A stretch of 31,265 bases of DNA, taken from positions 1 through 31,265 of the forward strand of contig CAYHIM010000001.1 in NCBI GenBank assembly GCA_964356665.1, in the 5' to 3' direction. Shown here one piece after another: positions 1-31,265 of this stretch (positions within the stretch are counted from its first letter, which is position 1; each line of letters opens with the position of its first letter). The DNA is from an uncultured Gammaproteobacteria bacterium. GTDB lineage: Bacteria > Patescibacteriota > Patescibacteriia > Patescibacteriales > XYC2-FULL-47-12. A program made the position numbers and the translations under genes. The notes below the pieces were generated by a model. It was not told where the DNA came from. It was given only the letters and a program-made list of their open reading frames with translations, and made no database searches.

Positions 1-54
1 ATTAAAAAACGGGAAATAGAGAGAAAGTTGCGGCGCATAAAACAACAATATTAG
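1..54 (+). CDS. smpB: 3' end of probable SmpB (partial, runs off window start)
   Basis: Frame 1 reads IKKREIERKLRRIKQQY*, a basic helical tail like the SmpB C-terminus. It lies directly upstream of tmRNA. Only 17 codons are visible. Confidence 0.6.
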   Translation: MKKREIERKLRRIKQQY

Positions 55-68
55 CGTCTTCTTCTCAA

Positions 69-93
69 ATCCCATCTTATTGGGATATTTTTT
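69..93 (+). terminator. Small hairpin plus T-run after smpB
   Basis: ATCCCA (69-74) / TGGGAT (81-86) with a 6-nt loop, then ATTTTTT. Confidence 0.3.
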
Positions 94-107
94 AAATAAC
101 AAATTTT

Positions 108-505
108 GGGGGTGTTAGGAATCGATGGCATGATCATTTTATCACTACGCAGGCCGAGCCGTGCCGTTTTAATCTCGTAAAACTACTAAGCGGCAAACAT
201 AAGTGTCAAAAACTTATTCAGCAAAGTTAGGTTGGCTTTCGCCAATTTAGCTTTTGCTCCTGCTCTGGCTTAAATTTAAGCAAGAGCCATCCGACCAGTA
301 ACGCCTACTAGCTGTACTCGGGTGTTATTTAGTAGGTTAGATTTGTCCCGCTTGTATTCATGGATAAATTGAAACAAAAGAATACTAGCTTAGGCAATTT
401 TTGTTTCTGTTTTTATTGCCTAAGTGAAACTTTAGCAGAAACTACGCCTGTACACGCAGGATAACTTGCTTGCCAGACAGGGGTTCAATTCCCCTCATCT
501 CCACC
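108..505 (+). ncRNA. ssrA: tmRNA (one-piece)
   Basis: 5' GGGGGTG pairs with 3' CATCTCC including G3:U70. T-arm AGGGG-TTCAATT-CCCCT. The end is ACC. An internal tag frame 205-273 follows ATAAGT and reads VKNLFSKVRLAFANLAFAPALA*, ending in ALA-stop. Confidence 0.92.
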
Positions 506-624
506 GAGATTAAAATTAAAAACAAGTTTGCCAAATAGAAAAAGATGGCAGGGATTTCCTCCCGAGGCGGACCCCGCACGCAAGCGCAAGCGCGCAGTGG
601 CGGGGCAATTCCCCTCATCTCCAC
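486..624 (+). repeat. 19-bp direct repeat of the tmRNA 3' end flanking a GC-rich palindromic cassette
   Basis: CAATTCCCCTCATCTCCAC at 486-504 and 606-624. Between them, CCCCGC (572-577) pairs with GCGGGG (600-605). Confidence 0.9.
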
Positions 625-855
625 AGTTCAATAAGTTTGTGCGGACTTAATTGTTTTGCAAACCCTATAATACAAATACTCCTAGATTAATTAGTCTATC
701 TGAGATATGCAAATACTATATTTGTATATCTTCACTAATAGATTAAGTAGTTTAATTACCAATCCGGATATGGAAATATAATTTTTGTGGTATTTGCATA
801 CTAATTTGAAGCATTCGCATTATATTAATTACTTTTTACCTCTTATCTTTCTACC

Positions 856-1413
856 ATGAGACGAACATTCCGCAGGCCAAAACCAAAACCCCAACTTGAA
901 TTTTATCGCATCAACGAACAAATCAGAGTGCCTGAAGTGCGGGTGATTGATGACGCCGGAGCAACGCTGGGCGTTATGCCCGTCACTAAAGCTATTGCGC
1001 TGGCGCGCGAACAAGAGTTGGATTTAGTGGAGGTGTCCCCCAAAGCCCAGCCGCCGGTAGCTAAAATTACCGACTACGGCCGCATGCGCTACCAAAAAGA
1101 AAAGCAGCTGCAGAAACAAAAAGCAAAACAGAAAAAAATTGAGGTTAAAGACATTCGTCTTTCTTTGCGCATCAGCCCGCACGATTTGGATTTTCGCCTG
1201 CAGCAGGCAGCTAAATTTTTGGAGCGAGGCGACAAATTAAAGATAGAAATTATCTTAAGAGGCAGGGAAAAGCAATTAGCAAGCAAAGGCGTGGCAATTA
1301 TGAAAAATTTTATTAATAAACTAAAAGAAAACGGCCGCCTTAATTTAGTGGAAGAACAAAGTTTGACAAGACAGATGAATGGCTTTAATATGATAGTCGT
1401 TAATAAAAATTAA
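856..1413 (+). CDS. infC: Translation initiation factor IF-3
   Basis: RINEQIR..EVRVID, LDLVEVSP.A.PPVAKITDYG, LRISPHDLDFRL..A.KFL..GDK.K...ILRGRE motifs. Followed by rpmI-rplT. Confidence 0.97.
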   Translation: MRRTFRRPKPKPQLEFYRINEQIRVPEVRVIDDAGATLGVMPVTKAIALAREQELDLVEVSPKAQPPVAKITDYGRMRYQKEKQLQKQKAKQKKIEVKDIRLSLRISPHDLDFRLQQAAKFLERGDKLKIEIILRGREKQLASKGVAIMKNFINKLKENGRLNLVEEQSLTRQMNGFNMIVVNKN

Positions 1414-1419
1414 TAACTT

Positions 1420-1617
1420 ATGCCAAAAATAAAAACTCATCAAGCGACCGCCAAACGCTTTAAGCGAACCAAAACCAATAAAATAATCAAACGCCATTGC
1501 GGCCAAGACCATTTTAACAGCCGCGACCGCGGTAAAGTAACGCGCGCTAAGCGGCGCGATGTTTTAATGGCTAAAACCGAAAGCAAGACGATTAACGCAT
1601 TAGTGCCATACCTTTAA
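1420..1617 (+). CDS. rpmI: 50S ribosomal protein L35
   Basis: MPKIKTHQATAKRFKRT signature; sits between infC and rplT. Confidence 0.96.
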   Translation: MPKIKTHQATAKRFKRTKTNKIIKRHCGQDHFNSRDRGKVTRAKRRDVLMAKTESKTINALVPYL

Positions 1618-1643
1618 AATTAATTACCAATTAAATTGAATCT

Positions 1644-1991
1644 ATGCCAAGAGTTAAACGGGGAACCAGCCACGTAAAACGAAGGCGAAATCTGCTTAAA
1701 CAGACGAAGGGCTATAAATGGGGCAGAAAAAAATTAATCAAAGCGGCGCGCACCGCTGTCCTGAAAGCCGGGCAGCACGCTTTTAGCGACCGGCGCAAAA
1801 AGAAAGCCGACTTCCGCCGCCTGTGGCAGATAAAAATCAACGCTTTCGCGCGGGAACATAATTTAACCTATTCCCGCCTGATAAATTTATTGAAAAAAAA
1901 TAACATCGCCTTGGACCGAAAAATTCTGGCTGATTTAGCCGTCAATAACAAAGCCGTCTTAGCTAACCTGATTGCTAAAATTAATAAATAA
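1644..1991 (+). CDS. rplT: 50S ribosomal protein L20
   Basis: MPRVKRG..., DRRKKKADFRRLWQIKINA, LDRKILADLA motifs. Confidence 0.97.
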   Translation: MPRVKRGTSHVKRRRNLLKQTKGYKWGRKKLIKAARTAVLKAGQHAFSDRRKKKADFRRLWQIKINAFAREHNLTYSRLINLLKKNNIALDRKILADLAVNNKAVLANLIAKINK

Positions 1992-2000
1992 CCCTCGCTC

Positions 2001-2222
2001 ATGAAATTTTTAACTATTATCCAAACTATCGTGGCGGTCGCTTTAATGGTTGCCATTTTACTGCAAAACCGCGGCGCGGGCTTAGGCGGCGTTTTCGGCG
2101 GCGGTGATTCCAGCAACGTCTTTAGCACTAAACGCGGCTTAGAAAAAACGCTTTTTCGGGCGACCGTTGTGCTGGCGGTTGTCTTTATCGGCTTAGCTTT
2201 GGTTAATATCATCTGGCAATAA
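2001..2222 (+). CDS. secG: Preprotein translocase subunit SecG
   Basis: Two TM segments with ILLQNRGAGLGGVFGG and KRGLEKTLFRAT. Confidence 0.92.
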   Translation: MKFLTIIQTIVAVALMVAILLQNRGAGLGGVFGGGDSSNVFSTKRGLEKTLFRATVVLAVVFIGLALVNIIWQ

Positions 2223-2279
2223 CTCCTCTCTTAGTCTTATTTATCTTTATCTAAAAATTCGCTGCTCTAAATTTTCCTT

Positions 2280-4172
2280 GTGCCTGAATCTAAGCCAAAC
2301 AATTTATCTTTTTGGCAAAAAATAAAAAATGCCTTGGCCGCTAACCGCAACCGCCTGTTTTTGTGGTGGAAAAAAATATTGCCGGCGGCGGGGAAAGCGG
2401 GCGAGGCGGCGGACAAAAAACTAATTTTTTCCCTGCATCGCTCGCACTGGCCCAACTGGAGCCAATGGAGATATATCGGACAATTTTTGTCTAACCAAGA
2501 AAAAAAAATAATTCAGGTGTGCGCCGCCATTATCGTTGTTAATTTTGTTTTTTTAGGTTTTATTTTTTATAAAAATAATATTGCCTTAGTTCCGGCAGTC
2601 GGCGGCAGTTACACCGAAATTATCACCGGCGCCCCTAAATTTATTAATCCGCTGTACTCTTCGATTAATAATGTCGATAGCGATTTAGTGGCGCTAATTT
2701 ATTCCGGCTTGTTAACTAGAACTAAAGACGGCGGCTTAACAGCGGATTTGGCGGAAAAATTTGCAGTCAGCGAAGACGGTAAAATTTATACTTTTTATTT
2801 AAAAGAAAATATTCTCTGGCAGGATAAAACGCCCTTAACCGCTAACGATGTTATTTTTACTTTTCAGGCGATTAAAAATCCGGAGTATAAGAGCCCGCTG
2901 CGCGTCAGTTTCACCGGAGTGGAGATAAATAAAGCAGACGAACGCACGGTTAAATTTATACTGGCTGAACCCTACGCCGCTTTTTTGGAATTACTGACCT
3001 TTGGTATTTTGCCCGCGAACATCTGGGAACAAATTGCGCCCGCCGCCGCCAATTTAGCGGAATTGAACCTTAAGCCCGTTGGCAGCGGCCCTTACGGCTT
3101 TAAATCATTAACCAAAGATAAATCCGGCAACATTAGGTCGTATGAGTTAGAGGCGAATAAATATTATTTTAGGGAAAAACCTTACATCAATACTATTATT
3201 TTTAAATTTTCTCCTCTTTTTGGCGAAGGCGTCAGCACCCTTAATGAGGGCAAGGCCGAAGGCATAGATTACCTGCCCCGAGAATACGAAAATAAAATCA
3301 CTAATAACAACTTAAGCCGCTATTACTTAACGCAGCCCCAACTCACCGCGCTCTTTTTTAACCAAAATAATTTAGGGGCGCTGAAAGATATCCGGACGCG
3401 GCAAGCGCTGGCTTTTGCCTTGGACAAAATTTCTTTGGCAACGCTATTCCCCCATACGCAAATTATTGATAGCCCGATTTTACCGATGTTTACTGAATTT
3501 TATAATGACGCTGTCGCTAAGTATAATTTTGACCTGGATAGAGCGCGGGCCTTGTTAAAGGAAGCGGGCTGGCAAGTATCTGAAGTGCCTGATAGCGACC
3601 TGGCCACTACTACTGGCTTGCTCGCCGGAGAACAGCGGCAAAAAAAAGGGGAGGAATGGCTGACGATTGCGATTACTACTATTGACCAGCCGGACACGAT
3701 GCAAGTAGCGGAATTAATCAAACAAGCGTGGGAAGCAATAAATATTAAAGTAACAATTAACGCCGTTTCGGCTCAATTAATCCAAACCGAAGTTATCCGC
3801 CCTCGGAACTATCAAGTGCTTTTGTACGGCGTGGTTTTAGGGGGCGACCCGGACCAGTATCCTTTCTGGCATTCGTCTCAAATTGGCCCCAGCGGGTTAA
3901 ATTTAGCTAACTACGCCAATAAAGAAATTGATATTTTGTTGGAAGACGGCCGCATTACCACTAACACCGGCGCGCGGCAAGAAAAATACAAAAAATTTCA
4001 GGAAATAATCGCGCGCGATCTGCCGGCGATTTTCCTTTACAGCCAAAGTTATCCTTATCTGCAAAATAATAAAATTAAGGGCTTCGATACCCAAGCGATT
4101 ATTATCCCGAGCGACCGCTTCGCTAACATCACTAATTGGTATATCAATATTCGTAAAAAAATAGTCTGGTAA
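2280..4172 (+). CDS. Membrane-anchored ABC substrate-binding protein, family 5 (OppA/DppA-like)
   Basis: N-terminal TM. INPLY, IYSGLL, DLAEKFAVSEDGKIYTFYLK...WQD..PLTANDVIFT, PVGSGPY, DPDQYPFWHSSQ, N..NY.N.EID.LLE motifs. GTG start assumed. Confidence 0.88.
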   Translation: MPESKPNNLSFWQKIKNALAANRNRLFLWWKKILPAAGKAGEAADKKLIFSLHRSHWPNWSQWRYIGQFLSNQEKKIIQVCAAIIVVNFVFLGFIFYKNNIALVPAVGGSYTEIITGAPKFINPLYSSINNVDSDLVALIYSGLLTRTKDGGLTADLAEKFAVSEDGKIYTFYLKENILWQDKTPLTANDVIFTFQAIKNPEYKSPLRVSFTGVEINKADERTVKFILAEPYAAFLELLTFGILPANIWEQIAPAAANLAELNLKPVGSGPYGFKSLTKDKSGNIRSYELEANKYYFREKPYINTIIFKFSPLFGEGVSTLNEGKAEGIDYLPREYENKITNNNLSRYYLTQPQLTALFFNQNNLGALKDIRTRQALAFALDKISLATLFPHTQIIDSPILPMFTEFYNDAVAKYNFDLDRARALLKEAGWQVSEVPDSDLATTTGLLAGEQRQKKGEEWLTIAITTIDQPDTMQVAELIKQAWEAINIKVTINAVSAQLIQTEVIRPRNYQVLLYGVVLGGDPDQYPFWHSSQIGPSGLNLANYANKEIDILLEDGRITTNTGARQEKYKKFQEIIARDLPAIFLYSQSYPYLQNNKIKGFDTQAIIIPSDRFANITNWYINIRKKIVW

Positions 4173-4277
4173 AAAACATTAAAACACTAGAACATTAAAA
4201 CAGTCAATGAGATTGATGGATGAGTAATTTTATTTTTTGCTTTTATGTTTTCATATTTTAATGTCTGCTTTAGTTAA

Positions 4278-4359
4278 GCCGATGTGGTGAAATTGGCAAA
4301 CACGCACGGTTCAGAGCCGTGTGCCGCAAGGCTTGTGGGTTCAAATCCCACCATCGGCA
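4278..4359 (+). tRNA. tRNA-Leu(CAG)
   Basis: Acceptor GCCGATG/CATCGGC, anticodon arm CACGG-TTCAGAG-CCGTG, long variable arm, T-arm GTGGG-TTCAAAT-CCCAC. CCA is not encoded. Confidence 0.95.
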
Positions 4360-4446
4360 CAAAATTTTCTTCTCAATTATTAATTAAATAATCGCTTCTT
4401 TCTTTCCTTTAAATAAAAAAGAAAAAGGAGGAGTTATTCTAATTTT

Positions 4447-6378
4447 ATGTTTATTCGTAAACCGCTATACCGGCGCGCCCACGATACTGCCCGCCCGGCT
4501 ATTAATGTTTCCGCAATAATAGCTAAACCAGCCAACTCCCCCAGCCAAGCAAAGCCCCAGCCGCAATTTAGGCCGGGAGGTTTTACCCGCCGCCGCCCGG
4601 GGAAACCTAAAAACACCCCTGCTAAATTTACTTCTTCGGCTGCTCGCGGCCAACTGCCGCCTGCTTACCAGCCGAAACCAGCCGAAACCAAGCAACGGCG
4701 CGCAAAAGACAGCGGCGACAGCTTAAAAATTTACTGCTTAGGCGGGCAGGAAGAAGTCGGGCGCAACTGCACGGTGTTTGAATACGGCAACGATATCATC
4801 ATCTTAGACATGGGCATTCAATTCCCGGATGAGGACATGCCCGGCATTGATTATATTATTCCCAACGTCAGCTCGCTGGAAAATAAAAAGCATAATATCC
4901 GCGGCGTGATTTTCAGCCACGGGCATCTGGACCATATTGGCGCCGCTCCCATGCTGTTGGAGCGGCTCGGCAACCCGCTGATTATCGGCCGCCAATTAAC
5001 GCTCGCTTTAATCAAAAACCGGCAAGAAGACTACAAGCGCGGCACTGCCGGCAAACTCAAAGCAATAACCATTCAATCTTTGGAGCAAAAAATAACTTTA
5101 GGCAAATTTAAAATTTCTTTTTTCCCGGTAGAGCATTCTATTATGGACGCGGTCGGCGTAGTTATCCAAACGCCTCAAGCGACAATTATTCATCCCGGCG
5201 ATTGGGCGCTGGAGCAAAATCCCGTCAGCGGGCAAGCAGTTACTTACGAACAATTAGCCAAACTGCCTTCGCCGCGCGTGCTGATGCTGGAAAGTTTAGG
5301 CGCGACTGTCACCAAAGAACGCGTATCAACTAAGGTAACGATGGCTAATTTGCAAAAACTAATTGACGCCGCTTCGGGCAGAATCATTATCGGCACTTTT
5401 TCTTCTCAAATTGAGCGCATTAAATATATTTTGGAATATGCGGAAAGTATAGGTAAAAAAGTGGCGCTGGACGGCTACAGCATGAAAATGAATATTGAAA
5501 TTGCTAAAGAGTTGGGCTATATCAAAGCGCACAAATCAACCATTATCGGCATTGAACAAATTCACCGCTATCCGGACAATAAAGTAATTATCATTTGCAC
5601 GGGCGCGCAAGGGGAAAATAACGCCTCGTTTGCGCGCATTGTCAACAACAATCACCGCCACATCCAAATCCAACCAAACGACACTATTGTTTTTTCCTCC
5701 TCCGTTATCCCCGGCAACGAAGCCACTATCCAAAAACTCAAAGACCAAATTTACCGCTTAACGGAAAATGTTTTTCACGCCGAGATTATGGATGTGCACT
5801 CCAGCGGCCATAGCACCGCCGAAGACATTAAAGCGGTGCTGCAACAAATTAAGCCGGATTATTTTCTCCCCGTTTACGCCAACTACTATATGCTGGTGGA
5901 GGCAAAAAAAATCGCCCTGCGCTCGGGCTTTTTGTCTAACAAAATTTTTGTCCTCGCTAACGGCGAAATACTGGAGTTTAAAGACGGAAAACCGAAACTA
6001 TTAAAAGAAAAAGCAAATACTGATTACGTGATGGTAGACGGGTTGGGAGTAGGGGACATTTCCGAAATAGTCTTGCGCGATCGGCAAGTAATGTCAGAGG
6101 ACGGCATGATTGTGGTGATTGCGACTATTTACAGCAAAACCGGCAAACTGGTCGGCAATCCGGACATAATTTCGCGCGGCTTTATCCATATGAAAGAAAA
6201 TAAAAAGCTGGTGGAAGATACGCGCATGAAAGCCAAAGAAATCGTGATGTCCAGTTCTAACGCGACCAAAGCCGATGAAAACTTTATTAAAAATAAGTTG
6301 CGCAATACTTTAGGCGAATTCCTGTTCCGCAAAACGCAAAGGCGGCCGATGGTTTTGCCGGTAATTATTAAAGTGTAG
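4447..6378 (+). CDS. rnj: Ribonuclease J with an ~90-aa low-complexity N-terminal extension
   Basis: LGGQEEVGRNC, DMG..FP, HGHLDHIG (HxHxDH), HSIMD, GAQGE, HSSGH and DG.GVGD..EIVLRDR..MSEDG motifs. Confidence 0.95.
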   Translation: MFIRKPLYRRAHDTARPAINVSAIIAKPANSPSQAKPQPQFRPGGFTRRRPGKPKNTPAKFTSSAARGQLPPAYQPKPAETKQRRAKDSGDSLKIYCLGGQEEVGRNCTVFEYGNDIIILDMGIQFPDEDMPGIDYIIPNVSSLENKKHNIRGVIFSHGHLDHIGAAPMLLERLGNPLIIGRQLTLALIKNRQEDYKRGTAGKLKAITIQSLEQKITLGKFKISFFPVEHSIMDAVGVVIQTPQATIIHPGDWALEQNPVSGQAVTYEQLAKLPSPRVLMLESLGATVTKERVSTKVTMANLQKLIDAASGRIIIGTFSSQIERIKYILEYAESIGKKVALDGYSMKMNIEIAKELGYIKAHKSTIIGIEQIHRYPDNKVIIICTGAQGENNASFARIVNNNHRHIQIQPNDTIVFSSSVIPGNEATIQKLKDQIYRLTENVFHAEIMDVHSSGHSTAEDIKAVLQQIKPDYFLPVYANYYMLVEAKKIALRSGFLSNKIFVLANGEILEFKDGKPKLLKEKANTDYVMVDGLGVGDISEIVLRDRQVMSEDGMIVVIATIYSKTGKLVGNPDIISRGFIHMKENKKLVEDTRMKAKEIVMSSSNATKADENFIKNKLRNTLGEFLFRKTQRRPMVLPVIIKV

Positions 6379-6412
6379 CTATTATTTGTCATTTCTATTT
6401 TTAAATAACTTT

Positions 6413-7090
6413 ATGAAATTGAATATTAAAGAAATTTTGGATTTTTTTGATGATATAAAAGATTCTCAAAAAGGAGATGCAAATGCCGTGTCGACTATTT
6501 TAGGAGAAGATTTAAATGCCTCTTCTTATAAACATTTTAGAAAAAATGGCGTAAAAATACTTGATGATTCAGTTCTTCAGGGGGGTAGAAATGGTAAAAA
6601 ATTAGATCGGTGGATTATTGATAAAAAAAATAAATTATACCAGTGTGAGATTAAAAACTGGGCAGCGACCGCGATTGGCGGCAAACAGTTGGGATCTGAT
6701 GCAAGCGATGAAATGATAAAAGCAGTTGCGAAGTATCACTGGAACCGTGAAGAAAAAAATTCTTTTTCCAAAAAAACACCTCATCCAAATAGGGTCAGTA
6801 AAGTACTACTTCCTATGCGTCCACCAGTCGAGTATAAAAATTTAAAAATTGAACCGCTACTAATATACTGGATGCCAATATCTTCTGATAAAAGGGGGTT
6901 AAATCCTTTATCATCTATTTCTCATCTTCCATTTAAAACTCCTTTCTCAAAACTTCATATTTTTTCAGTATCTTTATATCTTCGATTTCTAATTAAAAAT
7001 GGTGAAAAATATATTGATTTAGATATGCCACATTTTGAACATAGAATAAAAATATTAAGTAAATTGCAAAAAATAAAAATTAAATTCTAA
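6413..7090 (+). CDS. AT-rich hypothetical protein, PD-(D/E)xK nuclease-like
   Basis: Motif LDRWI-x7-QCEIKNW (D...ExK). Hand-counted GC is 14/60 (6421-6480) and 16/60 (6901-6960), versus 28/60 in rnj (4981-5040). ATG at 6413 is preferred over the 6386 start. Confidence 0.55.
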   Translation: MKLNIKEILDFFDDIKDSQKGDANAVSTILGEDLNASSYKHFRKNGVKILDDSVLQGGRNGKKLDRWIIDKKNKLYQCEIKNWAATAIGGKQLGSDASDEMIKAVAKYHWNREEKNSFSKKTPHPNRVSKVLLPMRPPVEYKNLKIEPLLIYWMPISSDKRGLNPLSSISHLPFKTPFSKLHIFSVSLYLRFLIKNGEKYIDLDMPHFEHRIKILSKLQKIKIKF

Positions 7091-7151
7091 TTCTTTTCAG
7101 CCATATCGCAATCCGCTTTTTGCGAGATTGCGCAACGCGTTAGGTGTAAAA

Positions 7152-7180
7152 TTGACCCTGCCCCCTAATTTTGCTACAAT
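7152..7180 (+). promoter_or_regulatory. Sigma70-type promoter for the LysM-M23 gene
   Basis: TTGACC (7152-7157), a 17-nt spacer, then TGn-TACAAT (7175-7180). Confidence 0.7.
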
Positions 7181-7206
7181 AAAAAAGACCGATTAAGGTC
7201 TTTTTT
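7181..7206. terminator. Perfect 10-bp inverted repeat, bidirectional terminator-like
   Basis: AAAAAAGACC-GATTAA-GGTCTTTTTT. Confidence 0.55.
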
Positions 7207-7215
7207 ATTAAATAA

Positions 7216-8574
7216 ATGTCCGATAATTTCAAAAAAATAGGGCTAAATATCTTAATTCTACTGTTTCAGGGAATATATTATGGCGTTAAATTTTTAATAC
7301 TGGGATTGCGAAATTTGTTATTTCTCCCTTTATACAATGTCTCTAAAAAGCTCTTTGGCAGTGTTATTATTAGGCTGTACGGGCAATTCCTAATTTTAAA
7401 AACAAAAATCGGCAGCCAGGAGCGAGTGCGGTTTAGCCGTCTATTTTTGAGCAGCCGCGCCACTCATGCCACCATTATTGGCTTAACCGTTATTATTTTA
7501 ATAATTAATCTAACCGCCGGCAGTAAAGATACCTTGGCGGCTGACGACAGCTCTCCTAAACCAATACTTTTTTACTTACTGCAGAACGAGTTTGCCGAAG
7601 ATGAGGAGTTAATCGTGGAAACTTTTGACCAGTCCGCTATTGTCACGCCCGAAGAAGAAAACTATCTGCGCAATTTAGGCAGCGTGCGCGTCCAGCCGCA
7701 AGCGGAAATGAAAGCCGTTGGGGAGGCAGAAGAGGAAACGACGGAAAGTTTAGTCCACGGCGGCAGCTCTTTTGTCAAACCCAACCTGGCGCAAACCAAA
7801 AAAGTAAAGCGGCCGCGCACGACTATTGTCTTTCATGCGGTGCAATCCGGCGAAACTATCAGCACCATCGCCCAAGAATACGATATTTCGGTCAGCGCTA
7901 TTTTGTGGGAAAATAACCTAACCGCCTATTCCGTTATCCGCCCGGGCAATACTTTGGCAATTTTGCCGGTAAGCGGCGTGTCTTATGCCATTCAGCGAGG
8001 CGACACCCTGCAAGGCATTGCCAAAAAATACGGCGTTACTAAAGAAGAAATAGCTAACTTTAATAAATTAGCGGATTCAGGCTACCTCCGCGCCGGACAA
8101 AAAATTATCATTCCGGGCGGCAGTAAAAAATATACCGCGCCGGCCGTTACCAGCTACTCCGGCATCGCGGCTCTAAAGGAGCTGATTACTCCGCCCTCGG
8201 CTAAACCGGTGCCGGGCAACAAGATGAATTGGCCGACTATCGGCTACCGCATCACCCAGTATTATAGTTGGCGCCACCGCGGCATTGATATTGCTAATAA
8301 ATTAGGCACGCCTATTTATGCCGCCGACGCCGGCGTCGTGGAATACGCCGGCTGGGGCACGGGCTATGGCAACCAAGTGGTTATTGACCATGGCGGCGGC
8401 AAACGCACGCGCTACGGGCACGCCTCCAAGTTATTAGTGCAAAAAGGCGAAGAGGTGGCGAAAGGGCAAACGATTGCTTTGATTGGCTCTACCGGCTGGT
8501 CCACCGGGCCGCACGTGCACTTTGAAGTTATTATTAATAACATTAAGTATAACCCATTTGACTTTGTAAAATAA
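7216..8574 (+). CDS. Membrane-anchored LysM (x2) plus M23 metallopeptidase
   Basis: LysM repeats HAVQSGETISTIAQEY and YAIQRGDTLQGIAKKY. M23 motifs HRGID, YGH and STGPHVH. N-terminal TM segments. Confidence 0.92.
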   Translation: MSDNFKKIGLNILILLFQGIYYGVKFLILGLRNLLFLPLYNVSKKLFGSVIIRLYGQFLILKTKIGSQERVRFSRLFLSSRATHATIIGLTVIILIINLTAGSKDTLAADDSSPKPILFYLLQNEFAEDEELIVETFDQSAIVTPEEENYLRNLGSVRVQPQAEMKAVGEAEEETTESLVHGGSSFVKPNLAQTKKVKRPRTTIVFHAVQSGETISTIAQEYDISVSAILWENNLTAYSVIRPGNTLAILPVSGVSYAIQRGDTLQGIAKKYGVTKEEIANFNKLADSGYLRAGQKIIIPGGSKKYTAPAVTSYSGIAALKELITPPSAKPVPGNKMNWPTIGYRITQYYSWRHRGIDIANKLGTPIYAADAGVVEYAGWGTGYGNQVVIDHGGGKRTRYGHASKLLVQKGEEVAKGQTIALIGSTGWSTGPHVHFEVIINNIKYNPFDFVK

Positions 8575-8578
8575 CGCT

Positions 8579-8842
8579 ATGCATTTTATTATCGGTCTAA
8601 TCGGCATGGCGGTCGGCGCGCTGATGGTTATTTACTCGGAAAAAATCTACAACGCTTTCGGCCCCATTCCTTGGTTTGAAAAATATCTCGGCACCGAGGG
8701 CGGCTCTCGCTTGGGCTACAAACTCATCGGCATACTGGCATTTTTTATCTTTATGCTGGTTTTCTTGAATTTGCACCAAAGTTTTATTATGTGGATTTTA
8801 AGCCCGATCATTAGGCCGATACAGAAAACAATTATCAATTAG
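8579..8842 (+). CDS. Small two-TM membrane protein, unknown function
   Basis: 87 aa with two hydrophobic segments; starts 4 nt after the M23 stop. Confidence 0.75.
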   Translation: MHFIIGLIGMAVGALMVIYSEKIYNAFGPIPWFEKYLGTEGGSRLGYKLIGILAFFIFMLVFLNLHQSFIMWILSPIIRPIQKTIIN

Positions 8843-8843
8843 C

Positions 8844-8875
8844 AATTACGAATAATTGATAATTCGTAATTTTTA
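8844..8875 (+). terminator. 10-bp inverted repeat plus T-run
   Basis: AATTACGAAT (8844-8853) / ATTCGTAATT (8862-8871), then TTT. Confidence 0.4.
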
Positions 8876-8891
8876 ATTTGTAATTGATTTT

Positions 8892-8964
8892 GGGCTGTTA
8901 GCTTAGCTGGTAGAGCGCCGCGTTTGCAACGCGGAGGTCGGGAGTTCGAATCTCCCACAGTCCA
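8892..8964 (+). tRNA. tRNA-Ala(UGC)
   Basis: Acceptor GGGCTGT/ACAGTCC with G3:U70, anticodon arm CCGCG-TTTGCAA-CGCGG, T-arm GGGAG-TTCGAAT-CTCCC. The gene copy ends ACA, not ACCA. Confidence 0.96.
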
Positions 8965-9034
8965 CATGGTTCTCCACGGGATAAACCCGTGGCGCCCCGA
9001 GTTAATCTCGGGGCGAATCCGGCACAGTCCACCA
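8947..9034 (+). repeat. Duplicated tRNA-Ala 3' end around a double-hairpin cassette
   Basis: CGAATC-nnn-CACAGTCCAC at 8947-8965 and 9014-9032 (16/19, 67-bp period). Perfect hairpins CCACGGG/CCCGTGG (8974-8992) and CGCCCCGAG/CTCGGGGCG (8993-9015). The downstream copy ends in CCA. Confidence 0.85.
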
Positions 9035-9037
9035 AAT

Positions 9038-9074
9038 AAAAAATGACTTACTTCTATAGAGCAAGTTATTTTTT
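9038..9074. terminator. Bidirectional terminator-like hairpin between convergent tRNA-Ala and the Nramp-like gene
   Basis: AAAAAATGACTT (9038-9049) / AAGTTATTTTTT (9063-9074). Confidence 0.55.
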
Positions 9075-9094
9075 TGTTAAGTTTAAAGTTTAGT

Positions 9095-10489
9095 TTAAAA
9101 AATCTTATCCCACAGCGTCAGCCCGCCAAAAAATAAAAAGGTCAGGAAAATAACAATGATAATTGCCTTGCGCCAAACTCTTGCCTGAAACTCTTTTGGC
9201 AACGCTTTATGATTCATCCAGTTTACCAGCGCGATATGCGCGGCCATGGCGCAGCCGTTGATGACCGCGCCCAATACGATGAGGAACTTCGGTTCATAGA
9301 TGTTAAACAAAAATAAAATAATGCCGAAAGCAATCTGCGCCCAGACAAAACAAAAATAAATTTTAGACAGGTTAATTCTGCCGCTCGGCTGGCCGCCCAA
9401 TTTCCAAAGAGCTAAATTTTCCGCCATAATGCGCGAGGTGGAATCCATAATTCCCAATTGCGTTTGGAATAACATTACGGACACGACCAACAAAAACAAT
9501 ATTCCAACCCCAGGCGCAAGCAGACCGCCGATGGCGAGCCCCTCATTGATTACAAATAAAATCCCCTGCGCGTTAGCCGGGTTGCCAAAAGCCGCGGCAT
9601 AAGCTAACAGCATTAATAAAAGCATGGCCAGCGCGCCTAAAAACCAAAATACGAGCAAATGCTCAAGACTAACTTTGCGCCACCAAGCGTGGAAGCGGCT
9701 GATGCTTACAGCGTCAACTTTAAAATTTTCACCGGTTAATTTTACTTCCTGATGTTCGCGGATGTCGCGGAACAGGCCGGCGATTTTTTGCGCATGCCTT
9801 CCCATGCCGTATCCCTTTTCCCGAACATAAATTGACTGCGTCAGATTTAAATTGCCGCCCGCGCCCGCGTAAGCGAACGCGCCTAAAAATACCGCCAAAC
9901 TCATGCCGGCCGGCCAAAACCAAAAACCGTCCCCCATCCCAATAATTCCTTGCCCCAGTGCGAGCCAATCAAGGTCGCGCGCGATGATAAAAGTCAAAAC
10001 TAAAATAAACGGAATGCCTAAAATAATGACTATTTTAGTGATATGTTCCATCATCGCGTACACCGTTTTGCCAATGCTTAAAATCAAGCCGATTAAAATT
10101 AAAAAAACAATCGCCGTCCATTTAAAATCAGTAATGCCAAACATAAAGCTAAATACCTGCGCGCTCGCGGCAATAATTCCGGGCAGACCAAAACCAATAA
10201 AAGTAGAGGCGATAAACCAACCCGCAGCCCAGCGCCACAATTTATGCATGCCGACAAAAACCGATTCGCCTTTAACCAAAGCATAGCGCTCAATTTCCAT
10301 GTTGATAAAATACTGGCAAGTAATGCCTAAAAGCGCGCCCCAAGCAATGCCTAAGCCAAAGTTAGAGGTTAAGTATGGCCACAAAATAACTTCTCCCGAG
10401 CCCAAGCCCAAAGCTAAAATAATAAAACTCGGGCCAAGCATCTGCCGAAAAAAAATAACTTTAGGAAATTCTTTTAAGTCACGCGCCAT
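9095..10489 (-). CDS. Nramp/APC-superfamily putative divalent cation transporter
   Basis: Multi-pass membrane protein with GPSFIILALGLGSGEVILWP, EIERYALVKGES, AYAGAGG and TQLGIMDSTSR; lacks the canonical DPGN. ATG 10489 is chosen, with 10516 as the alternative. Confidence 0.7.
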   Translation of the reverse strand: MARDLKEFPKVIFFRQMLGPSFIILALGLGSGEVILWPYLTSNFGLGIAWGALLGITCQYFINMEIERYALVKGESVFVGMHKLWRWAAGWFIASTFIGFGLPGIIAASAQVFSFMFGITDFKWTAIVFLILIGLILSIGKTVYAMMEHITKIVIILGIPFILVLTFIIARDLDWLALGQGIIGMGDGFWFWPAGMSLAVFLGAFAYAGAGGNLNLTQSIYVREKGYGMGRHAQKIAGLFRDIREHQEVKLTGENFKVDAVSISRFHAWWRKVSLEHLLVFWFLGALAMLLLMLLAYAAAFGNPANAQGILFVINEGLAIGGLLAPGVGILFLLVVSVMLFQTQLGIMDSTSRIMAENLALWKLGGQPSGRINLSKIYFCFVWAQIAFGIILFLFNIYEPKFLIVLGAVINGCAMAAHIALVNWMNHKALPKEFQARVWRKAIIIVIFLTFLFFGGLTLWDKIF

Positions 10490-10594
10490 ATTTATCCCCA
10501 CACCATTAGACGCCATAATATTATTTCTAAGACGTAAGGCGGATAATTTAGTGGCAAAAATACCCCAACCGTTAACAAAATATGGTGTGGGGAT

Positions 10595-11335
10595 TTATTC
10601 TAACAATAGAAGCAAAGCCATAATGCCAACCCCCGCGGCAATGCCCAAAAACTGCTTTAATGACTGGCTTAATTCATTTTCTTTTTTCAACTCGGGAATT
10701 AAATCAGCGGTGGCGATATAAATAAACCCGCCGATAGTCAAAGGGATGATGATATTGGTAAAATCCGCGAACTGGCTGGCAAAAATAATGCCCACGCCGG
10801 CGCCTAAAAAAGCGACCAGCGCCGATAAAAAATTAAACAATATCGCCTTGCCCCGCGTTAAACCGGCGTACAGTAAAACGCTAAAATCACCAACTTCCTG
10901 CGGAACTTCGTGCGCAATGACGGCGGCTGTTGTTACCAGCCCCAGCGGCAAGCTAACGGCAAAACTGCCGGCAATAACCAACCCGTCAATAAAATTATGC
11001 AGGCCGTCGCCGACTAAATTAACCGCGGCCAAGGTATGCACGTGCTGCCGGGAAGTGGGAATGTGGCAGTGCCGCCAGCAAATAAATTTTTCCAGTGCAA
11101 AAAAAATGATGATGCCGGCTAAAATTAAAAGTGAAGAGCGAATGGTAAGCGCAGCCCCCCCTGCCAAATTCGGCACTAAATGCAAAAAAACGTCGCCCAA
11201 GAGCGCGCCGGCGGAAAAGCTGACTAAATAAAACAAAACTTTCTGCAATTTTTCCACGCTTACGGCCAGCGCAATCACCCCCATCAGGGAAATGAGGGAA
11301 ACAACAAACACGCTGGCAAAAATGTATAGGTTCAT
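10595..11335 (-). CDS. ZIP-family metal transporter
   Basis: SFSAGALLGDVFLHL, His loop CWRHCH, HNFIDG and HEVPQEVGDF signatures. Confidence 0.93.
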   Translation of the reverse strand: MNLYIFASVFVVSLISLMGVIALAVSVEKLQKVLFYLVSFSAGALLGDVFLHLVPNLAGGAALTIRSSLLILAGIIIFFALEKFICWRHCHIPTSRQHVHTLAAVNLVGDGLHNFIDGLVIAGSFAVSLPLGLVTTAAVIAHEVPQEVGDFSVLLYAGLTRGKAILFNFLSALVAFLGAGVGIIFASQFADFTNIIIPLTIGGFIYIATADLIPELKKENELSQSLKQFLGIAAGVGIMALLLLLE

Positions 11336-11365
11336 AAAATATCTAAAAAAATAAATGCTTTAGTT

Positions 11366-11374
11366 ATTGTAGCA
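11366..11374 (-). promoter_or_regulatory. Extended -10 element for ZIP-Nramp
   Basis: Minus strand TGCTACAAT about 30 nt upstream of the ZIP ATG; no good -35. Confidence 0.45.
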
Positions 11375-11393
11375 GATTTTTATTAATCTTACT

Positions 11394-11431
11394 AAAAAAG
11401 AAAAACGCCGAGCCAAATGAATGACCCGGCG
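11394..11431 (-). terminator. Intrinsic terminator of purL
   Basis: Minus RNA CGCCGGGUCA-UUCAUU-UGGCUCGGCG (10 bp, 2 G-U) followed by UUUUUCUUUUUU. Confidence 0.85.
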
Positions 11432-11457
11432 GGGAATTTAAATAATAGATTTACTCC

Positions 11458-14400
11458 CTAATCTATGCTGCAAAAAAATGAAACAGGCTCAACGGAACAG
11501 TCGTCAACAGCACTGCACCATAAATAGGCATTTTGGAACATACGTCGCCAGGGAGAACTCTGAATATCCGCCCACTCGCGCGGCCAATATGGCCATTGGT
11601 ATGGCAATACTGTCCGCTCCGGATGTTCCATAAAAGCCAAATGCCGACCGGTTGAATCACACAAAGCAGTAATGCCGAGCGCGGAGCCGTTGGGATTAAA
11701 CGGATACTTCTCGGTGGGAGTACCATAATCGTCAACGAACAGTATCGGGGCCAAATGCTCATTAAAAATCTTCTGCTGCACTTCCGGATCGGGGATAACC
11801 AATCTTCCTTCTCCGTGCGCGCAATGGACTCCTAGTACTGCCCTCTCCATTCCAGCTAGCATGATTGCCGGCGACGGACAAATCCGTACTGTTGGGAAAC
11901 GAGCCTCAAAACATTCGCTGGTGTTAGCAATCAAAGCAGGTTGAATTATTTCCGGCATCATCCAAGGAACGATTCCAAGCAATACCATCAGCTGACATCC
12001 ATTACAAACGCCTAAACTGAAAGTATCTGGCCGGTCATAAAATTTAGCAAACTCGCGTGCAGTTTGTTGGTTGAATTTGATAACTCCAGCCCAACCCTTA
12101 GCGGCTCCTAAAACGTCCTTGTAAGAAAAGCCGCCCACAAAGGCGATGCCCCTAAACCAGCTAAGGGAAACGCGACCCGCAATGATATCGGTCATGGTCA
12201 CGTCCCACACCTCAAAACCAGCGAGGTGGAAGGCGAATTTCATTTCCTCATCACCATTACTCCCTTCCTCGCGAATGATTGCTACCCGCGGCAAATTGGA
12301 AGAAGCGGAACGAAAAGAGATTGGCCGGCAGTCAGGATCAAAGTTTAGATAGTAACAGGGGCCAGGTCGGTCAAAGGTGTTAGCGCGTTCGTTAGCTACG
12401 CACGACCTTACCGCGTGAAAATTCTTGAGTTGAAATGAGGTATCGCGCCAGATTTCGCGCAGTACCTGCATATCTTCCTCAAGAACTAATTGGTTGTTAT
12501 GCGTAACTGTGATGCGCTTTTCCCGTGAAGTTGCACCAACTAGCTGGAGAGAATCCGCTAATCCTGCTTTACAGAAGCACTCTTGTAAGGCCGCCTCGTT
12601 TTTGGGTAAAACTTCCAGAACAAAGCCAAGCTCTTCATTGAAGAGTAGCTCAATTTTTGAAGCAGAGGGATGATTTAACTGAACATTAATCCCGCAGTTG
12701 CCAGCAAACGCCATTTTAGATAGCGCCGCCATTAACCCGCCCCTAGTTCTAGCGCAAACGGACAGAGCCAACTTTTCGCGCAATATTTTTTGCATGAGAT
12801 AAAAGGCTCGGTTGAGCGTTTGCGGGCTTTCAACATCTGGAGCTCGAGTGCCGATTTGGCATAAAGTTTGGGCCAGCGCACTTCCGCCCAGCCGAATATT
12901 GCCTTTGGCCAAATCAACAAAATAAAGTCTGCTTTCTCCCGGCCGCTTGATGTCAGGAGTAGTTCGTAAACGGAAATCCGGACAGCCAACATAGGTTGAA
13001 ATAACTAAAGTACTAGGGGACTGTACTGTAGTATCATCCACTTTAGCTGCCAGTGAAAGCGAGTCCTTACCACCATCAATGCCCATGCCGATCTTAGGCA
13101 TAAAACGATTCAACGCCGAAGCTGCATCATACAACCAGGCAATGCCACCCGGTAATTTGGCTGCCAGCATCCAGTTCCCTGAAACTTTAATATCTTGCCG
13201 CCGAGTTACGGGAACACCAATAAGCTTCAACAGGGCTTCAGCCGCGGTCATGCATGCCATAGCCTGCGGGGAGATAAAGCCGATTGCTGGCCTAACTCCA
13301 ATTGAATCTGCCTGTCCGACATGTTTAAAGTGGCTAAGAGCTATTACCGAGTAATCATTGACTGGTAGACCTAACTGTCCAACAGACTCTGACTGTACTA
13401 CTTTGCCGGTAACGCTATTGTCCACGATAGTTGTCATCCACTCTTTTGAGCAAACACCCAAAAGCCGAAAGACTCTTTCAATTGCTTGGCGTACGGTAAG
13501 ATCCGATGGTATGTCAATCGGTTGAATGGGAGGGCGACGGCGTTTGTCCTGATACATCTTTTGCGGATAATCGCCAAAAACATGTTTGAGATCAAGGTCG
13601 GCGACTACTGTGCTATCTTCGTCAACAACCACAAACTTGCTGTCATGGGAAACAACGCCAATCGCAGCACAATGAACTTTTTCACGTTCGCATATTGCCG
13701 CAAACTCCTCCCACCTGTCTGGCTCAATCAACAGCGCTAAATTCTCCTGATACTCGGCAACCATAATTTCATCATCAGTGAGAGTTGGGTCGCCAAGCGG
13801 AATAGAACGCAGTCTGATTACCGCGCCTTGGGGGTTAACAATCTCCTTTAGAACATTGCCGTTGCCGCCGGCTCCCTGGTCATGAATGACCTTGATGGGG
13901 TTTCTCTCACCCATCAAAATACAAGCGCGCAAAACGCGGTCGGCTTTATTAGCCATTTCGCCATTTGCCCGCTGGACTGAATTAAAGTCCAAATCTTCAG
14001 TGCTTTCACCTTGCATCATGCTGGAGGCAGAGCCGCCGCCAACGCCGACGCGGTAGGCGAGTCCGCCAATCTTAACTACCAGCCAACCTTCTTTTGGTTT
14101 GGCTTTCTCCACGTGCCGGGCATCAATTATACTGAAGCCGCCGGAAAACATTACCGGCTTAACAAATTCCCAGCGCTTGTCGCCAATAATCATGCCAAAA
14201 CTTTCCGCAAAAGTAAGAATAACCGGCTCGCCGAACTGATTGCCGTCATCAAACGCGCCTTTAGTGGCCCGGATGAAAAAGTTTAATGGCGATTCAGTGC
14301 GCGGATCATAACTGAAGGTTTTGTCCTCCCAAGGGAGTTCGTATCCGGCAATATTAAGATTGCCGCCCATAAACCCGGCTGAACCGGCAACAACAATTCC

Positions 14401-15426
14401 GCCCCGACCCGGCGCTTCGCTGTCACGCCGCCGCCCCCCGCCGCCAGTACCCGCGCCTTGATAGGCGCACCAAAGGCAAGGGTGGTTATGGGTTTCACAT
14501 GTTAAAACCAGATGGAATAATAATTCTGCCATTCGCATAGGGGAAGGCATGCCCGGACGCTCTGGGATTAAATAAGAAACAGAAAATCCGTAAATCGCCG
14601 ATGCGTTATCATGATAGGCAATCATACTGTTCTTGCGATTCTTCAGCGTGCCCTGAACAAGCTCCATGAGAGTAAAAGGCACTTCTTTGCCGTCAATGAT
14701 AAGTTTGGCGCGGAAGACATGGTGCCTGGAGTGCTCGGAATTGGTATTTCCTAGATCACGAAATTCCGCCACAGTCGGGTTGCGCTTCATTACCTCAACA
14801 AAGAGGTAACGGTAATATTCCAAATCTACATCGTCCATGCCGGCGCCATACTGCTCATTCGCCTTTTTCAAGGCTTCAATACCATTTTCCATAACTGGAA
14901 TTGGCTTTGACCGCTTTAATTTTTTGCTAAATTTGAATGCTTGCAAAGGCTTCAGATAGAGACATTCGGTCATCTTGTCGTGCAGTAAGGGCGCAATCAA
15001 ATCTTGTTCATGTTTAGTAAGAGGACGATCTAAAATAATCCAATATCGTCGCGCCTGCTCTACTCTTTCAATGCTTTTAATGCCGCAAGATTGGCAAATA
15101 GCAACCGCATTGGTTGAATCCGCGGTTTCAAAATTCAGGCGGGGTCCAAACTCCAAAATATTCCTGCCATTTCTGCTAAAAAAAGTGGTTCGTTTCAGAT
15201 TTTTCGGCTGATGTTTGTCGCGCAATAGCCAACGCAATGTGCGATGATTTGTTGTTGATAGCGGAGAATCCGTTTCAACATAGATTACCTGCTCGGTTTC
15301 AATCCGAGTAATTTCCGGGATAACCTTCCGGAGCTTTTCAGTAAGTTCGGCACTTTTAGCGTCGCTCAATAGTGGCGTACGATGAAATCTAAGAACTTTT
15401 GTTGTTGCCATTTTTTTCATCTCCAT
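11458..15426 (-). CDS. purL: Large fused phosphoribosylformylglycinamidine synthase (FGAM synthase), plant/metazoan PFAS-like
   Basis: NSEHSRH, ETHNHP, HDQGAGGNGNVLKE, EYQE and DGGKDSLS in the synthetase part. Glutaminase GGFSY.DVLGAAKGW, GVCNGCQ and HPER (Cys-His-Glu triad). The start could be 15426, 15420 or 15411. Confidence 0.95.
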   Translation of the reverse strand: MEMKKMATTKVLRFHRTPLLSDAKSAELTEKLRKVIPEITRIETEQVIYVETDSPLSTTNHRTLRWLLRDKHQPKNLKRTTFFSRNGRNILEFGPRLNFETADSTNAVAICQSCGIKSIERVEQARRYWIILDRPLTKHEQDLIAPLLHDKMTECLYLKPLQAFKFSKKLKRSKPIPVMENGIEALKKANEQYGAGMDDVDLEYYRYLFVEVMKRNPTVAEFRDLGNTNSEHSRHHVFRAKLIIDGKEVPFTLMELVQGTLKNRKNSMIAYHDNASAIYGFSVSYLIPERPGMPSPMRMAELLFHLVLTCETHNHPCLWCAYQGAGTGGGGRRRDSEAPGRGGIVVAGSAGFMGGNLNIAGYELPWEDKTFSYDPRTESPLNFFIRATKGAFDDGNQFGEPVILTFAESFGMIIGDKRWEFVKPVMFSGGFSIIDARHVEKAKPKEGWLVVKIGGLAYRVGVGGGSASSMMQGESTEDLDFNSVQRANGEMANKADRVLRACILMGERNPIKVIHDQGAGGNGNVLKEIVNPQGAVIRLRSIPLGDPTLTDDEIMVAEYQENLALLIEPDRWEEFAAICEREKVHCAAIGVVSHDSKFVVVDEDSTVVADLDLKHVFGDYPQKMYQDKRRRPPIQPIDIPSDLTVRQAIERVFRLLGVCSKEWMTTIVDNSVTGKVVQSESVGQLGLPVNDYSVIALSHFKHVGQADSIGVRPAIGFISPQAMACMTAAEALLKLIGVPVTRRQDIKVSGNWMLAAKLPGGIAWLYDAASALNRFMPKIGMGIDGGKDSLSLAAKVDDTTVQSPSTLVISTYVGCPDFRLRTTPDIKRPGESRLYFVDLAKGNIRLGGSALAQTLCQIGTRAPDVESPQTLNRAFYLMQKILREKLALSVCARTRGGLMAALSKMAFAGNCGINVQLNHPSASKIELLFNEELGFVLEVLPKNEAALQECFCKAGLADSLQLVGATSREKRITVTHNNQLVLEEDMQVLREIWRDTSFQLKNFHAVRSCVANERANTFDRPGPCYYLNFDPDCRPISFRSASSNLPRVAIIREEGSNGDEEMKFAFHLAGFEVWDVTMTDIIAGRVSLSWFRGIAFVGGFSYKDVLGAAKGWAGVIKFNQQTAREFAKFYDRPDTFSLGVCNGCQLMVLLGIVPWMMPEIIQPALIANTSECFEARFPTVRICPSPAIMLAGMERAVLGVHCAHGEGRLVIPDPEVQQKIFNEHLAPILFVDDYGTPTEKYPFNPNGSALGITALCDSTGRHLAFMEHPERTVLPYQWPYWPREWADIQSSPWRRMFQNAYLWCSAVDDCSVEPVSFFCSID

Positions 15427-15589
15427 TTCGGTATTTTTTGGTGATATCTGTAAAGACGAAAAATGAGTCCTTGTTTTATTTATTCTATTATAAAAAGAAC
15501 CAAAAATTGGTCCTCCTTTCTGTCTTTATCTAACCACTTTAACGGCAAAAAAGCAAACGGAGGATAAATAGACTAATGATTGTTTAATT

Positions 15590-16024
15590 TTATTTACTTA
15601 CCCTAATTGCCTGCCTCACAACGGATATTGATAATAACCCGGTCAGCGCCAGTTGCAATAAAGGACTTAAGCCTAAACCAAAAATCGTCGGCATCATTGG
15701 GCTATAAATCCACTGGTGAAAAATATAAACGGCTTTGTATTCAATAATAGCGGCAACGATGATGCCAGCAAAAATTACGTAGAGACGCCCTGACAGGGCG
15801 TCTCTACGAAACCACCAAAAATTTCTCCAAATTAAAACTCCGCTAAAAAATATTCCGAGCAACAACAGCGTATCCACGCTCGCGGCGTACGCCATTAGCG
15901 GCCAAAAACTTAAATTAAAAGTGTGTGAGGCGTAAAGATACGACGCGTGCCAGGACTCCCAGATAAAATTGCTCACGAACGCCATGAACGCGAACAGAGC
16001 AATAATTTTTACTTTATCTCTCAT
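15590..16024 (-). CDS. Four-TM membrane protein, unknown function
   Basis: 144 aa, hydrophobic, with WESWHASYLY and WIYSPMMPTIFGLGLSPLLQ. Its ATG overlaps the upstream stop (ATGA). Confidence 0.75.
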   Translation of the reverse strand: MRDKVKIIALFAFMAFVSNFIWESWHASYLYASHTFNLSFWPLMAYAASVDTLLLLGIFFSGVLIWRNFWWFRRDALSGRLYVIFAGIIVAAIIEYKAVYIFHQWIYSPMMPTIFGLGLSPLLQLALTGLLSISVVRQAIRVSK

Positions 16025-16746
16025 ACTCTTGCGTTTAATTTTTCATTAAGAACTTTTTTTAAACGGTACCAACTGAAATGTTCATAGACGCTCGACCAAT
16101 ATAAACCAAAGCTGAATGCCCACAGCAATTCTTCTAACGGGACGCCGGAAATGAGTACGCCGGAAATAGCCGCGAAATTCCAAACCGCCTGGACATAACC
16201 GGGGAAAGTAAAATTCAATAGTAAAAAGGTGACGAAATAAACGCCCGTAAACAGCGCGCCGCTGACGAGCATTTTACTGACTAAATCCGGCCGGCAGTAC
16301 CAAGTGGCAAAAAATCCGGCCACTAGAGCAATCATTGCCGCGTAAATTGGATTAAAACTGGTTGCCGCCAATAAAAGCAAAAAAGCTATCGGTGCCGATA
16401 CAACTGCCCAGAAATGGAAGCGGTGCCGCCCGCGGCGATGCTCGCCGGCCGGCATTTTAACGTGGCGCGCCGGCAGCAGCGCTTCGTACATAACAACCAC
16501 GATGCCGCCAACGGCAAAACAGAAAATGAAACTTTCTAAATCAAAGCCGGCGCGGCGCGCTAAATCAAACAACGTGGGCGGGTTCCAATAAGCCGGCACA
16601 AAGAACGGTTCGGTCAGCGCTAACCACATCGTCCAAAAACTAACGCGCCTAATTTCAGGGCGAGAGCCGGAACGAGCAGAAAAAAACACTATCAGCCAAA
16701 CACCCAACAAAAACAAACTAAAAATTAAATACGCGTAGGTATCCAT
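16021..16746 (-). CDS. Lycopene-cyclase-domain-like membrane protein (two repeats)
   Basis: Repeat-type motifs YWNP...GFDLESFIFCF and VWN..AISGVLISGVPLEELLWAF resemble CarR/CrtYc-type domains. Confidence 0.65.
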   Translation of the reverse strand: MDTYAYLIFSLFLLGVWLIVFFSARSGSRPEIRRVSFWTMWLALTEPFFVPAYWNPPTLFDLARRAGFDLESFIFCFAVGGIVVVMYEALLPARHVKMPAGEHRRGRHRFHFWAVVSAPIAFLLLLAATSFNPIYAAMIALVAGFFATWYCRPDLVSKMLVSGALFTGVYFVTFLLLNFTFPGYVQAVWNFAAISGVLISGVPLEELLWAFSFGLYWSSVYEHFSWYRLKKVLNEKLNARV

Positions 16747-16784
16747 AACAACTGCTGTTATTAGATAAAAACTTTATCTTATAG

Positions 16785-17066
16785 TTAGCGTCGGCTTAAC
16801 TGGGCATGGAACCAAATTAACAGCCACGCGCCAACATAAACATACAGCGCTATCTCAATCAAACCCACAGCTAAACTTAAAGGCGTGATAACGACATCGC
16901 CGGCAAATTTTTCCACATTGGCGATGTGCGTTACCCAAGCTAAAAGTCGCAGGGCAGCTGCCGGCCAGAGCGCGACAATTGCCGCGCAGGCAAGGTAAAA
17001 TACTGCCGCTACCCCGGCCGCGGCGAGCGCCCAAGCATGAGCATTCGCTCTGTTTTCTTGGTTCAT
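16785..17066 (-). CDS. Small two-TM membrane protein (DUF5676-like)
   Basis: AAVFYLACA...WVTH pattern, with Cys and His in or near TM segments. Confidence 0.65.
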   Translation of the reverse strand: MNQENRANAHAWALAAAGVAAVFYLACAAIVALWPAAALRLLAWVTHIANVEKFAGDVVITPLSLAVGLIEIALYVYVGAWLLIWFHAQLSRR

Positions 17067-17084
17067 ATTTTTTAACTTAATAAA

Positions 17085-17447
17085 TTAGTCTTTAAGCGCA
17101 TGTTTAGTAATAGCCAAATTACAGCTGTGGTGTTTGCGGCACCAAGCCTCGCATTGCTTTGCCCAGCTTAATTCGGCATAGCGCAACCCGCACTCCGGGC
17201 AAGTGTAAAATTTGGTGGTTGCAGTTTGCCCACTTTCAGTATGGTGCGCCGTTTGTCCGCTATGCCCATGCCCGCGCATCATAAAAATATGTACTAAGGG
17301 ACAAAGCAAAACGAGCAGCCAAATTACATAATCATTTGCGTCTTTAGACCAAAATAACCAAGCCGCGATTACGACCAGCGGCAAAGCGCAGCCGACAACC
17401 ATCAGCCAAAAATGTTTATTGAATATGTTGTCTTTTAGTAAGGACAT
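17085..17447 (-). CDS. DUF2933-like membrane domain fused to a Cys/His-rich C-terminal domain
   Basis: VVGCALPL...LLCPLVHIFMMRGHGH, then CPECG...CEAWC.KHHSC...KH. Confidence 0.75.
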   Translation of the reverse strand: MSLLKDNIFNKHFWLMVVGCALPLVVIAAWLFWSKDANDYVIWLLVLLCPLVHIFMMRGHGHSGQTAHHTESGQTATTKFYTCPECGLRYAELSWAKQCEAWCRKHHSCNLAITKHALKD

Positions 17448-17865
17448 ATAATAAATAAGCGATGCTTAAAAGATTAATCGCTAAACTAATAACGAGCAGG
17501 GGGCGCTGATACTGCCCTAAAAACAGGACGGCGCCGGACAGGCCCCACAGCGGCAATAAATCAACTAAATGATGGGCGCAACAAGCTAACATTGAAACAG
17601 AGGAAGTAGCTCCACTCATTCCCGGGACAGCGCTACTGGTTTGATAATGGACAATTCTTAAATATGACCAAAGGCCAAATTGAACGCCAAAACTAACAAT
17701 AATAGCTATCAATAAATACCAAACTGCCGCTGTCGTTGCCCACGCTTCCTGCCAATTAGGCATCGTCCATGATATCAGTATACCATAGAGCAAACTTAAG
17801 CCGAAGCTGGCAACCGCTCCGCGTTTAATTGAGCGGGTAATTTCTTTTGACCACATATTATTCAA
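17416..17865 (-). CDS. Membrane protein with a CCxHH motif
   Basis: Four TM segments; SSVSMLACCAHHL. Overlaps the next gene by 32 nt. Confidence 0.75.
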   Translation of the reverse strand: MNNMWSKEITRSIKRGAVASFGLSLLYGILISWTMPNWQEAWATTAAVWYLLIAIIVSFGVQFGLWSYLRIVHYQTSSAVPGMSGATSSVSMLACCAHHLVDLLPLWGLSGAVLFLGQYQRPLLVISLAINLLSIAYLLYVLTKRQHIQ

Positions 17866-17875
17866 TAATTAGTTG

Positions 17876-18127
17876 CTATTCCGTAAAACATTCGGCATAG
17901 AGGTCGGGGTGATGCGACATATGTTCTTGCCATTCCGCTTCGGTATAGCCGGGCGGAGTTTGGCATTTGTCCGGCAACTCGGCTTGTAGGGCTTTGGTAA
18001 AATTATTTTGATTATTAATCAATGACGAAACAGCCGGCTGCCTGCCAAATATTCCCCAAGCCGACCAAATTAAACCGCCTAAGGCTAAAATTACTAAGAC
18101 AGTAATAATTAATTTTTCCCATTGCAT
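17876..18127 (-). CDS. Small membrane-anchored protein with a C-x12-H-M-x-HH-x6-C motif
   Basis: Start at MQWEK (18127), TM, then CQTPPGYTEAEWQEHMSHHPDLYAEC. Confidence 0.75.
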   Translation of the reverse strand: MQWEKLIITVLVILALGGLIWSAWGIFGRQPAVSSLINNQNNFTKALQAELPDKCQTPPGYTEAEWQEHMSHHPDLYAECFTE

Positions 18128-18137
18128 AAAATTATTG

Positions 18138-18407
18138 TTAACAGCCGCCGACTTGGGAAGGCAGACCAAGATTAGCGGAAGCGGCCGGCGCGGCTGCGGG
18201 CGCGGCGGCGCCGCGGGCGGAATTAGCCGCCTGCACATAACCGCGCAGGCGGCCAATTTCTATTGACTGGAAAAAAGTCATTAAGAGTAAAATAATCACT
18301 ACTCCGATAATAATGCCGTCTTTAAGCAGCCGAACGCGCTGACGGCGCTGGTCAAAAAGACTGTCTATTTCTTGCGCCGCTGTTGCTTTTAAGGTTGCGT
18401 TGTCCAT
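18138..18407 (-). CDS. Small single-TM protein ending LPSQVGGC
   Basis: 89 aa with a TM, an Ala/Pro linker and a C-terminal GGC. Confidence 0.75.
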   Translation of the reverse strand: MDNATLKATAAQEIDSLFDQRRQRVRLLKDGIIIGVVIILLLMTFFQSIEIGRLRGYVQAANSARGAAAPAAAPAASANLGLPSQVGGC

Positions 18408-18457
18408 AAATTTAATTTTAATTAATAAATGAATTAACAGCCGCCGACTTGGGAAGG
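18138..18457 (-). repeat. Identical 24-bp segment encoding PSQVGGC-stop in two adjacent genes
   Basis: TTAACAGCCGCCGACTTGGGAAGG at 18138-18161 and 18434-18457. Confidence 0.95.
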
Positions 18458-19066
18458 TAAAGACGCGTTAGTAGCGCCCCGACCCTGACTAGCTAAATAT
18501 TTCTGCACGGTTGGCCCGGGAAAAAATACCGCCTTCCATTTATTGGCCTCCTCTAATATCTGCTGGTCGCTCATCGTGTTGCCTTGAGTGGTTAACAAAT
18601 AAGCAATCACGCCGCGCATCGCCGCCGAATGGGCGCAGGCGCACGCTTTGCTTCCGTCCGGAAATACCAAAGTCGTGGCGCCGCAACAAAATTCGCAAGC
18701 CGTCTGCTGGCCAATGGCAATATAACGTTGCAGTAACGTACCAGTTAGTTTATCCTGGCGCGTGTCCTGCTCGAACGGTGATAAAATATTGATGGCCGTA
18801 GCCGGATTGTCAAAACTAATCCCCAGTTTAGCGCCGTAAACCGGCGGCGCGCCGCGCGTTAACATTTTATCTGCCACAGCGGCGATGTCGGCGGGCAAAA
18901 CGCCGCTAGTGGCAGTTGCTCCGGATGCTGAATTGGCTGGCGCGGCGGCATTAGCTTGTGAAGACGCCGCCGCTAACATTTTATTCATCATGCCTAATTG
19001 CCACTGATTAATAATCAGCATAAACAAAAGAACAAATATCAGGGCAATGCCGTATTTTTTTTGCAT
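18434..19066 (-). CDS. Exported Cys-rich protein (CxxCC...CxCxH) ending LPSQVGGC
   Basis: N-terminal TM/signal, ACEFCCG, ACACAHSAAMRG and a C-terminal GGC. Confidence 0.8.
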   Translation of the reverse strand: MQKKYGIALIFVLLFMLIINQWQLGMMNKMLAAASSQANAAAPANSASGATATSGVLPADIAAVADKMLTRGAPPVYGAKLGISFDNPATAINILSPFEQDTRQDKLTGTLLQRYIAIGQQTACEFCCGATTLVFPDGSKACACAHSAAMRGVIAYLLTTQGNTMSDQQILEEANKWKAVFFPGPTVQKYLASQGRGATNASLPSQVGGC

Positions 19067-19091
19067 ACAACTTATGATTAGTAAATAATAT

Positions 19092-19256
19092 TTAGGATTT
19101 ATGGCAACTGCCCGGTTTTGTTCCTTGTTTTAGTTGGTTGATTACTTCCGGGGAAACGCGGCACATCGGGCAATCGCGATTTTGTTTTTCTTTCTTTTGC
19201 TTTTGCCGGGGAGAAAATATTTTTTTTGTTTTTAGTTGAGCCAATAACTTAAACAT
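19092..19256 (-). CDS. Unannotated 54-aa basic CxxC protein
   Basis: Hand translation: MFKLLAQLKTKKIFSPRQKQKKEKQNRDCPMCRVSPEVINQLKQGTKPGSCHKS*. It fills the 19067-19292 gap in the operon orientation. Confidence 0.65.
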   Translation of the reverse strand: MFKLLAQLKTKKIFSPRQKQKKEKQNRDCPMCRVSPEVINQLKQGTKPGSCHKS

Positions 19257-19292
19257 AAATAAGTATATTTAGTAAATAAAACCGATTCGCTT

Positions 19293-20534
19293 TTACACGA
19301 ACCACATTAAAATAATAATGCCGACTGCTACGGCGGCAACGCCTAACCAAAGCTTCCAAGTTTTGGCGGCGTCTGCTTGCCAAGCGGCTATCCGGCTAAG
19401 CGCGTAGTGGTTGCCGACAAAGGCTAATAATACTATCAGCGGCAACACAAACATTACATTATAGAGCAAAAGATAACCGAAGCCCTGCCAAAAATTATTC
19501 CGAGAAGCAAGCAAGCCGATAATCGCGACATAAATTCCGCCGGAACAGGGGAAAGTGCAAAGCCCGACTAAAAACGCGCCAACAATAACTGCCGACAACG
19601 TCCCTTTGGTCAGCCAGCGCTGCAACGCTCCTTGAGAAAAATGCGGTATTTGTAATTTTATAGGAAACCGCGGCAGGTAATAACCGATAATATTTATTCC
19701 GCCCAAAACAATAATCAGCCAAGCGCCGATTTTAGCCATTAGATGCGGCTCATTAGATAAGACGATCGCTTTAAATAATCCTAAGCCAATGCCTAAATAC
19801 GTCAGATAGATAATACCGATGTAGAGACTGCCGTAAAGCGCGATTAACTTTAAACTGCCTTTGAACGTAAACAGAAAAGCGATAAAAAACAACAGTACCG
19901 CAAAGGCGCAAGGATTAATGCCGTCAAGCAGTCCGGTGGAAAGTACCAGCGGCAATAAGGAGCGTTGTTTGTTTTGGCTCGGAAATAATTCCTGCTTCTG
20001 CCAAGAATTAAGATAGGTTGTTAATGGTTCGTCTAAACCATACATTTGCGCGGCCATACCGGGCTGCCAGACCGCATATTTAACATCTTTAATTTGAATG
20101 CCCGACATTCCTAACATCTGGTCTTGGAAAATCAGCATCGGCTGCGGCAGCTGCTTAGTTGCTATCGCCTCGCGCACTCGCGCCAAAGGCACATGCCCGC
20201 CAATAATAACTCTGCCGTCATCAAGAAAGGTCATAATATGACTCTGTAATTCATAGGGGATGTTAAATTTATCCTGCAAAGAATTCAGGTCTCTTCTCAC
20301 CTGCCGGTCGTTTAAATAATCAAATAACTTAACCGTCATTCCTTGCCCTTGTAAGTAAGGCACGAGCTCTTGGGTCAAATACTGATTGCAATCGCCGCAC
20401 GCTTCGTTGTAATAGATATCTGCCGTTTGATAACGTTCCTCCGGCTCCGCCGCCCAAACAAAATGCCAGCTAACTAACAGCAAACCGGCTATCAAGCCGT
20501 TTCTTAGATATTTTTTTAGCTTAAATTTTTTCAT
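19293..20534 (-). CDS. Thioredoxin-like domain plus CcdA/DsbD-type membrane thiol-redox protein
   Basis: Signal peptide, CGDC motif, and TM domain with GLLDGINPCAF and CTFPCSGGIY. Confidence 0.85.
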   Translation of the reverse strand: MKKFKLKKYLRNGLIAGLLLVSWHFVWAAEPEERYQTADIYYNEACGDCNQYLTQELVPYLQGQGMTVKLFDYLNDRQVRRDLNSLQDKFNIPYELQSHIMTFLDDGRVIIGGHVPLARVREAIATKQLPQPMLIFQDQMLGMSGIQIKDVKYAVWQPGMAAQMYGLDEPLTTYLNSWQKQELFPSQNKQRSLLPLVLSTGLLDGINPCAFAVLLFFIAFLFTFKGSLKLIALYGSLYIGIIYLTYLGIGLGLFKAIVLSNEPHLMAKIGAWLIIVLGGINIIGYYLPRFPIKLQIPHFSQGALQRWLTKGTLSAVIVGAFLVGLCTFPCSGGIYVAIIGLLASRNNFWQGFGYLLLYNVMFVLPLIVLLAFVGNHYALSRIAAWQADAAKTWKLWLGVAAVAVGIIILMWFV

Positions 20535-20544
20535 ACATTCTTTC

Positions 20545-21042
20545 TTAATTTACTTTATTCGGGTCAATGGTGATGCTAAAAGTTAAAGTATATTCGTCGC
20601 GCGGATTTTCTGTTTTAAGATAAATAGCGCGCTGAAATGAGCCCTTGGCGTTTTCTAATCCATGGGCCAGCGGATTGTAGGCGGCAATTACCTCCATCTC
20701 TTCGCCCGCGCCTAAGGTAAAATTTGTCCGCGGCAGATTGCCGTGGTCCATGCCTATCGGCGCAGTTATTCTATTGCCTTGGCGCAACTGCGCCGTGGTA
20801 CAGCCGCAGGAGGTAGCTACTTTAACAATGGTGATGTCGCCCGCGCCTATATTTTTAAGGCGGAAAATATGGCTCACGGAAGCGAGTCCGACCACGCCAA
20901 AGTCATAATCACTTTCGCTGATTTCTAACCTGCCCTCGGCTAACGCCACTGATTTAGTATTTTGATTCACGAAGTACCAGCCCACCGCCACTAAGACGAC
21001 TGCTGTTACCCCGATAAGATATTTTAATTGTTTGGTCTTCAT
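20545..21042 (-). CDS. DUF1573-like exported protein
   Basis: TM anchor, DFG, F.LKNIG, TSCGCT, plus an MDH insert. Confidence 0.8.
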   Translation of the reverse strand: MKTKQLKYLIGVTAVVLVAVGWYFVNQNTKSVALAEGRLEISESDYDFGVVGLASVSHIFRLKNIGAGDITIVKVATSCGCTTAQLRQGNRITAPIGMDHGNLPRTNFTLGAGEEMEVIAAYNPLAHGLENAKGSFQRAIYLKTENPRDEYTLTFSITIDPNKVN

Positions 21043-21063
21043 AGCGATGCTTTAAAAATAACT

Positions 21064-21156
21064 AAAATAAAAAACACTTTGCTTAACTAAGCAAACCTTG
21101 CTCTCCCTAATGTCCAAATTAAGGAAAGCGATTAATTGCTTAGCCGAGCAAAGTGT
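21064..21156 (-). terminator. Long hairpin plus U-tract overlapping the end of the 134-aa ORF (putative attenuator 2)
   Basis: Outer stem 21156-21136 / 21094-21074 (20/21 paired, 2 G-U). Inner stem 21129-21118 / 21111-21100 (12/12, 2 G-U). Followed by UUUUUAUUUU. Confidence 0.8.
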
Positions 21157-21536
21157 CGGCGGTATATTTTAGGCAAACTTTCAAGCAAAACATCGTGCGG
21201 ATGCAGGCGGCGGTAATAGCTATTAACCCCTTGTTCGCCTAAACGGATGGTGGTAAATAAAAACAGATTAATAGTGTCGTCTGCAACTTGCCGCCATCTG
21301 AACCAAATCAGCGCTAATAAAATTGCCACTATACCGCTTACTAAAAAGTTGGCTACTACCTTAGTCATCGTAGTAATATGCGTCAAAGCAGATAAAGCTT
21401 CGTTACCGCACTCCAAACCGACAGAACACCCTAAATGAATGCTCTGCTGGCTGCAGCTGCTCCAAGCCAAAGGAATCGCCACTAAAGCGAGGATGATACT
21501 AATCGCTATCACTATTTGTAACCGGTGCGGCAACAT
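21132..21536 (-). CDS. Two-TM Cys/His protein with a PKIY motif near the C-terminus (putative leader ORF 2)
   Basis: Hydrophobic N-terminus, C28/H34/C37/C43/H53, second TM, YYRR and PKIY (aa 122-125). Confidence 0.7.
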   Translation of the reverse strand: MLPHRLQIVIAISIILALVAIPLAWSSCSQQSIHLGCSVGLECGNEALSALTHITTMTKVVANFLVSGIVAILLALIWFRWRQVADDTINLFLFTTIRLGEQGVNSYYRRLHPHDVLLESLPKIYRRHFARLSN

Positions 21537-21547
21537 AAATAATACTC

Positions 21548-21769
21548 TTAACTTTTAAGCGTTTTTTTAATTTCTGCTAATTCTTTTTTGCTAATTTCGC
21601 CTCGGGCATACCGTTCGTGAGCAATATCCAGCGCCGAATCCTTATTGGTGCGGCCACTGACTAAACGCGCTAACCAAACAATAATTAATATAACCAAAAC
21701 CCAGCTAATAATCATCGTCAGCCACCCGAAACCCATCCCGCCCGGGTAGCCGTAAAAATATCCCATCAT
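21548..21769 (-). CDS. SHOCT-domain small membrane protein
   Basis: MMGYFYGYPGGMGFGW, TM, ALDIAHERYARGEISKKE. GGAGG precedes ATG 21769/21766. Confidence 0.85.
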   Translation of the reverse strand: MMGYFYGYPGGMGFGWLTMIISWVLVILIIVWLARLVSGRTNKDSALDIAHERYARGEISKKELAEIKKTLKS

Positions 21770-21806
21770 AAAGCCTCCTATGATTTTATAAATTAATAAA
21801 TTCAAT

Positions 21807-24209
21807 CTACTTTGATATTACTCCGGCGCTAAAACGCGCGAATTCAAAGAAAAGAAAAGAAAACAATGCCACCATAATAATGGGCGCGATTAGCGAAAGG
21901 TAATTGGTCCGGCTTGGTTTAAACAACCGTAAAGTCAAAGAATTGCTGACCACCGAAATGGAACTCAAGGCCATCGCTAAACCGGCAAGCTCCGGTTTTA
22001 AGATAATGCCGGCGAATGCCAAAACGCGCGCGGCAATCGGGATGCCGACCACGTTATAAAACAAAGCGAAAAACATATTCTGCTTAATTTTACTGACCGT
22101 TTCGCGGCTCAAATCAATCGCCGCCAAAACATCGCGCAAATCATTTTTAATGATAACAATGCCGCCCGTCTCCATCGCCACGTCGGTGCCGCTGCCCATC
22201 GCTATGCCTAAATCGGCTTGCGCCAGCGCCGGCGCGTCATTGATGCCGTCGCCGACCATCGCGATTTTCTGGCCGCTTGCTTGCAATTTTTTTATTTCGT
22301 TCGCTTTATCTTCCGGCAATACTTCCGCAAGCACTTTGGTGATGCCGGCTTGTTTAGCAATCGCCGCCGCCGTGCGCTCGTTATCGCCGGTTATCATAAA
22401 CACTTCCACGCCGCGCTCTTGCAGCTCGCGCACGGTTTCTACGGCGCTGTCTTTGATGGTGTCCGCTACCGCCACTAAACCTAATATGGTTTGCTCGTTC
22501 GCTAACATCATTGCTGTTTTGCCTTCGCCTTCTAAAACATGCAGTTTCATTTCTGTCGCCTCCAACGTTAAGCCAGCCACATCCGTAATCAGCCGGCGGT
22601 TGCCTAAGAAATATTTTTTTTCATTTATTATTCCTTCCACGCCATGCCCGGGAATTGCCCGGAAATCAACTGTGTCAATCAAAGCAATTCTTTCTTTATC
22701 CGCGTATTTTACAATCGCCTCCGCCAACGGATGTTCGGATTTACTTTCCAGTGAAGCCGCTATCTGTATTATCTCTTTTGTTAATAATTCATTCGTCATT
22801 CGTAATTCGTCATTCTTAATTGTTATAACGTCCGTTACTGCCGGCTGTCCTTTGGTTAAAGTGCCGGTTTTATCAAAAACAATCGCTTTAATCTTACAAG
22901 CCGCTTCCAGCGGTTCGCCGCCTTTAATGAGAATGCCGTATTCCGCGCCTTTGCCGGTCCCGACCATAATCGCGGTCGGCGTAGCGAGTCCCAAAGCGCA
23001 AGGGCAAGCAATAACAATGACGGCGGTAAAAGCCATCAAACTAAAGGTTAAATTCGCGCCTAAAACAAAAAACCAGATGACAAAAGTAAGCGCGGCGATA
23101 ATTAACACTAACGGCACAAACACGGCGGAAATTTTATCCGCCAGCGCCTGAATGGGCGCTTTGGAGCTTTGCGCTTCCTCTACCACGCGGATGATTTGCC
23201 CGAGCGCGGTTTCTGTTCCTACCCGCTCGGCGCGGAACTGGAAACTGCCGTTCTTATTAACGGTTGCGCCATAAACTTTGTCGCCCGCATTTTTTTCTAT
23301 CGGAATGCTTTCTCCCGTCAGCATTGACTCGTCTACGGCGGAAACGCCTTTAGTAATAACTCCGTCCACGGGAATTTTTTCTCCCGGCCGCACCAAGATA
23401 ATATCGCCAATGACTACCTGCTCAATAGGAATATCGCGAGTACTACTATCGCGTACCACGCGCGCGGTTTTTGGCTGCAGCCCAATCAAGCGCTTAATTG
23501 ATTCGGAGGTTCTGCCTTTGGCCTTTGCTTCCAGCCACTTGCCTAAAATGACAAAGGTGATTAAAAAGGCGGCGGTTTCAAAATAAAGCTCGGGGATTTT
23601 TTCACCGCCAATGCCAATCAAACTGCGGTTAGTAATCGCGTAATTAAGATATTGCCATAAACTATAAAAAAATGCGGTGCTCGTGCCAATGGCGATTAAA
23701 CTATCCATGTTAAATGTCCGCAGGCGCAAGCCGCTGTATAACCCGTGATAAAAACCGGCGCCGATAACAAACTGCACCGGGATAGTGAGGAGAAGGGAGA
23801 CTAAACCGATGTAAGACAAAATAACGCGGCCGGGCAAAGCGGGCGCAAAATCAAAAAGCATAAAGTACAGCATGGGCAAACTAAGAATCAAGCTAATTAA
23901 AAATCTCTGCCGATACTTTTTCATTTCCCGCTCCCGTTTCTGCCGCTCGGCTTCCGGGTTGCTTTTATCGGCTAAAACGGCGCGATAACCGGCTTTTTCC
24001 ACGGCCTTGATAAGCTCGGACAAGGAAGCCGCGTTTTCGTCAAATTTTACAATTGCTTTTTCGGTAGCAAAGTTGACGTTTGCTTGTTCTACGCCGGCTG
24101 TTTTTTTAAGCGCATGCTCAATAATTTGCGCGCAGGAGGCGCAATGCATGCCTTCAATATCTAAGGTAGTTAGTTTTTTTATTTCCATATTTTTGTCATT
24201 TATATTCAC
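21807..24209 (-). CDS. copA: Cu(I)-translocating P1B-1 ATPase
   Basis: HMA GMHCASC, TGES, CPC, DKTGT, SEHPL, GDGIND, YN and MALSS. Confidence 0.96.
22791..22818. repeat. Four tandem heptamers inside copA
   Basis: ATTCGTC ATTCGTA ATTCGTC ATTCTTA, encoding [10 protein letters not shown] on the minus strand. Confidence 0.75.
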
Positions 24210-24219
24210 CGCAAAATAG

Positions 24220-24423
24220 TTACGATTGAACGGTATAACCAGTACCGGCTAGCGCCTGTTCAACTTCTTGTTTAGCGATTGCACGGTCAGCTAAAATTTC
24301 AACCGCGCCGGTTTCCGCAACGCGCGCTTCGCTGACGCCCGAAATTTCTTCTAATTTCATCTTAGTTAACTTTGCACAGGAAGGACAATGAAATCCTTGG
24401 ATTGTTATTTTTGTTGTTATCAT
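24220..24423 (-). CDS. copZ: HMA-domain copper chaperone (CopZ-like)
   Basis: 67 aa, GFHCPSC; immediately upstream of copA. Confidence 0.85.
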
Positions 24424-24427
24424 ATAA

Positions 24428-26266
24428 TTATTGTACCTTAATTAAACCGCGCGGTACACCCATTGCGCAAGTGATGGGATATTCGCCGGTGTCTTGGGGA
24501 GTAAAATTCATCACAATTTTTTTGCCGGCTTGCAACAACTCGGGCTGATTATACAGCCCCGGCACCATAATCGTACTCATGCAGCCGTAGCCGTTTTCTT
24601 TAGCGTCAATTTCTAACCGTACCGGCTTGCCGGCTTGCACGATAAATGAATTGGGCTGAATGTCGGCATCATAAGTATAGGATGTTTTCAGTACTTGCGC
24701 GCCTTGGCTGTCAGAAGGCGCAACGGAGTTGGTGTTATTGTTTATCTGTCCGTTGTTTGGCGCAAACGGCTTACGCGCCCCGCCACAACCACAGCCGCCC
24801 GCGCCGCAAGCGCTGCCGGTATTGCCGCTGATACTACTATCAAAGGCGGAACGTAAAGCAACGTTATTTATTATCGGCGCCTGGGCGGAGGAATCAATAA
24901 CGTTAAAGCTGCCCGTATACATCCCCATACTGCAGGAAAATTTAATTTGGCCCGCCTGCGTGGGCGTGAACTCCACGATATTTTGGCCCGGCTTTAAGTT
25001 AAAGCGCAGATTCAGCGCCGGCACTACCATGCTGGAAGCGCACGAATACGGCGCCTGGGCGTCAATCAGCCACCGCACCGGCATTCCTGCCCGAATAGTA
25101 AATTGCCGCGGCGAATAGCCGTAATTGCCTTCGGTCATTTTTACTATTTGCGCGCCATCAACAACAGAAACATTAGGGTCGGCAACAACGGCATTTGTTT
25201 GCGCCGCCCGCGCCGAAAAATCTAGGTTCCAGCCGAGCAAACGCAAACCGTTAGTAAAATTAAAGAGAGCTAACATCATTACCACTAACCCGGCGAACTT
25301 AAAGAACCGCTTGGCAAAAATGCCTTTAACGACCGAGGTAATACCGCCGACGCTTAATAGCCCGGGGGCGGTGCCTAAAGCAAACACTCCCATAATCAAA
25401 GCGCCCGCTAGAAAAGTGCCGCTGCTGACGGCGTACAATTGCATCGCCTGCGTAAAGCCGCAAGGCAGAAAAAAAGTCAAGGCGCCGGCTACGGCCGCTT
25501 GCTTATGATTATATTCTTTGATGTGCTGATTCGCGCCTAAGAGGCGGCTGATGCTTTTAGGCAAAGTAAATTTCCAATTCGTCAGCCAAGGAAAAATATC
25601 AATTAATTGCAATCCAACTAAAAGCATCACTAATGCCACCCCAATGGTCAATAAGCCGACTAAATTACCGGACAACTGCAACACGCTCCCCGCTAGGCCG
25701 AGCAATCCGCCGCCCAAAGCATAGCCGGCAACGCGCCCCATATTAAAGAAAAGATGCGGCCGGAATTTCTGCCACGGACTTGCCTCGGGGTGCGCTTCGG
25801 CGTGGCGCGTAGCAATGCCCAATACTATGCCGCCCACGAGCGCCATGCAGGTAGAAAACCCAGCCGTGAGCCCGACGAGCAAAACGAGCGGCAAACTAAA
25901 CGATTGCGCCGCTAAATTAGCGCCGAAATTCAAGATGCCGAAATTTTTTAACGCTAACCATGCTACCGCTAACACAAAGAAGGCGATGCCTAAATCCTGA
26001 TAATCGCTCCAGTTGCGGTTAAGCCAAGCTTTGGGCTGGTTAATTCCTACTTCATAGCCCGCCGCCCGAATAGCTGCGGCGATTTCATTATCATTGGGTT
26101 TCTGCCCGTGGTAATAAATGTCAACGCCCGCCCGCGCGACGCTCGCTTGCGCGTTCGCTACTTCCGGAATTTGAGATAATTTTCCCTCTACCAGCATCTC
26201 GCAGGAGCGGCAGTGCATGCCTTTGATAGGCACACATATTTTTTCATGTTTTTTATGTGAAGACAT
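24428..26266 (-). CDS. HMA plus DsbD_2/TauE-like membrane domain plus two cupredoxin-like domains
   Basis: GMHCRSC; GFSTCMALVGG and FLPCGFTQ; CASS...CSMGMY; linker CGAGGCGCGG; CMST...CAMG. Confidence 0.88.
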   Translation of the reverse strand: MSSHKKHEKICVPIKGMHCRSCEMLVEGKLSQIPEVANAQASVARAGVDIYYHGQKPNDNEIAAAIRAAGYEVGINQPKAWLNRNWSDYQDLGIAFFVLAVAWLALKNFGILNFGANLAAQSFSLPLVLLVGLTAGFSTCMALVGGIVLGIATRHAEAHPEASPWQKFRPHLFFNMGRVAGYALGGGLLGLAGSVLQLSGNLVGLLTIGVALVMLLVGLQLIDIFPWLTNWKFTLPKSISRLLGANQHIKEYNHKQAAVAGALTFFLPCGFTQAMQLYAVSSGTFLAGALIMGVFALGTAPGLLSVGGITSVVKGIFAKRFFKFAGLVVMMLALFNFTNGLRLLGWNLDFSARAAQTNAVVADPNVSVVDGAQIVKMTEGNYGYSPRQFTIRAGMPVRWLIDAQAPYSCASSMVVPALNLRFNLKPGQNIVEFTPTQAGQIKFSCSMGMYTGSFNVIDSSAQAPIINNVALRSAFDSSISGNTGSACGAGGCGCGGARKPFAPNNGQINNNTNSVAPSDSQGAQVLKTSYTYDADIQPNSFIVQAGKPVRLEIDAKENGYGCMSTIMVPGLYNQPELLQAGKKIVMNFTPQDTGEYPITCAMGVPRGLIKVQ

Positions 26267-26292
26267 AATTGAATACTTAATATTTTAATGCC

Positions 26293-26379
26293 AAATACAA
26301 AACGCCCAAACACCATTGCTAAATAGTAAAATTTGCCTCTGAAGAAAGAGGAGTCTATTTAGCGATAATATTTAGGCGT
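26293..26379 (-). terminator. 25-bp hairpin plus U-tract overlapping the stop of the 132-aa ORF (putative attenuator 1)
   Basis: 26379-26355 pairs with 26326-26302 (24/25, 4 G-U). Inner CCUCU/AGAGG. Followed by UUUGUAUUU. Confidence 0.8.
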
Positions 26380-26770
26380 AAATTTTCGGGTGCAAAATGC
26401 CCTTGGCAAAAAGAGTATTAAAATAATTATGTATCTTTTCTAACCTGCTTTTTCTTTTGTAATAGTAATACCAAACAATCAGCCGCGCCGCTATTGTCTT
26501 TATCAGCGCTTTAAAACTAAAACTTACTGCTAAAGCGGCGATTACTATCAGCGCCAATAATTGCCCGGGCAGAGCGGAAAAAATTTGTTTCCAAAAACTA
26601 ATGTGATTAACCACTCCCATGGGGCAAAGAGTAGCCATCCCGCTATTAAATTGGCAAGGCGAGGGGGCGCCGGAACTAAAACTATTCATCCCTAACTGCA
26701 CGCCGAAACTGGCCATCATAATAAAGATGGCTAAAAGAATAATGATGTTTTGGCGCAGTATAAATTTCAT
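26372..26770 (-). CDS. Two-TM Cys/His protein ending GILHPKIYA (putative leader ORF 1)
   Basis: Hydrophobic N-terminus, C39/C49-P-M/H56, second TM, YYYYKRK and PKIY (aa 128-131). Confidence 0.78.
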   Translation of the reverse strand: MKFILRQNIIILLAIFIMMASFGVQLGMNSFSSGAPSPCQFNSGMATLCPMGVVNHISFWKQIFSALPGQLLALIVIAALAVSFSFKALIKTIAARLIVWYYYYKRKSRLEKIHNYFNTLFAKGILHPKIYA

Positions 26771-26804
26771 AAGCTTATTAGCGGTTTATTCTTCCTGTGA
26801 ATAT

Positions 26805-26833
26805 ATACTAACATAAAAAAATAAAAAAAGCAA
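26805..26833 (-). promoter_or_regulatory. Sigma70-type promoter for the copper cluster
   Basis: Minus strand TTGCTT (26833-26828), 17 nt, then TGn-TAGTAT (26810-26805). Confidence 0.55.
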
Positions 26834-26836
26834 TTA

Positions 26837-27607
26837 TCATCTCTTCTCCAACTCTATTAGTAAAGCATCAATGGCTGATTTTAATTGATTGTAGGAAACC
26901 GCGCCGGAAATCGGAATCTTTTCGCCTTTAACTAAAATCACCGAATAAGGGGTGCCGCCGGCGCCGCCCGCGAGCAATGCTTGGGATAATTCACTAGCAA
27001 CTTTATTAGCGTATTTGCCCGAGTCCAAGCAGGCAAGAAAATCTTGTTGGTTAAGGCCGATTTGCGCGGCAATACGGGGCAATTGCTGCGGATCAAGCCC
27101 ATCATTGGAAGGCGTTATAAAAAATATCGCATCAAGGTACTGCCAAAATTTATCATTTCCTCCCAGTTCCGCCGCGCACTCGCTAGCTTCCGCTTCTTTG
27201 CGTGCTTTGGTATGCAAAGAGTCAATTGGGAAATGGCGGTATACCCAGCTAACTTTACCCGGATAAGCAGTAACTATTTGCTGTAACACCGAATGGAACT
27301 CTTTACAAAAAGGGCATTCCAAATCAGCAAACTCAATAATAGTAATCGGGGCGGTACGCACGCCGCGCACATGGTCGTAGCGCGCCAGCGGAGCAATTGT
27401 AGTGCCCTGATTATTGTTTGCCCTTGCGGCTAAATTTTGGTCGCGGGAGGTTTGGCCCTGCAATGCGGGCAAAGTAGTATTGCCTGTTCCGGTTTCCCGC
27501 GCCGGATTAGGGATTTTGGCTATTACTAAAAATAAAAACCCTATTGCTGCCAATAAAACAATGATGATAACCGAGGCAATTAAGATAGTTGTATTTTTCT
27601 TTAGCAT
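26837..27607 (-). CDS. Membrane-anchored DsbA-family thiol-disulfide oxidoreductase
   Basis: DHVRG, IIEFADLECPFC, WVYRHFP and GTP cis-Pro loop. Confidence 0.92.
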   Translation of the reverse strand: MLKKNTTILIASVIIIVLLAAIGFLFLVIAKIPNPARETGTGNTTLPALQGQTSRDQNLAARANNNQGTTIAPLARYDHVRGVRTAPITIIEFADLECPFCKEFHSVLQQIVTAYPGKVSWVYRHFPIDSLHTKARKEAEASECAAELGGNDKFWQYLDAIFFITPSNDGLDPQQLPRIAAQIGLNQQDFLACLDSGKYANKVASELSQALLAGGAGGTPYSVILVKGEKIPISGAVSYNQLKSAIDALLIELEKR

Positions 27608-27633
27608 AGATAATAATTTTCTAAAAAGTTAAG

Positions 27634-30573
27634 CTATTCCGGAATGTTATTAAGCACGCTGTCGCTGACGGGAATAAATCTCCCGCCTAAGGCATTATAT
27701 TCAACACTATCAATCCAACGTTTATAAAGCGCATTGCCTAAATCTTCAATAACGTAAATCCTGTCCCCAGAGCCTTTGAGCGGCTGATTAAGCATAAAAT
27801 CAAACAAAGCGTTATTGCCGATATCAACCCCGAGCATCATTTGCCTGACTTTACCTTCCGCGCTCTGCTGCCAATTTCTAATAATAATGTCTTGGCCGGC
27901 CAAAAAGTAAGCCTCGTAAACGCAGGCGCTGCCGGTTTTTATATAACCGCCGGCTTGTGTTTGTTCATCAAAATTTAAAGCTCCGCCGCTCTGATACGGG
28001 CTAGCCATCTTTAAATTAGCGGCCGGGCAGCGGTTTGAATCCTCCGGCACGTCTTCATAAAAAACAACGCGGATAACATTATAATTATCAGCGGCAGTGT
28101 TGTCTAAAGCCGTAAGTAAATTAGCAGAAGGGCAAAGCGGGGTTCTAGTATTAATGCCAGCTGTCCCCCAAAAATCAGTGGAGCGGCTACAGCTTCTGCC
28201 TGCCGTACCGATATAGTCGCCGCCCACGCTCCGCAAATAATTATAGTAACTATTAATATAATTTAAATAATCCTGGCCGCTCCAAGCAACTGCTTCTACA
28301 AAACCGGAGTTTCGGCTTTGATAGTGCCCGCCGAGGTTATAGGGTCGCCCCTGCCATTCTAAGTAAGGGCGGTTGCCGTGGCGCCAACTGCTTGAATTTT
28401 GTTCGTCAATTTGAAAATATTGCTCGCGAGTTGGAAAATACATATCGGCGTAAGGCGCGCCGCTTTCGTATTGATAATATCCGTTAGCCGCAAAATTAAT
28501 CGGGCTAGTTGGATTATTAAATTCAATTAGATGTTTAAAATATCTTTGCCAAATTTCCGGACTATATGCTTGCTGCCCGCCGCCTAATTCGCCGTAAGTA
28601 TTATCCGCTATCCCCATCAGCCAAAGGGGGTGAGTACCGACGCTGACGTAACTCGTGAGCACTATTACTTTTTCACTCTCACTGTCCCCTCGGTTATAAT
28701 AGCGAAAGTGCCCAAACCCCATCAACGCACTGGGTGCCGAATGATAATTGCCTTGTCTGGTAATAGTGCCAAGCTCCCCGCTGAAAACCAAATCTTGTTT
28801 ATTAACAATCGCACCGCCATCGTTAAAAATAGCGTAACTAGCGTCAGCCAAATTTAAATAATTATCCAAATTAATCCTAATGCTGCCTTGAGGTTGCGCC
28901 ATCACTTCTATCGGCTGAAATCCGGACAGCCGCTCGGTGCTGTAATTGCTCTTCGCCATATTAACAATTTCTGCGGCAGTGAGATTATAGCCGCGCTCGG
29001 CTAACCATCGTTCGTCTTCGGGGCTTAAGCCGCTGATTTTTATTCTATCTAAATCATCCCAGTCGTAGCCGCTAGTTGCCAGTTGAGCAATGTCTTGCCG
29101 ACCATAACCGTAAGCCGCAAACCAGCCAGCGTCATAAGGGGTATATTTACTTTTAACAATAATATGCAATCCGTAAGCATACCGGCCGGGAGCAGGCGGC
29201 TCGTCTATTGCCTGGCGCTCGCTCGCCGCAATTGCTTTATATTGCGGCACTAACTGCCAAACGCCGCCTTCGGCTTTGCGCCAAAGTTCAAGGTGGCTCG
29301 CGCGGCTTTGCGCCCAGGGATCCATGTCCCAAGAGACTACAACTTGGCTGCCGTCTGTTGTGGTTTGGACAGAAAATCCCGAGAGCAACGGCAAGAGCGG
29401 ATTGTAAATACAAATCCCTTGCCCGTTATTAATGTAAGCGCAACGAGCGATGCCAGCCGCGCAATCATTATCGTTACGGCAACTGGCCGCGCATTGCTGG
29501 CAAGTTCCATTAGGCAGACACCCGTTAACTGAAGGGTACGGGCCGCAGTCAAGCGCGCAGCCGCTCTGGCAGGATAAGGCAGGAGATGGACAGGCCTGTG
29601 TGTTGCAGTTGACAATCATCCGCGCCGGACCAAGGCAATATTTGCCGCCGCCGCTGGGCAGAGGATTATCGCACTGCCGCGTTTTGATGGCAATCCCGCC
29701 GCCGCAGGTTTGCGAACAGGCGCCGGCAATCTGCCAGCCGCTCCAGCCGCCGTCAACGGGCGAGGGAAAATCAAATAATGACAGCGGCTGTGACACCGCC
29801 GCCGCTGCCGCTTTCCAAACATTCACTATTCTAGCAATAATTGATGATGATTGTGCGACTGCCACTGAAACGGGCGCTGCCGCGGCAGCGTCTAATTCGG
29901 TTCCGTCGCCGCTAATGTCTTCTTCTGCCGCCGGCGCGATAGTTTCCACCGCCACCTGGTCAAATTTAATTAAACCCATAAAAAAAGATTTGACCACGTA
30001 ACGCGCCCCGATAAAAACAGCGGCAATAATAACGGCGCCAATTGCTCCGGTAATAAAAAAATTTCTCACTAAAGAAAACTTTAATAATTTCATTAAAACA
30101 AACCCGGCAGCGAGCAAAATAACAATTAATAAAATCGCGGATAAAATATTAGCTAACCAGCTTAAGGCTGTCTGAAAAATGCCGGCGGTAAATTCACTCG
30201 TACCGAAAAAAATAAAAATTGCGCCGGTGGTGATTTTTTTTATCCAATCCGTAATTAGGCCAAGCGGGTCATGCCAATTAAAACCGGCTGTTTTACCGCC
30301 GATAACTATTATCCCAGACCATAATTTAGCCGGCGCCTGACTAAAATAGTCGCCGGCTTGCTTAAAAAATACTAAAACCGCGTTAATTGCTTGAGCGGTT
30401 TGAATGTCATTGCCCGTAAAATCCAAACCATATTGTTTTTGTCCGGCCGCGGGCGCCGGCTGTTCTTCGCGAGTCACCTCTTCCGCCAGCGGCAAATCAA
30501 GCGCTTGCGCGAACAGCGGCGCGCCTAGCGCTAAACTAACAATGGTTACCGACAATATAATAATGTTGCGCAT
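27634..30573 (-). CDS. Large exported/membrane protein with a thrombospondin type-1 repeat, a 10-Cys module and an FN3-like segment
   Basis: Signal peptide, TM pair, DGGWSGW..ACSQTCGGG...RQCDNP.P.GGGKYC.G.....CNTQAC, and VVVSW..D....ELWRK...W. Confidence 0.85.
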   Translation of the reverse strand: MRNIIILSVTIVSLALGAPLFAQALDLPLAEEVTREEQPAPAAGQKQYGLDFTGNDIQTAQAINAVLVFFKQAGDYFSQAPAKLWSGIIVIGGKTAGFNWHDPLGLITDWIKKITTGAIFIFFGTSEFTAGIFQTALSWLANILSAILLIVILLAAGFVLMKLLKFSLVRNFFITGAIGAVIIAAVFIGARYVVKSFFMGLIKFDQVAVETIAPAAEEDISGDGTELDAAAAAPVSVAVAQSSSIIARIVNVWKAAAAAVSQPLSLFDFPSPVDGGWSGWQIAGACSQTCGGGIAIKTRQCDNPLPSGGGKYCLGPARMIVNCNTQACPSPALSCQSGCALDCGPYPSVNGCLPNGTCQQCAASCRNDNDCAAGIARCAYINNGQGICIYNPLLPLLSGFSVQTTTDGSQVVVSWDMDPWAQSRASHLELWRKAEGGVWQLVPQYKAIAASERQAIDEPPAPGRYAYGLHIIVKSKYTPYDAGWFAAYGYGRQDIAQLATSGYDWDDLDRIKISGLSPEDERWLAERGYNLTAAEIVNMAKSNYSTERLSGFQPIEVMAQPQGSIRINLDNYLNLADASYAIFNDGGAIVNKQDLVFSGELGTITRQGNYHSAPSALMGFGHFRYYNRGDSESEKVIVLTSYVSVGTHPLWLMGIADNTYGELGGGQQAYSPEIWQRYFKHLIEFNNPTSPINFAANGYYQYESGAPYADMYFPTREQYFQIDEQNSSSWRHGNRPYLEWQGRPYNLGGHYQSRNSGFVEAVAWSGQDYLNYINSYYNYLRSVGGDYIGTAGRSCSRSTDFWGTAGINTRTPLCPSANLLTALDNTAADNYNVIRVVFYEDVPEDSNRCPAANLKMASPYQSGGALNFDEQTQAGGYIKTGSACVYEAYFLAGQDIIIRNWQQSAEGKVRQMMLGVDIGNNALFDFMLNQPLKGSGDRIYVIEDLGNALYKRWIDSVEYNALGGRFIPVSDSVLNNIPE

Positions 30574-30579
30574 ATTGTC

Positions 30580-30588
30580 AGTATAACA
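30580..30588 (-). promoter_or_regulatory. Extended -10 positioned for a leaderless transcript
   Basis: Minus strand TGT-TATACT, then exactly 6 nt, then ATG (30573). Confidence 0.55.
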
Positions 30589-30623
30589 TTTGCTTAATAA
30601 AAAATAAATCTGATAAATAACAA

Positions 30624-31265
30624 CTATCTAATCGGTTTTTGCGCCGGAATTTTCGCCGCCGCTCGCCGCGCGCGATAGTAGCGAATGAGTTGGATTAGAG
30701 ATTCTTTAATAATATGCGCGCTGCGTAATAAGGGATTAATGTAGCCGCCGCGGTAACGACGGAAAGAAGTAAATACTAATAGCTCGCGGTCAAATATTAG
30801 CGGGCCTTGTTTAGCCAGCCGCTGGCAGATTTCAATGTCTTCTCCCCAAAGTACCGCCGGATTAAATCCGTTGACTTTTTGAAAAGCTTCTTTGGTAATT
30901 GATAAATTTACGCTGGGCAACGCCGGCCAATGGCTAAATAAAAATTTATGATAAATAAAAATAACCGGATATTTAACCAAAAAATTAATTAACCGGCTGG
31001 CGTCATAAAAAATATAGCCGCCGCCGACCGCGACTGCCTGGGGGTGAATATTAAAATTATTATTGATGTTAGTCAGCCAATCGGCCGGCAAAATTGCGTC
31101 GGCATCAGTAAAAACTAAAATTTCTTTTTGCGCCGCCTCTGCCCCCAAATTGGACGCGTACGCCACCCCCGGCTTTGGTTCAAATAATATCCGCACGGAA
31201 TACTTACTAGCGATAACTTTGGTATTGTCGGTACTGGCATTATCAACCACAATAATTTCAAACTG
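30624..31265 (-). CDS. Family-2 glycosyltransferase (5'-partial)
   Basis: EIIVVDNASTD, G..YASNLGA, FTDAD (DxD) and GEDIE. The frame is open to the window edge. Confidence 0.92.
   Translation of the reverse strand, partial: QFEIIVVDNASTDNTKVIASKYSVRILFEPKPGVAYASNLGAEAAQKEILVFTDADAILPADWLTNINNNFNIHPQAVAVGGGYIFYDASRLINFLVKYPVIFIYHKFLFSHWPALPSVNLSITKEAFQKVNGFNPAVLWGEDIEICQRLAKQGPLIFDRELLVFTSFRRYRGGYINPLLRSAHIIKESLIQLIRYYRARRAAAKIPAQKPIR

What the first reader, a model, noticed from the sequence alone, without database searches (positions are those of the whole stretch)
11458..15426. Isolated plant/metazoan-type fused PurL in a CPR-like genome
Seen: a 1322-aa fused FGAM synthase with no other pur gene in the window, inserted between metal-homeostasis genes and carrying its own strong terminator. 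Motifs EFGPRLNF, HDQGAGGNGNVLKE, KPVMFSGG and DGGKDSLS match my recollection of animal/plant PFAS rather than E. coli or yeast PurL (HDVGAGGLSNAMPE, PVGKDSMS). The glutaminase triad is intact, but synthetase motifs deviate (GGRRRD versus GGRIRD, DNSV versus DRSV). Known: CPR bacteria mostly lack de novo purine synthesis, and gammaherpesviruses repurposed host PFAS. Inference: lateral acquisition, possibly with altered or deamidase function, or a bacterial sister lineage of eukaryotic PFAS.
Basis: partly seen in the sequence, partly recalled or inferred. Interest (0 to 1): 0.72.

Follow-up and report, generated by a model that had tools for sequence, protein, structure and literature searches.

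The report
Stand-alone purine-synthesis gene in Falkowbacteria
This is an intact, ordinary-looking gene for the fourth enzyme of purine synthesis (large PurL) in a tiny groundwater bacterium; it belongs to a version of the enzyme found in such bacteria, is absent from the same spot in the two closest relatives, and is of modest interest.

Summary
The 1322-aa ORF (11458-15426, minus strand) is real. It is a full-length large FGAM synthase (lgPurL): TIGR01735 scores 1348.7 bits against a cut-off of 1123. The Cys-His-Glu triad and all mapped ammonia-gate residues are intact.

The protein scores 1117 bits to human FGAMS (9N9W) against 720 to Salmonella PurL. This "animal-like" subtype is nevertheless common in bacteria (Nitrospirota, Desulfobacterota, Gemmatimonadota, Actinomycetota).

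The nearest relatives, at 51-61% identity, form a well-supported clade whose named members are all Patescibacteria. In three other genomes of the order, lgPurL follows a PurN-like gene; two of these carry the same clade, and two also have a PurM-like gene downstream.

The genome is a Ca. Falkowbacteria MAG. Its purL lies in a 4.18-kb single-gene segment that two congeners lack at an otherwise collinear locus.

It is not an orphan. The genus carries divergent purF, purD, purM, purE, purC, purB and purH. The pathway is eroding, though: this genome's purH is a 104-codon remnant.

A sister relation to eukaryotic PFAS is not favoured, but it is not rejected either (AU p = 0.20).

Verdict: a new member of a known kind, of modest interest.

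The parts
11458..15426 (-). purL: large FGAM synthase (lgPurL, EC 6.3.5.3), 1322 aa, intact
   Evidence: ORF. TIGR01735 1348.7 bits, cut-off 1123. 1117 bits to human FGAMS 9N9W.
14950..15288 (-). N-terminal (PurS-like) domain, aa 47-159
   Evidence: Pfam PF18076 FGAR-AT_N, 61.8 bits
14722..14871 (-). linker domain, aa 186-235
   Evidence: Pfam PF18072, 28.3 bits, cut-off 26.6
12991..14091 (-). FGAM synthetase (duplicated PurM-like) core, aa 446-812. It holds Q485 of gate 4, the C-loop residues G464 and S468, and D669 of gate 3; H313, the other residue of gate 4, lies upstream of this span at aa 313.
   Evidence: Pfam AIRS_C and FGAR-AT_PurM_N-like. Residue mapping from the alignment and PMC13013826 passages. 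Column census.
11515..12291 (-). class I glutaminase domain, aa 1046-1304, with C1141, H1268, E1270 and gate-3 R1271
   Evidence: Pfam GATase_5, 321.7 bits. Invariant columns.
11406..11431 (-). terminator-like hairpin plus T run, 27 nt after the purL stop, inside the indel segment
   Evidence: sequence read
15427..15570 (-). AT-rich leader of the inserted segment, upstream of purL. A promoter here is inferred, not shown.
   Evidence: Sequence. Boundary from the alignment to G002.
11390..15570 (.). 4.18-kb segment present here and absent at the collinear site of congeners G001 and G002. It is flanked by a short imperfect direct repeat (CATTAGTC / AGATTAAT); G002 has a single AGATTAGTC.
   Evidence: The left junction is bridged by a metagenome contig.
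10595..11335 (-). ZIP metal transporter, the conserved downstream flank (78% aa identity to congeners)
   Evidence: Pfam PF02535
15590..16024 (-). 144-aa membrane protein with no family match, the conserved upstream flank (68-70% aa identity to congeners)

Best explanation
The ORF encodes an intact, probably active large FGAM synthase. It uses glutamine and ATP to convert FGAR to FGAM, step 4 of de novo purine synthesis. Ammonia made at the Cys-His-Glu glutaminase site passes through a gated channel to the PurM-like synthetase site.

The gene belongs to a clade of lgPurL whose named members are all Patescibacteria. That clade lies within the broad subtype shared by eukaryotes and many non-proteobacterial bacteria.

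In this Ca. Falkowbacteria MAG the gene is detached from the PurN-purL(-PurM) arrangement seen in other members of the order. It sits alone, with its own leader and terminator-like hairpin, in a 4.18-kb segment between a membrane-protein gene and a ZIP transporter. The two sequenced congeners lack the segment. I favour gain from another Patescibacterium over loss in the congener lineage, at about 55:45.

The genus carries a divergent purine pathway that is being remodelled and eroded, so purL is one piece of a mosaic pathway rather than an orphan.

Shown: gene integrity, family, clade, the indel, and the pur inventory of the assemblies. Inferred: enzyme activity, direction of the indel, and whether the pathway is complete in the living cell.
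For: Family and integrity:
- TIGR01735 above cut-off over its full length.
- All five expected Pfam domains.
- 1117 bits to human FGAMS and 720 to Salmonella PurL.
- Conserved here, and in 24 of 24 rows of the clade, are C1141/H1268/E1270, H313 and Q485 (gate 4), D669 and R1271 (gate 3), C-loop G464/S468, K423, N396 and D335. Roles come from PMC13013826 passages.
- The terminal branch is 0.40 against 0.20-0.62 for the other 12 clade rows, so there is no acceleration.

Clade:
- The best 22 hits (61-49% identity) include four named Patescibacteria, Parcubacteria or Moranbacteria; two animal proteins score among them at 46 and 43%.
- The clade has 24 rows with support 100 in the 223-row FastTree.
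- It has 13 of 13 rows with 100/100 support in the careful 58-row tree.

Pathway role of lgPurL in the order:
- G017 (same clade): PurN-like, then purL 19 bp later.
- G033 (same clade): PurN-like, purL, a 218-aa ORF, then PurM-like.
- G035: PurN-like, purL, then PurM-like; its lgPurL is not of this clade.

Indel:
- G001:C7 is collinear with window 7216-24188 at 53-91% aa identity but has no purL.
- G002 has about 60 bp between the two flanking genes.
- tblastn finds no purL remnant at E <= 0.1.

Other pur genes:
- G000 has a full-length purF-like gene (237 bits), purE (207 bits, over cut-off), two PurM-like genes and the C-terminal end of purD.
- G001 and G002 have purD and purB over cut-off, plus purF-, purE-, purC-, purM- and purH-like genes.

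Composition: ordinary. GC is at the 76th percentile, GC3 at the 38th and codon distance at the 27th of 336 ORFs of at least 300 aa.
Against: Pathway incomplete in the assembly (92.4% complete, 120 contigs, read depth about 1-6x in the runs laid):
- No purC or purB.
- No PurN beyond an Fmt-like hit.
- purH is a 104-codon remnant between conserved flanks.
- No PurO or PurP.
An active PurL would then feed a pathway that cannot reach IMP, unless the missing genes lie in assembly gaps. The purB-purE-purC region of the congeners falls exactly between two contig ends.

Channel and site positions that deviate from the other 144 rows counted. Their effect is unknown:
- F392, where others have S or A.
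- R333, where others have I.
- N670, where 144 of 144 have R.
- G329.

Direction of the indel cannot be polarised:
- G001 and G002 are 96% identical to each other, so they count as one lineage.
- The outgroups are not syntenic at this site.

No expression data: no RNA run was listed.
Confidence: 0.8

Rival explanations
1. The Patescibacteria lgPurL clade is the closest bacterial sister of eukaryotic PFAS.
For: - The clade shares subtype signatures with eukaryotes: R332 and E400, where Gamma/Beta-proteobacteria and Bacteroidota have E and R/Q.
- The protein scores far higher against human FGAMS than against Salmonella PurL.
- The AU test does not reject a tree that holds the 13 clade rows and 7 eukaryote rows together (p 0.203).
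- Against the short 'quick' search, that constrained tree was even 19.6 lnL better.
Against: - The careful ML tree puts eukaryotes with Nitrospirota-, Desulfobacterota-, Gemmatimonadota- and Actinomycetota-type bacteria (24 rows, support 94/95) and the clade outside.
- The constrained tree is 20.75 lnL worse.
- The same signatures are shared by those other bacteria.
- Both groups sit on long stems, so attraction is a risk.
- Only 7 named eukaryotes were included (5 animals, 2 protists). There were no plants or fungi and no outgroup.
- The mixture-model run did not finish.
Confidence: 0.1
2. The gene was acquired recently from a plant, an animal or another eukaryote.
For: Motif resemblance to animal PFAS.
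Against: - Identity to animals is only 43-46%, against 51-61% to Patescibacteria proteins.
- Eukaryotes form their own clade (100/99) without it.
- The gene has no introns, bacterial signals, and GC and codon use typical of the genome.
Confidence: 0.01
3. The protein has been repurposed. It might be a deamidase or pseudoenzyme like the herpesvirus vGAT proteins, or a stand-alone glutaminase. A variant of this reading is that it works in a truncated pathway whose products are exchanged with a host.
For: - The gene stands alone, away from pur genes.
- purH is a remnant, and purB, purC and purN were not found in this assembly.
- The clade shows changes at otherwise near-invariant channel and site positions.
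Against: - All catalytic, C-loop and gate residues of both active sites are kept.
- TIGR01739 (the herpesvirus form) scores 253 bits against a cut-off of 716.
- The deviant positions are shared with same-clade genes that follow a PurN-like gene, one of them with a PurM-like gene downstream.
- There is no branch acceleration.
- The missing pur genes coincide with contig ends.
Confidence: 0.07
4. The gene is ancestral to the genus at this site. It was deleted in the G001/G002 lineage by recombination between short direct repeats, rather than gained here.
For: - A short imperfect repeat flanks the segment here and is single in G002.
- The pur pathway is eroding in all three species. purM is truncated in G001. 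purH has an internal stop and only its N-terminal part in G002. purH is a remnant in G000.
- PurL identity to G017 (61%) is like that of the neighbouring ZIP (59%).
- Composition is native.
Against: - In 10 other genomes of the family, the only lgPurL found (G005) belongs to a different clade.
- The same site in G001 holds a different small cassette, which suggests an insertion hotspot.
- Elsewhere in the order purL follows a PurN-like gene rather than standing here.
Confidence: 0.4
5. It is an assembly or binning artefact: purL belongs to another organism and was joined to this contig by mistake.
For: The MAG is fragmented (120 contigs, 3% contamination) and read depth is low.
Against: - Both flanks are collinear with the congeners.
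- A separate metagenome contig (X3 record 23, 15484-15730) bridges the left junction.
- Depth over purL (about 1-6) is like that of the flanks. These runs may be the MAG's own source.
- The right junction is crossed by only 17 bases in the pieces listed.
Confidence: 0.02

Closest known systems
Patescibacteria lgPurL clade (for example P0002 = the G017 protein, 61% identity; proteins named Parcubacteria and Moranbacteria)
   Same: Same clade (100/100 support). Same length and domains. Same clade-specific residues, including F at the human-S390 position and variable residues at the human-I331 and human-R686 positions.
   Different: In G017 and G033 the gene follows a PurN-like gene, and in G033 a PurM-like gene lies downstream. 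Here it stands alone between unrelated genes.
Human FGAMS/PFAS (PDB 9N9W; PMC13013826)
   Same: Three-domain single chain. 1117 bits over residues 11-1305. The triad, gates 3 and 4, the C-loop contacts and most channel-lining residues are identical.
   Different: The human alignment carries extra residues, for example near human residue 603. The paper describes human-specific loops L1 and L4, which I did not map here. Changes here are S390 to F, I331 to R, R686 to N and T327 to G. This protein does not lie in the eukaryote clade.
Salmonella/E. coli-type lgPurL (PDB 1T3T)
   Same: Same architecture and chemistry; 720 bits over residues 17-1300.
   Different: A different subtype. It has E where this protein has R332 and R where it has E400, and its motifs read HDVGAGGLSN and PVGKDSMS. 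It is distant in the trees.
Herpesvirus vGAT / tegument pseudo-FGAM synthase (TIGR01739)
   Same: Homologous over the C-terminal half.
   Different: 253 bits against a cut-off of 716. The triad and synthetase residues are intact here.
Split FGAM synthase (PurS + small PurL + PurQ)
   Same: Same reaction. Present in genomes G030 and G040 of the same order.
   Different: Here the enzyme is one fused chain. TIGR01736 scores 169 bits against a cut-off of 526.

Membership tests
Large FGAM synthase (lgPurL, TIGR01735, EC 6.3.5.3) | Full-length match above the curated cut-off | tested here: met
   1348.7 bits against 1123.05; model positions 2-1306 of 1307
Large FGAM synthase (lgPurL, TIGR01735, EC 6.3.5.3) | One chain with an N-terminal domain, linker, duplicated PurM-like synthetase and class I glutaminase | tested here: met
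   Pfam PF18076, PF18072, PF02769 (two stretches), PF22689 and PF13507
Large FGAM synthase (lgPurL, TIGR01735, EC 6.3.5.3) | Cys-His-Glu glutaminase triad | tested here: met
   C1141, H1268 and E1270 are invariant in the 20-row alignment and are kept in nearly all of the 168 rows counted. Human C1158 is named the catalytic cysteine in PMC13013826.
Large FGAM synthase (lgPurL, TIGR01735, EC 6.3.5.3) | Synthetase-site, C-loop and ammonia-gate residues (human H311/Q485, D685/R1300, G463/S467) | tested here: met
   H313, Q485, D669, R1271, G464 and S468 are present. Four channel or nearby positions differ across the clade.
Large FGAM synthase (lgPurL, TIGR01735, EC 6.3.5.3) | Catalyses FGAR to FGAM | not testable with these tools
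   Needs an enzyme assay or purL-null complementation
Large FGAM synthase (lgPurL, TIGR01735, EC 6.3.5.3) | Works within a complete de novo purine pathway in the same genome | tested here: inconclusive
   purF-like, purE, PurM-like genes and a purD end were found. purC, purB and purN were not found and purH is a remnant. The assembly is 92% complete, and contig ends fall at the pur loci.
Eukaryotic PFAS lineage | Branches within, or as sister to, eukaryotic sequences | tested here: inconclusive
   Not within: eukaryotes are monophyletic without it (100/99). Sister placement is 20.75 lnL worse but not rejected (AU p 0.203).
Herpesvirus vGAT pseudoenzyme (TIGR01739) | Match above cut-off; loss of catalytic residues | tested here: not met
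   253.3 bits against 716.1; catalytic residues are kept
Small PurL / PurQ split system | Separate subunits of about 720 aa and 230 aa | tested here: not met
   A single 1322-aa ORF. TIGR01736 scores 168.9 against 525.75 and TIGR01737 scores 100.8 against 177.8.

The most novel reading that the evidence does not exclude
The Patescibacteria lgPurL clade, to which this gene belongs, is the closest living bacterial sister of eukaryotic PFAS. If so, the eukaryotic step-4 enzyme and the CPR enzyme share a specific common source. The data here neither favour this nor reject it (the constrained tree is 20.75 lnL worse; AU p 0.203).
Probability: 0.1. Interest if true: 0.6.

Novelty: new member of a known kind. 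Interest (0 to 1): 0.3.

Why it matters
It shows that a gene which looks eukaryote-like and orphaned within one window is an ordinary enzyme of a clade seen so far in Patescibacteria.

About 7% of Patescibacteria genomes are reported to retain de novo nucleotide synthesis (bioRxiv 10.64898/2026.06.21.733656, passages read). This case adds detail to that minority:
- In this Falkowbacteria-like order, pur genes are patchy and mosaic.
- lgPurL came in from at least four different sources (three of them again). A further lgPurL, from a Gracilibacteria MAG outside the order, nests in Bacteroidota.
- Pur genes are present or absent at otherwise collinear loci.
- Three close species each carry a different broken pur gene.

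This is a caution for pathway-completeness calls made from MAGs.

For enzymologists, the clade offers natural variants at ammonia-channel positions that are fixed elsewhere.

Tried and rejected
I sent the first 1200 residues by window reference instead.
- The search for related loci with the single protein found nothing in genome contigs. The alignment query worked.
- The site-heterogeneous (PMSF) tree on 58 rows did not finish in two 300-s calls. All trees reported use LG+G4 or FastTree LG+CAT.
- The 'quick' free tree was worse than the constrained tree, so I replaced it with the careful search and repeated the AU test.
- The L040 ORF in the 223-row tree is a spurious long frame (branch length 4.15) and should be ignored.
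- Rows under 1150 aa were dropped before tree building. Among them were two partial Moraniibacteriota loci, L028 and L033.
- Polarising the indel with outgroups failed: ZIP in G005 and G017 has other neighbours.
- tblastn found no purL remnant at the empty sites (best E 0.28).
- No RNA holder was listed among the public runs. The three DNA runs laid are low-depth contigs of one groundwater study and may be the MAG's own source. No contig joins across purL.
- I did not run structure prediction, complex prediction or the protein atlas. Sequence similarity to solved FGAMS structures already fixes the fold.
- No plant or fungal PFAS could be brought in by name, so 'plant-type' was not tested directly.


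Full report
**Observation**

The window is the whole of contig C1 of a 920,695-bp MAG. The MAG has 120 contigs, 92.4% completeness and 3.07% contamination.

The ORF at 11458..15426 on the minus strand is 1322 aa. Pfam finds the N-terminal FGAR-AT domain, the linker, two AIRS_C stretches, the PurM_N-like domain and a GATase_5 glutaminase. NCBIfam TIGR01735 (FGAM synthase) scores 1348.7 bits against a cut-off of 1123.05 and covers positions 2-1306 of 1307. The split-enzyme models and the herpesvirus model all fall far below their cut-offs.

Its recollection of the animal and enterobacterial versions agrees with the printed alignments to human FGAMS and Salmonella PurL.

I scanned 23 other ORFs of the window against Pfam. 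None is a pur gene, and 8 matched no family.

A hairpin with a 10-bp stem, 7 G-C pairs and a T run lies 27 nt after the stop codon. The scan found no more terminator-like sites in the region than shuffles give (10 against 8.5). The hairpin's position is therefore the argument, not the count.

**Whose genome**

RNase J of the window is 85, 79, 71 and 70% identical to proteins named Candidatus Falkowbacteria. The contig is collinear with contigs of two congeners. The CPR attribution holds.

**Which kind of PurL**

Against solved structures, the protein scores 1117 bits to 9N9W and 720 bits to Salmonella 1T3T. PMC13013826 names 9N9W as human FGAMS (data-availability passage).

The word-indexed search ranked the hits as follows:
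- The best 22 hits run from 61% down to 49% identity.
- After these come about 50% hits named Deltaproteobacteria, Nitrospirota, Thermodesulfovibrionales and Gemmatimonadota.
- Two animal proteins scored 46% (Priapulus) and 43% (Chelonia).

A scan of one genome per species returned 76 loci in two tiers. The 42-50% tier holds Actinomycetota, Chloroflexota, Gemmatimonadota, Nitrospirota, Thermodesulfobacteriota, Acidobacteriota and Moraniibacteriota. The 30-36% tier holds Gamma- and Betaproteobacteria, Bacteroidota and others.

The 'animal-like' look is therefore a subtype that many bacteria have.

**Trees**

I built a FastTree of 223 rows. Rows under 1150 aa were dropped beforehand, and one row (L040) is a spurious frame. 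The tree puts the query in a 24-row clade with support 100 and a stem of 0.41. Six of the 24 rows carry a CPR label and none carries any other. The six are the four named proteins (one of which is the G017 protein itself) and the proteins of G017 and G033, two genomes of the same order.

I then ran a careful IQ-TREE search (LG+G4) on 58 hand-picked rows, including 13 of the 24 clade rows:
- The clade is recovered at 100/100.
- Seven named eukaryotes are recovered at 100/99. They are Asterias, Phlebotomus, Trichuris, Priapulus, Chelonia, one EukProt protist and Chrysophaeum (names).
- Eukaryotes sit with Nitrospirota-, Desulfobacterota-, Gemmatimonadota- and Actinomycetota-type bacteria (24 rows, support 94/95).
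- The Patescibacteria clade lies outside that group.

Holding the clade and eukaryotes together costs 20.75 lnL, with p-AU 0.203. That is not favoured and not rejected. The mixture-model run did not finish. No plants, fungi or outgroup were available.

Other lgPurLs of the same order lie elsewhere in the tree:
- G037 falls inside the Nitrospirota-type group.
- G005, from the same family as the window, pairs with an unnamed lineage.
- G035 sits on a long separate branch.
- A Gracilibacteria MAG's PurL nests in Bacteroidota.

So lgPurL has entered these small genomes several times.

**Is it likely to work?**

I mapped the residues that PMC13013826 names (passages) through the alignment. I then counted them in five groups of the 223-row alignment, 168 rows in all.

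Kept here and in 24 of 24 clade rows:
- the nucleophile C1141, with H1268 and E1270;
- gate 4, H313 and Q485;
- gate 3, D669 and R1271;
- C-loop G464 and S468;
- K423, N396, D335 and T327.

- At the position of human I331, the clade has R in 12 rows, Y in 5, V in 5 and G in 2. The other groups have I, rarely L.
- At the position of human R686, the clade has R in 13, D in 5, S in 3, Q in 1 and two others, including N here. All 144 other rows have R.

Two further clade features came out of the same count. Human S390, which the paper lists as channel-lining, is F in 23 of 24 clade rows and S or A elsewhere. Human T327 is G or R.

R332 and E400 are shared with eukaryotes and the Nitrospirota-type group. 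Proteobacteria and Bacteroidota have E and R/Q at these positions.

The query's terminal branch (0.40) is like its clade-mates' (0.20-0.62).

**Pathway context**

In G017 a PurN-like gene ends 19 bp before purL. In G033 the order is PurN-like, purL, a 218-aa ORF, PurM-like. In G035, whose lgPurL lies outside the clade, the order is PurN-like, purL, PurM-like.

These points together argue for a working FGAM synthase and against a deamidase or pseudoenzyme. No activity was measured.

**The locus**

G001:C7 is collinear with window 7216-24188, gene by gene, at 53-91% aa identity. Between the 144-aa gene and ZIP it has 837 bp of 31% GC. That stretch encodes a small nucleotidyltransferase/HEPN-like pair (my reading of the sequence) and contains no purL.

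In G002 the same two genes are about 60 bp apart.

Homology to G002 ends at window 15571 and resumes at 11389. A short imperfect repeat (CATTAGTC / AGATTAAT) flanks the 4.18-kb segment, which carries purL, its leader and the hairpin. G002 has a single copy, AGATTAGTC.

G001 and G002 are 96% identical to each other and 75-76% identical to the window. They count as one lineage, and the outgroups are not syntenic here. Gain and loss therefore cannot be told apart.

I lean towards gain for three reasons:
- No other genome of the family has this clade's gene.
- The site holds a different cassette in G001.
- Elsewhere in the order purL follows a PurN-like gene.

Two observations leave an old gain or an ancestral gene open. 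Composition is native (GC at the 76th percentile, GC3 at the 38th and codon distance at the 27th of 336 ORFs). PurL is 61% identical to G017's, against 59% for ZIP.

Three low-depth groundwater metagenome runs of one study hold the stretch. One of their contigs bridges the left junction, and none skips purL. These runs may be the MAG's own source.

**Not an orphan, but a pathway in flux**

In G000 I found:
- a full-length purF-like gene (237 bits, cut-off 350);
- purE over its cut-off (207 bits);
- two PurM-like genes at contig ends;
- the last 38 residues of purD at a contig start.

I found no purC, no purB, and only an Fmt-like match to the PurN model.

Across the 41 genomes of the order searched (G000 included), matches and matches over cut-off were:

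| Gene | Any match | Over cut-off |
|---|---|---|
| lgPurL | 11 | 6 |
| purM | 19 | 2 |
| purC | 18 | 5 |
| purB | 17 | 6 |
| purD | 23 | 8 |
| purE | 19 | 2 |
| purH | 9 | 0 |
| purF | 32 | 1 |

Many of the purF matches are GlmS-like cross-matches.

The congeners have purD and purB over cut-off, and purF-, purE-, purC-, purM- and purH-like genes. They have no FGAM synthase of any type in their 88-89% complete assemblies.

Signs of erosion or gaps in the three species:
- G000's purH is a 104-codon remnant (aa 97-200 of 595, 69% identical) between conserved flanks.
- G000 has no PurO or PurP.
- G001's purM is only its last 116 codons.
- G002's purH match covers only the N-terminal part and has an internal stop.
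- The congeners' purB-purE-purC cluster falls exactly between the ends of G000 contigs C66 and C79.

Signs of mosaic origin:
- Contig C107 (purD, HAD, purE, PurM-like) has the gene order, and 53-72% identity, of the G030 operon rather than of the congeners.
- On C104, next to a PilB that is 90% identical to G001's, the PurM-like gene resembles G006 and G030 (59-61%) and not G002.

The pathway in this genus is thus a mosaic that is being replaced and lost piecemeal. Whether G000 can still make IMP is open.

**What is known**

A 2026 preprint reports that 93% of the Patescibacteria genomes it examined lack de novo nucleotide synthesis (10.64898/2026.06.21.733656, passages). The Patescibacterium description reports incomplete pathways (PMC11809585, passages).

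Two searches for a PurL phylogeny that links eukaryotes with these bacteria listed nothing on it (listings and abstracts only).

**Verdict**

It is wrong on 'plant/metazoan-type', 'isolated' and 'altered function'.

This is a new member of a known enzyme family, in a clade whose named members are all Patescibacteria. Interest is modest.

Noticed in passing
L118 (G001:C7) 8971-9806, the site that holds purL in the window: The congener has an 837-bp, 31% GC cassette here. By eye it encodes a small nucleotidyltransferase (GSxARxxxxxxSDIDILVEF-like) followed by a HEPN/DUF86-like protein, which would be a toxin-antitoxin-type pair. The intergenic site may be an insertion hotspot.
   Followed up: partly
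G000 contig C37:3256-3567 (L010/L134): purH is reduced to a 104-codon remnant (aa 97-200 of the congener's 595-aa PurH, 69% identical, with a TGA in the wider match) between conserved flanking genes.
   Followed up: yes
L130 (G001:C36) 4313-4657; G002:C32:4109-4732: Each congener has its own damaged pur gene. G001 keeps only the last 116 codons of purM. G002's purH match covers only the N-terminal (IMP cyclohydrolase) part and has an internal TAA.
   Followed up: partly
G000 contigs C107 (1-2068) and C104 (2-769): C107 carries a purD end, a HAD hydrolase, purE and a PurM-like start, in the order of the G030 operon (53-72% identity) and unlike the congeners. On C104 the PurM-like gene beside a genus-typical PilB resembles G006 and G030 (59-61%), not G002. 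This points to gene replacement among Patescibacteria, or to a stray contig in the case of C107.
   Followed up: partly
window 15425 (read laying, run X3): One low-depth contig matches the 5' end of purL exactly (15141-15424). It then continues for 255 letters unlike the window, just upstream of the start codon. The gene may exist in a second context in the same community.
   Followed up: no
window 15778-15808: A perfect 14-bp-stem palindrome lies inside the 144-aa gene. Metagenome contig depth jumps to 27-42 in that bin, with loose ends on both sides. The palindrome occurs once in this genome. It may be a shared short element or an assembly-graph effect.
   Followed up: partly
window 27634-30573 (-): A 979-aa secreted or membrane protein with a thrombospondin type 1 repeat (Pfam TSP_1, 28 bits) and Cys-rich stretches. 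This is an unusual domain for a bacterium of this kind.
   Followed up: no
window 16785-27607 (-): A long same-strand block of copper/redox envelope genes: a CopA-like P-type ATPase with HMA, a DsbD_2-cupredoxin-HMA fusion, DsbA-like, DUF1573 and DUF2933 proteins, and several membrane proteins with no family match. The stretch compared (16021-24209) is conserved gene by gene in the congener G001.
   Followed up: no
L087 (Gracilibacteria MAG contig), L012 (G037), L014 (G005), L016 (G035): lgPurL genes of other CPR genomes fall in four other parts of the tree: inside Bacteroidota, inside the Nitrospirota-type group, with an unnamed lineage, and on a long lone branch. Either the gene was acquired repeatedly or these contigs are mis-binned.
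   Followed up: partly

Follow-up and report, generated by a model that had tools for sequence, protein, structure and literature searches.

What could a tight run of small, thiol-rich membrane proteins do next to a copper pump in bacteria without a periplasm? The question is raised by positions 15590-21042 of the window (the whole stretch of DNA analysed, 31,265 nucleotides), which belongs to the 92% complete genome of an ultra-small groundwater bacterium; matches to the sequence in the read archives come from groundwater DNA runs only. The original prediction described tightly packed same-strand genes forming a reductant-fed system for extracytoplasmic Cu(I) capture, relay or sequestration, an interpretation that is partly supported by the present analysis. 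With a probability of roughly 0.55, the run is one form, the Falkowbacteria type, of a horizontally mobile accessory module of the envelope that occurs in CPR and DPANN and would act with CopA, outside the membrane, in copper tolerance. The best reading of this module is a reductant-fed extracytoplasmic copper/thiol system, its most likely task being to deal with copper and to maintain surface thiols in the reduced state outside the cell. No published description of the module was found in the literature.

The gene run itself is confirmed, with its labels and motifs. The ORF check yields eleven ORFs, all on the minus strand (Table 1), with intergenic gaps of -32 to +38 nt, and one or more TM segments are predicted in every product except the 54-aa protein. 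The copA sub-operon sits immediately 5' of this run, separated from it by an 89-nt gap after the copA-SHOCT-p134 block. The DUF1573 (SCGC), DUF2933-Cys, DUF5676-like and lycopene-cyclase-like labels correspond to Pfam matches above the curated cut-off. The announced CxxC mini-protein, paired GGC tails and Cys/His motifs were all found in the translations, as CPMC in the 54-aa protein, two ...LPSQVGGC ends, C..HMSHHPD..C and ACCAHH.

Table 1. Genes of the copper sub-operon and of the downstream run, listed in the direction of transcription, preceded by the DsbA-like gene of the window
Feature	Coordinates	Strand	Remarks
DsbA-like gene	26837..27607		
HMA - DsbD_2 membrane domain - Cupredoxin_1 fusion, 612 aa	24428..26266	-	First gene of copA sub-operon; Pfam DsbD_2 E 1.2e-31, Cupredoxin_1 E 3e-15, HMA E 6e-9
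HMA (CopZ-like) protein, 67 aa	24220..24423	-	Pfam HMA E 5.9e-4, under cut-off; 10 nt 5' of copA
CopA, P1B-1 type Cu(I) P-type ATPase	21807..24209	-	E1-E2_ATPase E 3e-64, HMA E 1e-18; CPC at residue 402, DKTGT at 446, YN(x4)P at 718, MxxSS at 746
SHOCT protein, 85 aa, single TM	21548..21805	-	Pfam SHOCT E 1.6e-4, under cut-off; in 12/83 related loci
p134, 134 aa, two TM, small Cys cluster, lineage-specific	21132..21536	-	No Pfam match; in 3/83 loci
DUF1573 Ig-like anchored protein, conserved SC-x-CT motif	20545..21042	-	Pfam E 6e-10; SCGC motif
Thioredoxin-fold + CcdA fusion, 413 aa	19293..20534	-	Exported CxxC/GHVP domain, DUF411/CopG-like fold, plus six-helix membrane domain
Lys-rich soluble CPxC protein, 54 aa	19092..19256	-	Few CPR lineages only
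Core protein A, 210 aa	18434..19066	-	Invariant CExCC...CxCxH and LPSQVGGC end
Core protein B	18138..18407	-	TM anchor, Ala-rich linker, LPSQVGGC arm; no globular domain
Core protein H, single-TM mini-protein	17876..18127	-	C-x(13-16)-H-x2-H-H-P-x5-C in ~30-residue ectodomain
Core protein CC, small polytopic membrane protein	17416..17865	-	Invariant M..CC.HH..D in TM helix
DUF2933 two-TM protein, His-rich loop and C-terminal Cys-rich (zinc-ribbon-like) extension	17085..17447	-	Pfam E 2e-9
DUF5676 two-TM protein	16785..17066	-	Pfam DUF5676 E 2.3e-7
Lycopene-cyclase-type (CrtYc/d) single-domain membrane protein, 241 aa	16021..16746	-	Lycopene_cyc E 1.3e-16
Four-TM ORF without family, 144 aa	15590..16024	-	No Pfam match

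The most distinctive products are the two proteins with cysteine-tipped arms. Protein A combines an N-terminal TM anchor, a low-complexity linker, a helical domain of ~140 aa and the C-terminal arm. It has no Pfam or NCBIfam match, and neither a fold nor a sequence match in the PDB; its AF2 model (pLDDT 89.7) is all-helical. Its family, with 137 homologues from CPR and DPANN and 319 clusters among 1.84 billion representatives, is essentially confined to these two groups. C124, C127, C128, C142, C144, H146 and the terminal Cys are invariant in the alignment, and the family ends in ...LPx[M/Q]VGGC, with eight conserved C-terminal positions. A small GGC-ended ORF, protein B, lies beside A in 78 of 83 related loci, three of the five exceptions being contig ends; it is thus seen in 78 of the 80 loci where it would be visible, nearly always directly downstream of A and on the same strand. 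Apart from the A proteins, 86 of 9,704 ORFs in these loci end in GGC, almost all directly after A, which is far beyond chance. Some DPANN B linkers contain Met/His motifs, such as MNYEMHG or MMARMHP.

Position -5 of the two tails is M/M or Q/Q in 83 of 85 A/B pairs. The tails switch jointly between M and Q ~12-13 times on the tree, and independent pairs changed in the same direction in six cases out of six (p about 0.03). The A and B tails co-evolve. Since the last 24 nt of the two genes are only ~73% identical, they probably stay matched through a shared partner and not only through gene conversion. In cupredoxins, either Met or Gln can serve as the axial copper ligand.

The remaining members bring further ligand-type positions and a possible source of electrons. 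In protein H, with the gene start set at the ATG yielding MQWEK, C54, H68, H71, H72 and C79 (Cys2His3) are invariant (alignment A4). In protein CC, which has no Pfam match, this holds for Q62, M92, C95, C96, H98, H99 and D102 (alignment A6); the invariant residues of A and H, and the M, C, C, H, H and D within a helix of CC, are of ligand type. The thioredoxin-CcdA label given to the 413-aa fusion stands, through a DsbD_TM match that is sub-threshold in the window protein (E 0.025) and better in its homologues (9.5e-5), and through invariant Cys in two TM helices (C46, C49, H114, P116, C209, C326 and C330 are the invariant residues of the whole protein, AF2 pLDDT 79.7). Its exported domain resembles CopG (DUF411, PF04214), a periplasmic copper-resistance protein with a thioredoxin-like fold and a Cys-bridged Cu4 cluster (PMC7558416). 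The likeness extends to the fold (residues 34-168 match a DUF411 cluster of the ESM Atlas with TM 0.59/0.63), a ...GHVP segment and the adjoining copA. However, the domain has CxxC and not the CxCC motif of CopG, its DUF411 score (E 0.1, against 7.7e-4 in one homologue) is under the Pfam cut-off, Foldseek returned no significant match in the PDB, and CopG is not fused to a CcdA membrane domain.

How far this set forms a unit was assessed in a census of 83 non-redundant related loci, 50 of them with full flanks. H is present in 35 of these 50 and CC in 25, a CHxxC membrane family taking the equivalent place in 11 more loci without CC. In 29/50 a CcdA-like gene occurs at a distance of up to 3 kb, and a thioredoxin-repeat alternative is found in 15/50; the CcdA-type conduit is thus a regular member, in line with the predicted reductant feed. 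Because the census relied on our own ORF predictions and on HMMs iterated over a small set, the counts of short TM families are rough, namely DUF5676 in 34/83 loci and DUF2933 within 5 kb in 26/83. The conserved core consists of A, B, H, CC (or its CHxxC alternative) and the CcdA/thioredoxin unit, DUF2933 and DUF5676 being less regular. DUF1573 is a CPR addition, found in 10/83 loci, all bacterial except the archaeal L070, and it immediately precedes the CcdA gene in every carrying locus but one (L061).

Co-occurrence of the genes with one another and with copA across CPR and DPANN, designated beforehand as the observation on which the original prediction hinged, was seen in this census. Copper pumps with this gene set next to them occur in hundreds of ultra-small bacteria and archaea. 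In 45/83 loci a P-type ATPase is encoded within 10 kb of A, and in 20/50 full-flank loci within 3 kb; ~4% of loci would be expected to have a pump nearby, since genomes of ~1 Mb hold 1-2 such pumps; in the other 38/83 loci none occurs within 10 kb, many of these contigs being short. The Cu(I) signature CPC/YN(x4)P/MxxSS is present in 30 of 39 full-length neighbouring pumps, including the CopA of the window, the sole P-type ATPase found in its genome (one PF00122 match). Cupredoxin, HMA, CsoR-type and BlaI/CopY-BlaR genes also recur in A loci. A CsoR-type gene with the C-H-C fingerprint directly precedes A in one locus (L077), and four CsoR-like genes have C-H-H instead. The regulators are mixed, and BlaI/BlaR pairs are not copper-specific.

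What the analysis shows directly is which genes make up the set and how conserved they are, how they are linked to P1B-1 ATPases and copper regulators, which residues are invariant, and that the tails co-vary. From these we infer, and only infer, metal binding, direction of transfer and redox state; the module may capture, relay or sequester Cu(I). The terminal thiolate of the A and B arms, aided by the Met or Gln four residues earlier, would take up Cu(I) that CopA exports or that comes in from outside. The arms would then hand it to the Cys cluster of A (Cys5His), to the Cys2His3 site of H and to the intramembrane CC-HH site. The CcdA domain could carry electrons across the membrane and keep the module thiols reduced, with the fused CopG-like thioredoxin domain and, in CPR, the CxC protein DUF1573 as putative partners. 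The net outcome would be copper tolerance for an envelope without a periplasm. It counts against the copper reading that disulfide exchange would be an equally good use for a lone Cys at the terminus.

If thiol repair were the only role, with an Scs- or DsbD-DsbC-like reductase/isomerase relay correcting copper-catalysed wrong disulfides of surface proteins, the A and B arms would be redox shuttles and not metal ligands. Most loci do contain a CcdA-type conduit or thioredoxin proteins, and DsbA-like genes are frequent neighbours, as in the window itself. The match of DUF1573, at its CxC motif, to a selenoprotein family (NCBIfam OS_HP2 (seleno)protein domain, E 3.8e-8) also points to redox chemistry. 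This reading looks nevertheless rather doubtful: each arm has one Cys and not a CxxC in a thioredoxin fold, and disulfide exchange needs none of the invariant His and Met residues (H, CC, tail position -5, Met/His inserts of B). The Scs system of Proteobacteria (ScsB/ScsC/ScsD) indeed ties copper to envelope thiol repair (PMC10907172), and there too thiol proteins outside the cytoplasm receive electrons from a DsbD-family membrane protein. However, it has no counterparts of A, B, H and CC, the place of ScsB is taken here by a short CcdA with a fused DUF411-like domain as electron conduit, and the hosts are CPR and DPANN without a periplasm, with all parts membrane-anchored. The copper and thiol-repair roles need not be exclusive, since ScsC itself binds Cu(I) (PMC8900818). 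It is unlikely that the module, rather than countering excess, acquires copper and loads neighbouring cupredoxin-domain proteins, in the manner of Sco/PCuAC, CopG-CueO or the CcoA-CopZ-CcoI route. Cupredoxin_1 genes occur in 26/83 loci, but the majority have no cupredoxin nearby; a multicopper oxidase lies ~10 kb from A in one locus (L003), and none (PF07732) was found in the 92% complete genome of the window. The original claim that the window holds no copper-enzyme client survives in this last respect only, given the cupredoxin fusion in its copA sub-operon; a comparable 443-aa fusion adjoins copA in another locus (L001). CsoR- or CopY-type control, moreover, normally turns genes on at high copper, which argues against supply. 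CopG has been proposed to give copper to CueO (PMC7558416). Haem-copper oxidases are almost never found in CPR and DPANN (PMC7507113).

The arms could also be a processing or anchoring signal: an enzyme, possibly the CC-HH or CHxxC membrane protein, would recognise LPx[M/Q]VGGC and modify the terminal Cys or fix it in place, through a lipid, thioester or cell-wall link. The eight conserved C-terminal positions co-vary between A and B as for a shared recognition partner, CC holds a Cys/His/Asp constellation inside the membrane, and VGGC is similar to a lipobox. We regard this as very unlikely, with no transpeptidase, Lgt-like or methyltransferase family detected among the module proteins, CC/m130 proteins absent within 3 kb in 14/50 full loci, and A and B each already anchored N-terminally. 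An isoprenylcysteine carboxyl-methyltransferase does occur in the Alteromonas copper clusters in which DUF2933 is a known neighbour of copA (PMC8478169). These merR-copA-cupredoxin-DUF2933-ICMT clusters, also found in other Gammaproteobacteria, likewise group DUF2933 and a cupredoxin-domain protein with copA, but are devoid of A, B, H, CC and CcdA, and the DUF2933 protein of the window has an extra Cys-rich C-terminal domain. A role as sulfur carrier, in which the arms would bear persulfide or other sulfane sulfur like the GGCGG arm of SoxY, served by a SoxV-like CcdA and thioredoxins, is extremely improbable. The layout is shared with SoxYZ, SoxV and SoxW/S (a carrier with a C-terminal Gly-Gly-Cys arm, a CcdA-type conduit and thioredoxins), some CsoR-family members are persulfide sensors, and a rhodanese cluster is a weak ESM Atlas neighbour (score 0.46). 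However, the arm here is GGC-COOH, A is all-helical and not a SoxY beta-sandwich, the carriers are two in number and co-evolve, and copper genes surround them; neither the window nor the Pfam-labelled loci inspected gene by gene showed any Sox, rhodanese or sulfide-oxidising genes.

The module also resembles the Mer chain (MerP to MerT/MerC/MerF), where an extracytoplasmic thiol protein likewise goes with a small membrane protein bearing vicinal Cys in a helix, a combination suggestive of a thiophilic metal being passed to the membrane or across it. In contrast, no homology to MerT, MerP or MerA was detected, HH and D come after the CC pair, and the pump that goes with the module exports Cu(I). 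Eukaryotic Ctr1 likewise has a short flexible C-terminal tail with Cys, an HCH motif that gives Cu(I) to partner proteins; this tail is cytosolic, and Ctr1, an unrelated protein, is an importer.

The view of all ten or eleven genes as one unit is not supported. Three of them recur in just a few of the 83 loci: the lycopene-cyclase-like gene in 5, the 144-aa four-TM ORF in 3 and the 54-aa CxxC gene in 5 (all CPR, directly upstream of A). The carrying loci are mostly close relatives. The lycopene-cyclase-like and four-TM genes are thus not conserved module members. A perfect 14-bp hairpin (15808-15778) followed by a T-run lies inside the 144-aa ORF.

All genes of the run are read from the minus strand, from 21042 down to 15590, with intergenic gaps of -32 to +38 nt. 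Pfam scores lie above the gathering thresholds for DUF1573 (39.5 against 26.1 bits), DUF2933 (37.8/21), DUF5676 (32.1/27.6) and Lycopene_cyc (61.3/27). Pfam and NCBIfam scans gave no match at all for A (the anchored protein with a Cys5His domain and a GGC end), B (its domain-less partner with the same end), the C..HxxHHP..C mini-protein HHPD, the CCxHH membrane protein CCAHH, the 54-aa protein and the last ORF. A second tight block, which carries copA, lies upstream of the run beyond a gap of 89 nt. CopA is a P1B-1 Cu(I)-ATPase, with E1-E2 ATPase and HAD domains, an N-terminal HMA domain (Pfam) and the motifs CPC, YN(x4)P, MxxSS (Cu(I) type) and DKTGT. It is the sole P-type ATPase found in the genome (0.92 Mb, 92% complete), of which the window is one whole contig. 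The closest relatives are Candidatus Falkowbacteria from groundwater, and the sequencing runs containing the region are of groundwater DNA only. A promoter and terminator scan stayed close to shuffle expectation and leaves the operon limits uninformed.

Features of the run, of the copA block and of related loci
Sequence	Feature	Position	Strand	Size and remarks
Window	DUF1573 protein	first in run	minus	165 aa, SCGC
Window	exported thioredoxin-fold and CcdA-like membrane fusion	second in run	minus	413 aa
Window	soluble CPMC protein	third in run	minus	54 aa
Window	protein A	fourth in run	minus	210 aa
Window	protein B	fifth in run	minus	89 aa
Window	HHPD mini-protein	sixth in run	minus	83 aa, counted from the ATG giving MQWEK
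Window	CCAHH membrane protein	seventh in run	minus	149 aa
Window	DUF2933 with Cys-rich extension	eighth in run	minus	120 aa
Window	DUF5676	ninth in run	minus	93 aa
Window	lycopene-cyclase-domain membrane protein	tenth in run	minus	241 aa
Window	four-TM ORF	15590-16024, last in run	minus	144 aa
Window	GC-rich hairpin, then T-run	15778-15808	minus	perfect, 14 bp
Window	HMA-DsbD_2-Cupredoxin_1 fusion	24428-26266, first in copA block		612 aa
Window	HMA protein	second in copA block		67 aa
Window	CopA	third in copA block
Window	SHOCT protein	fourth in copA block
Window	two-TM membrane protein	21132-21536, fifth in copA block		134 aa
Window	two-TM protein	26372-26770		132 aa
Window	DsbA-like gene	26837-27607
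Window	single-chain PurL	11458-15426		1322 aa
L005	CHxxC membrane family	12307-12699
L071	CHxxC membrane family	10930-11367
L031	CCxHH protein with extra domain	12389-13258
L049	CCxHH protein with extra domain	1829-2746
L076	CCxHH protein with extra domain	12338-13204
L001	C-H-H regulator	8936-9217
L012	C-H-H regulator	5733-6011
L020	C-H-H regulator	1790-2062
L061	C-H-H regulator	18476-18751
L001	ORF after CsoR-like gene	9214-9510		98 aa

The original prediction treated the ten genes as one module, and a census of neighbours shows which part of that holds. ORFs were called in 88 retrieved loci as well as the window, reduced to 83 loci with distinct A proteins, and were searched with iterated HMMs built from the window proteins and from recurrent neighbours; the 3-kb counts refer to the 50 loci having at least 3 kb on either side. 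A small GGC-ended ORF accompanies A in 78 of the 83 loci, almost always as the next gene downstream in the same orientation, and three of the five loci without it stop at a contig end. Within 3 kb, HHPD is found in 35/50 loci, a CcdA/DsbD-like gene in 29/50 (with a thioredoxin-repeat protein in 15 more) and CCAHH in 25/50, a CHxxC membrane family occupying the equivalent place in 11 others that lack CCAHH. DUF5676 follows with 16/50, an additional 160-aa family absent from the window with 15/50, and DUF2933 with 9/50 (26/83 within 5 kb). The usual order is A, B, CcdA/thioredoxin, sometimes the 160-aa family, HHPD, CCAHH or the CHxxC protein, DUF2933 and DUF5676. The remaining genes are lineage-specific additions: DUF1573 occurs in 10/83 loci, bacterial except for the archaeal L070 and directly before the CcdA gene except in L061, while the 54-aa protein and the lycopene-cyclase-like gene (5 loci each) and the last ORF and the 134-aa protein (3 each) are confined to a few of the 83 loci, mostly close relatives. 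A conserved core is thus retained, and the fixed ten-gene unit is ruled out.

Several smaller features emerged from the same loci. The 160-aa family bears a GE-WC-KH motif and lies between B and HHPD in 22 loci. In DPANN, the CHxxC family (for example in L005, L071, L032 and L081) fills the place where the CCxHH protein is absent, and in two loci the HHPD profile also hits the CHxxC ORF. Some CCxHH proteins (L031, L049, L076) are extended at the C-terminus by a further domain of ~100 aa, in which a GGHH-R-x-G motif is conserved and for which Pfam has no match. In the DPANN locus L074, a 233-aa lycopene-cyclase-domain membrane protein has a DUF5676 gene on one side and a small HMA-type ORF on the other, and copA is one gene away. 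Because of this similar gene near copA in a distant archaeon, the window lycopene-cyclase-like gene may belong to copper islands as a rare passenger, instead of standing there by chance.

Homologues of A are detectable in 137 sequences of a 90%-clustered database, those with named hosts coming from Falkowbacteria, Buchananbacteria, Kerfeldbacteria and Uhrbacteria among CPR and from Diapherotrites and Micrarchaeia among DPANN. The A profile retrieved 319 clusters from 1.84 billion representatives, and a pattern scan with one genome per species gave ~400 carriers, of which the best 80 include 60 archaeal and 16 bacterial ones. Four of these 16 bear a Gammaproteobacteria label, yet fall into CPR clades in the tree and show CPR-type gene order, and are therefore probably mislabelled bins. 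A is present in 11 of 401 sampled Patescibacteria genomes (2.7%) and in 39 of 215 genomes (18%) from the phylum of the DPANN archaeon AR10; the module is therefore accessory, not core. In a tree built from the globular part of A, the bacterial rows group together and at least three changes between bacteria and archaea are still required. The A protein of L051 (Woesearchaeota) falls inside a CPR clade (99% support), and the DPANN phyla are mixed with one another. Such a topology suggests that the module was transferred repeatedly, both inside each of the two radiations and from one to the other.

Across 100 sequences, the invariant residues of A are G72, P74, C124, E125, C127, C128, G138, C142, C144, H146, M150, R151, K178, F182 and P183, and the V-G-G-C end is retained in more than 90%. 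In the AlphaFold model (pLDDT 89.7), the N-terminus forms a long helix, which a disordered linker joins to a domain of helices; short knuckle-like strands surround the Cys cluster in this domain, and even the coil tail reaches 82-86. No PDB fold matched it (best Foldseek E 1.8), and a profile search of PDB sequences returned nothing at E up to 10. A relationship to PCYCGC proteins (PF13798) was rejected, with an hhalign probability of 0.7% and no Pfam match; PCYCGC proteins adjoin A in some DPANN loci and also appear as a weak ESM-Atlas lead for A. Among ten long relatives scanned, the sole informative fusion is P0186 (456 aa), an A relative with an N-terminal FKBP-type peptidyl-prolyl isomerase.

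A and B are built on a common plan, with an N-terminal anchor, a polar segment of Q-x-x-Q-L type, a low-complexity linker and the end LPx[M/Q]VGGC-COOH; the linker of some DPANN B proteins contains Met/His motifs. Position -5 is M/M or Q/Q in 83 of 85 A-B pairs, and even rare variants such as QQGGC (L037) and QQIGGC (L073) are matched. On a tree built without the tail, this position changes state 12-13 times, and B follows A in all 6 independent pairs on supported branches (p ~0.03). The last 24 nt of the two genes are identical at 22 positions in the window but on average at only 17.6 of 24, which argues that the tails are kept matched by selection through a common partner, and not by gene conversion alone. 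Since a selenocysteine tail would prove redox use, such variants were sought; no called ORF ends in ...[QM][VI]GG before TGA.

The 413-aa fusion appears to provide the reductant. Its DsbD_TM score (PF02683) is sub-threshold (14.3 bits, E 0.025, where 27.1 bits are required), and three of seven homologues match this family, at up to E 9.5e-5. Members of the CcdA/DsbD_TM family have a core of six helices, two of which are related by pseudo-symmetry and each hold one essential Cys, a layout found here as invariant C209 (in P208-C209) and C326/C330. The exported domain retains C46-x2-C49 and G113-H-V-P116, and AF2 places an eight-helix bundle after residue 194. This paired layout of invariant residues fits a CcdA domain that would reduce its own fused thioredoxin-fold domain. 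The exported domain approaches DUF411 (PF04214) without reaching the Pfam cut-off (E 0.1 for the window protein, 7.7e-4 for a single homologue), and its Atlas model superposes on a DUF411 cluster of ESM-Atlas with TM 0.59/0.63 over 118 residues. Foldseek comparison of the whole fusion model with the PDB gave nothing significant, with weak thioredoxin/glutaredoxin matches only and CopG absent. CopG/DUF411 is a copper-resistance protein of thioredoxin-like fold, with a Cu4 cluster bound by CxCC and adjacent Met residues (PMC7558416). The exported domain instead has CxxC, as CGDC in the window and as CGHC, CSHC or other forms in homologues, so that it would be CopG-like in fold and is not a CopG. 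The CxC motif of DUF1573 aligns to a (seleno)protein family, which suggests a redox use.

A P-type ATPase lies within 10 kb of A in 45 of 83 loci, against ~4% expected from 1-2 P-type pumps per ~1-Mb genome, and 30 of the 39 full-length ones are Cu(I)-type pumps. Cupredoxin-domain genes are found in 26/83 loci and HMA proteins recur. BlaI/CopY-type repressors with an M56 BlaR-like partner occur in 28 loci, mostly divergent and upstream of A in DPANN. CsoR-family genes, present in six CPR loci, are of two kinds by fingerprint: L077 (where the gene immediately precedes A), L037 and L001 (beside copA) have the copper fingerprint C-H-C, and a C-H-H variant starts the operon in L001 and L012. Judged by this fingerprint, the latter is not a secure copper sensor. 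Such C-H-H regulators head or adjoin the module in L001, L012, L020 and L061. In copper-resistant Alteromonas, too, DUF2933 is known from the vicinity of copA and of a cupredoxin gene (PMC8478169).

The invariant residues of the module are nearly all soft-metal or thiol-redox ligands, and all its parts are predicted to be anchored outside a cell without periplasm. Given these ligands and this anchoring, the Cu(I)-exporter partner and the built-in reductant conduit, a copper-tolerance module is the most economical reading of the sequences. The Cys-tipped arms would bind Cu(I), which would be handed among the Cys5His domain, the Cys2His3 mini-domain and the intramembrane CC-HH site, with CcdA holding the thiols in the reduced state. 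Copper chemistry would also accommodate the switch between Met and Gln four residues ahead of the Cys, since both residues act as axial ligands in cupredoxins. Use of the copper for supply to cupredoxins is improbable; the cupredoxin-domain genes in about a third of the loci speak for it. An Scs-like role in thiol repair only (PMC10907172, PMC8900818) is unlikely, while deserving more weight than the other alternatives. Scs combines a ScsB-type DsbD homologue with ScsC/ScsD thioredoxin-fold partners in one copper-induced operon; the run has a CcdA-type conduit and a thioredoxin-fold domain and no ScsC/DsbA-like gene, the DsbA-like gene of the window lying farther upstream, beyond the copA block.

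The ends of A and B invite other explanations. A SoxY-like sulfur carrier is very improbable: SoxY also ends in a Gly-Gly-Cys motif, but it is a beta-sandwich domain ending GGCGG and paired with SoxZ, whereas A is modelled as all-helical, ends ...VGGC and matches no Sox family in Pfam or NCBIfam. A processing or anchoring signal, which the strong conservation of the end would suit, is quite improbable. There is a small chance that LPx[M/Q]VGGC-COOH is a new functional protein end, common to bacteria and archaea, on which the intramembrane CC-HH (or CHxxC) protein acts. On one version, the terminal Cys would be covalently modified or attached, which would make this a new system for anchoring or processing proteins at a C-terminal Cys. 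On the other, the matched arms would act as a pair in a new type of two-armed carrier, moving cargo bound covalently or by coordination between the new-fold Cys5His domain and the membrane site. Neither mechanism would have a described counterpart. CCAHH itself matches no MerT/MerC-type transporter family, the vicinal Cys pair in a helix being the sole common feature; in 20 members of its family no Pfam model reached E 0.01, barring isolated single-member chance matches.

A literature search found no paper on the A/B pair, HHPD or CCAHH, and nothing either about DUF5676 or about the function of PCYCGC. What is new is the Falkowbacteria-type layout, which includes DUF1573, the DUF411-like CcdA fusion, the 54-aa protein and the lycopene-cyclase-like tail genes, together with the census counts, the test of tail co-variation on independent pairs and the figures for prevalence. 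CPR and DPANN make up a large share of microbial diversity, with ~1-Mb genomes and no periplasm, and this module is among the few multi-gene units almost exclusive to them. Its core proteins are unannotated, one being confidently modelled with no solved-fold match. The invariant residues, matched tails and fixed partners make direct tests feasible with small soluble constructs and peptides. Arms binding Cu(I) would represent a new type of extracytoplasmic copper chaperone; modified arms, a new sorting or processing signal.

Some details of the window are of separate interest. The hairpin within the last ORF, which has homologues in three loci only, could be a terminator ending the operon in a doubtful ORF, or a coding palindrome. 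The 612-aa fusion starts the copA sub-operon, and a 443-aa version adjoins copA in Buchananbacteria L001. The copA block has a small two-TM protein on each flank (134 aa and 132 aa, alike in plan), and the 98-aa ORF of L001 has a short C...ECG motif in common with the former. The PurL gene lies 163 nt beyond the operon, its large fused form being unusual in CPR genomes.

Follow-up and report, generated by a model that had tools for sequence, protein, structure and literature searches.

ORF1, a 132-aa ORF heading a copper gene cluster in the 31,265-nt stretch of DNA analysed here (the window), belongs to a large, unnamed family of small membrane proteins restricted to CPR bacteria. Our leading, though tentative, interpretation is that it is translated into a genuine, stable copper-binding membrane protein whose gene is followed by a leaky intra-operon terminator. 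A preliminary description of the sequence had proposed that ORF1 and the more distal ORF2 are twin leaders of a copper attenuation system, in which ribosomes stall at a PKIY motif and thereby control the folding of downstream hairpins. In silico refutation tests left this idea unrefuted for ORF1 and its overall interpretation partly supported; the evidence is no less compatible with a small copper-binding protein and a leaky terminator behind its gene than with a copper-sensing switch.

Both ORFs were found where they had been described, within a same-strand array of copper and thiol-redox genes (Table 1). Pfam searches bore out the copper and DUF1573 neighbours; the CcdA-like match is weak, the DsbD_TM hit covering profile positions 5-210 of 219 in a membrane protein with an 84% identical orthologue in the related locus L001. 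The DsbA-like gene lies upstream of ORF1 across a 66-nt gap and keeps this position in L001 and L070. The HMA-DsbD_2-cupredoxin gene, the first downstream of hairpin 1, lacks a Shine-Dalgarno (SD) sequence, as do nearly all genes in the window. The CopZ-like protein has an 82% identical orthologue in L001, and the SHOCT-domain gene precedes ORF2 also in L001 and L050. The host is a tiny groundwater (CPR) bacterium. No known copper regulator was found within the window, in line with the described absence of CsoR, CueR and CopY genes, and the host's own 92%-complete genome yielded no CsoR or MerR-type match; PF03965 matches a single protein there, of the winged-helix type and free of Cys. The argument that a missing regulator implies an attenuator nevertheless fails family-wide, since CsoR is encoded in 12 of 18 genomes bearing ORF1-family genes and in 216 of 401 (54%) in a sample of the phylum, i.e. 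at the background rate.

Table 1. Features of the copper locus, listed in the direction of transcription.
Feature	Position	Strand	Evidence or remark
DsbA-like thioredoxin gene	26837-27607	minus	Pfam Thioredoxin_4 6.8e-21, DSBA 3.2e-14
ORF1 (P0001, 132 aa)	26372-26770	minus	translation; member of large unnamed CPR family
Hairpin 1, three-part stem	26302-26379	minus	-38.8 kcal/mol, z -5.8
U-tract after hairpin 1 (UUUUGUAUUU on RNA)	26292-26301	minus	read from sequence
HMA-DsbD_2-cupredoxin fusion	24428-26266	minus	Pfam DsbD_2 1.2e-31, Cupredoxin_1 3e-15, HMA 6e-9
CopZ-like small HMA protein	24220-24423	minus	Pfam HMA 5.9e-4, below cut-off
CopA-type P1B ATPase	21807-24209	minus	Pfam E1-E2_ATPase 3e-64, Hydrolase 4e-41, HMA 1e-18
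Small SHOCT-domain protein, 85 aa	21548-21805	minus	Pfam SHOCT 1.6e-4, below cut-off
ORF2 (P0002, 134 aa)	21132-21536	minus	translation; orphan two-helix Cys/His membrane protein, end of copA module
Hairpin 2, three-part stem	21073-21157	minus	-43.8 kcal/mol, z -6.1
U-tract after hairpin 2	21062-21072	minus	read from sequence; 20-30 nt before next ATG (21042)
DUF1573 gene, first after hairpin 2	20545-21042	minus	Pfam DUF1573 6e-10
413-aa membrane protein, weakly CcdA/DsbD_TM-like	19293-20534	minus	Pfam DsbD_TM E 0.025, below cut-off

The ORF1 family comprises 1016 clusters at 50% identity; these relatives (E<=1e-3) are all about 130-145 aa long and matched full length (~130 aa covered). No Pfam or NCBIfam model matches the family. 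Its outer loop follows the consensus M..G.M..C-P-F-M...C-x-M....H..W-Q..F, with C39 conserved in 100%, C49 in 97%, M51 in 94%, H56 in 98% and W60 in 97%, and helix 1 is conserved as well (F16, F22, G23). At the extreme C-terminus lies the motif G-I-L-[HNQ]-[PS]-[KR]-[ILV]-[YF], ORF1 itself reading ...GILHPKIYA-stop. The expected conservation of the PKIY-type motif in homologues thus holds for this family: among 156 aligned sequences its columns contain P in 81% (otherwise Ser), K/R in 98%, I/L/V in 93% and Y/F in 95%, and in 92 of 133 motif-bearing sequences (69%) it ends 0-1 residue before the stop codon. RAPP, RGPP, poly-Pro or any other known arrest motif is absent from the family, a DUF2946 (PF11162) search of 91 members gave no match, and no DNA-binding or sigma-binding domain is recognisable. 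The nearest named protein-atlas clusters, DUF2946, DUF6769, DUF6153 and LpqS (scores 0.82-0.84), are a lead only. A sister subfamily shares the N-terminal module (hhalign probability 98.5%, E 3e-15) and differs in its tail, WLSLFENSP[SA]F; in four of the five loci examined its gene lies within an operon that csoR heads, tightly packed in two of these, and in L041 its gene starts 2 nt after the CsoR stop codon, with the next gene 16 nt on.

Along ORF1, an N-terminal hydrophobic helix is followed by a Cys/His loop (C39, C49, H56), another hydrophobic helix and a patch of Tyr, Arg and Lys. AlphaFold2 predicts a helix at residues 2-28, a low-confidence loop at 29-52, a helix at 53-65, a long helix at 69-122 and a coil tail, with pLDDT values of 87-91 for helix 2 and the cytoplasmic helix. 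Together with hydropathy and the positive-inside rule, this model points to an N-in/C-in topology, in which helix 1 would cross the membrane from an N-terminus inside the cell, an outer loop of ~40 residues would carry the conserved Cys/Met/His set, and helix 2 would re-cross the membrane and extend as a cytoplasmic helix of ~30 residues ending in the coil that bears the C-terminal motif. Most likely, the Cys/Met/His set would bind Cu(I) at the outer membrane face, and the protein would act in trans, assisting or sensing the co-encoded extracytoplasmic copper and thiol-redox machinery, while a partner in the cytoplasm would dock on its terminal motif. When a complex of ORF1 and the HMA-DsbD_2 protein was predicted, the score was 0.00, neither support nor counter-evidence. 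Across the family, a median of 45 aa (IQR 42-47) separates the end of helix 2 from the C-terminus, within the range where membrane insertion pulls on a nascent chain.

As previously described, a long hairpin followed by a U-tract starts near the PKIY Tyr codon of each ORF. Hairpin 1, which none of 200 shuffles matched in folding, begins within the Tyr codon and carries the ORF1 stop codon (26372-26374) in its 5' arm. Hairpin 2 begins 5 nt past the Tyr codon and its 5' arm corresponds to the last eight ORF2 codons; the ORF2 stop codon (21132-21134) is unpaired, between the middle and apical stems. The first U-tract spans 35 to 25 nt upstream of the next ATG (26266) and is nearly invariant across three orthologues. 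Hairpin 1 is kept in L001, L006 and L068, its main stems showing 2 compensatory pairs, ~10 one-sided pair-preserving changes and 2 breaks, and a different long hairpin with a compensatory pair replaces it in L070 and L072. In L001 and L050, hairpin 2 retains ~92% identity; within its main hairpin, 6 one-sided changes preserve pairing and double changes are absent. In ORF1 orthologues the hairpin thus persists despite sequence turnover, with a few compensatory pairs. Each hairpin is unique in the genome, hairpin 1 has no Rfam match, and no alternative anti-terminator fold was seen. Genes of this genome often have a long, strong hairpin behind them; in a ranking of 338 same-strand gaps, hairpin 2 comes 14th.

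Both hairpins with their U-tracts are intrinsic-terminator-like elements inside a same-strand gene array, and no conserved promoter separates them from the next start codon. Past hairpin 1, the only candidate has a weak -35 and is not conserved in orthologues, indels destroying it in L001 and L006. Transcription therefore probably reaches the downstream copper genes by read-through, and leaky termination may set the expression ratios between modules. Because the stop codon lies inside the stem in this clade, a terminating ribosome must transiently open the hairpin, which would couple read-through to the translation of the small ORF; a copper dependence of this coupling has no support.

Across the family, a same-strand gene follows the ORF1 homologue in 23 of 23 loci and, as anticipated, belongs to copper or thiol-redox functions wherever identifiable. 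The ORF1-family gene lies mostly at the 5' edge of copper/thiol clusters, the downstream genes are of different families and no partner gene is constant. The gap behind it is long (median 93 nt vs 28 nt in control junctions) and contains a terminator-like hairpin in 13/20 loci vs 47/176 control junctions. The anticipated hairpins thus do occur in homologues, but within gaps of 40 nt or more they are not clearly enriched (13/17 vs 46/80), and same-strand genes in these genomes often have such hairpins between them. They start anywhere from -8 to +21 nt relative to the stop codon end and, in most loci, 12-21 nt past it, beyond the reach of a ribosome at the motif or stop; ribosome-coupled attenuation as a family property is not borne out by this varying geometry.

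The proposed role of the small ORFs as copper-sensing leaders that act in cis, in the manner of CruR and CutF, appears to us possible but rather unlikely. In this model, copper bound to the exported loop, the insertion of helix 2, or both would alter ribosome dwell at the motif or stop codon, and a ribosome held there would cover the hairpin 5' arm, prevent terminator formation and let RNA polymerase enter the copper genes, in two tiers (ORF1/hairpin 1, then ORF2/hairpin 2). If so, the C-terminal tail of the ORF1 family could be a new copper-sensing switch. A near-invariant motif at the last residues is indeed unusual for a structural tail and typical of arrest peptides, the 5'-edge position before varied gene families would be expected of a regulator more than of a dedicated partner, the host genome yields no CsoR or MerR-type match, and no partner emerged for ORF1, all of which count against a copper-binding protein with a leaky terminator. 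The narrow helix 2 spacer, the long gaps with stem-loops, the stop codon within the stem, the hairpins kept or replaced in orthologues and the atlas neighbours (as a lead) also agree with leaders.

There are precedents. CruR (Bp2923) of Bordetella pertussis and CutF of Rhodobacter capsulatus are DUF2946 copper-responsive upstream ORFs (PMC9426467; PMC9973294; bioRxiv 10.1101/2025.02.05.636593) and, like ORF1-family members, small membrane-targeted proteins with exported conserved Cys and a conserved extreme C-terminal motif, placed first before same-strand copper-homeostasis genes of varied families and a long structured gap. However, they show no sequence relationship to the family and have CxxC or CxxxC instead of Cx9C plus Met/His; the ORF1 family, unlike them, returns its tail to the cytoplasm through a second transmembrane helix, and this tail is without RAPP or PPP. 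Downstream there is a terminator-like hairpin here, a Rho site for CruR and an SD-masking stem for CutF, and SD sequences are unused in this genome. RAPP/RGPP arrest peptides, including multi-TM ones in Streptomyces lividans, precede metal-homeostasis, DsbA and thioredoxin genes, so having more than one transmembrane segment does not prevent a protein from being an arrest peptide (PMC12992588). Like the family, these small membrane proteins have conserved Cys/His and a C-terminal motif, and a metal or thiol-redox gene follows in the same direction, but their defining motif is absent here, one conserved Pro apart. SecM, MifM and the stop-codon-acting motifs NSP-stop, NAP-stop and DGMK-stop (PMC10951299; PMC10987492) resemble the family in a motif at most a few residues from the stop codon and a membrane-targeting segment at a fixed spacer. 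In the 170-residue SecM, arrested at residue 166 (PMC10951299; PMC10987492), G-I-R-A-G-P plus four residues faintly recalls G-I-x-x-P plus four here, a three-residue likeness that is a lead only; its critical Arg has no counterpart, and copper/thiol genes, not Sec or YidC, lie downstream here. Stalling on the msrD leader governs an intrinsic terminator (PMC10314930) and ribosomes prevent other terminator hairpins (PMC5021804), the end of the upstream ORF overlapping the hairpin so that ribosome position decides its formation; those leaders, however, are short peptides sensing antibiotics or amino acids in the tunnel, and not a conserved 132-aa membrane protein lacking a visible anti-terminator.

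Against leaders stand, besides the missing arrest motifs, DUF2946 match and anti-terminator fold, the hairpin starts out of ribosome reach, the gap-controlled hairpin frequency, the background CsoR rate and the sister subfamily in csoR operons, almost gapless in two loci; moreover, membership of ORF2 in the family cannot be demonstrated, and 9 residues separate its PKIY from the stop. Most of these observations, along with conservation over the full length, including helix 1 and loop residues and not the tail alone, the confident AlphaFold2 helices, the commonness of long hairpins and the unconserved inter-gene promoter, argue for a copper-binding protein with a leaky terminator. We regard as improbable, both variants taken together, that the small proteins are trans-acting membrane regulators, as opposed to passive carriers of copper, followed by ordinary leaky terminators, either as a small regulatory subunit of CopA or the HMA-DsbD_2 protein or as a signal transducer whose C-terminal peptide holds a cytoplasmic factor. 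Other P-type ATPases have single-span regulatory subunits, and the position at the head of diverse copper/thiol clusters, the conserved cytoplasmic helix with its peptide-like tail and, in L070, an ECF sigma factor gene with a possible anti-sigma gene behind the cop genes fit such a role; the inconstant partner gene and the lack of a recognisable DNA- or sigma-binding domain do not, and the complex prediction lends it no support. Comparable is ScsA, a small predicted two-helix inner-membrane Cys-motif protein and first gene product of the copper-induced Salmonella copper/redox operon scsABCD, with its DsbD-/DsbA-like proteins (PMC10907172); it shows no detectable similarity to ORF1 (no Pfam or NCBIfam match of any kind) and, unlike the ORF1 family, has CxxC and a lipobox-like sequence and occurs in proteobacteria. 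More improbable still are efficient end-of-gene terminators separating the small ORFs and copper genes into distinct transcription units, each module being transcribed from a separate promoter within the 25-35 AT-rich nucleotides that follow the U-tract, into a leaderless or near-leaderless mRNA. Very short leaders are conceivable in a genome not using SD sequences, the AT-rich spacers hold -10-like hexamers and terminator-like hairpins are frequent, but, beyond the loss of the sole candidate promoter, the spacers of most loci leave too little room for both a -35/-10 promoter and a leader, with only ~11 nt between U-tract and start codon in L033.

ORF2 shares with ORF1 the N-terminal hydrophobic helix, Cys/His loop (here C28, H34, C37, C43 and H53), second hydrophobic helix and Tyr/Arg/Lys patch, as the translations confirm, and PKIY follows the His by 72 aa in ORF1 and 69 aa in ORF2, matching the described ~70 aa. 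Its C-terminus reads ...LPKIYRRHFARLSN-stop, that is, ...LPKIY plus 9 residues. The designation as twins stands for architecture and not for homology, which is unsupported by BLASTP (E 6.5), by the ORF1-family HMM (E 0.03 against three sequences, leaving membership unsupported) and by hhalign (probability 14% over 21 C-terminal columns). No ORF2 homologue was found among 400 genomes of the phylum; its only two close homologues are 63-66% identical, and one has SKIY instead of PKIY. By our own estimate, the probability that the two ORFs share a tetrapeptide at a similar position by chance is a few percent.

Word-based searching with ORF1 (P0001) returned only three close relatives. A profile search against 1.8 billion cluster representatives retrieved 1016 matches at E≤1e-3 and 154 at E≤1e-10, nearly all of them 130–145 aa long and aligned end to end, which defines a family of over 1000 clusters at 50% identity. 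Its members are labelled as hypothetical proteins in every source, the named sources being Falkowbacteria, Harrisonbacteria, Curtissbacteria and Parcubacteria, and no Pfam, NCBIfam or PDB relatives were found. The distribution is patchy, with 19 of 401 sampled genomes of the phylum carrying one copy each. ORF1 itself matches the family profile with an E value of 5e-39 and contains helix 1, the C..C.M..H..W loop, helix 2 and the GILxPKxY tail. An alignment of 156 sequences revealed conserved columns in helix 1 (F16, F22, G23) and throughout the loop (M28, G34, M36, C39 (100%), P40, F41, M42, C49 (97%), M51 (94%), H56 (98%), W60 (97%), Q61 and F64), helix 2 being variable in sequence. The tail follows the pattern Y.[KR]..P..KLFN.L..AFS.G(97%)I(89%)L(87%)[HNQ][P 81%/S 16%][K 78%/R 20%][ILV][Y 76%/F 19%]. 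A motif of the form [PS][KR][ILVMT][YFW] lies near the end of 133 of 153 members, separated from the stop by 0–1 residue in 92 of these 133 and never by more than 9 residues, and the C-terminus lies within a narrow range of distances past the end of helix 2 (median 45, IQR 42–47). Thus, a C-terminal motif of the PKIY type, to which the preliminary description drew attention, is conserved in the homologues of ORF1. AlphaFold2, supplied with the family alignment, modelled ORF1 as a helix (residues 2–28), a low-confidence loop, a second helix (53–65), a long confident helix (69–122) and a coil tail.

CruR and CutF sense copper as nascent exported proteins (PMC9426467; bioRxiv 10.1101/2025.02.05.636593), and RAPP/RGPP leaders with up to four membrane segments precede metal and thioredoxin genes (PMC12992588). 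Arrest motifs acting at stop codons exist (PMC10987492), and intrinsic terminators can be controlled by leader stalling (PMC10314930). The ORF1 family resembles CruR and CutF in its N-terminal membrane-targeting segment and in heading same-strand copper-related operons with a long gap after the gene (median 93 nt, against 28 nt at control junctions). It differs from them in the copper motif, CxxC/CxxxC in CruR/CutF but Cx9C (100% and 97%) with M51, H56 and W60 and no CxxC in the family, and in the arrest motif, which is RAPP or Pro-rich in CruR/CutF, whereas the family has GIL[HNQ][PS][KR][ILV][YF] with a single Pro at 81%. Neither P0001 nor ORF2 (P0002) matched DUF2946 (PF11162) at E≤0.01, and the 25 families listed at E≤1 for the 91 members of the ORF1 family do not include PF11162. 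As judged by sequence, the ORF1 family is not DUF2946 and has only its design features. Membership in DUF2946, DUF6153, DUF6769 or LpqS, for which atlas scores were 0.82–0.84, was ruled out, no HMM match being obtained. ScsA of Salmonella is, like ORF1, a two-helix protein with a Cys motif encoded by the first gene of a DsbD/DsbA copper operon, scsABCD (PMC10907172); the lack of any Pfam, NCBIfam or PDB match extends to this relationship, in libraries that may hold no ScsA model.

The minus strand of the window carries a long array of same-strand genes (see the table of features), belonging to a CPR bacterium whose genome of 0.92 Mb is 92% complete. The locus is syntenic with a Candidatus Falkowbacteria contig (L001), at 62–90% protein identity (CopA not tabulated). 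Hydrophobic helices were predicted at residues 9–27 and 72–90 of ORF1 and at residues 6–24 and 60–78 of ORF2, and both proteins possess an N-terminal membrane-targeting segment, a Cys/His loop between the helices and a Tyr/Arg/Lys patch past helix 2. The thrombospondin repeat of the 979-aa surface protein is also present in its orthologues in L001 and in the related locus L068.

Features of the minus-strand array and its hairpins (window coordinates; genes in array order)
Feature	Position	Strand	Remarks
Glycosyltransferase		(-)	first in array order
979-aa surface protein	27634-30573	(-)	upstream of DsbA-like gene; thrombospondin type-1 repeat PF00090, E 2e-6
DsbA-like thioredoxin	26837-27607	(-)	
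ORF1	26372-26770	(-)	132 aa; ends ...GILHPKIYA-stop
Hairpin 1	26379-26302	minus-strand RNA	-38.8 kcal/mol, z -5.8; three-part, then U-rich run
HMA-DsbD_2-cupredoxin fusion	24428-26266	(-)	
CopZ-like protein		(-)	between HMA-DsbD_2-cupredoxin fusion and CopA
CopA	21807-24209	(-)	
Small SHOCT protein		(-)	between CopA and ORF2
ORF2	21132-21536	(-)	134 aa; ends ...LPKIYRRHFARLSN-stop
Hairpin 2	21157-21073	minus-strand RNA	-43.8 kcal/mol, z -6.1; three-part, then U-rich run
DUF1573 gene	20545-21042	(-)	
413-aa protein, weakly CcdA-like		(-)	after DUF1573
Further small Cys-rich membrane proteins		(-)	past 413-aa protein

Translation and RNA folding confirmed the ORF ends, architecture, hairpins and U-tracts reported in the preliminary description. 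The 5' arm of hairpin 1 begins inside the Tyr codon and includes the stop codon, and that of hairpin 2 consists of the last eight codons of ORF2; none of 200 shuffles folded as well as either hairpin. Both are stem-loops followed by a U-tract on the transcribed strand, as in intrinsic terminators, and their MFE and centroid folds contained the terminator fold only. Each U-tract lies ~30–35 nt ahead of the next ATG, with no more than 25–35 nt between the tracts and the start codons. Within the copper/thiol block, long gaps (105 and 89 nt) and large hairpins occur only at the ORF1 and ORF2 junctions, the remaining junctions measuring -119 to 38 nt. The hairpins are not copies of a repeated palindromic element, each being unique in the genome; no Rfam match was obtained at E≤1, and their DNA is not exceptionally conserved, since the ~90% identity to L001 is equalled by many coding windows. 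Hairpin 2 ranks 14th of the 338 same-strand gaps of the genome by folding energy, and several of the stronger hairpins in such gaps are long perfect palindromes. Hairpins 1 and 2 are unexceptional for this organism. Long near-perfect intergenic palindromes, stronger than both, were observed elsewhere in the genome in contigs C74 (~2175–2290), C64 (~3220–3336), C59 (~3916–4030) and C19 (~4256–4370); they have a common outer stem, GTCATTGCGAG...CTCGCAATGAC, and an inner stem, GGGATTGC, and look like a repeated extragenic palindrome family.

To define the genomic context of the family, we inspected 12-kb regions around 18 other genomic hits, later complemented with three orthologous loci. A same-strand gene follows the family gene in all 23 loci and, where identified, belongs to a copper- or thiol-related family (see the table of downstream genes), as the attenuation idea of the preliminary description would require. 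Same-strand neighbours account for 547 of 719 (~76%) in the source genome, and by our own calculation the chance of an all-same-strand result at ~18 independent loci is near 0.01. The gene upstream is frequently an unrelated one (GatB, an SMC-like ATPase or a divergent gene), so the family gene tends to lie at the 5' edge of its cluster. The family, its motif and its link to copper/thiol clusters in CPR bacteria appear to be undescribed in the libraries and papers searched.

Genes downstream of the family gene (L numbers are related loci in other genomes)
Downstream gene	Loci
HMA-DsbD_2, then CopA	window, L001, L029, L030, L031, L033, L068, L070
Cupredoxin-CopA	L026
DsbA/thioredoxin-like, often then cysteine desulfurase	L027, L034, L039, L040
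CcdA-Redoxin	L035
DUF1573	L036
CusB-like adaptor and RND pump	L038, L041
DUF411	L042, L043
Unidentified	L028, L032, L037; L072 (gene cut)

The DUF411 genes lie directly past the family member in L042 (6425–6907, E 6e-22) and L043 (5416–5901, E 2e-25); the L043 protein also has a glutaredoxin-like N-terminal part, and a DUF302 gene lies just upstream in L042. The Falkowbacteria-like locus L070 encodes an ECF sigma factor and a possible 247-aa anti-sigma protein (10742–12079), after the cop genes and a lycopene-cyclase-like membrane protein.

The source genome yielded no match to CsoR or to MerR-type regulators; five receiver domains occur elsewhere in it, and its sole PF03965 match, considered as a CopY candidate, is a 113-aa winged-helix protein devoid of Cys. 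The absence is not general to the family, given that CsoR is present in 12 of the 18 other family-bearing genomes. As 216 of 401 sampled genomes encode CsoR, no anti-correlation between the two was found. Five loci (L035, L036, L038, L041 and L042, in each at about 5970–6450 in the family-gene orientation) harbour a sister subfamily that shares with the family the N-terminal 72 columns comprising the Cys/Met/His module (hhalign probability 98.5%) and carries a WLSL[FL]ENSP[SA]F or shorter tail. In four of the five the gene is part of a csoR-headed operon; in L041, 2 nt separate the csoR stop from the start of the subfamily gene, and 16 nt separate that gene from the following one. Among loci with the GILxPKxY tail, none has a same-strand csoR within 6 kb, and CsoR is found somewhere in the genome in 7 of 14, the background rate. 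Tail type and csoR adjacency may be linked, a suggestive association drawn from perhaps two independent lineages. In L038 and L041, the sister-subfamily gene is followed by a CusB-like adaptor and an AcrB-type RND pump, which is unexpected because CPR bacteria are thought to lack an outer membrane.

We then compared the junctions across the family with a terminator finder requiring a stem of at most -8 kcal/mol ending at a U-rich run. Terminator-like hairpins were found at 13 of 20 family junctions and at 47 of the 176 remaining same-strand junctions of those loci. When only gaps of at least 40 nt were counted, the figures were 13 of 17 and 46 of 80, so that what sets the family junctions apart is mostly their greater share of long gaps. 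Where the hairpin starts with respect to the stop codon is not a conserved feature: it overlaps the stop codon in the clade of the window (the window, L001, L006, L068) and in L036, L038 and L028, and begins 5–21 nt past it in L027, L029, L031, L032, L033, L043, L070 and L072. In most family loci outside this clade, the distance from stop codon to stem is 12–21 nt. Ribosomes positioned with the stop codon in the A site reach ~7–9 nt past it, and so could not prevent stem formation in most loci. Relative to L068 (58% protein identity), hairpin 1 has two compensatory pairs, ~10 one-sided pair-preserving changes and two breaks in the main stems; L070 and L072 (51%) have another long hairpin that ends in a tail of similar kind, showing an A-U to G-C exchange between them, and hairpin 2 has one-sided changes only. 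The double changes (two for hairpin 1 in four sequences, none for hairpin 2 in three and one for L070/L072) are too few for a covariation test. Hence, the expectation that homologues would share the hairpin held for the orthologues and for most junctions, but there was no clear enrichment among gaps of at least 40 nt and no conserved position.

ORF2 has only two close homologues, in the same slot between the SHOCT and DUF1573 genes, one of them with SKIY in place of PKIY; no further relatives were detected in 400 genomes. Homology to ORF1 is unsupported by BLASTP (E 6.5) or by hhalign of alignments A1 and A2, the latter from the ORF2 side (probability 0.2%). The family HMM gave E 0.03 in an hmmsearch against three sequences, and the family profile left P0002 unmatched in its own genome at E≤1. 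The best result, the family alignment A3 against A2 (hhalign probability 14%, E 0.002), covers 21 tail columns only, aligning YY[KR]R..P and PKIY, and the alternative-tail alignment A9 gave a probability of 0.2% against A2. The only support for membership comes from gene order, L036 having a true family member between CopA and a DUF1573/CcdA-like pair, in the very place that ORF2 takes here. The two ORFs are therefore twins in architecture but not demonstrably in descent, and ORF2 was handled as an orphan that shares the architecture of ORF1 and is possibly a highly diverged paralogue.

A consensus scan after hairpin 1 identified one promoter-like site, whose second hexamer overlaps the ATG; the spacer contains indels in L001 and L006, and in L033 the U-tract ends only ~11 nt from the next start codon. 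Promoter candidates between hairpin 1 and the ATG are thus weak and not conserved in the orthologues, and an organization in separate transcription units seems highly improbable. In the simplest reading, the downstream genes would be reached by read-through, the hairpins acting as leaky or conditional terminators inside a transcription unit. A mechanism in which a ribosome-binding site is masked does not apply here, because Shine-Dalgarno sequences are hardly used in this genome. The sequencing runs listed for the locus are groundwater-metagenome DNA runs, with no RNA run among them.

The preliminary description proposed that ORF1 and ORF2 are cis-acting copper-sensing leaders, in which stalling at PKIY controls the terminators in two tiers. 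Such leaders are favoured by an invariant motif at the extreme C-terminus, a location in front of diverse copper/thiol genes, long gaps containing RNA structure, a fixed distance past helix 2, the stop codon inside the stem in the clade of the window and the published precedents (CruR, CutF, RAPP/RGPP leaders, stop-codon arrest motifs and terminator control by leader stalling). However, hairpin geometry is not conserved, hairpins are not clearly enriched once gap length is controlled, conservation extends over the whole protein including helix 1, the model is confidently helical, the tail matches no known arrest motif, the family co-occurs with CsoR and its sister subfamily sits inside csoR operons, tightly packed in two loci. 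Because of this balance, we place first a stable copper-binding membrane protein that acts in trans, with a leaky terminator coupled to translation behind its gene, a reading that falls just short of probable; the leader model appears rather unlikely, and a trans-acting membrane regulator more unlikely again. The predicted complex of ORF1 with the HMA-DsbD_2 protein scored 0.00, an uninformative result that lends no support either way. Extended to the whole family, the leader model would make it a CPR-wide set of copper-sensing nascent-chain switches devoid of a Pro-Pro or RAPP motif, which we regard as doubtful. In such a switch, the GIL[HNQ]P[KR][ILV][YF]-stop tail would delay the ribosome during elongation or at termination, and copper would tune the pause via the outer Cys/Met/His loop and insertion of helix 2, ~45 residues upstream. 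In the clade of the window, the paused ribosome would hold open the intrinsic terminator containing the stop codon, resulting in two-tier, repressor-free control of copper and thiol-redox modules.

CPR bacteria (Patescibacteria) have tiny genomes with few recognisable regulators and, to our knowledge, essentially nothing is known of how they control toxic-metal defence. This very large unannotated family marks copper/thiol-redox clusters across the CPR, and its last-residue motif is among the most conserved short motifs conceivable there. If the motif is an arrest or termination-pause signal, the CruR/CutF copper-leader principle would extend to a Pro-Pro-free motif, gain intrinsic terminators as output and reach a major uncultivated bacterial branch with unusual ribosomes; if it is a docking peptide, it would point to an unknown cytoplasmic partner of extracytoplasmic copper handling. 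The family merits a name under either reading.

Almost none of the 29 genes called in the window has a Shine-Dalgarno-like sequence at -6 to -12, the upstream regions being simply AT-rich, so the lineage seems to start translation without such pairing. Two longest-ORF calls on the minus strand, 18138–18407 and 17876–18256, overlap by 119 nt; the latter, of 126 aa, is probably too long, as the L001 annotation suggests a later start (85 aa). A third, weaker hairpin within the array (19283–19304, minus strand, -9.7 kcal/mol), short and terminator-like, overlaps the stop codon of the gene for the 413-aa CcdA-like protein and lies shortly ahead of a 54-aa mini-ORF with CxxC.

Follow-up and report, generated by a model that had tools for sequence, protein, structure and literature searches.

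A conserved hairpin at the border of two copper modules in Candidatus Falkowbacteria as a possible translation-gated intrinsic terminator

A long hairpin with a U-rich tail, hereafter hairpin 2, was found to span the end of a conserved membrane protein gene (ORF134) in a copper gene cluster on contig CAYHIM010000001.1, of which a stretch of 31,265 nt (the window) was analyzed. Its fold was retained in all variants recovered, and the stop codon of ORF134 lies inside it. Hairpin 2 is best explained as an intrinsic terminator between two copper modules, the efficiency of which would be set by ribosome occupancy of the ORF134 end. A probability of about 0.45 was assigned to this explanation.

Genomic context

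The genome holding the window is 920 kb in size and 92% complete, and belongs to an ultra-small groundwater bacterium of the CPR lineage Candidatus Falkowbacteria. Its closest relatives were PFAT01000028.1 and MFFV01000023.1, and the sequencing runs containing the genome were groundwater metagenomes, with no RNA run listed among them. All genes around hairpin 2 are on the minus strand (Table 1), where ORF134 follows the HMA-DsbD-cupredoxin, CopZ, CopA, and SHOCT genes as the fifth member of its module. The distance of about 400 nt between the SHOCT gene and the hairpin, as given in an earlier sequence-only reading of this DNA, agrees with the end of that gene at 21548.

The DUF1573 module of the sister genus G003 is separate and lies behind csoR and a 96-aa Cys/His ORF, without a hairpin. 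Because the module stands alone behind csoR there, hairpin 2 marks a true module boundary. Given the arrangement in G003, a promoter of its own for the DUF1573 module is also conceivable.

Genes for CsoR or MerR-type regulators were not found in the genome, and no regulator gene was found in the copper cluster. A weak BlaI/CopY-like match occurs elsewhere in the genome. No Rho RNA-binding domain was identified in this 92%-complete genome, and an RNase III gene is present. An SD-like 4-mer was observed at only ~15% of the genes, and a Shine-Dalgarno argument for or against a separate DUF1573 transcript was set aside as uninformative at this frequency.

Table 1. Features of the copper gene cluster and of its two hairpins
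Feature	Position	Strand	Remarks
DsbA-like protein	27607-26837	-	
ORF132, 132-aa PKIY ORF	26770-26372	-	hairpin 1 starts in its Tyr codon
Hairpin 1	26302..26379	-	25-position outer stem, inner stem, and UUUUGUAUUU tail
HMA-DsbD_2-cupredoxin protein	26266-24428	-	after hairpin 1
CopZ-like HMA protein	between HMA-DsbD_2-cupredoxin and CopA	-	
CopA P-type ATPase	24209-21807	-	
SHOCT protein	21769-21548	-	
ORF134, 134 aa	21132..21536	-	hairpin 2 overlaps gene end
P-K-I-Y codons of ORF134	21162..21173	-	CCU AAA AUA UAC; invariant among the assembled variants
Hairpin 2, outer stem 5' arm (helices H1 and H2)	21136..21156	-	codons CAC UUU GCU CGG CUA AGC AA = H-F-A-R-L-S-N
Hairpin 2, internal loop	21130..21135	-	UUAAUC; contains ORF134 stop UAA (21134-21132)
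Hairpin 2, inner hairpin H3	21100..21129	-	12 bp (GCUUUCCUUAAU / AUUAGGGAGAGC), loop UUGGAC
Hairpin 2, outer stem 3' arm	21074..21094	-	perfect 7-2-7 palindrome TTGCTTAGTTAAGCAA inside
Hairpin 2, U-rich tail	21062..21074	-	UUUUUUAUUUUAG (U6AU4); abuts stem base
DUF1573 protein, 165 aa	20545..21042	-	ATG 32 nt past hairpin 2 stem
413-aa DsbD-like membrane protein	after DUF1573	-	followed by more small Cys-rich proteins

Structure of hairpin 2

Hairpin 2 extends over 21156-21074 of the minus strand and is composed of three stacked helices, with 9 and 10 bp in the outer stem and 12 bp in the inner one. Its minimum free energy (MFE) was -47.5 kcal/mol, compared with -24.4 +/- 3.2 kcal/mol among 200 dinucleotide shuffles (z of -7.2), none of which folded as well. 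The plus-strand RNA of the same region was weaker, at -39.9 kcal/mol, because the G-U pairs turn into C-A mismatches on that strand. In the outer stem, 21156/21155-21136 pair with 21094-21075/21074, with one C x A mismatch and two G-U pairs. The arms of H3 (21129-21118 with 21111-21100) include two further G-U pairs and reach -15.3 kcal/mol alone, while the 3' arm of the outer stem folded alone reaches -5.9 kcal/mol. In addition, CUAAAAUA (21172-21165), which lies in the P-K-I-Y codons, can pair with UAUUUUAG of the tail (21069-21062) and extend the hairpin by 8 bp, an extension present in the MFE structure of all six variants described below. In total, the hairpin includes 31-33 pairs over a span of 81 nt, with a mixture of A/U and G/C at the base of the stem. 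Its start precedes the end of the stop codon by 24 nt, and the U tract lies 57 nt past the stop codon.

Every descriptive claim of the sequence-only reading was confirmed on the minus strand. It had built the outer stem from the last codons H-F-A-R-L-S-N, placed the stop codon in the internal loop, and described an inner 12-bp stem with two G-U pairs, a UUGGAC loop, and a tail. Its count of eight G-U pairs versus two C-A mismatches over both hairpins is also correct, although it is marginal as a test of strand (binomial ~0.055).

Hairpin 2 is a single copy in the 920-kb genome and is unrelated to the TTTGGAATAATTTGGA palindromic repeats, which rules out a repeat or MITE identity. A comparison with Rfam returned no family at gathering scores, and only meaningless miRNA and lncRNA matches at E<=1.

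Conservation and RNA-level selection

ORF134 codes for a two-TM protein whose Cys/His loop (C28, C37, C43, H53) has the pattern C-x8-C-x5-C-x9-H, which includes no CXXC or CxxxC. No match to it was found in Pfam or NCBIfam, and Pfam returned none even at E<=5. The protein is encoded in all congeners with 63-66% identity, and its dN/dS of 0.27 indicates purifying selection. The label of leader that the sequence-only reading had attached to ORF134 therefore does not fit this conserved membrane protein of 134 aa. Its C-terminal tail LPKIYRRHFARLSN includes a single Pro and neither RAPP nor poly-proline. The end of the protein reads ...LHPHDVLLESLPKIYRRHFARLSN, the last seven sense codons of which form the 5' arm of hairpin 2, and the conserved form of this tail is ...RLGEQGVNSYYRRLHPHDVL.E.LPKIYRRHF..LS(N/S). 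Hence LPKIY is followed by nine extra residues, and these are the stem-forming ones.

Searches for ORF134 and hairpin 2 covered 61 relatives, 5.8 billion proteins, JGI metagenomes, and GTDB genomes, and within these searches both were found only in one genus of Candidatus Falkowbacteria. Six variants of hairpin 2 were obtained, three from assembled genomes (G000, G001, and G002) and three from contigs of other groundwater runs, for which contigs of four runs were used. All six variants form the same three helices, with energies of -39 to -47.5 kcal/mol. The tail is invariant except for one U fewer in G001 and G002. The 3' arm is unchanged in five variants, and the sixth (X7) carries one change that produces an A-C mismatch at base pair 2. 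The internal loops are kept at fixed places, and the middle of the outer stem, at the H1/H2 junction, gives way to a 3x3 or 4x4 loop in other lineages.

The substitutions observed in the helices were C-G to U-G, A-U to G-U, G-C to G-U, U-G to C-G, U-G to U-A, and U-A to U-G, of which U-G to C-G, G-C to G-U, U-G to U-A, and U-A to U-G occurred in H3. Nearly all of these are compatible with wobble pairing and work only in the sense-strand RNA. For example, between G000 and G001, five of the five substitutions at paired positions keep the pairing by wobble (a rough p of ~0.01, assuming 60% transitions). Two-sided compensatory changes were absent from hairpin 2 among the six variants of this one genus, and therefore covariation proper is not demonstrated there.

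A further signal was found in the coding sequence. The last 13 codons of ORF134 contain 1.0 synonymous difference in 9.5 sites (0.11) versus 46 in 83.8 (0.55) in the rest of the gene, a suppression of about five-fold, and the substitutions that are present in these codons alter amino acids (A/V, R/V, and N/S). Since synonymous change is suppressed there and amino acids are altered, the tail of the gene is constrained as RNA. Selection on hairpin 2 at the RNA level is thus supported by these comparisons, as the sequence-only reading had proposed from the G-U pairs. A lack of conservation would have refuted that reading, and the common fold of all six variants contradicts such a lack. It had also called for a comparison of orthologous loci for compensatory changes, and this comparison recovered a fold kept through wobble changes and no two-sided compensation in hairpin 2.

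Features of an intrinsic terminator

Typical intrinsic terminators have stems of 5-14 bp. Hairpin 2 shares with them a stable hairpin on the sense strand and a U tract within 0-2 nt of the stem, and departs from them in its 31-33 pairs, where a short G+C-rich stem of about 5-14 bp is the rule. The typical terminators of this genome are likewise short, and a simple terminator scan did not list hairpin 2. When windows of 100 nt were folded, it ranked as the third most stable 3'-end hairpin with a T tract among ~800 crude gene calls. This procedure over-calls long spurious stems, and the first terminator survey was replaced by explicit stem scans. By the explicit scan, hairpin 2 was among ~20 stems in the genome that adjoin a T tract and have at least 19 basal pairs. 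The other wide-span stems of this kind were mostly copies of the palindromic repeat unrelated to hairpin 2.

The ordinary terminators of the genome start at a median of 24.5 nt past the stop codon. Of 146 terminators, only 19 have their start upstream of the last base of the stop codon; this cluster contains three of them, namely hairpin 1, hairpin 2, and a small hairpin with the stop codon of the 413-aa gene in its loop. Because no Rho was found, intrinsic termination is the mode expected in this genome. A consensus scan for sigma-70-like sites between the stem of hairpin 2 and the ATG of DUF1573 found no promoter-like site, a method by which AT-rich promoters are hard to exclude. As no such site was seen in these 32 nt, DUF1573 and the 413-aa gene probably need read-through.

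In the proposed mechanism, the nascent RNA would fold into the three stacked helices up to the U6AU4 tract and cause the release of RNA polymerase, and the hairpin would also shield the 3' end of the upstream mRNA. A ribosome finishing or terminating ORF134 would cover the 5' arm together with the first part of the inner stem. Since the ribosome would hide the 5' arm and the 3' arm alone is weak, termination would be expected mainly when no ribosome is present, while a polymerase with a ribosome close behind would read through into DUF1573. A leaky terminator gated by translation in this manner would set the amount of the downstream module relative to the pump. Such gating would need a ribosome that lingers at the stop codon while the polymerase runs 57 nt on, and it presumes that transcription and translation are coupled. 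Interference of the ribosome with hairpin 2 would be physically expected from this geometry. In E. coli, a terminator (lambda tR2) placed 5 bp from a stop codon had an efficiency of <10%, versus ~90% at 28 bp, and uncoupling of translation restored the stop-proximal terminator (PMC4824070).

Several observations count against a terminator. The stem is far longer than typical and lacks a G+C-rich base. In other lineages the outer stem degenerates in its middle, and the X7 variant carries its mismatch near the base. The variants all come from one genus and display no two-sided compensation in hairpin 2.

Regulation by a competing structure was also considered. Folds constrained by the ribosome footprint revealed no mutually exclusive antiterminator and left only a local helix of 5 bp that is not conserved, so that a switch of the trp or his type was rejected. 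Masking of the DUF1573 start region is present in the MFE structure of this genome, and it was dropped because the congeners G001 and G002 lack it. Of the attenuator-like hairpin put forward in the sequence-only reading, the two-part hairpin, the stop codon in the loop, and the U tail were retained, whereas the leader peptide was not. Of the features of a classical attenuator, the overlap of the 5' arm by the ribosome applies and the antiterminator does not.

The PKIY family and hairpin 1

ORF132 belongs to a large unnamed CPR family, hereafter the PKIY family, with at least 1375 representative clusters at 50% identity and members in 16 of the 401 sampled genomes of the phylum. Its consensus consists of C-x-F-x(about 11)-C-x-M-x(about 11)-H-I-x-x-W-Q, a second TM segment, and FSxGILxPKIY at the extreme C-terminus. 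The Cys, Cys, and His residues are invariant, the tail reads ...GILHPKIY, and the spacing from His to Pro is 64-78 residues. By language-model features, the nearest named family was DUF2946 at 0.82-0.84, which is taken as a lead only.

BLASTP found no match between ORF134 and ORF132. Against the PKIY profile, ORF134 matched weakly and in its N-terminal half only (E ~1e-3 in a 4-sequence search; hhalign probability of 22%). Its layout and spacings nevertheless fit the family, with 16 residues from Cys to His and 69 from His to Pro. On the basis of these sequence features, ORF134 looks like a divergent relative or paralogue of the PKIY family, the frame of which now runs into a hairpin.

Hairpin 1 begins in the Tyr codon of ORF132, 7 nt before the end of the stop codon, and lies just ahead of the HMA-DsbD-cupredoxin, CopZ, and CopA genes. 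Similar to hairpin 2, it has a long two-part stem that begins in the last codons, a stop codon inside, and a U-rich tail on the same strand of the same cluster, and both hairpins form G-U pairs on the sense strand only. The two share no sequence similarity beyond the PKIY codons. In hairpin 1, three base pairs underwent two-sided compensatory changes across four genera, whereas hairpin 2 is known from one genus. The changes in hairpin 1 thus argue that this kind of structure is under selection.

Within the same order, the PKIY genes of L024 and L030 have long stems behind them, the start of which coincides with the stop codon or precedes it, and in L024 the next gene is DUF1573, as at hairpin 2. 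In the wider family, members mostly have ordinary short terminators after the gene, and about half of those sampled start 11-34 nt past the stop codon.

Relation to known systems

Stop-proximal Rho-independent terminators such as lambda tR2 (PMC4824070) likewise combine a stable hairpin with a U tract, and the terminating ribosome occludes the stem. Hairpin 2 differs from these in its 31-33 pairs, in the seven sense codons and the stop codon within the stem, and in a CPR host for which no Rho was found.

Two DUF2946 proteins, CruR and CutF, sense copper as nascent exported chains (PMC9426467; PMC9973294). In CruR (Bp2923) of Bordetella pertussis, relief of arrest at a C-terminal RAPP leads to Rho-dependent termination, and the spacing from ligand to motif is reportedly held within 1-2 residues (PMC9426467). 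Like CruR, the ORF134 protein is small, exported or membrane-bound, and equipped with Cys ligands and a conserved C-terminal motif, and its gene lies upstream of copper-homeostasis genes; at hairpin 2, termination just past the ORF is likewise predicted to decide downstream expression. In contrast, CruR has CXXC and RAPP, acts through Rho, and heads its operon, none of which applies to ORF134 with its intrinsic-type hairpin. In the cutFOG operon of Rhodobacter capsulatus, copper-induced stalling at the Pro-rich C-terminus of CutF melts a stem-loop (PMC9973294; bioRxiv 10.1101/2025.02.05.636593). The plan of an exported Cys-type protein with a C-terminal motif and an mRNA stem-loop right past the gene, open to melting by a stalled ribosome, is common to both. 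The stem-loop of CutF masks a ribosome-binding site, whereas hairpin 2 ends 32 nt before the ATG, does not shield the start in a conserved manner, and has a U tract of the terminator type. No match of DUF2946 (PF11162) to ORF134 was found by Pfam, even at E<=5.

The trp, his, and pyrBI attenuators share with the proposal for hairpin 2 that the formation of a terminator hairpin depends on where the ribosome stands on an upstream ORF. These systems have leaders of 14-44 aa, regulatory codons, and, except for pyrBI, antiterminators, whereas ORF134 has 134 aa and no alternative helix.

Alternative explanations

Two alternatives retain termination at hairpin 2 and differ in what would control it. 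In a copper-sensing nascent-chain attenuator, the periplasmic Cys/His loop of ORF134 would bind copper while the chain is being made, and the C-terminal PKIY region would keep the ribosome paused at the stem base, so that copper would determine whether the terminator forms. CruR and CutF set a precedent for such a design, the ORF132 family has its invariant Cys, Cys, and His together with a C-terminal FSxGILxPKIY, and ORF134 shares the layout with compatible spacings. A ribosome with the Tyr codon in the P site would touch the first bases of the stem, the lack of any CsoR or MerR-type regulator found in the genome leaves room for such a mechanism, and the DUF2946 lead points the same way. This explanation is nonetheless judged unlikely, as ORF134 has no DUF2946 match and no CXXC/CxxxC, RAPP, or poly-Pro. 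The His-to-Pro spacing of the family varies over 64-78 residues, compared with 1-2 residues in CruR, and the terminators 11-34 nt past the stop codon in about half of the sampled members would lie beyond a ribosome paused at PKIY. ORF134 is also not first in its operon, matches the profile weakly, and continues for 9 residues after PKIY. To our knowledge, PKIY is not among the known arrest sequences. The conserved Cys/His/Met loop would suit an ordinary copper-handling protein equally well. The broader proposal that the PKIY family consists of membrane copper sensors read on the ribosome, through which extracytoplasmic copper would gate an intrinsic terminator without Rho or a DNA-binding copper regulator, appears doubtful. 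A plain constitutive terminator, on the other hand, would fully end the copA-SHOCT-ORF134 transcript, with DUF1573 and the genes behind it expressed as a near-leaderless mRNA from an unrecognised promoter overlapping the 3' arm or the U tract. The canonical hairpin with a U tract would agree with this, as would the ordinary terminators after most PKIY-family genes elsewhere and the separate CsoR-headed operon of the DUF1573 module in G003. Candidate promoter elements exist as TTGCTT followed 18-19 nt on by TATTTT in the 3' arm and tail, where TTGCTT is also the likely -35 element of a tRNA promoter in the window, and as TAATAAT 9 nt before the ATG in G001 and G002; short leaders are plausible where most genes lack a Shine-Dalgarno sequence. 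The consensus scan gave no promoter-like site there, however, the spacer of the candidate measures 19 nt in this genome, the -10-like hexamers vary by lineage, and the ATG follows the stem by just 32 nt. In addition, a stop codon inside the stem predicts interference by the ribosome if transcription and translation are coupled, and a purely constitutive terminator is considered rather improbable.

The remaining alternatives assign hairpin 2 to other processes. As an element of RNA processing or stability, the duplex of ~31 bp would serve as a substrate of RNase III or as a barrier to 3' exonucleases, splitting the polycistronic RNA into halves with different lifetimes. RNase III requires two helical turns of duplex, and H1 and H2 (19 bp with one mismatch) together with the 12-bp H3 across the internal loop come near this length. 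The RNase III gene is present, the stem is much beyond the needs of termination, and the internal loops are conserved at fixed places. Such a role would leave the invariant U tract after the stem without a function, though, and the 3x3 or 4x4 loops in most lineages shorten the continuous duplex; with nothing specific to indicate cleavage, this explanation is given a low likelihood. A palindrome acting at the DNA level, as an operator or recombination site, would have a dimeric regulator bound to the 16-bp TTGCTTAGTTAAGCAA and to a degenerate second copy in the 5' arm. The perfect 7-2-7 palindrome has a chance of ~3e-4 per arm by our own estimate, is invariant in six of six variants, and lies ~50 bp upstream of the DUF1573 ATG. 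It is very improbable as the explanation, since no other gene of the genome has the motif, the second copy is eroded in the other lineages, RNA rather than DNA is indicated by the G-U bias together with the wobble-type changes, and no regulator gene was found in the cluster. In the genome scan, the 16-bp palindrome occurred at hairpin 2 only, and a recurrent operator motif was accordingly rejected.

Implications

The CPR, or Patescibacteria, have tiny genomes with few recognisable regulators. If hairpin 2 is a ribosome-gated terminator, copper-defence genes could be tuned or switched by RNA structure and translation alone, and the recently discovered class of copper-responsive upstream ORFs known from CruR and CutF would widen to cover intrinsic termination and a new family of proteins. 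If ORF134 also senses copper, it would represent a third mechanistic type beside the Rho-dependent CruR and the RBS-masking CutF, and its arrest sequence would be new. As a plain terminator, too, hairpin 2 would be a clean case of natural dual coding, in which RNA pairing, and not the protein, sets the constraint on seven codons. It marks the border of two copper modules, which form operons of their own in related genera, and in G227 a long hairpin likewise stands between a PKIY-type ORF and DUF1573.

Stop-overlapping hairpins and the palindrome in hairpin 2

A third stop-overlapping terminator-like element was identified in the copper cluster: a small hairpin whose loop contains the stop codon that ends the 413-aa DsbD-like gene. 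In hairpin 2, the terminator-like stem at the end of ORF134, the palindrome TTGCTTAGTTAAGCAA was unchanged across all variants of the element, and a degenerate direct copy of it was found in the 5' arm. The sole explanation offered here is that the palindrome can form an alternative weak local hairpin.

Features identified in the window, the genome G000, and the sister-genus genome G003
Feature	Location	Strand	Remarks
Small terminator-like hairpin	window 19283-19304	minus	arms GGUUCG / CGAAUC, then UUUUAUUU
Perfect 7-2-7 palindrome TTGCTTAGTTAAGCAA	window 21079-21094		within 3' arm of hairpin 2
ORF132	window 26372-26770	minus	member of large unnamed CPR protein family
AT-rich 32-nt inverted repeat	window 8825-8890	plus	immediately 5' of tRNA gene
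BlaI/CopY-like winged-helix match	C33:4164-4319		25 bits, in 133-aa ORF
Long palindromic repeats	C15:5422-5536, C115:564-676, C24:7458-7545, C62:418-501, C52:4657-4770
DUF1573 module	L049 (G003:C34) 884-2310		sister genus

The ORF132 protein family

The family of ORF132, described from the window copy and loci L019-L045, comprises at least 1375 clusters at 50% identity, and no model for it was found in Pfam or NCBIfam. Its proteins are approximately 125-150 aa long. Two Cys, one Met, and one His are invariant in their first extracytoplasmic loop, and the sequences end, at the extreme C-terminus, in the motif FSxGILxPKIY. The usual neighbors of the genes are DsbA-like, HMA-DsbD, or DUF1573 genes.

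Regulators and the sister-genus module

The 92%-complete G000 assembly yielded no match to the Rho RNA-binding domain or to the CsoR or MerR families. RNase III was found in the whole-genome check. A Shine-Dalgarno-like 4-mer preceded only about 15% of gene starts, based on crude gene calls. The single BlaI/CopY-like match in the genome is distant from the copper cluster; the ORF that carries it could be a candidate copper regulator. In the sister genus, the first genes of the DUF1573 module are one for a CsoR-family repressor (PF02583, E 4e-20) and a 96-aa ORF for a Cys/His membrane protein. Duplication of DUF1573 has given a two-domain protein of 273 aa at this locus, and the module lacks a hairpin.

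Other repeats

The long palindromic repeats on the five G000 contigs form one family, in which every repeat is built from units resembling TTTGGAATAATTTGGA and has a T tract after it, and may represent a MITE-like or REP-like element. Additionally, a good sigma-70-type promoter (TTGATA, 17 nt, TGTAAT) lies partly or wholly within the stretch occupied by the inverted repeat near the tRNA gene.

Follow-up and report, generated by a model that had tools for sequence, protein, structure and literature searches.

The stretch of DNA analysed here (the window, 31,265 nt) comes from an ultra-small groundwater bacterium of the CPR/Patescibacteria whose genome is 92% complete, and the sequencing runs that contain it are groundwater DNA runs, with no RNA run among those listed. 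The minus strand carries every gene from 31250 to about 15600. Read in this direction, a gene encoding a DsbA-like thioredoxin is followed by a promoter-like site, a 132-aa ORF, a hairpin that we call H1, and the gene of a membrane protein with HMA, DsbD_2 and cupredoxin domains (HMA-DsbD_2-cupredoxin); then come the genes of a CopZ-like chaperone, a CopA-type ATPase and a SHOCT-domain protein, a 134-aa ORF, a second hairpin, H2, and a DUF1573 gene (Table 1). The CopZ-like gene lies 4 nt downstream of the HMA-DsbD_2-cupredoxin gene and the CopA gene about 10 nt downstream of the CopZ-like gene. The ATG of HMA-DsbD_2-cupredoxin, located 35 nt past the H1 stem, has no Shine-Dalgarno sequence.

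Table 1. Features of the minus-strand unit, in the numbering of the window.
Feature	Position	Strand	Basis or description
Sigma-70-like promoter, TTGCTT-17 nt-TAGTAT, TGn before -10	26805..26833	minus	Consensus match; candidate, upstream of the 132-aa gene
132-aa two-helix membrane protein (PKIY family)	26372..26770	minus	Cys39, Cys49, Met51 and His56 in exported loop (predicted)
C-terminal motif F121-A-K-G-I-L-H-P-K-I-Y131 and terminal Ala132, codons	26375..26410	minus	Family logo
Stop codon TAA	26372..26374	minus	Paired in the base of the H1 stem
Hairpin H1	26302..26379	minus	Arms 26355-26379 (5') and 26302-26326 (3'); mini-hairpin 26336-26351
U-rich tail UUUGUAUUU	26293-26301	minus	Adjoins the H1 stem; read from the sequence
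HMA-DsbD_2-cupredoxin membrane protein, 612 aa	24428..26266	minus	Pfam HMA, DsbD_2, Cupredoxin_1
CopZ-like HMA chaperone, 67 aa	24220..24423	minus	Weak Pfam HMA match, 20.6 bits, below cut-off
CopA-type P1B ATPase, 800 aa	21807..24209	minus	Pfam E1-E2_ATPase, Hydrolase, HMA
Second PKIY-family paralog, 134 aa, ending ...LPKIYRRHFARLSN	21132..21536	minus	HMM E 7e-27 and alignment
Hairpin H2	21074..21156	minus	-40.2 kcal/mol, tail UUUUUUAU, then the DUF1573 gene

An earlier note on this DNA had named a promoter upstream of the 132-aa gene, and the two hexamers, with the TGn element, are indeed found there, as a consensus match only. Promoter-like sites also precede the 132-aa homologs of relatives (TTGACC-17-TATCAT in L011, TTGCTG-17-TAGAAT in L012), although the genes further upstream differ. 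Genes of this family, hereafter the PKIY family, come with strong promoter-like sites and with an upstream gap of 79 nt (median); of 38 loci, 20 have an HMA-DsbD_2 homolog as the next gene and 7 a DsbA-like gene. The PKIY gene thus stands as the first gene of a copper-homeostasis operon, as in systems of the CruR/CutF type. No CsoR, MerR-type or ArsR-type regulator was detected in the organism's own 92%-complete genome, and no Rho RNA-binding domain in any of the 121 genomes of the order. A weak BlaI/CopY-type match is present in the organism's genome, on another contig.

The upstream ORF had been regarded as a short leader. It encodes, rather, a conserved 132-aa membrane protein belonging to a large family with an invariant Cys/Cys/His set, and we conclude that this ORF represents a real protein family and not a leader peptide. 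In four relatives of family f1, the homologs are 55-75% identical and the order 132-aa gene, hairpin, HMA gene is kept, despite a differing gene further upstream. The whole protein, beyond its motifs, is well conserved within f1; being conserved throughout, it may be a stable functional protein with a partner-binding tail, which would speak against an attenuator. The family HMM matches 36 of 401 genomes of the class, 16 of 401 genomes across the phylum and, at E <= 0.001, 1193 clusters among 1.84 billion protein representatives, and the family has so far been seen in CPR/Patescibacteria. Among the best 150 listed matches of these 1193, 145 are no longer than 150 aa (range 106-197).

With 132 aa and an N-terminal helix at residues 2-30 of the AF2 model, the protein has the format of a polypeptide of <150 aa bearing an N-terminal signal peptide or Nin-Cout helix. 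The model, a helical hairpin, contains helices 2-30, 53-66 and 69-122, a low-confidence or disordered Cys loop and an unstructured tail. In the best 151 of the 1193 representatives, Cys39 and Cys49 are conserved at 100%, His56 at 98%, Met51 at 85% and Trp60 at 84%. The spacing of this putative metal motif, C-x9-10-C-x-M-x4-H, is not that of a CXXC or CXXXC site. Between the end of the second hydrophobic helix and the Tyr there are 34-44 residues (median 40), and between His56 and Pro128 there are 73 +/- 3 (range 64-79). The latter spacing is looser than the +/-1-2 reported for CruR, a point against the attenuator reading given below. Pfam and NCBIfam name nothing for the protein, and Pfam searched at E up to 10 with 12 members likewise gave no match, DUF2946 (PF11162) included. 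By language-model features the nearest named family is DUF2946 (0.84), which we take as a lead only.

The residues PKIY near the stop codon, to which the earlier note had drawn attention, are present but constitute only part of an 11-residue family motif, FSxGILHPKIY, with the consensus F-S-x-G-I-L-(H/N)-P-K-(I/L)-(Y/F). The logo was built from the 143 of the 151 best representatives (of 1193) in which the motif was located, and counts F in 130, S in 113, G in 143, I in 133, L in 131, P in 126 and K in 119 of them, with Y (113) or F (27) at the final position. In these 143 representatives the Y/F is followed by no residue in 54 cases, by one residue in 51 (Ala in 36), and by four to seven residues in 34, these longer extensions being unconserved in sequence. 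Within the last 15 residues, PP, RAPP and PPP are absent from the consensus, and the tail has a single Pro. Ribosome stalling by FSxGILHPKIY is something that we purely infer, because the motif has one Pro and neither PP nor RAPP.

H1 encloses the end of this ORF. On the minus strand, its 5' arm ACGCCUAAAUAUUAUCGCUAAAUAG pairs with CUAUUUAGCAAUGGUGUUUGGGCGU as 15 bp, one C.A mismatch and 9 bp, hence 24 of 25 pairs including 4 U-G, and the 28-nt interior holds a mini-hairpin, CCUCU/AGAGG, for a total span of 78 nt. The stem starts at A26379, within the Tyr codon 26378-26380; the Ala codon (26375-26377) and the stop codon are both inside the stem, the base of which is closed by a CGCC/GGCG clamp built from the last two codons, Tyr and Ala, and the stop. 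The description that had been given of the hairpin, with its 24 of 25 pairs and 4 G-U in the minus RNA, its start inside the Tyr codon and its tail directly after the stem, was confirmed by reading of the sequence, and a repeat search of the window returned the same arms. Folding of both strands, the check that had been asked for, was run on 26270-26400 (131 nt). The minus strand has an MFE of -38.8 kcal/mol (z -6.1), which none of 200 shuffles equalled, versus -30.5 kcal/mol (z -3.2) for the plus strand; the four U-G pairs become C.A mismatches on the opposite strand, in agreement with the statement that the wobbles pair only on the transcribed strand.

With a G+C-containing stem and, directly behind it in the sense orientation, a U-rich tract, H1 has the layout of an intrinsic terminator. 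In a genome-wide survey of terminator-like hairpins, H1 ranks within the top ten candidates; its stem far exceeds the usual terminator length in this genome, which uses canonical terminators elsewhere. A repeat or mobile element was ruled out, the 111-nt H1 region having no second copy in the 920-kb, 120-contig genome, and so was a known RNA family: Rfam at gathering thresholds gives none for H1, its sole matches in the window being a tmRNA and two tRNAs. A long inverted repeat before copper genes might also act as DNA, either as the operator of a metal-responsive repressor or as a mobile-element remnant, and the weak BlaI/CopY-type match elsewhere in the genome would suit the former. However, the U-G pairs turn into C.A on the other strand, 16 of 20 family hairpins fold more stably on the sense strand (Wilcoxon p 9e-4), the arms lie 28 nt apart, their sequences are unconserved between lineages, and the genome holds a single copy. 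We therefore consider a role as DNA extremely improbable, and reject a DNA palindrome or operator given the strand asymmetry and the unconserved arms. These data support H1 as an RNA-level, terminator-type structure within a co-directional unit, directly before copper genes, where it would end transcription.

Four distinct hairpins of f1 keep the structure of H1. In their alignment, three pairs have changed on both sides (compensatory changes) and nine on one side only, in a way that keeps the pairing possible; no f1 relative departs from TAC GCC TAA or its partner UUGGGCGU, the His, Pro, Lys and Ile/Leu codons nearby vary synonymously, and the tail is conserved as UUUU(U)(G/A)UAUUU. Exact-pattern scans of metagenomes and genomes returned mostly chance matches, the only true relatives being Falkowbacteria-labelled contigs that duplicate the four distinct hairpins. 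The contig of one homolog ends at the PKIY gene.

In many lineages of the class, the last codon or the stop marks the start of a hairpin with a U tract, the stems being entirely different, as in gccTAAtagc...gctattagg+TTTTTT, cgccTAAtttaag...aaattaggcg+TTTT and cgcaTAAattc...tttatgcg+TTTTTTT; between lineages, only GCN-UAA paired with UUA-GGN is common to the stems. In members ending in Y/F/D-Ala-stop, the stem begins in the Ala codon in all but one case, and in members with 3-9 unconserved extra residues the 5' arm encodes the extension, with the stop at or in the stem. The proposed tie of the stem to the PKIY codons therefore holds in the present sequence but not in relatives with C-terminal extensions, where the hairpin tracks the stop codon. 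The lineages with the stop in the stem are more than 1 substitution per site apart and have no stem sequence in common; the poor resolution of the protein tree does not allow a single origin of this layout to be told from several. Replacement of the stem sequence with retention of the geometry fits the ribosome as the antagonist of the hairpin, and argues against a ligand or protein site, because only the geometry is conserved and the stems differ between lineages. A riboswitch or protein-binding RNA was rejected, as no loop or stem sequence is conserved across lineages.

Members that end exactly at Y/F, and most of those belonging to the other classes of this phylum, have their terminator +12 to +25 nt past the stop. 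This conventional spacing occurs even before some HMA genes, which counts against an attenuator. From these comparisons, a terminator between the PKIY gene and the next gene is widespread, and the stop-in-stem layout is its lineage-restricted extreme. In some relatives, the stem comprises only 6-10 bp at the base, at the same position, and a U tract follows the hairpin in nearly all family cases. These observations bear on the idea that H1 is an mRNA processing or stability element, an RNase site or 3'-end protector that uncouples the two halves of the transcript. The near-perfect 24 bp of H1 would suffice for a double-strand-specific RNase, and the stem is far longer than the typical terminators of the genome. 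Yet the 6-10 bp basal stems of relatives are too short for such cleavage, and neither the near-constant U tract nor the position of the stop inside the stem would be explained, so that we hold this possibility to be very unlikely.

To compare the family with its genomic background, one detector was applied to both, retaining the best MFE helix that ends at a T-rich tract, is compact and reaches <= -8 kcal/mol; a case counted as stop-in-stem if its stem began at -6..+3 nt relative to the first stop-codon base. This holds for 16 of 24 family terminators (13 of 20 once near-identical relatives are collapsed), versus 2 of 190 background terminators, one among 140 from the organism's whole genome and one among 50 from 20-kb stretches of 20 other family-carrying genomes. 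Overlap thus occurs in about 65% of the PKIY family and about 1% of the background (Fisher p about 4e-14, relatives not being independent), and the layout is, by this sequence comparison, specific to the family. The background stem starts at a median of +26.5. We conclude that these genomes generally keep terminators away from stop codons, because only 15% of the background terminators starting at -6 or later do so at +10 or closer; this avoidance of short distances suggests that ribosomes interfere with terminators in these organisms.

Of the readings weighed here, we propose a ribosome-gated intercistronic attenuator as the likeliest for H1, although, taken as a whole, we regard it as evenly balanced between right and wrong. 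The promoter would drive the 132-aa gene, and the polymerase would reach the HMA-DsbD_2-cupredoxin, CopZ-like and CopA genes only after crossing H1 and its U tract. A ribosome at the end of the ORF would keep H1 open and RNA polymerase would read through; with the ribosome gone or lagging, H1 would form and transcription would stop. This termination and read-through behavior is deduced from the geometry of H1 and from experiments in E. coli. At the E. coli terminator tR2, termination is about 90% with the stop codon 28 bp ahead and under 10% once the stop is moved to 5 bp, and it returns when translation is uncoupled (PMC4824070). At H1, a ribosome positioned on the stop codon and shielding +9 to +15 nt would block the bottom 15 bp, and what remains of the stem does not abut the U tract. 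The prediction that such a ribosome would occupy the stem base is therefore upheld, since this footprint leaves no helix by the U tract. With its stop in the stem base, a footprint that removes the U-tract helix and the enrichment of this layout, H1 fits a ribosome-occluded intercistronic attenuator of the rph-pyrE type. By contrast, a leader-peptide attenuator of the trp/his type was rejected, because the ORF is a conserved 132-aa membrane protein and because the upstream 150 nt, folded with the 5' arm of H1, gave no stable alternative pairing that could serve as antiterminator. The attenuator-like role first suggested is thus partly supported, by the geometry and the enrichment (16/24 vs 2/190), and the part that made the ORF a short leader peptide does not hold. 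The gate would require the ribosome to hold at the stop while the polymerase moves about 85 nt, H1 itself spanning 78 nt, which counts against it.

The main rival to a gated attenuator is a constitutive, leaky terminator: H1 would end the mRNA of the 132-aa gene in the ordinary way, its leak would set a fixed low ratio of copper proteins to the small protein, and the overlap with the stop would reflect compaction. H1 has all the features of a terminator, canonical terminators serve elsewhere in the genome, and the members ending at Y/F have conventionally spaced ones. Moreover, the overlap would be without effect if transcription runs far ahead of ribosomes, as in the 'runaway' transcription of Johnson et al. 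2020, as summarised in PMC7858274. On the other hand, compaction would not be expected to produce the overlap in about 65% of the family and only about 1% of terminators in the same compact genomes, nor to retain it where stem sequences are wholly replaced, nor to tolerate unconserved C-terminal residues so that the stop stays in the stem; the background avoidance of short distances, with the ribosome interference it suggests, points the same way. Finally, the HMA-gene ATG lies only 17-36 nt past the stem at the stop-in-stem loci, which would leave no room for a separate promoter and leader, so that read-through would be the economical source of HMA-gene mRNA. A promoter consensus scan before the HMA gene found a single site, whose -10 overlaps the ATG, promoters of these bacteria being poorly defined. 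We thus judge a constitutive terminator rather unlikely, though a serious contender.

The gated attenuator proposed here would most likely be a variant of the CruR/CutF kind of copper control, in which, by analogy, the nascent protein itself would set the dwell time of the ribosome at the stop. The exported loop with Cys39, Cys49, Met51 and His56 would report copper or thiol status. The second helix would be in the course of insertion when the ribosome reaches the stop, because it ends about 40 residues before the C-terminus, and the FSxGILHPKIY tail would then sit in the exit tunnel. Copper would prolong occupancy of the stop and turn on the detoxification genes, and in a Rho-less lineage an intrinsic terminator would do what a Rho site does for CruR and an SD-shielding stem for CutF. 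This copper- or thiol-sensing part, by itself, is put forward tentatively, and we lean somewhat against it. Without metal sensing, H1 could act as a generic coupling gate enforcing polarity in a lineage where Rho is undetected (0/121 genomes of the order). The same geometric evidence, namely the stop in the stem, the footprint and the enrichment, would support it, and rph-pyrE offers a precedent, with a full-length leader gene and a stop position that decides attenuation (PMC2784333). However, a generic gate leaves unexplained why the layout is tied to one protein family and why this family has an invariant exported Cys/Cys/His site and a conserved tail at the stop, and no U-rich pause signal like that of pyrBI/pyrE is evident; we consider it unlikely.

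CruR (Bp2923), a DUF2946 protein of Bordetella pertussis, has an export signal, a CXXC motif and, three residues before the end, RAPP; a ribosome arrested there blocks Rho termination before the next gene, and copper relieves the arrest (PMC9426467). The arrest was confirmed in vitro (PMC12992588). CruR and the PKIY protein are both small (about 145 aa for CruR), with an N-terminal export signal and conserved Cys and C-terminal motifs, both are encoded by the first gene of a copper operon, and in both, ribosome occupancy at the end gates, or would gate, transcription into the next gene. They differ in that CruR relies on DUF2946, CXXC, RAPP, Rho and a 162-nt intergenic region, whereas the PKIY protein has no DUF2946 match, a C-x9-10-C-x-M-x4-H site, an FSxGILHPKIY tail, a second membrane helix, and a stop codon embedded in an intrinsic terminator in a lineage without detectable Rho. 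Furthermore, copper turns the uptake operon of CruR off, whereas the genes downstream of PKIY are detoxification genes. In Rhodobacter capsulatus, occupation of the CXXXC of CutF by periplasmic copper makes its translation stall at a C-terminal PPP. The ribosome waiting there opens a stem-loop immediately downstream, allowing expression of a copper-detoxifying gene; in the model of its authors, disulfide formation and pulling by the translocon release the stall (PMC9973294; bioRxiv 10.1101/2025.02.05.636593). The proposed likeness to CutF lies in a nascent exported sensor, a ribosome at the C-terminus that would open a downstream stem, and a copper-detoxifying gene that follows; as to the disulfide step of the CutF model, a DsbA-like gene adjoins the PKIY family. 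By contrast, the CutF stem-loop shields the cutO Shine-Dalgarno sequence and acts on translation, whereas H1, which ends 35 nt before the ATG, would act on transcription with its U tract, and CutF has an EF-P-dependent PPP motif and a cleaved signal peptide. Common to the PKIY protein, CruR and CutF are thus the small size, the export helix, invariant exported Cys/His residues, an invariant tail at the stop, the first position in a copper unit and a structured spacer reached by the terminating ribosome. The PKIY protein would work like CruR/CutF but is not a member of that group, as it fails the sequence criteria (no DUF2946, no PP). The CruR and CutF papers report neither CPR members nor an intrinsic-terminator output, and our literature search found no such case.

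Two further systems resemble H1 in part. At rph-pyrE of E. coli, the stop position of the upstream gene relative to the attenuator sets pyrE expression, and a full-length gene can serve as leader (PMC2784333). As proposed for H1, rph-pyrE and pyrBI have an intrinsic terminator between two genes, where it is blocked by the ribosome finishing the upstream ORF; there, however, UTP-dependent polymerase pausing is the signal, the stop is beside the hairpin and not in the stem base, and no nascent chain is sensed. With TnaC of E. coli, as summarised in PMC9973294, the ribosome halts on the stop codon itself and thereby keeps transcription from terminating before the structural genes are reached; TnaC, however, has 24 aa, is cytoplasmic, responds to free tryptophan in the tunnel and acts via Rho.

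Nascent exported proteins that sense copper were first described in 2022-2025; they are two proteobacterial DUF2946 proteins, with two known outputs, Rho-dependent termination and a stem-loop shielding a ribosome-binding site. The PKIY family (at least 1193 clusters) might constitute a second, sequence-unrelated class of copper/thiol-sensing nascent membrane proteins, with FSxGILHPKIY as a new arrest motif located at the stop or beside it and a stop-embedded intrinsic terminator, serving as the main copper switch in bacteria devoid of Rho and of the usual copper regulators; we offer this broader claim with reserve, as a doubtful but arguable one. If true, it would add a third output, an intrinsic terminator that has the stop codon as its clamp, and a polyproline-free candidate arrest motif, and it would explain how ultra-small bacteria could control their only copper pump without Rho or regulators of the CsoR, CueR or ArsR type in the organism's own genome. 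It would also give a candidate function to a family of more than 1000 unnamed protein clusters. The comparative signal can be measured, as a stop-to-stem distance of about 0 versus a genome median of about +26.

A second long hairpin of this kind is found in the same window, at the 134-aa paralog. The 5' arm of H2 is made of the last seven codons of this gene, with the stop in an internal loop, and H2 is the second strongest terminator-like hairpin of the genome survey. The 134-aa paralog is kept in two genomes of the same genus, and H2 is conserved in that genus (g1).

The window holds a second member of the PKIY family, the small Cys/His membrane proteins with the C-terminal motif FSxGILHPKIY, and this paralog has a long hairpin of its own, H2. 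The seven codons at the paralog's end form the 5' arm of H2, its stop codon falls in the internal loop, and a DUF1573 gene comes next. The same pairing was seen in two relatives, L107 and L013, with a downstream gene of 163-164 aa.

Three further relatives, L017 (about 1840-1920, plus strand), L019 (minus strand) and L124, carry family members whose end is exactly KIY/KIF-stop. In their AT-rich DNA, the last codons and the stop can pair with bases 3' of the inner terminator, forming a candidate outer A/U-rich stem. In L017 and L019, the downstream partner bases lie directly 5' of the next gene's AUG, while no ORF was found downstream of the outer-stem hairpin in L124. As judged from sequence, the layout in these three loci would resemble that of CutF, the Rhodobacter capsulatus copper sensor whose stem-loop shields the Shine-Dalgarno of cutO.

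At L120, L116, L117, L127/L130, L128, L132, L133 and L011, strong sigma-70-like promoters were found whose -10 element ends just 6-10 nt 5' of the family gene ATG, suggesting that many of these genes may be expressed from leaderless mRNAs. Across the order of the window's genome (G000), background terminators lie at a median of ~26 nt past stop codons, and the Rho RNA-binding domain was detected in none of 121 genomes, 87 of them high quality.

Location of additional features
Feature	Position	Strand	Match
BlaI/CopY-family (Penicillinase_R), weak	G000:C33:4164-4319	+	25.4 bits
PKIY-family paralog, small Cys/His membrane protein	window 21132-21536	-	
Hairpin H2	window 21074-21156	-	
979-aa protein, thrombospondin type-1 repeat	window 27634-30573	-	Pfam TSP_1, E 2e-6
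tmRNA gene	window 108-506	+	138.6 bits
tRNA gene	window 4278-4359	+	
tRNA gene	window 8892-8964	+	
Nucleotidyltransferase/HepT-like toxin-antitoxin pair	L104:1091-1712	+	

The BlaI/CopY-family match, the genome's one candidate for a regulator of copper type, lies far from the copper genes that follow H1, the terminator-like hairpin embedding the stop codon of the 132-aa family gene. The gene for the 979-aa protein is located upstream of the DsbA-like gene. In L104, a metagenomic relative, the toxin-antitoxin pair precedes the family gene, in place of the DsbA-like gene.
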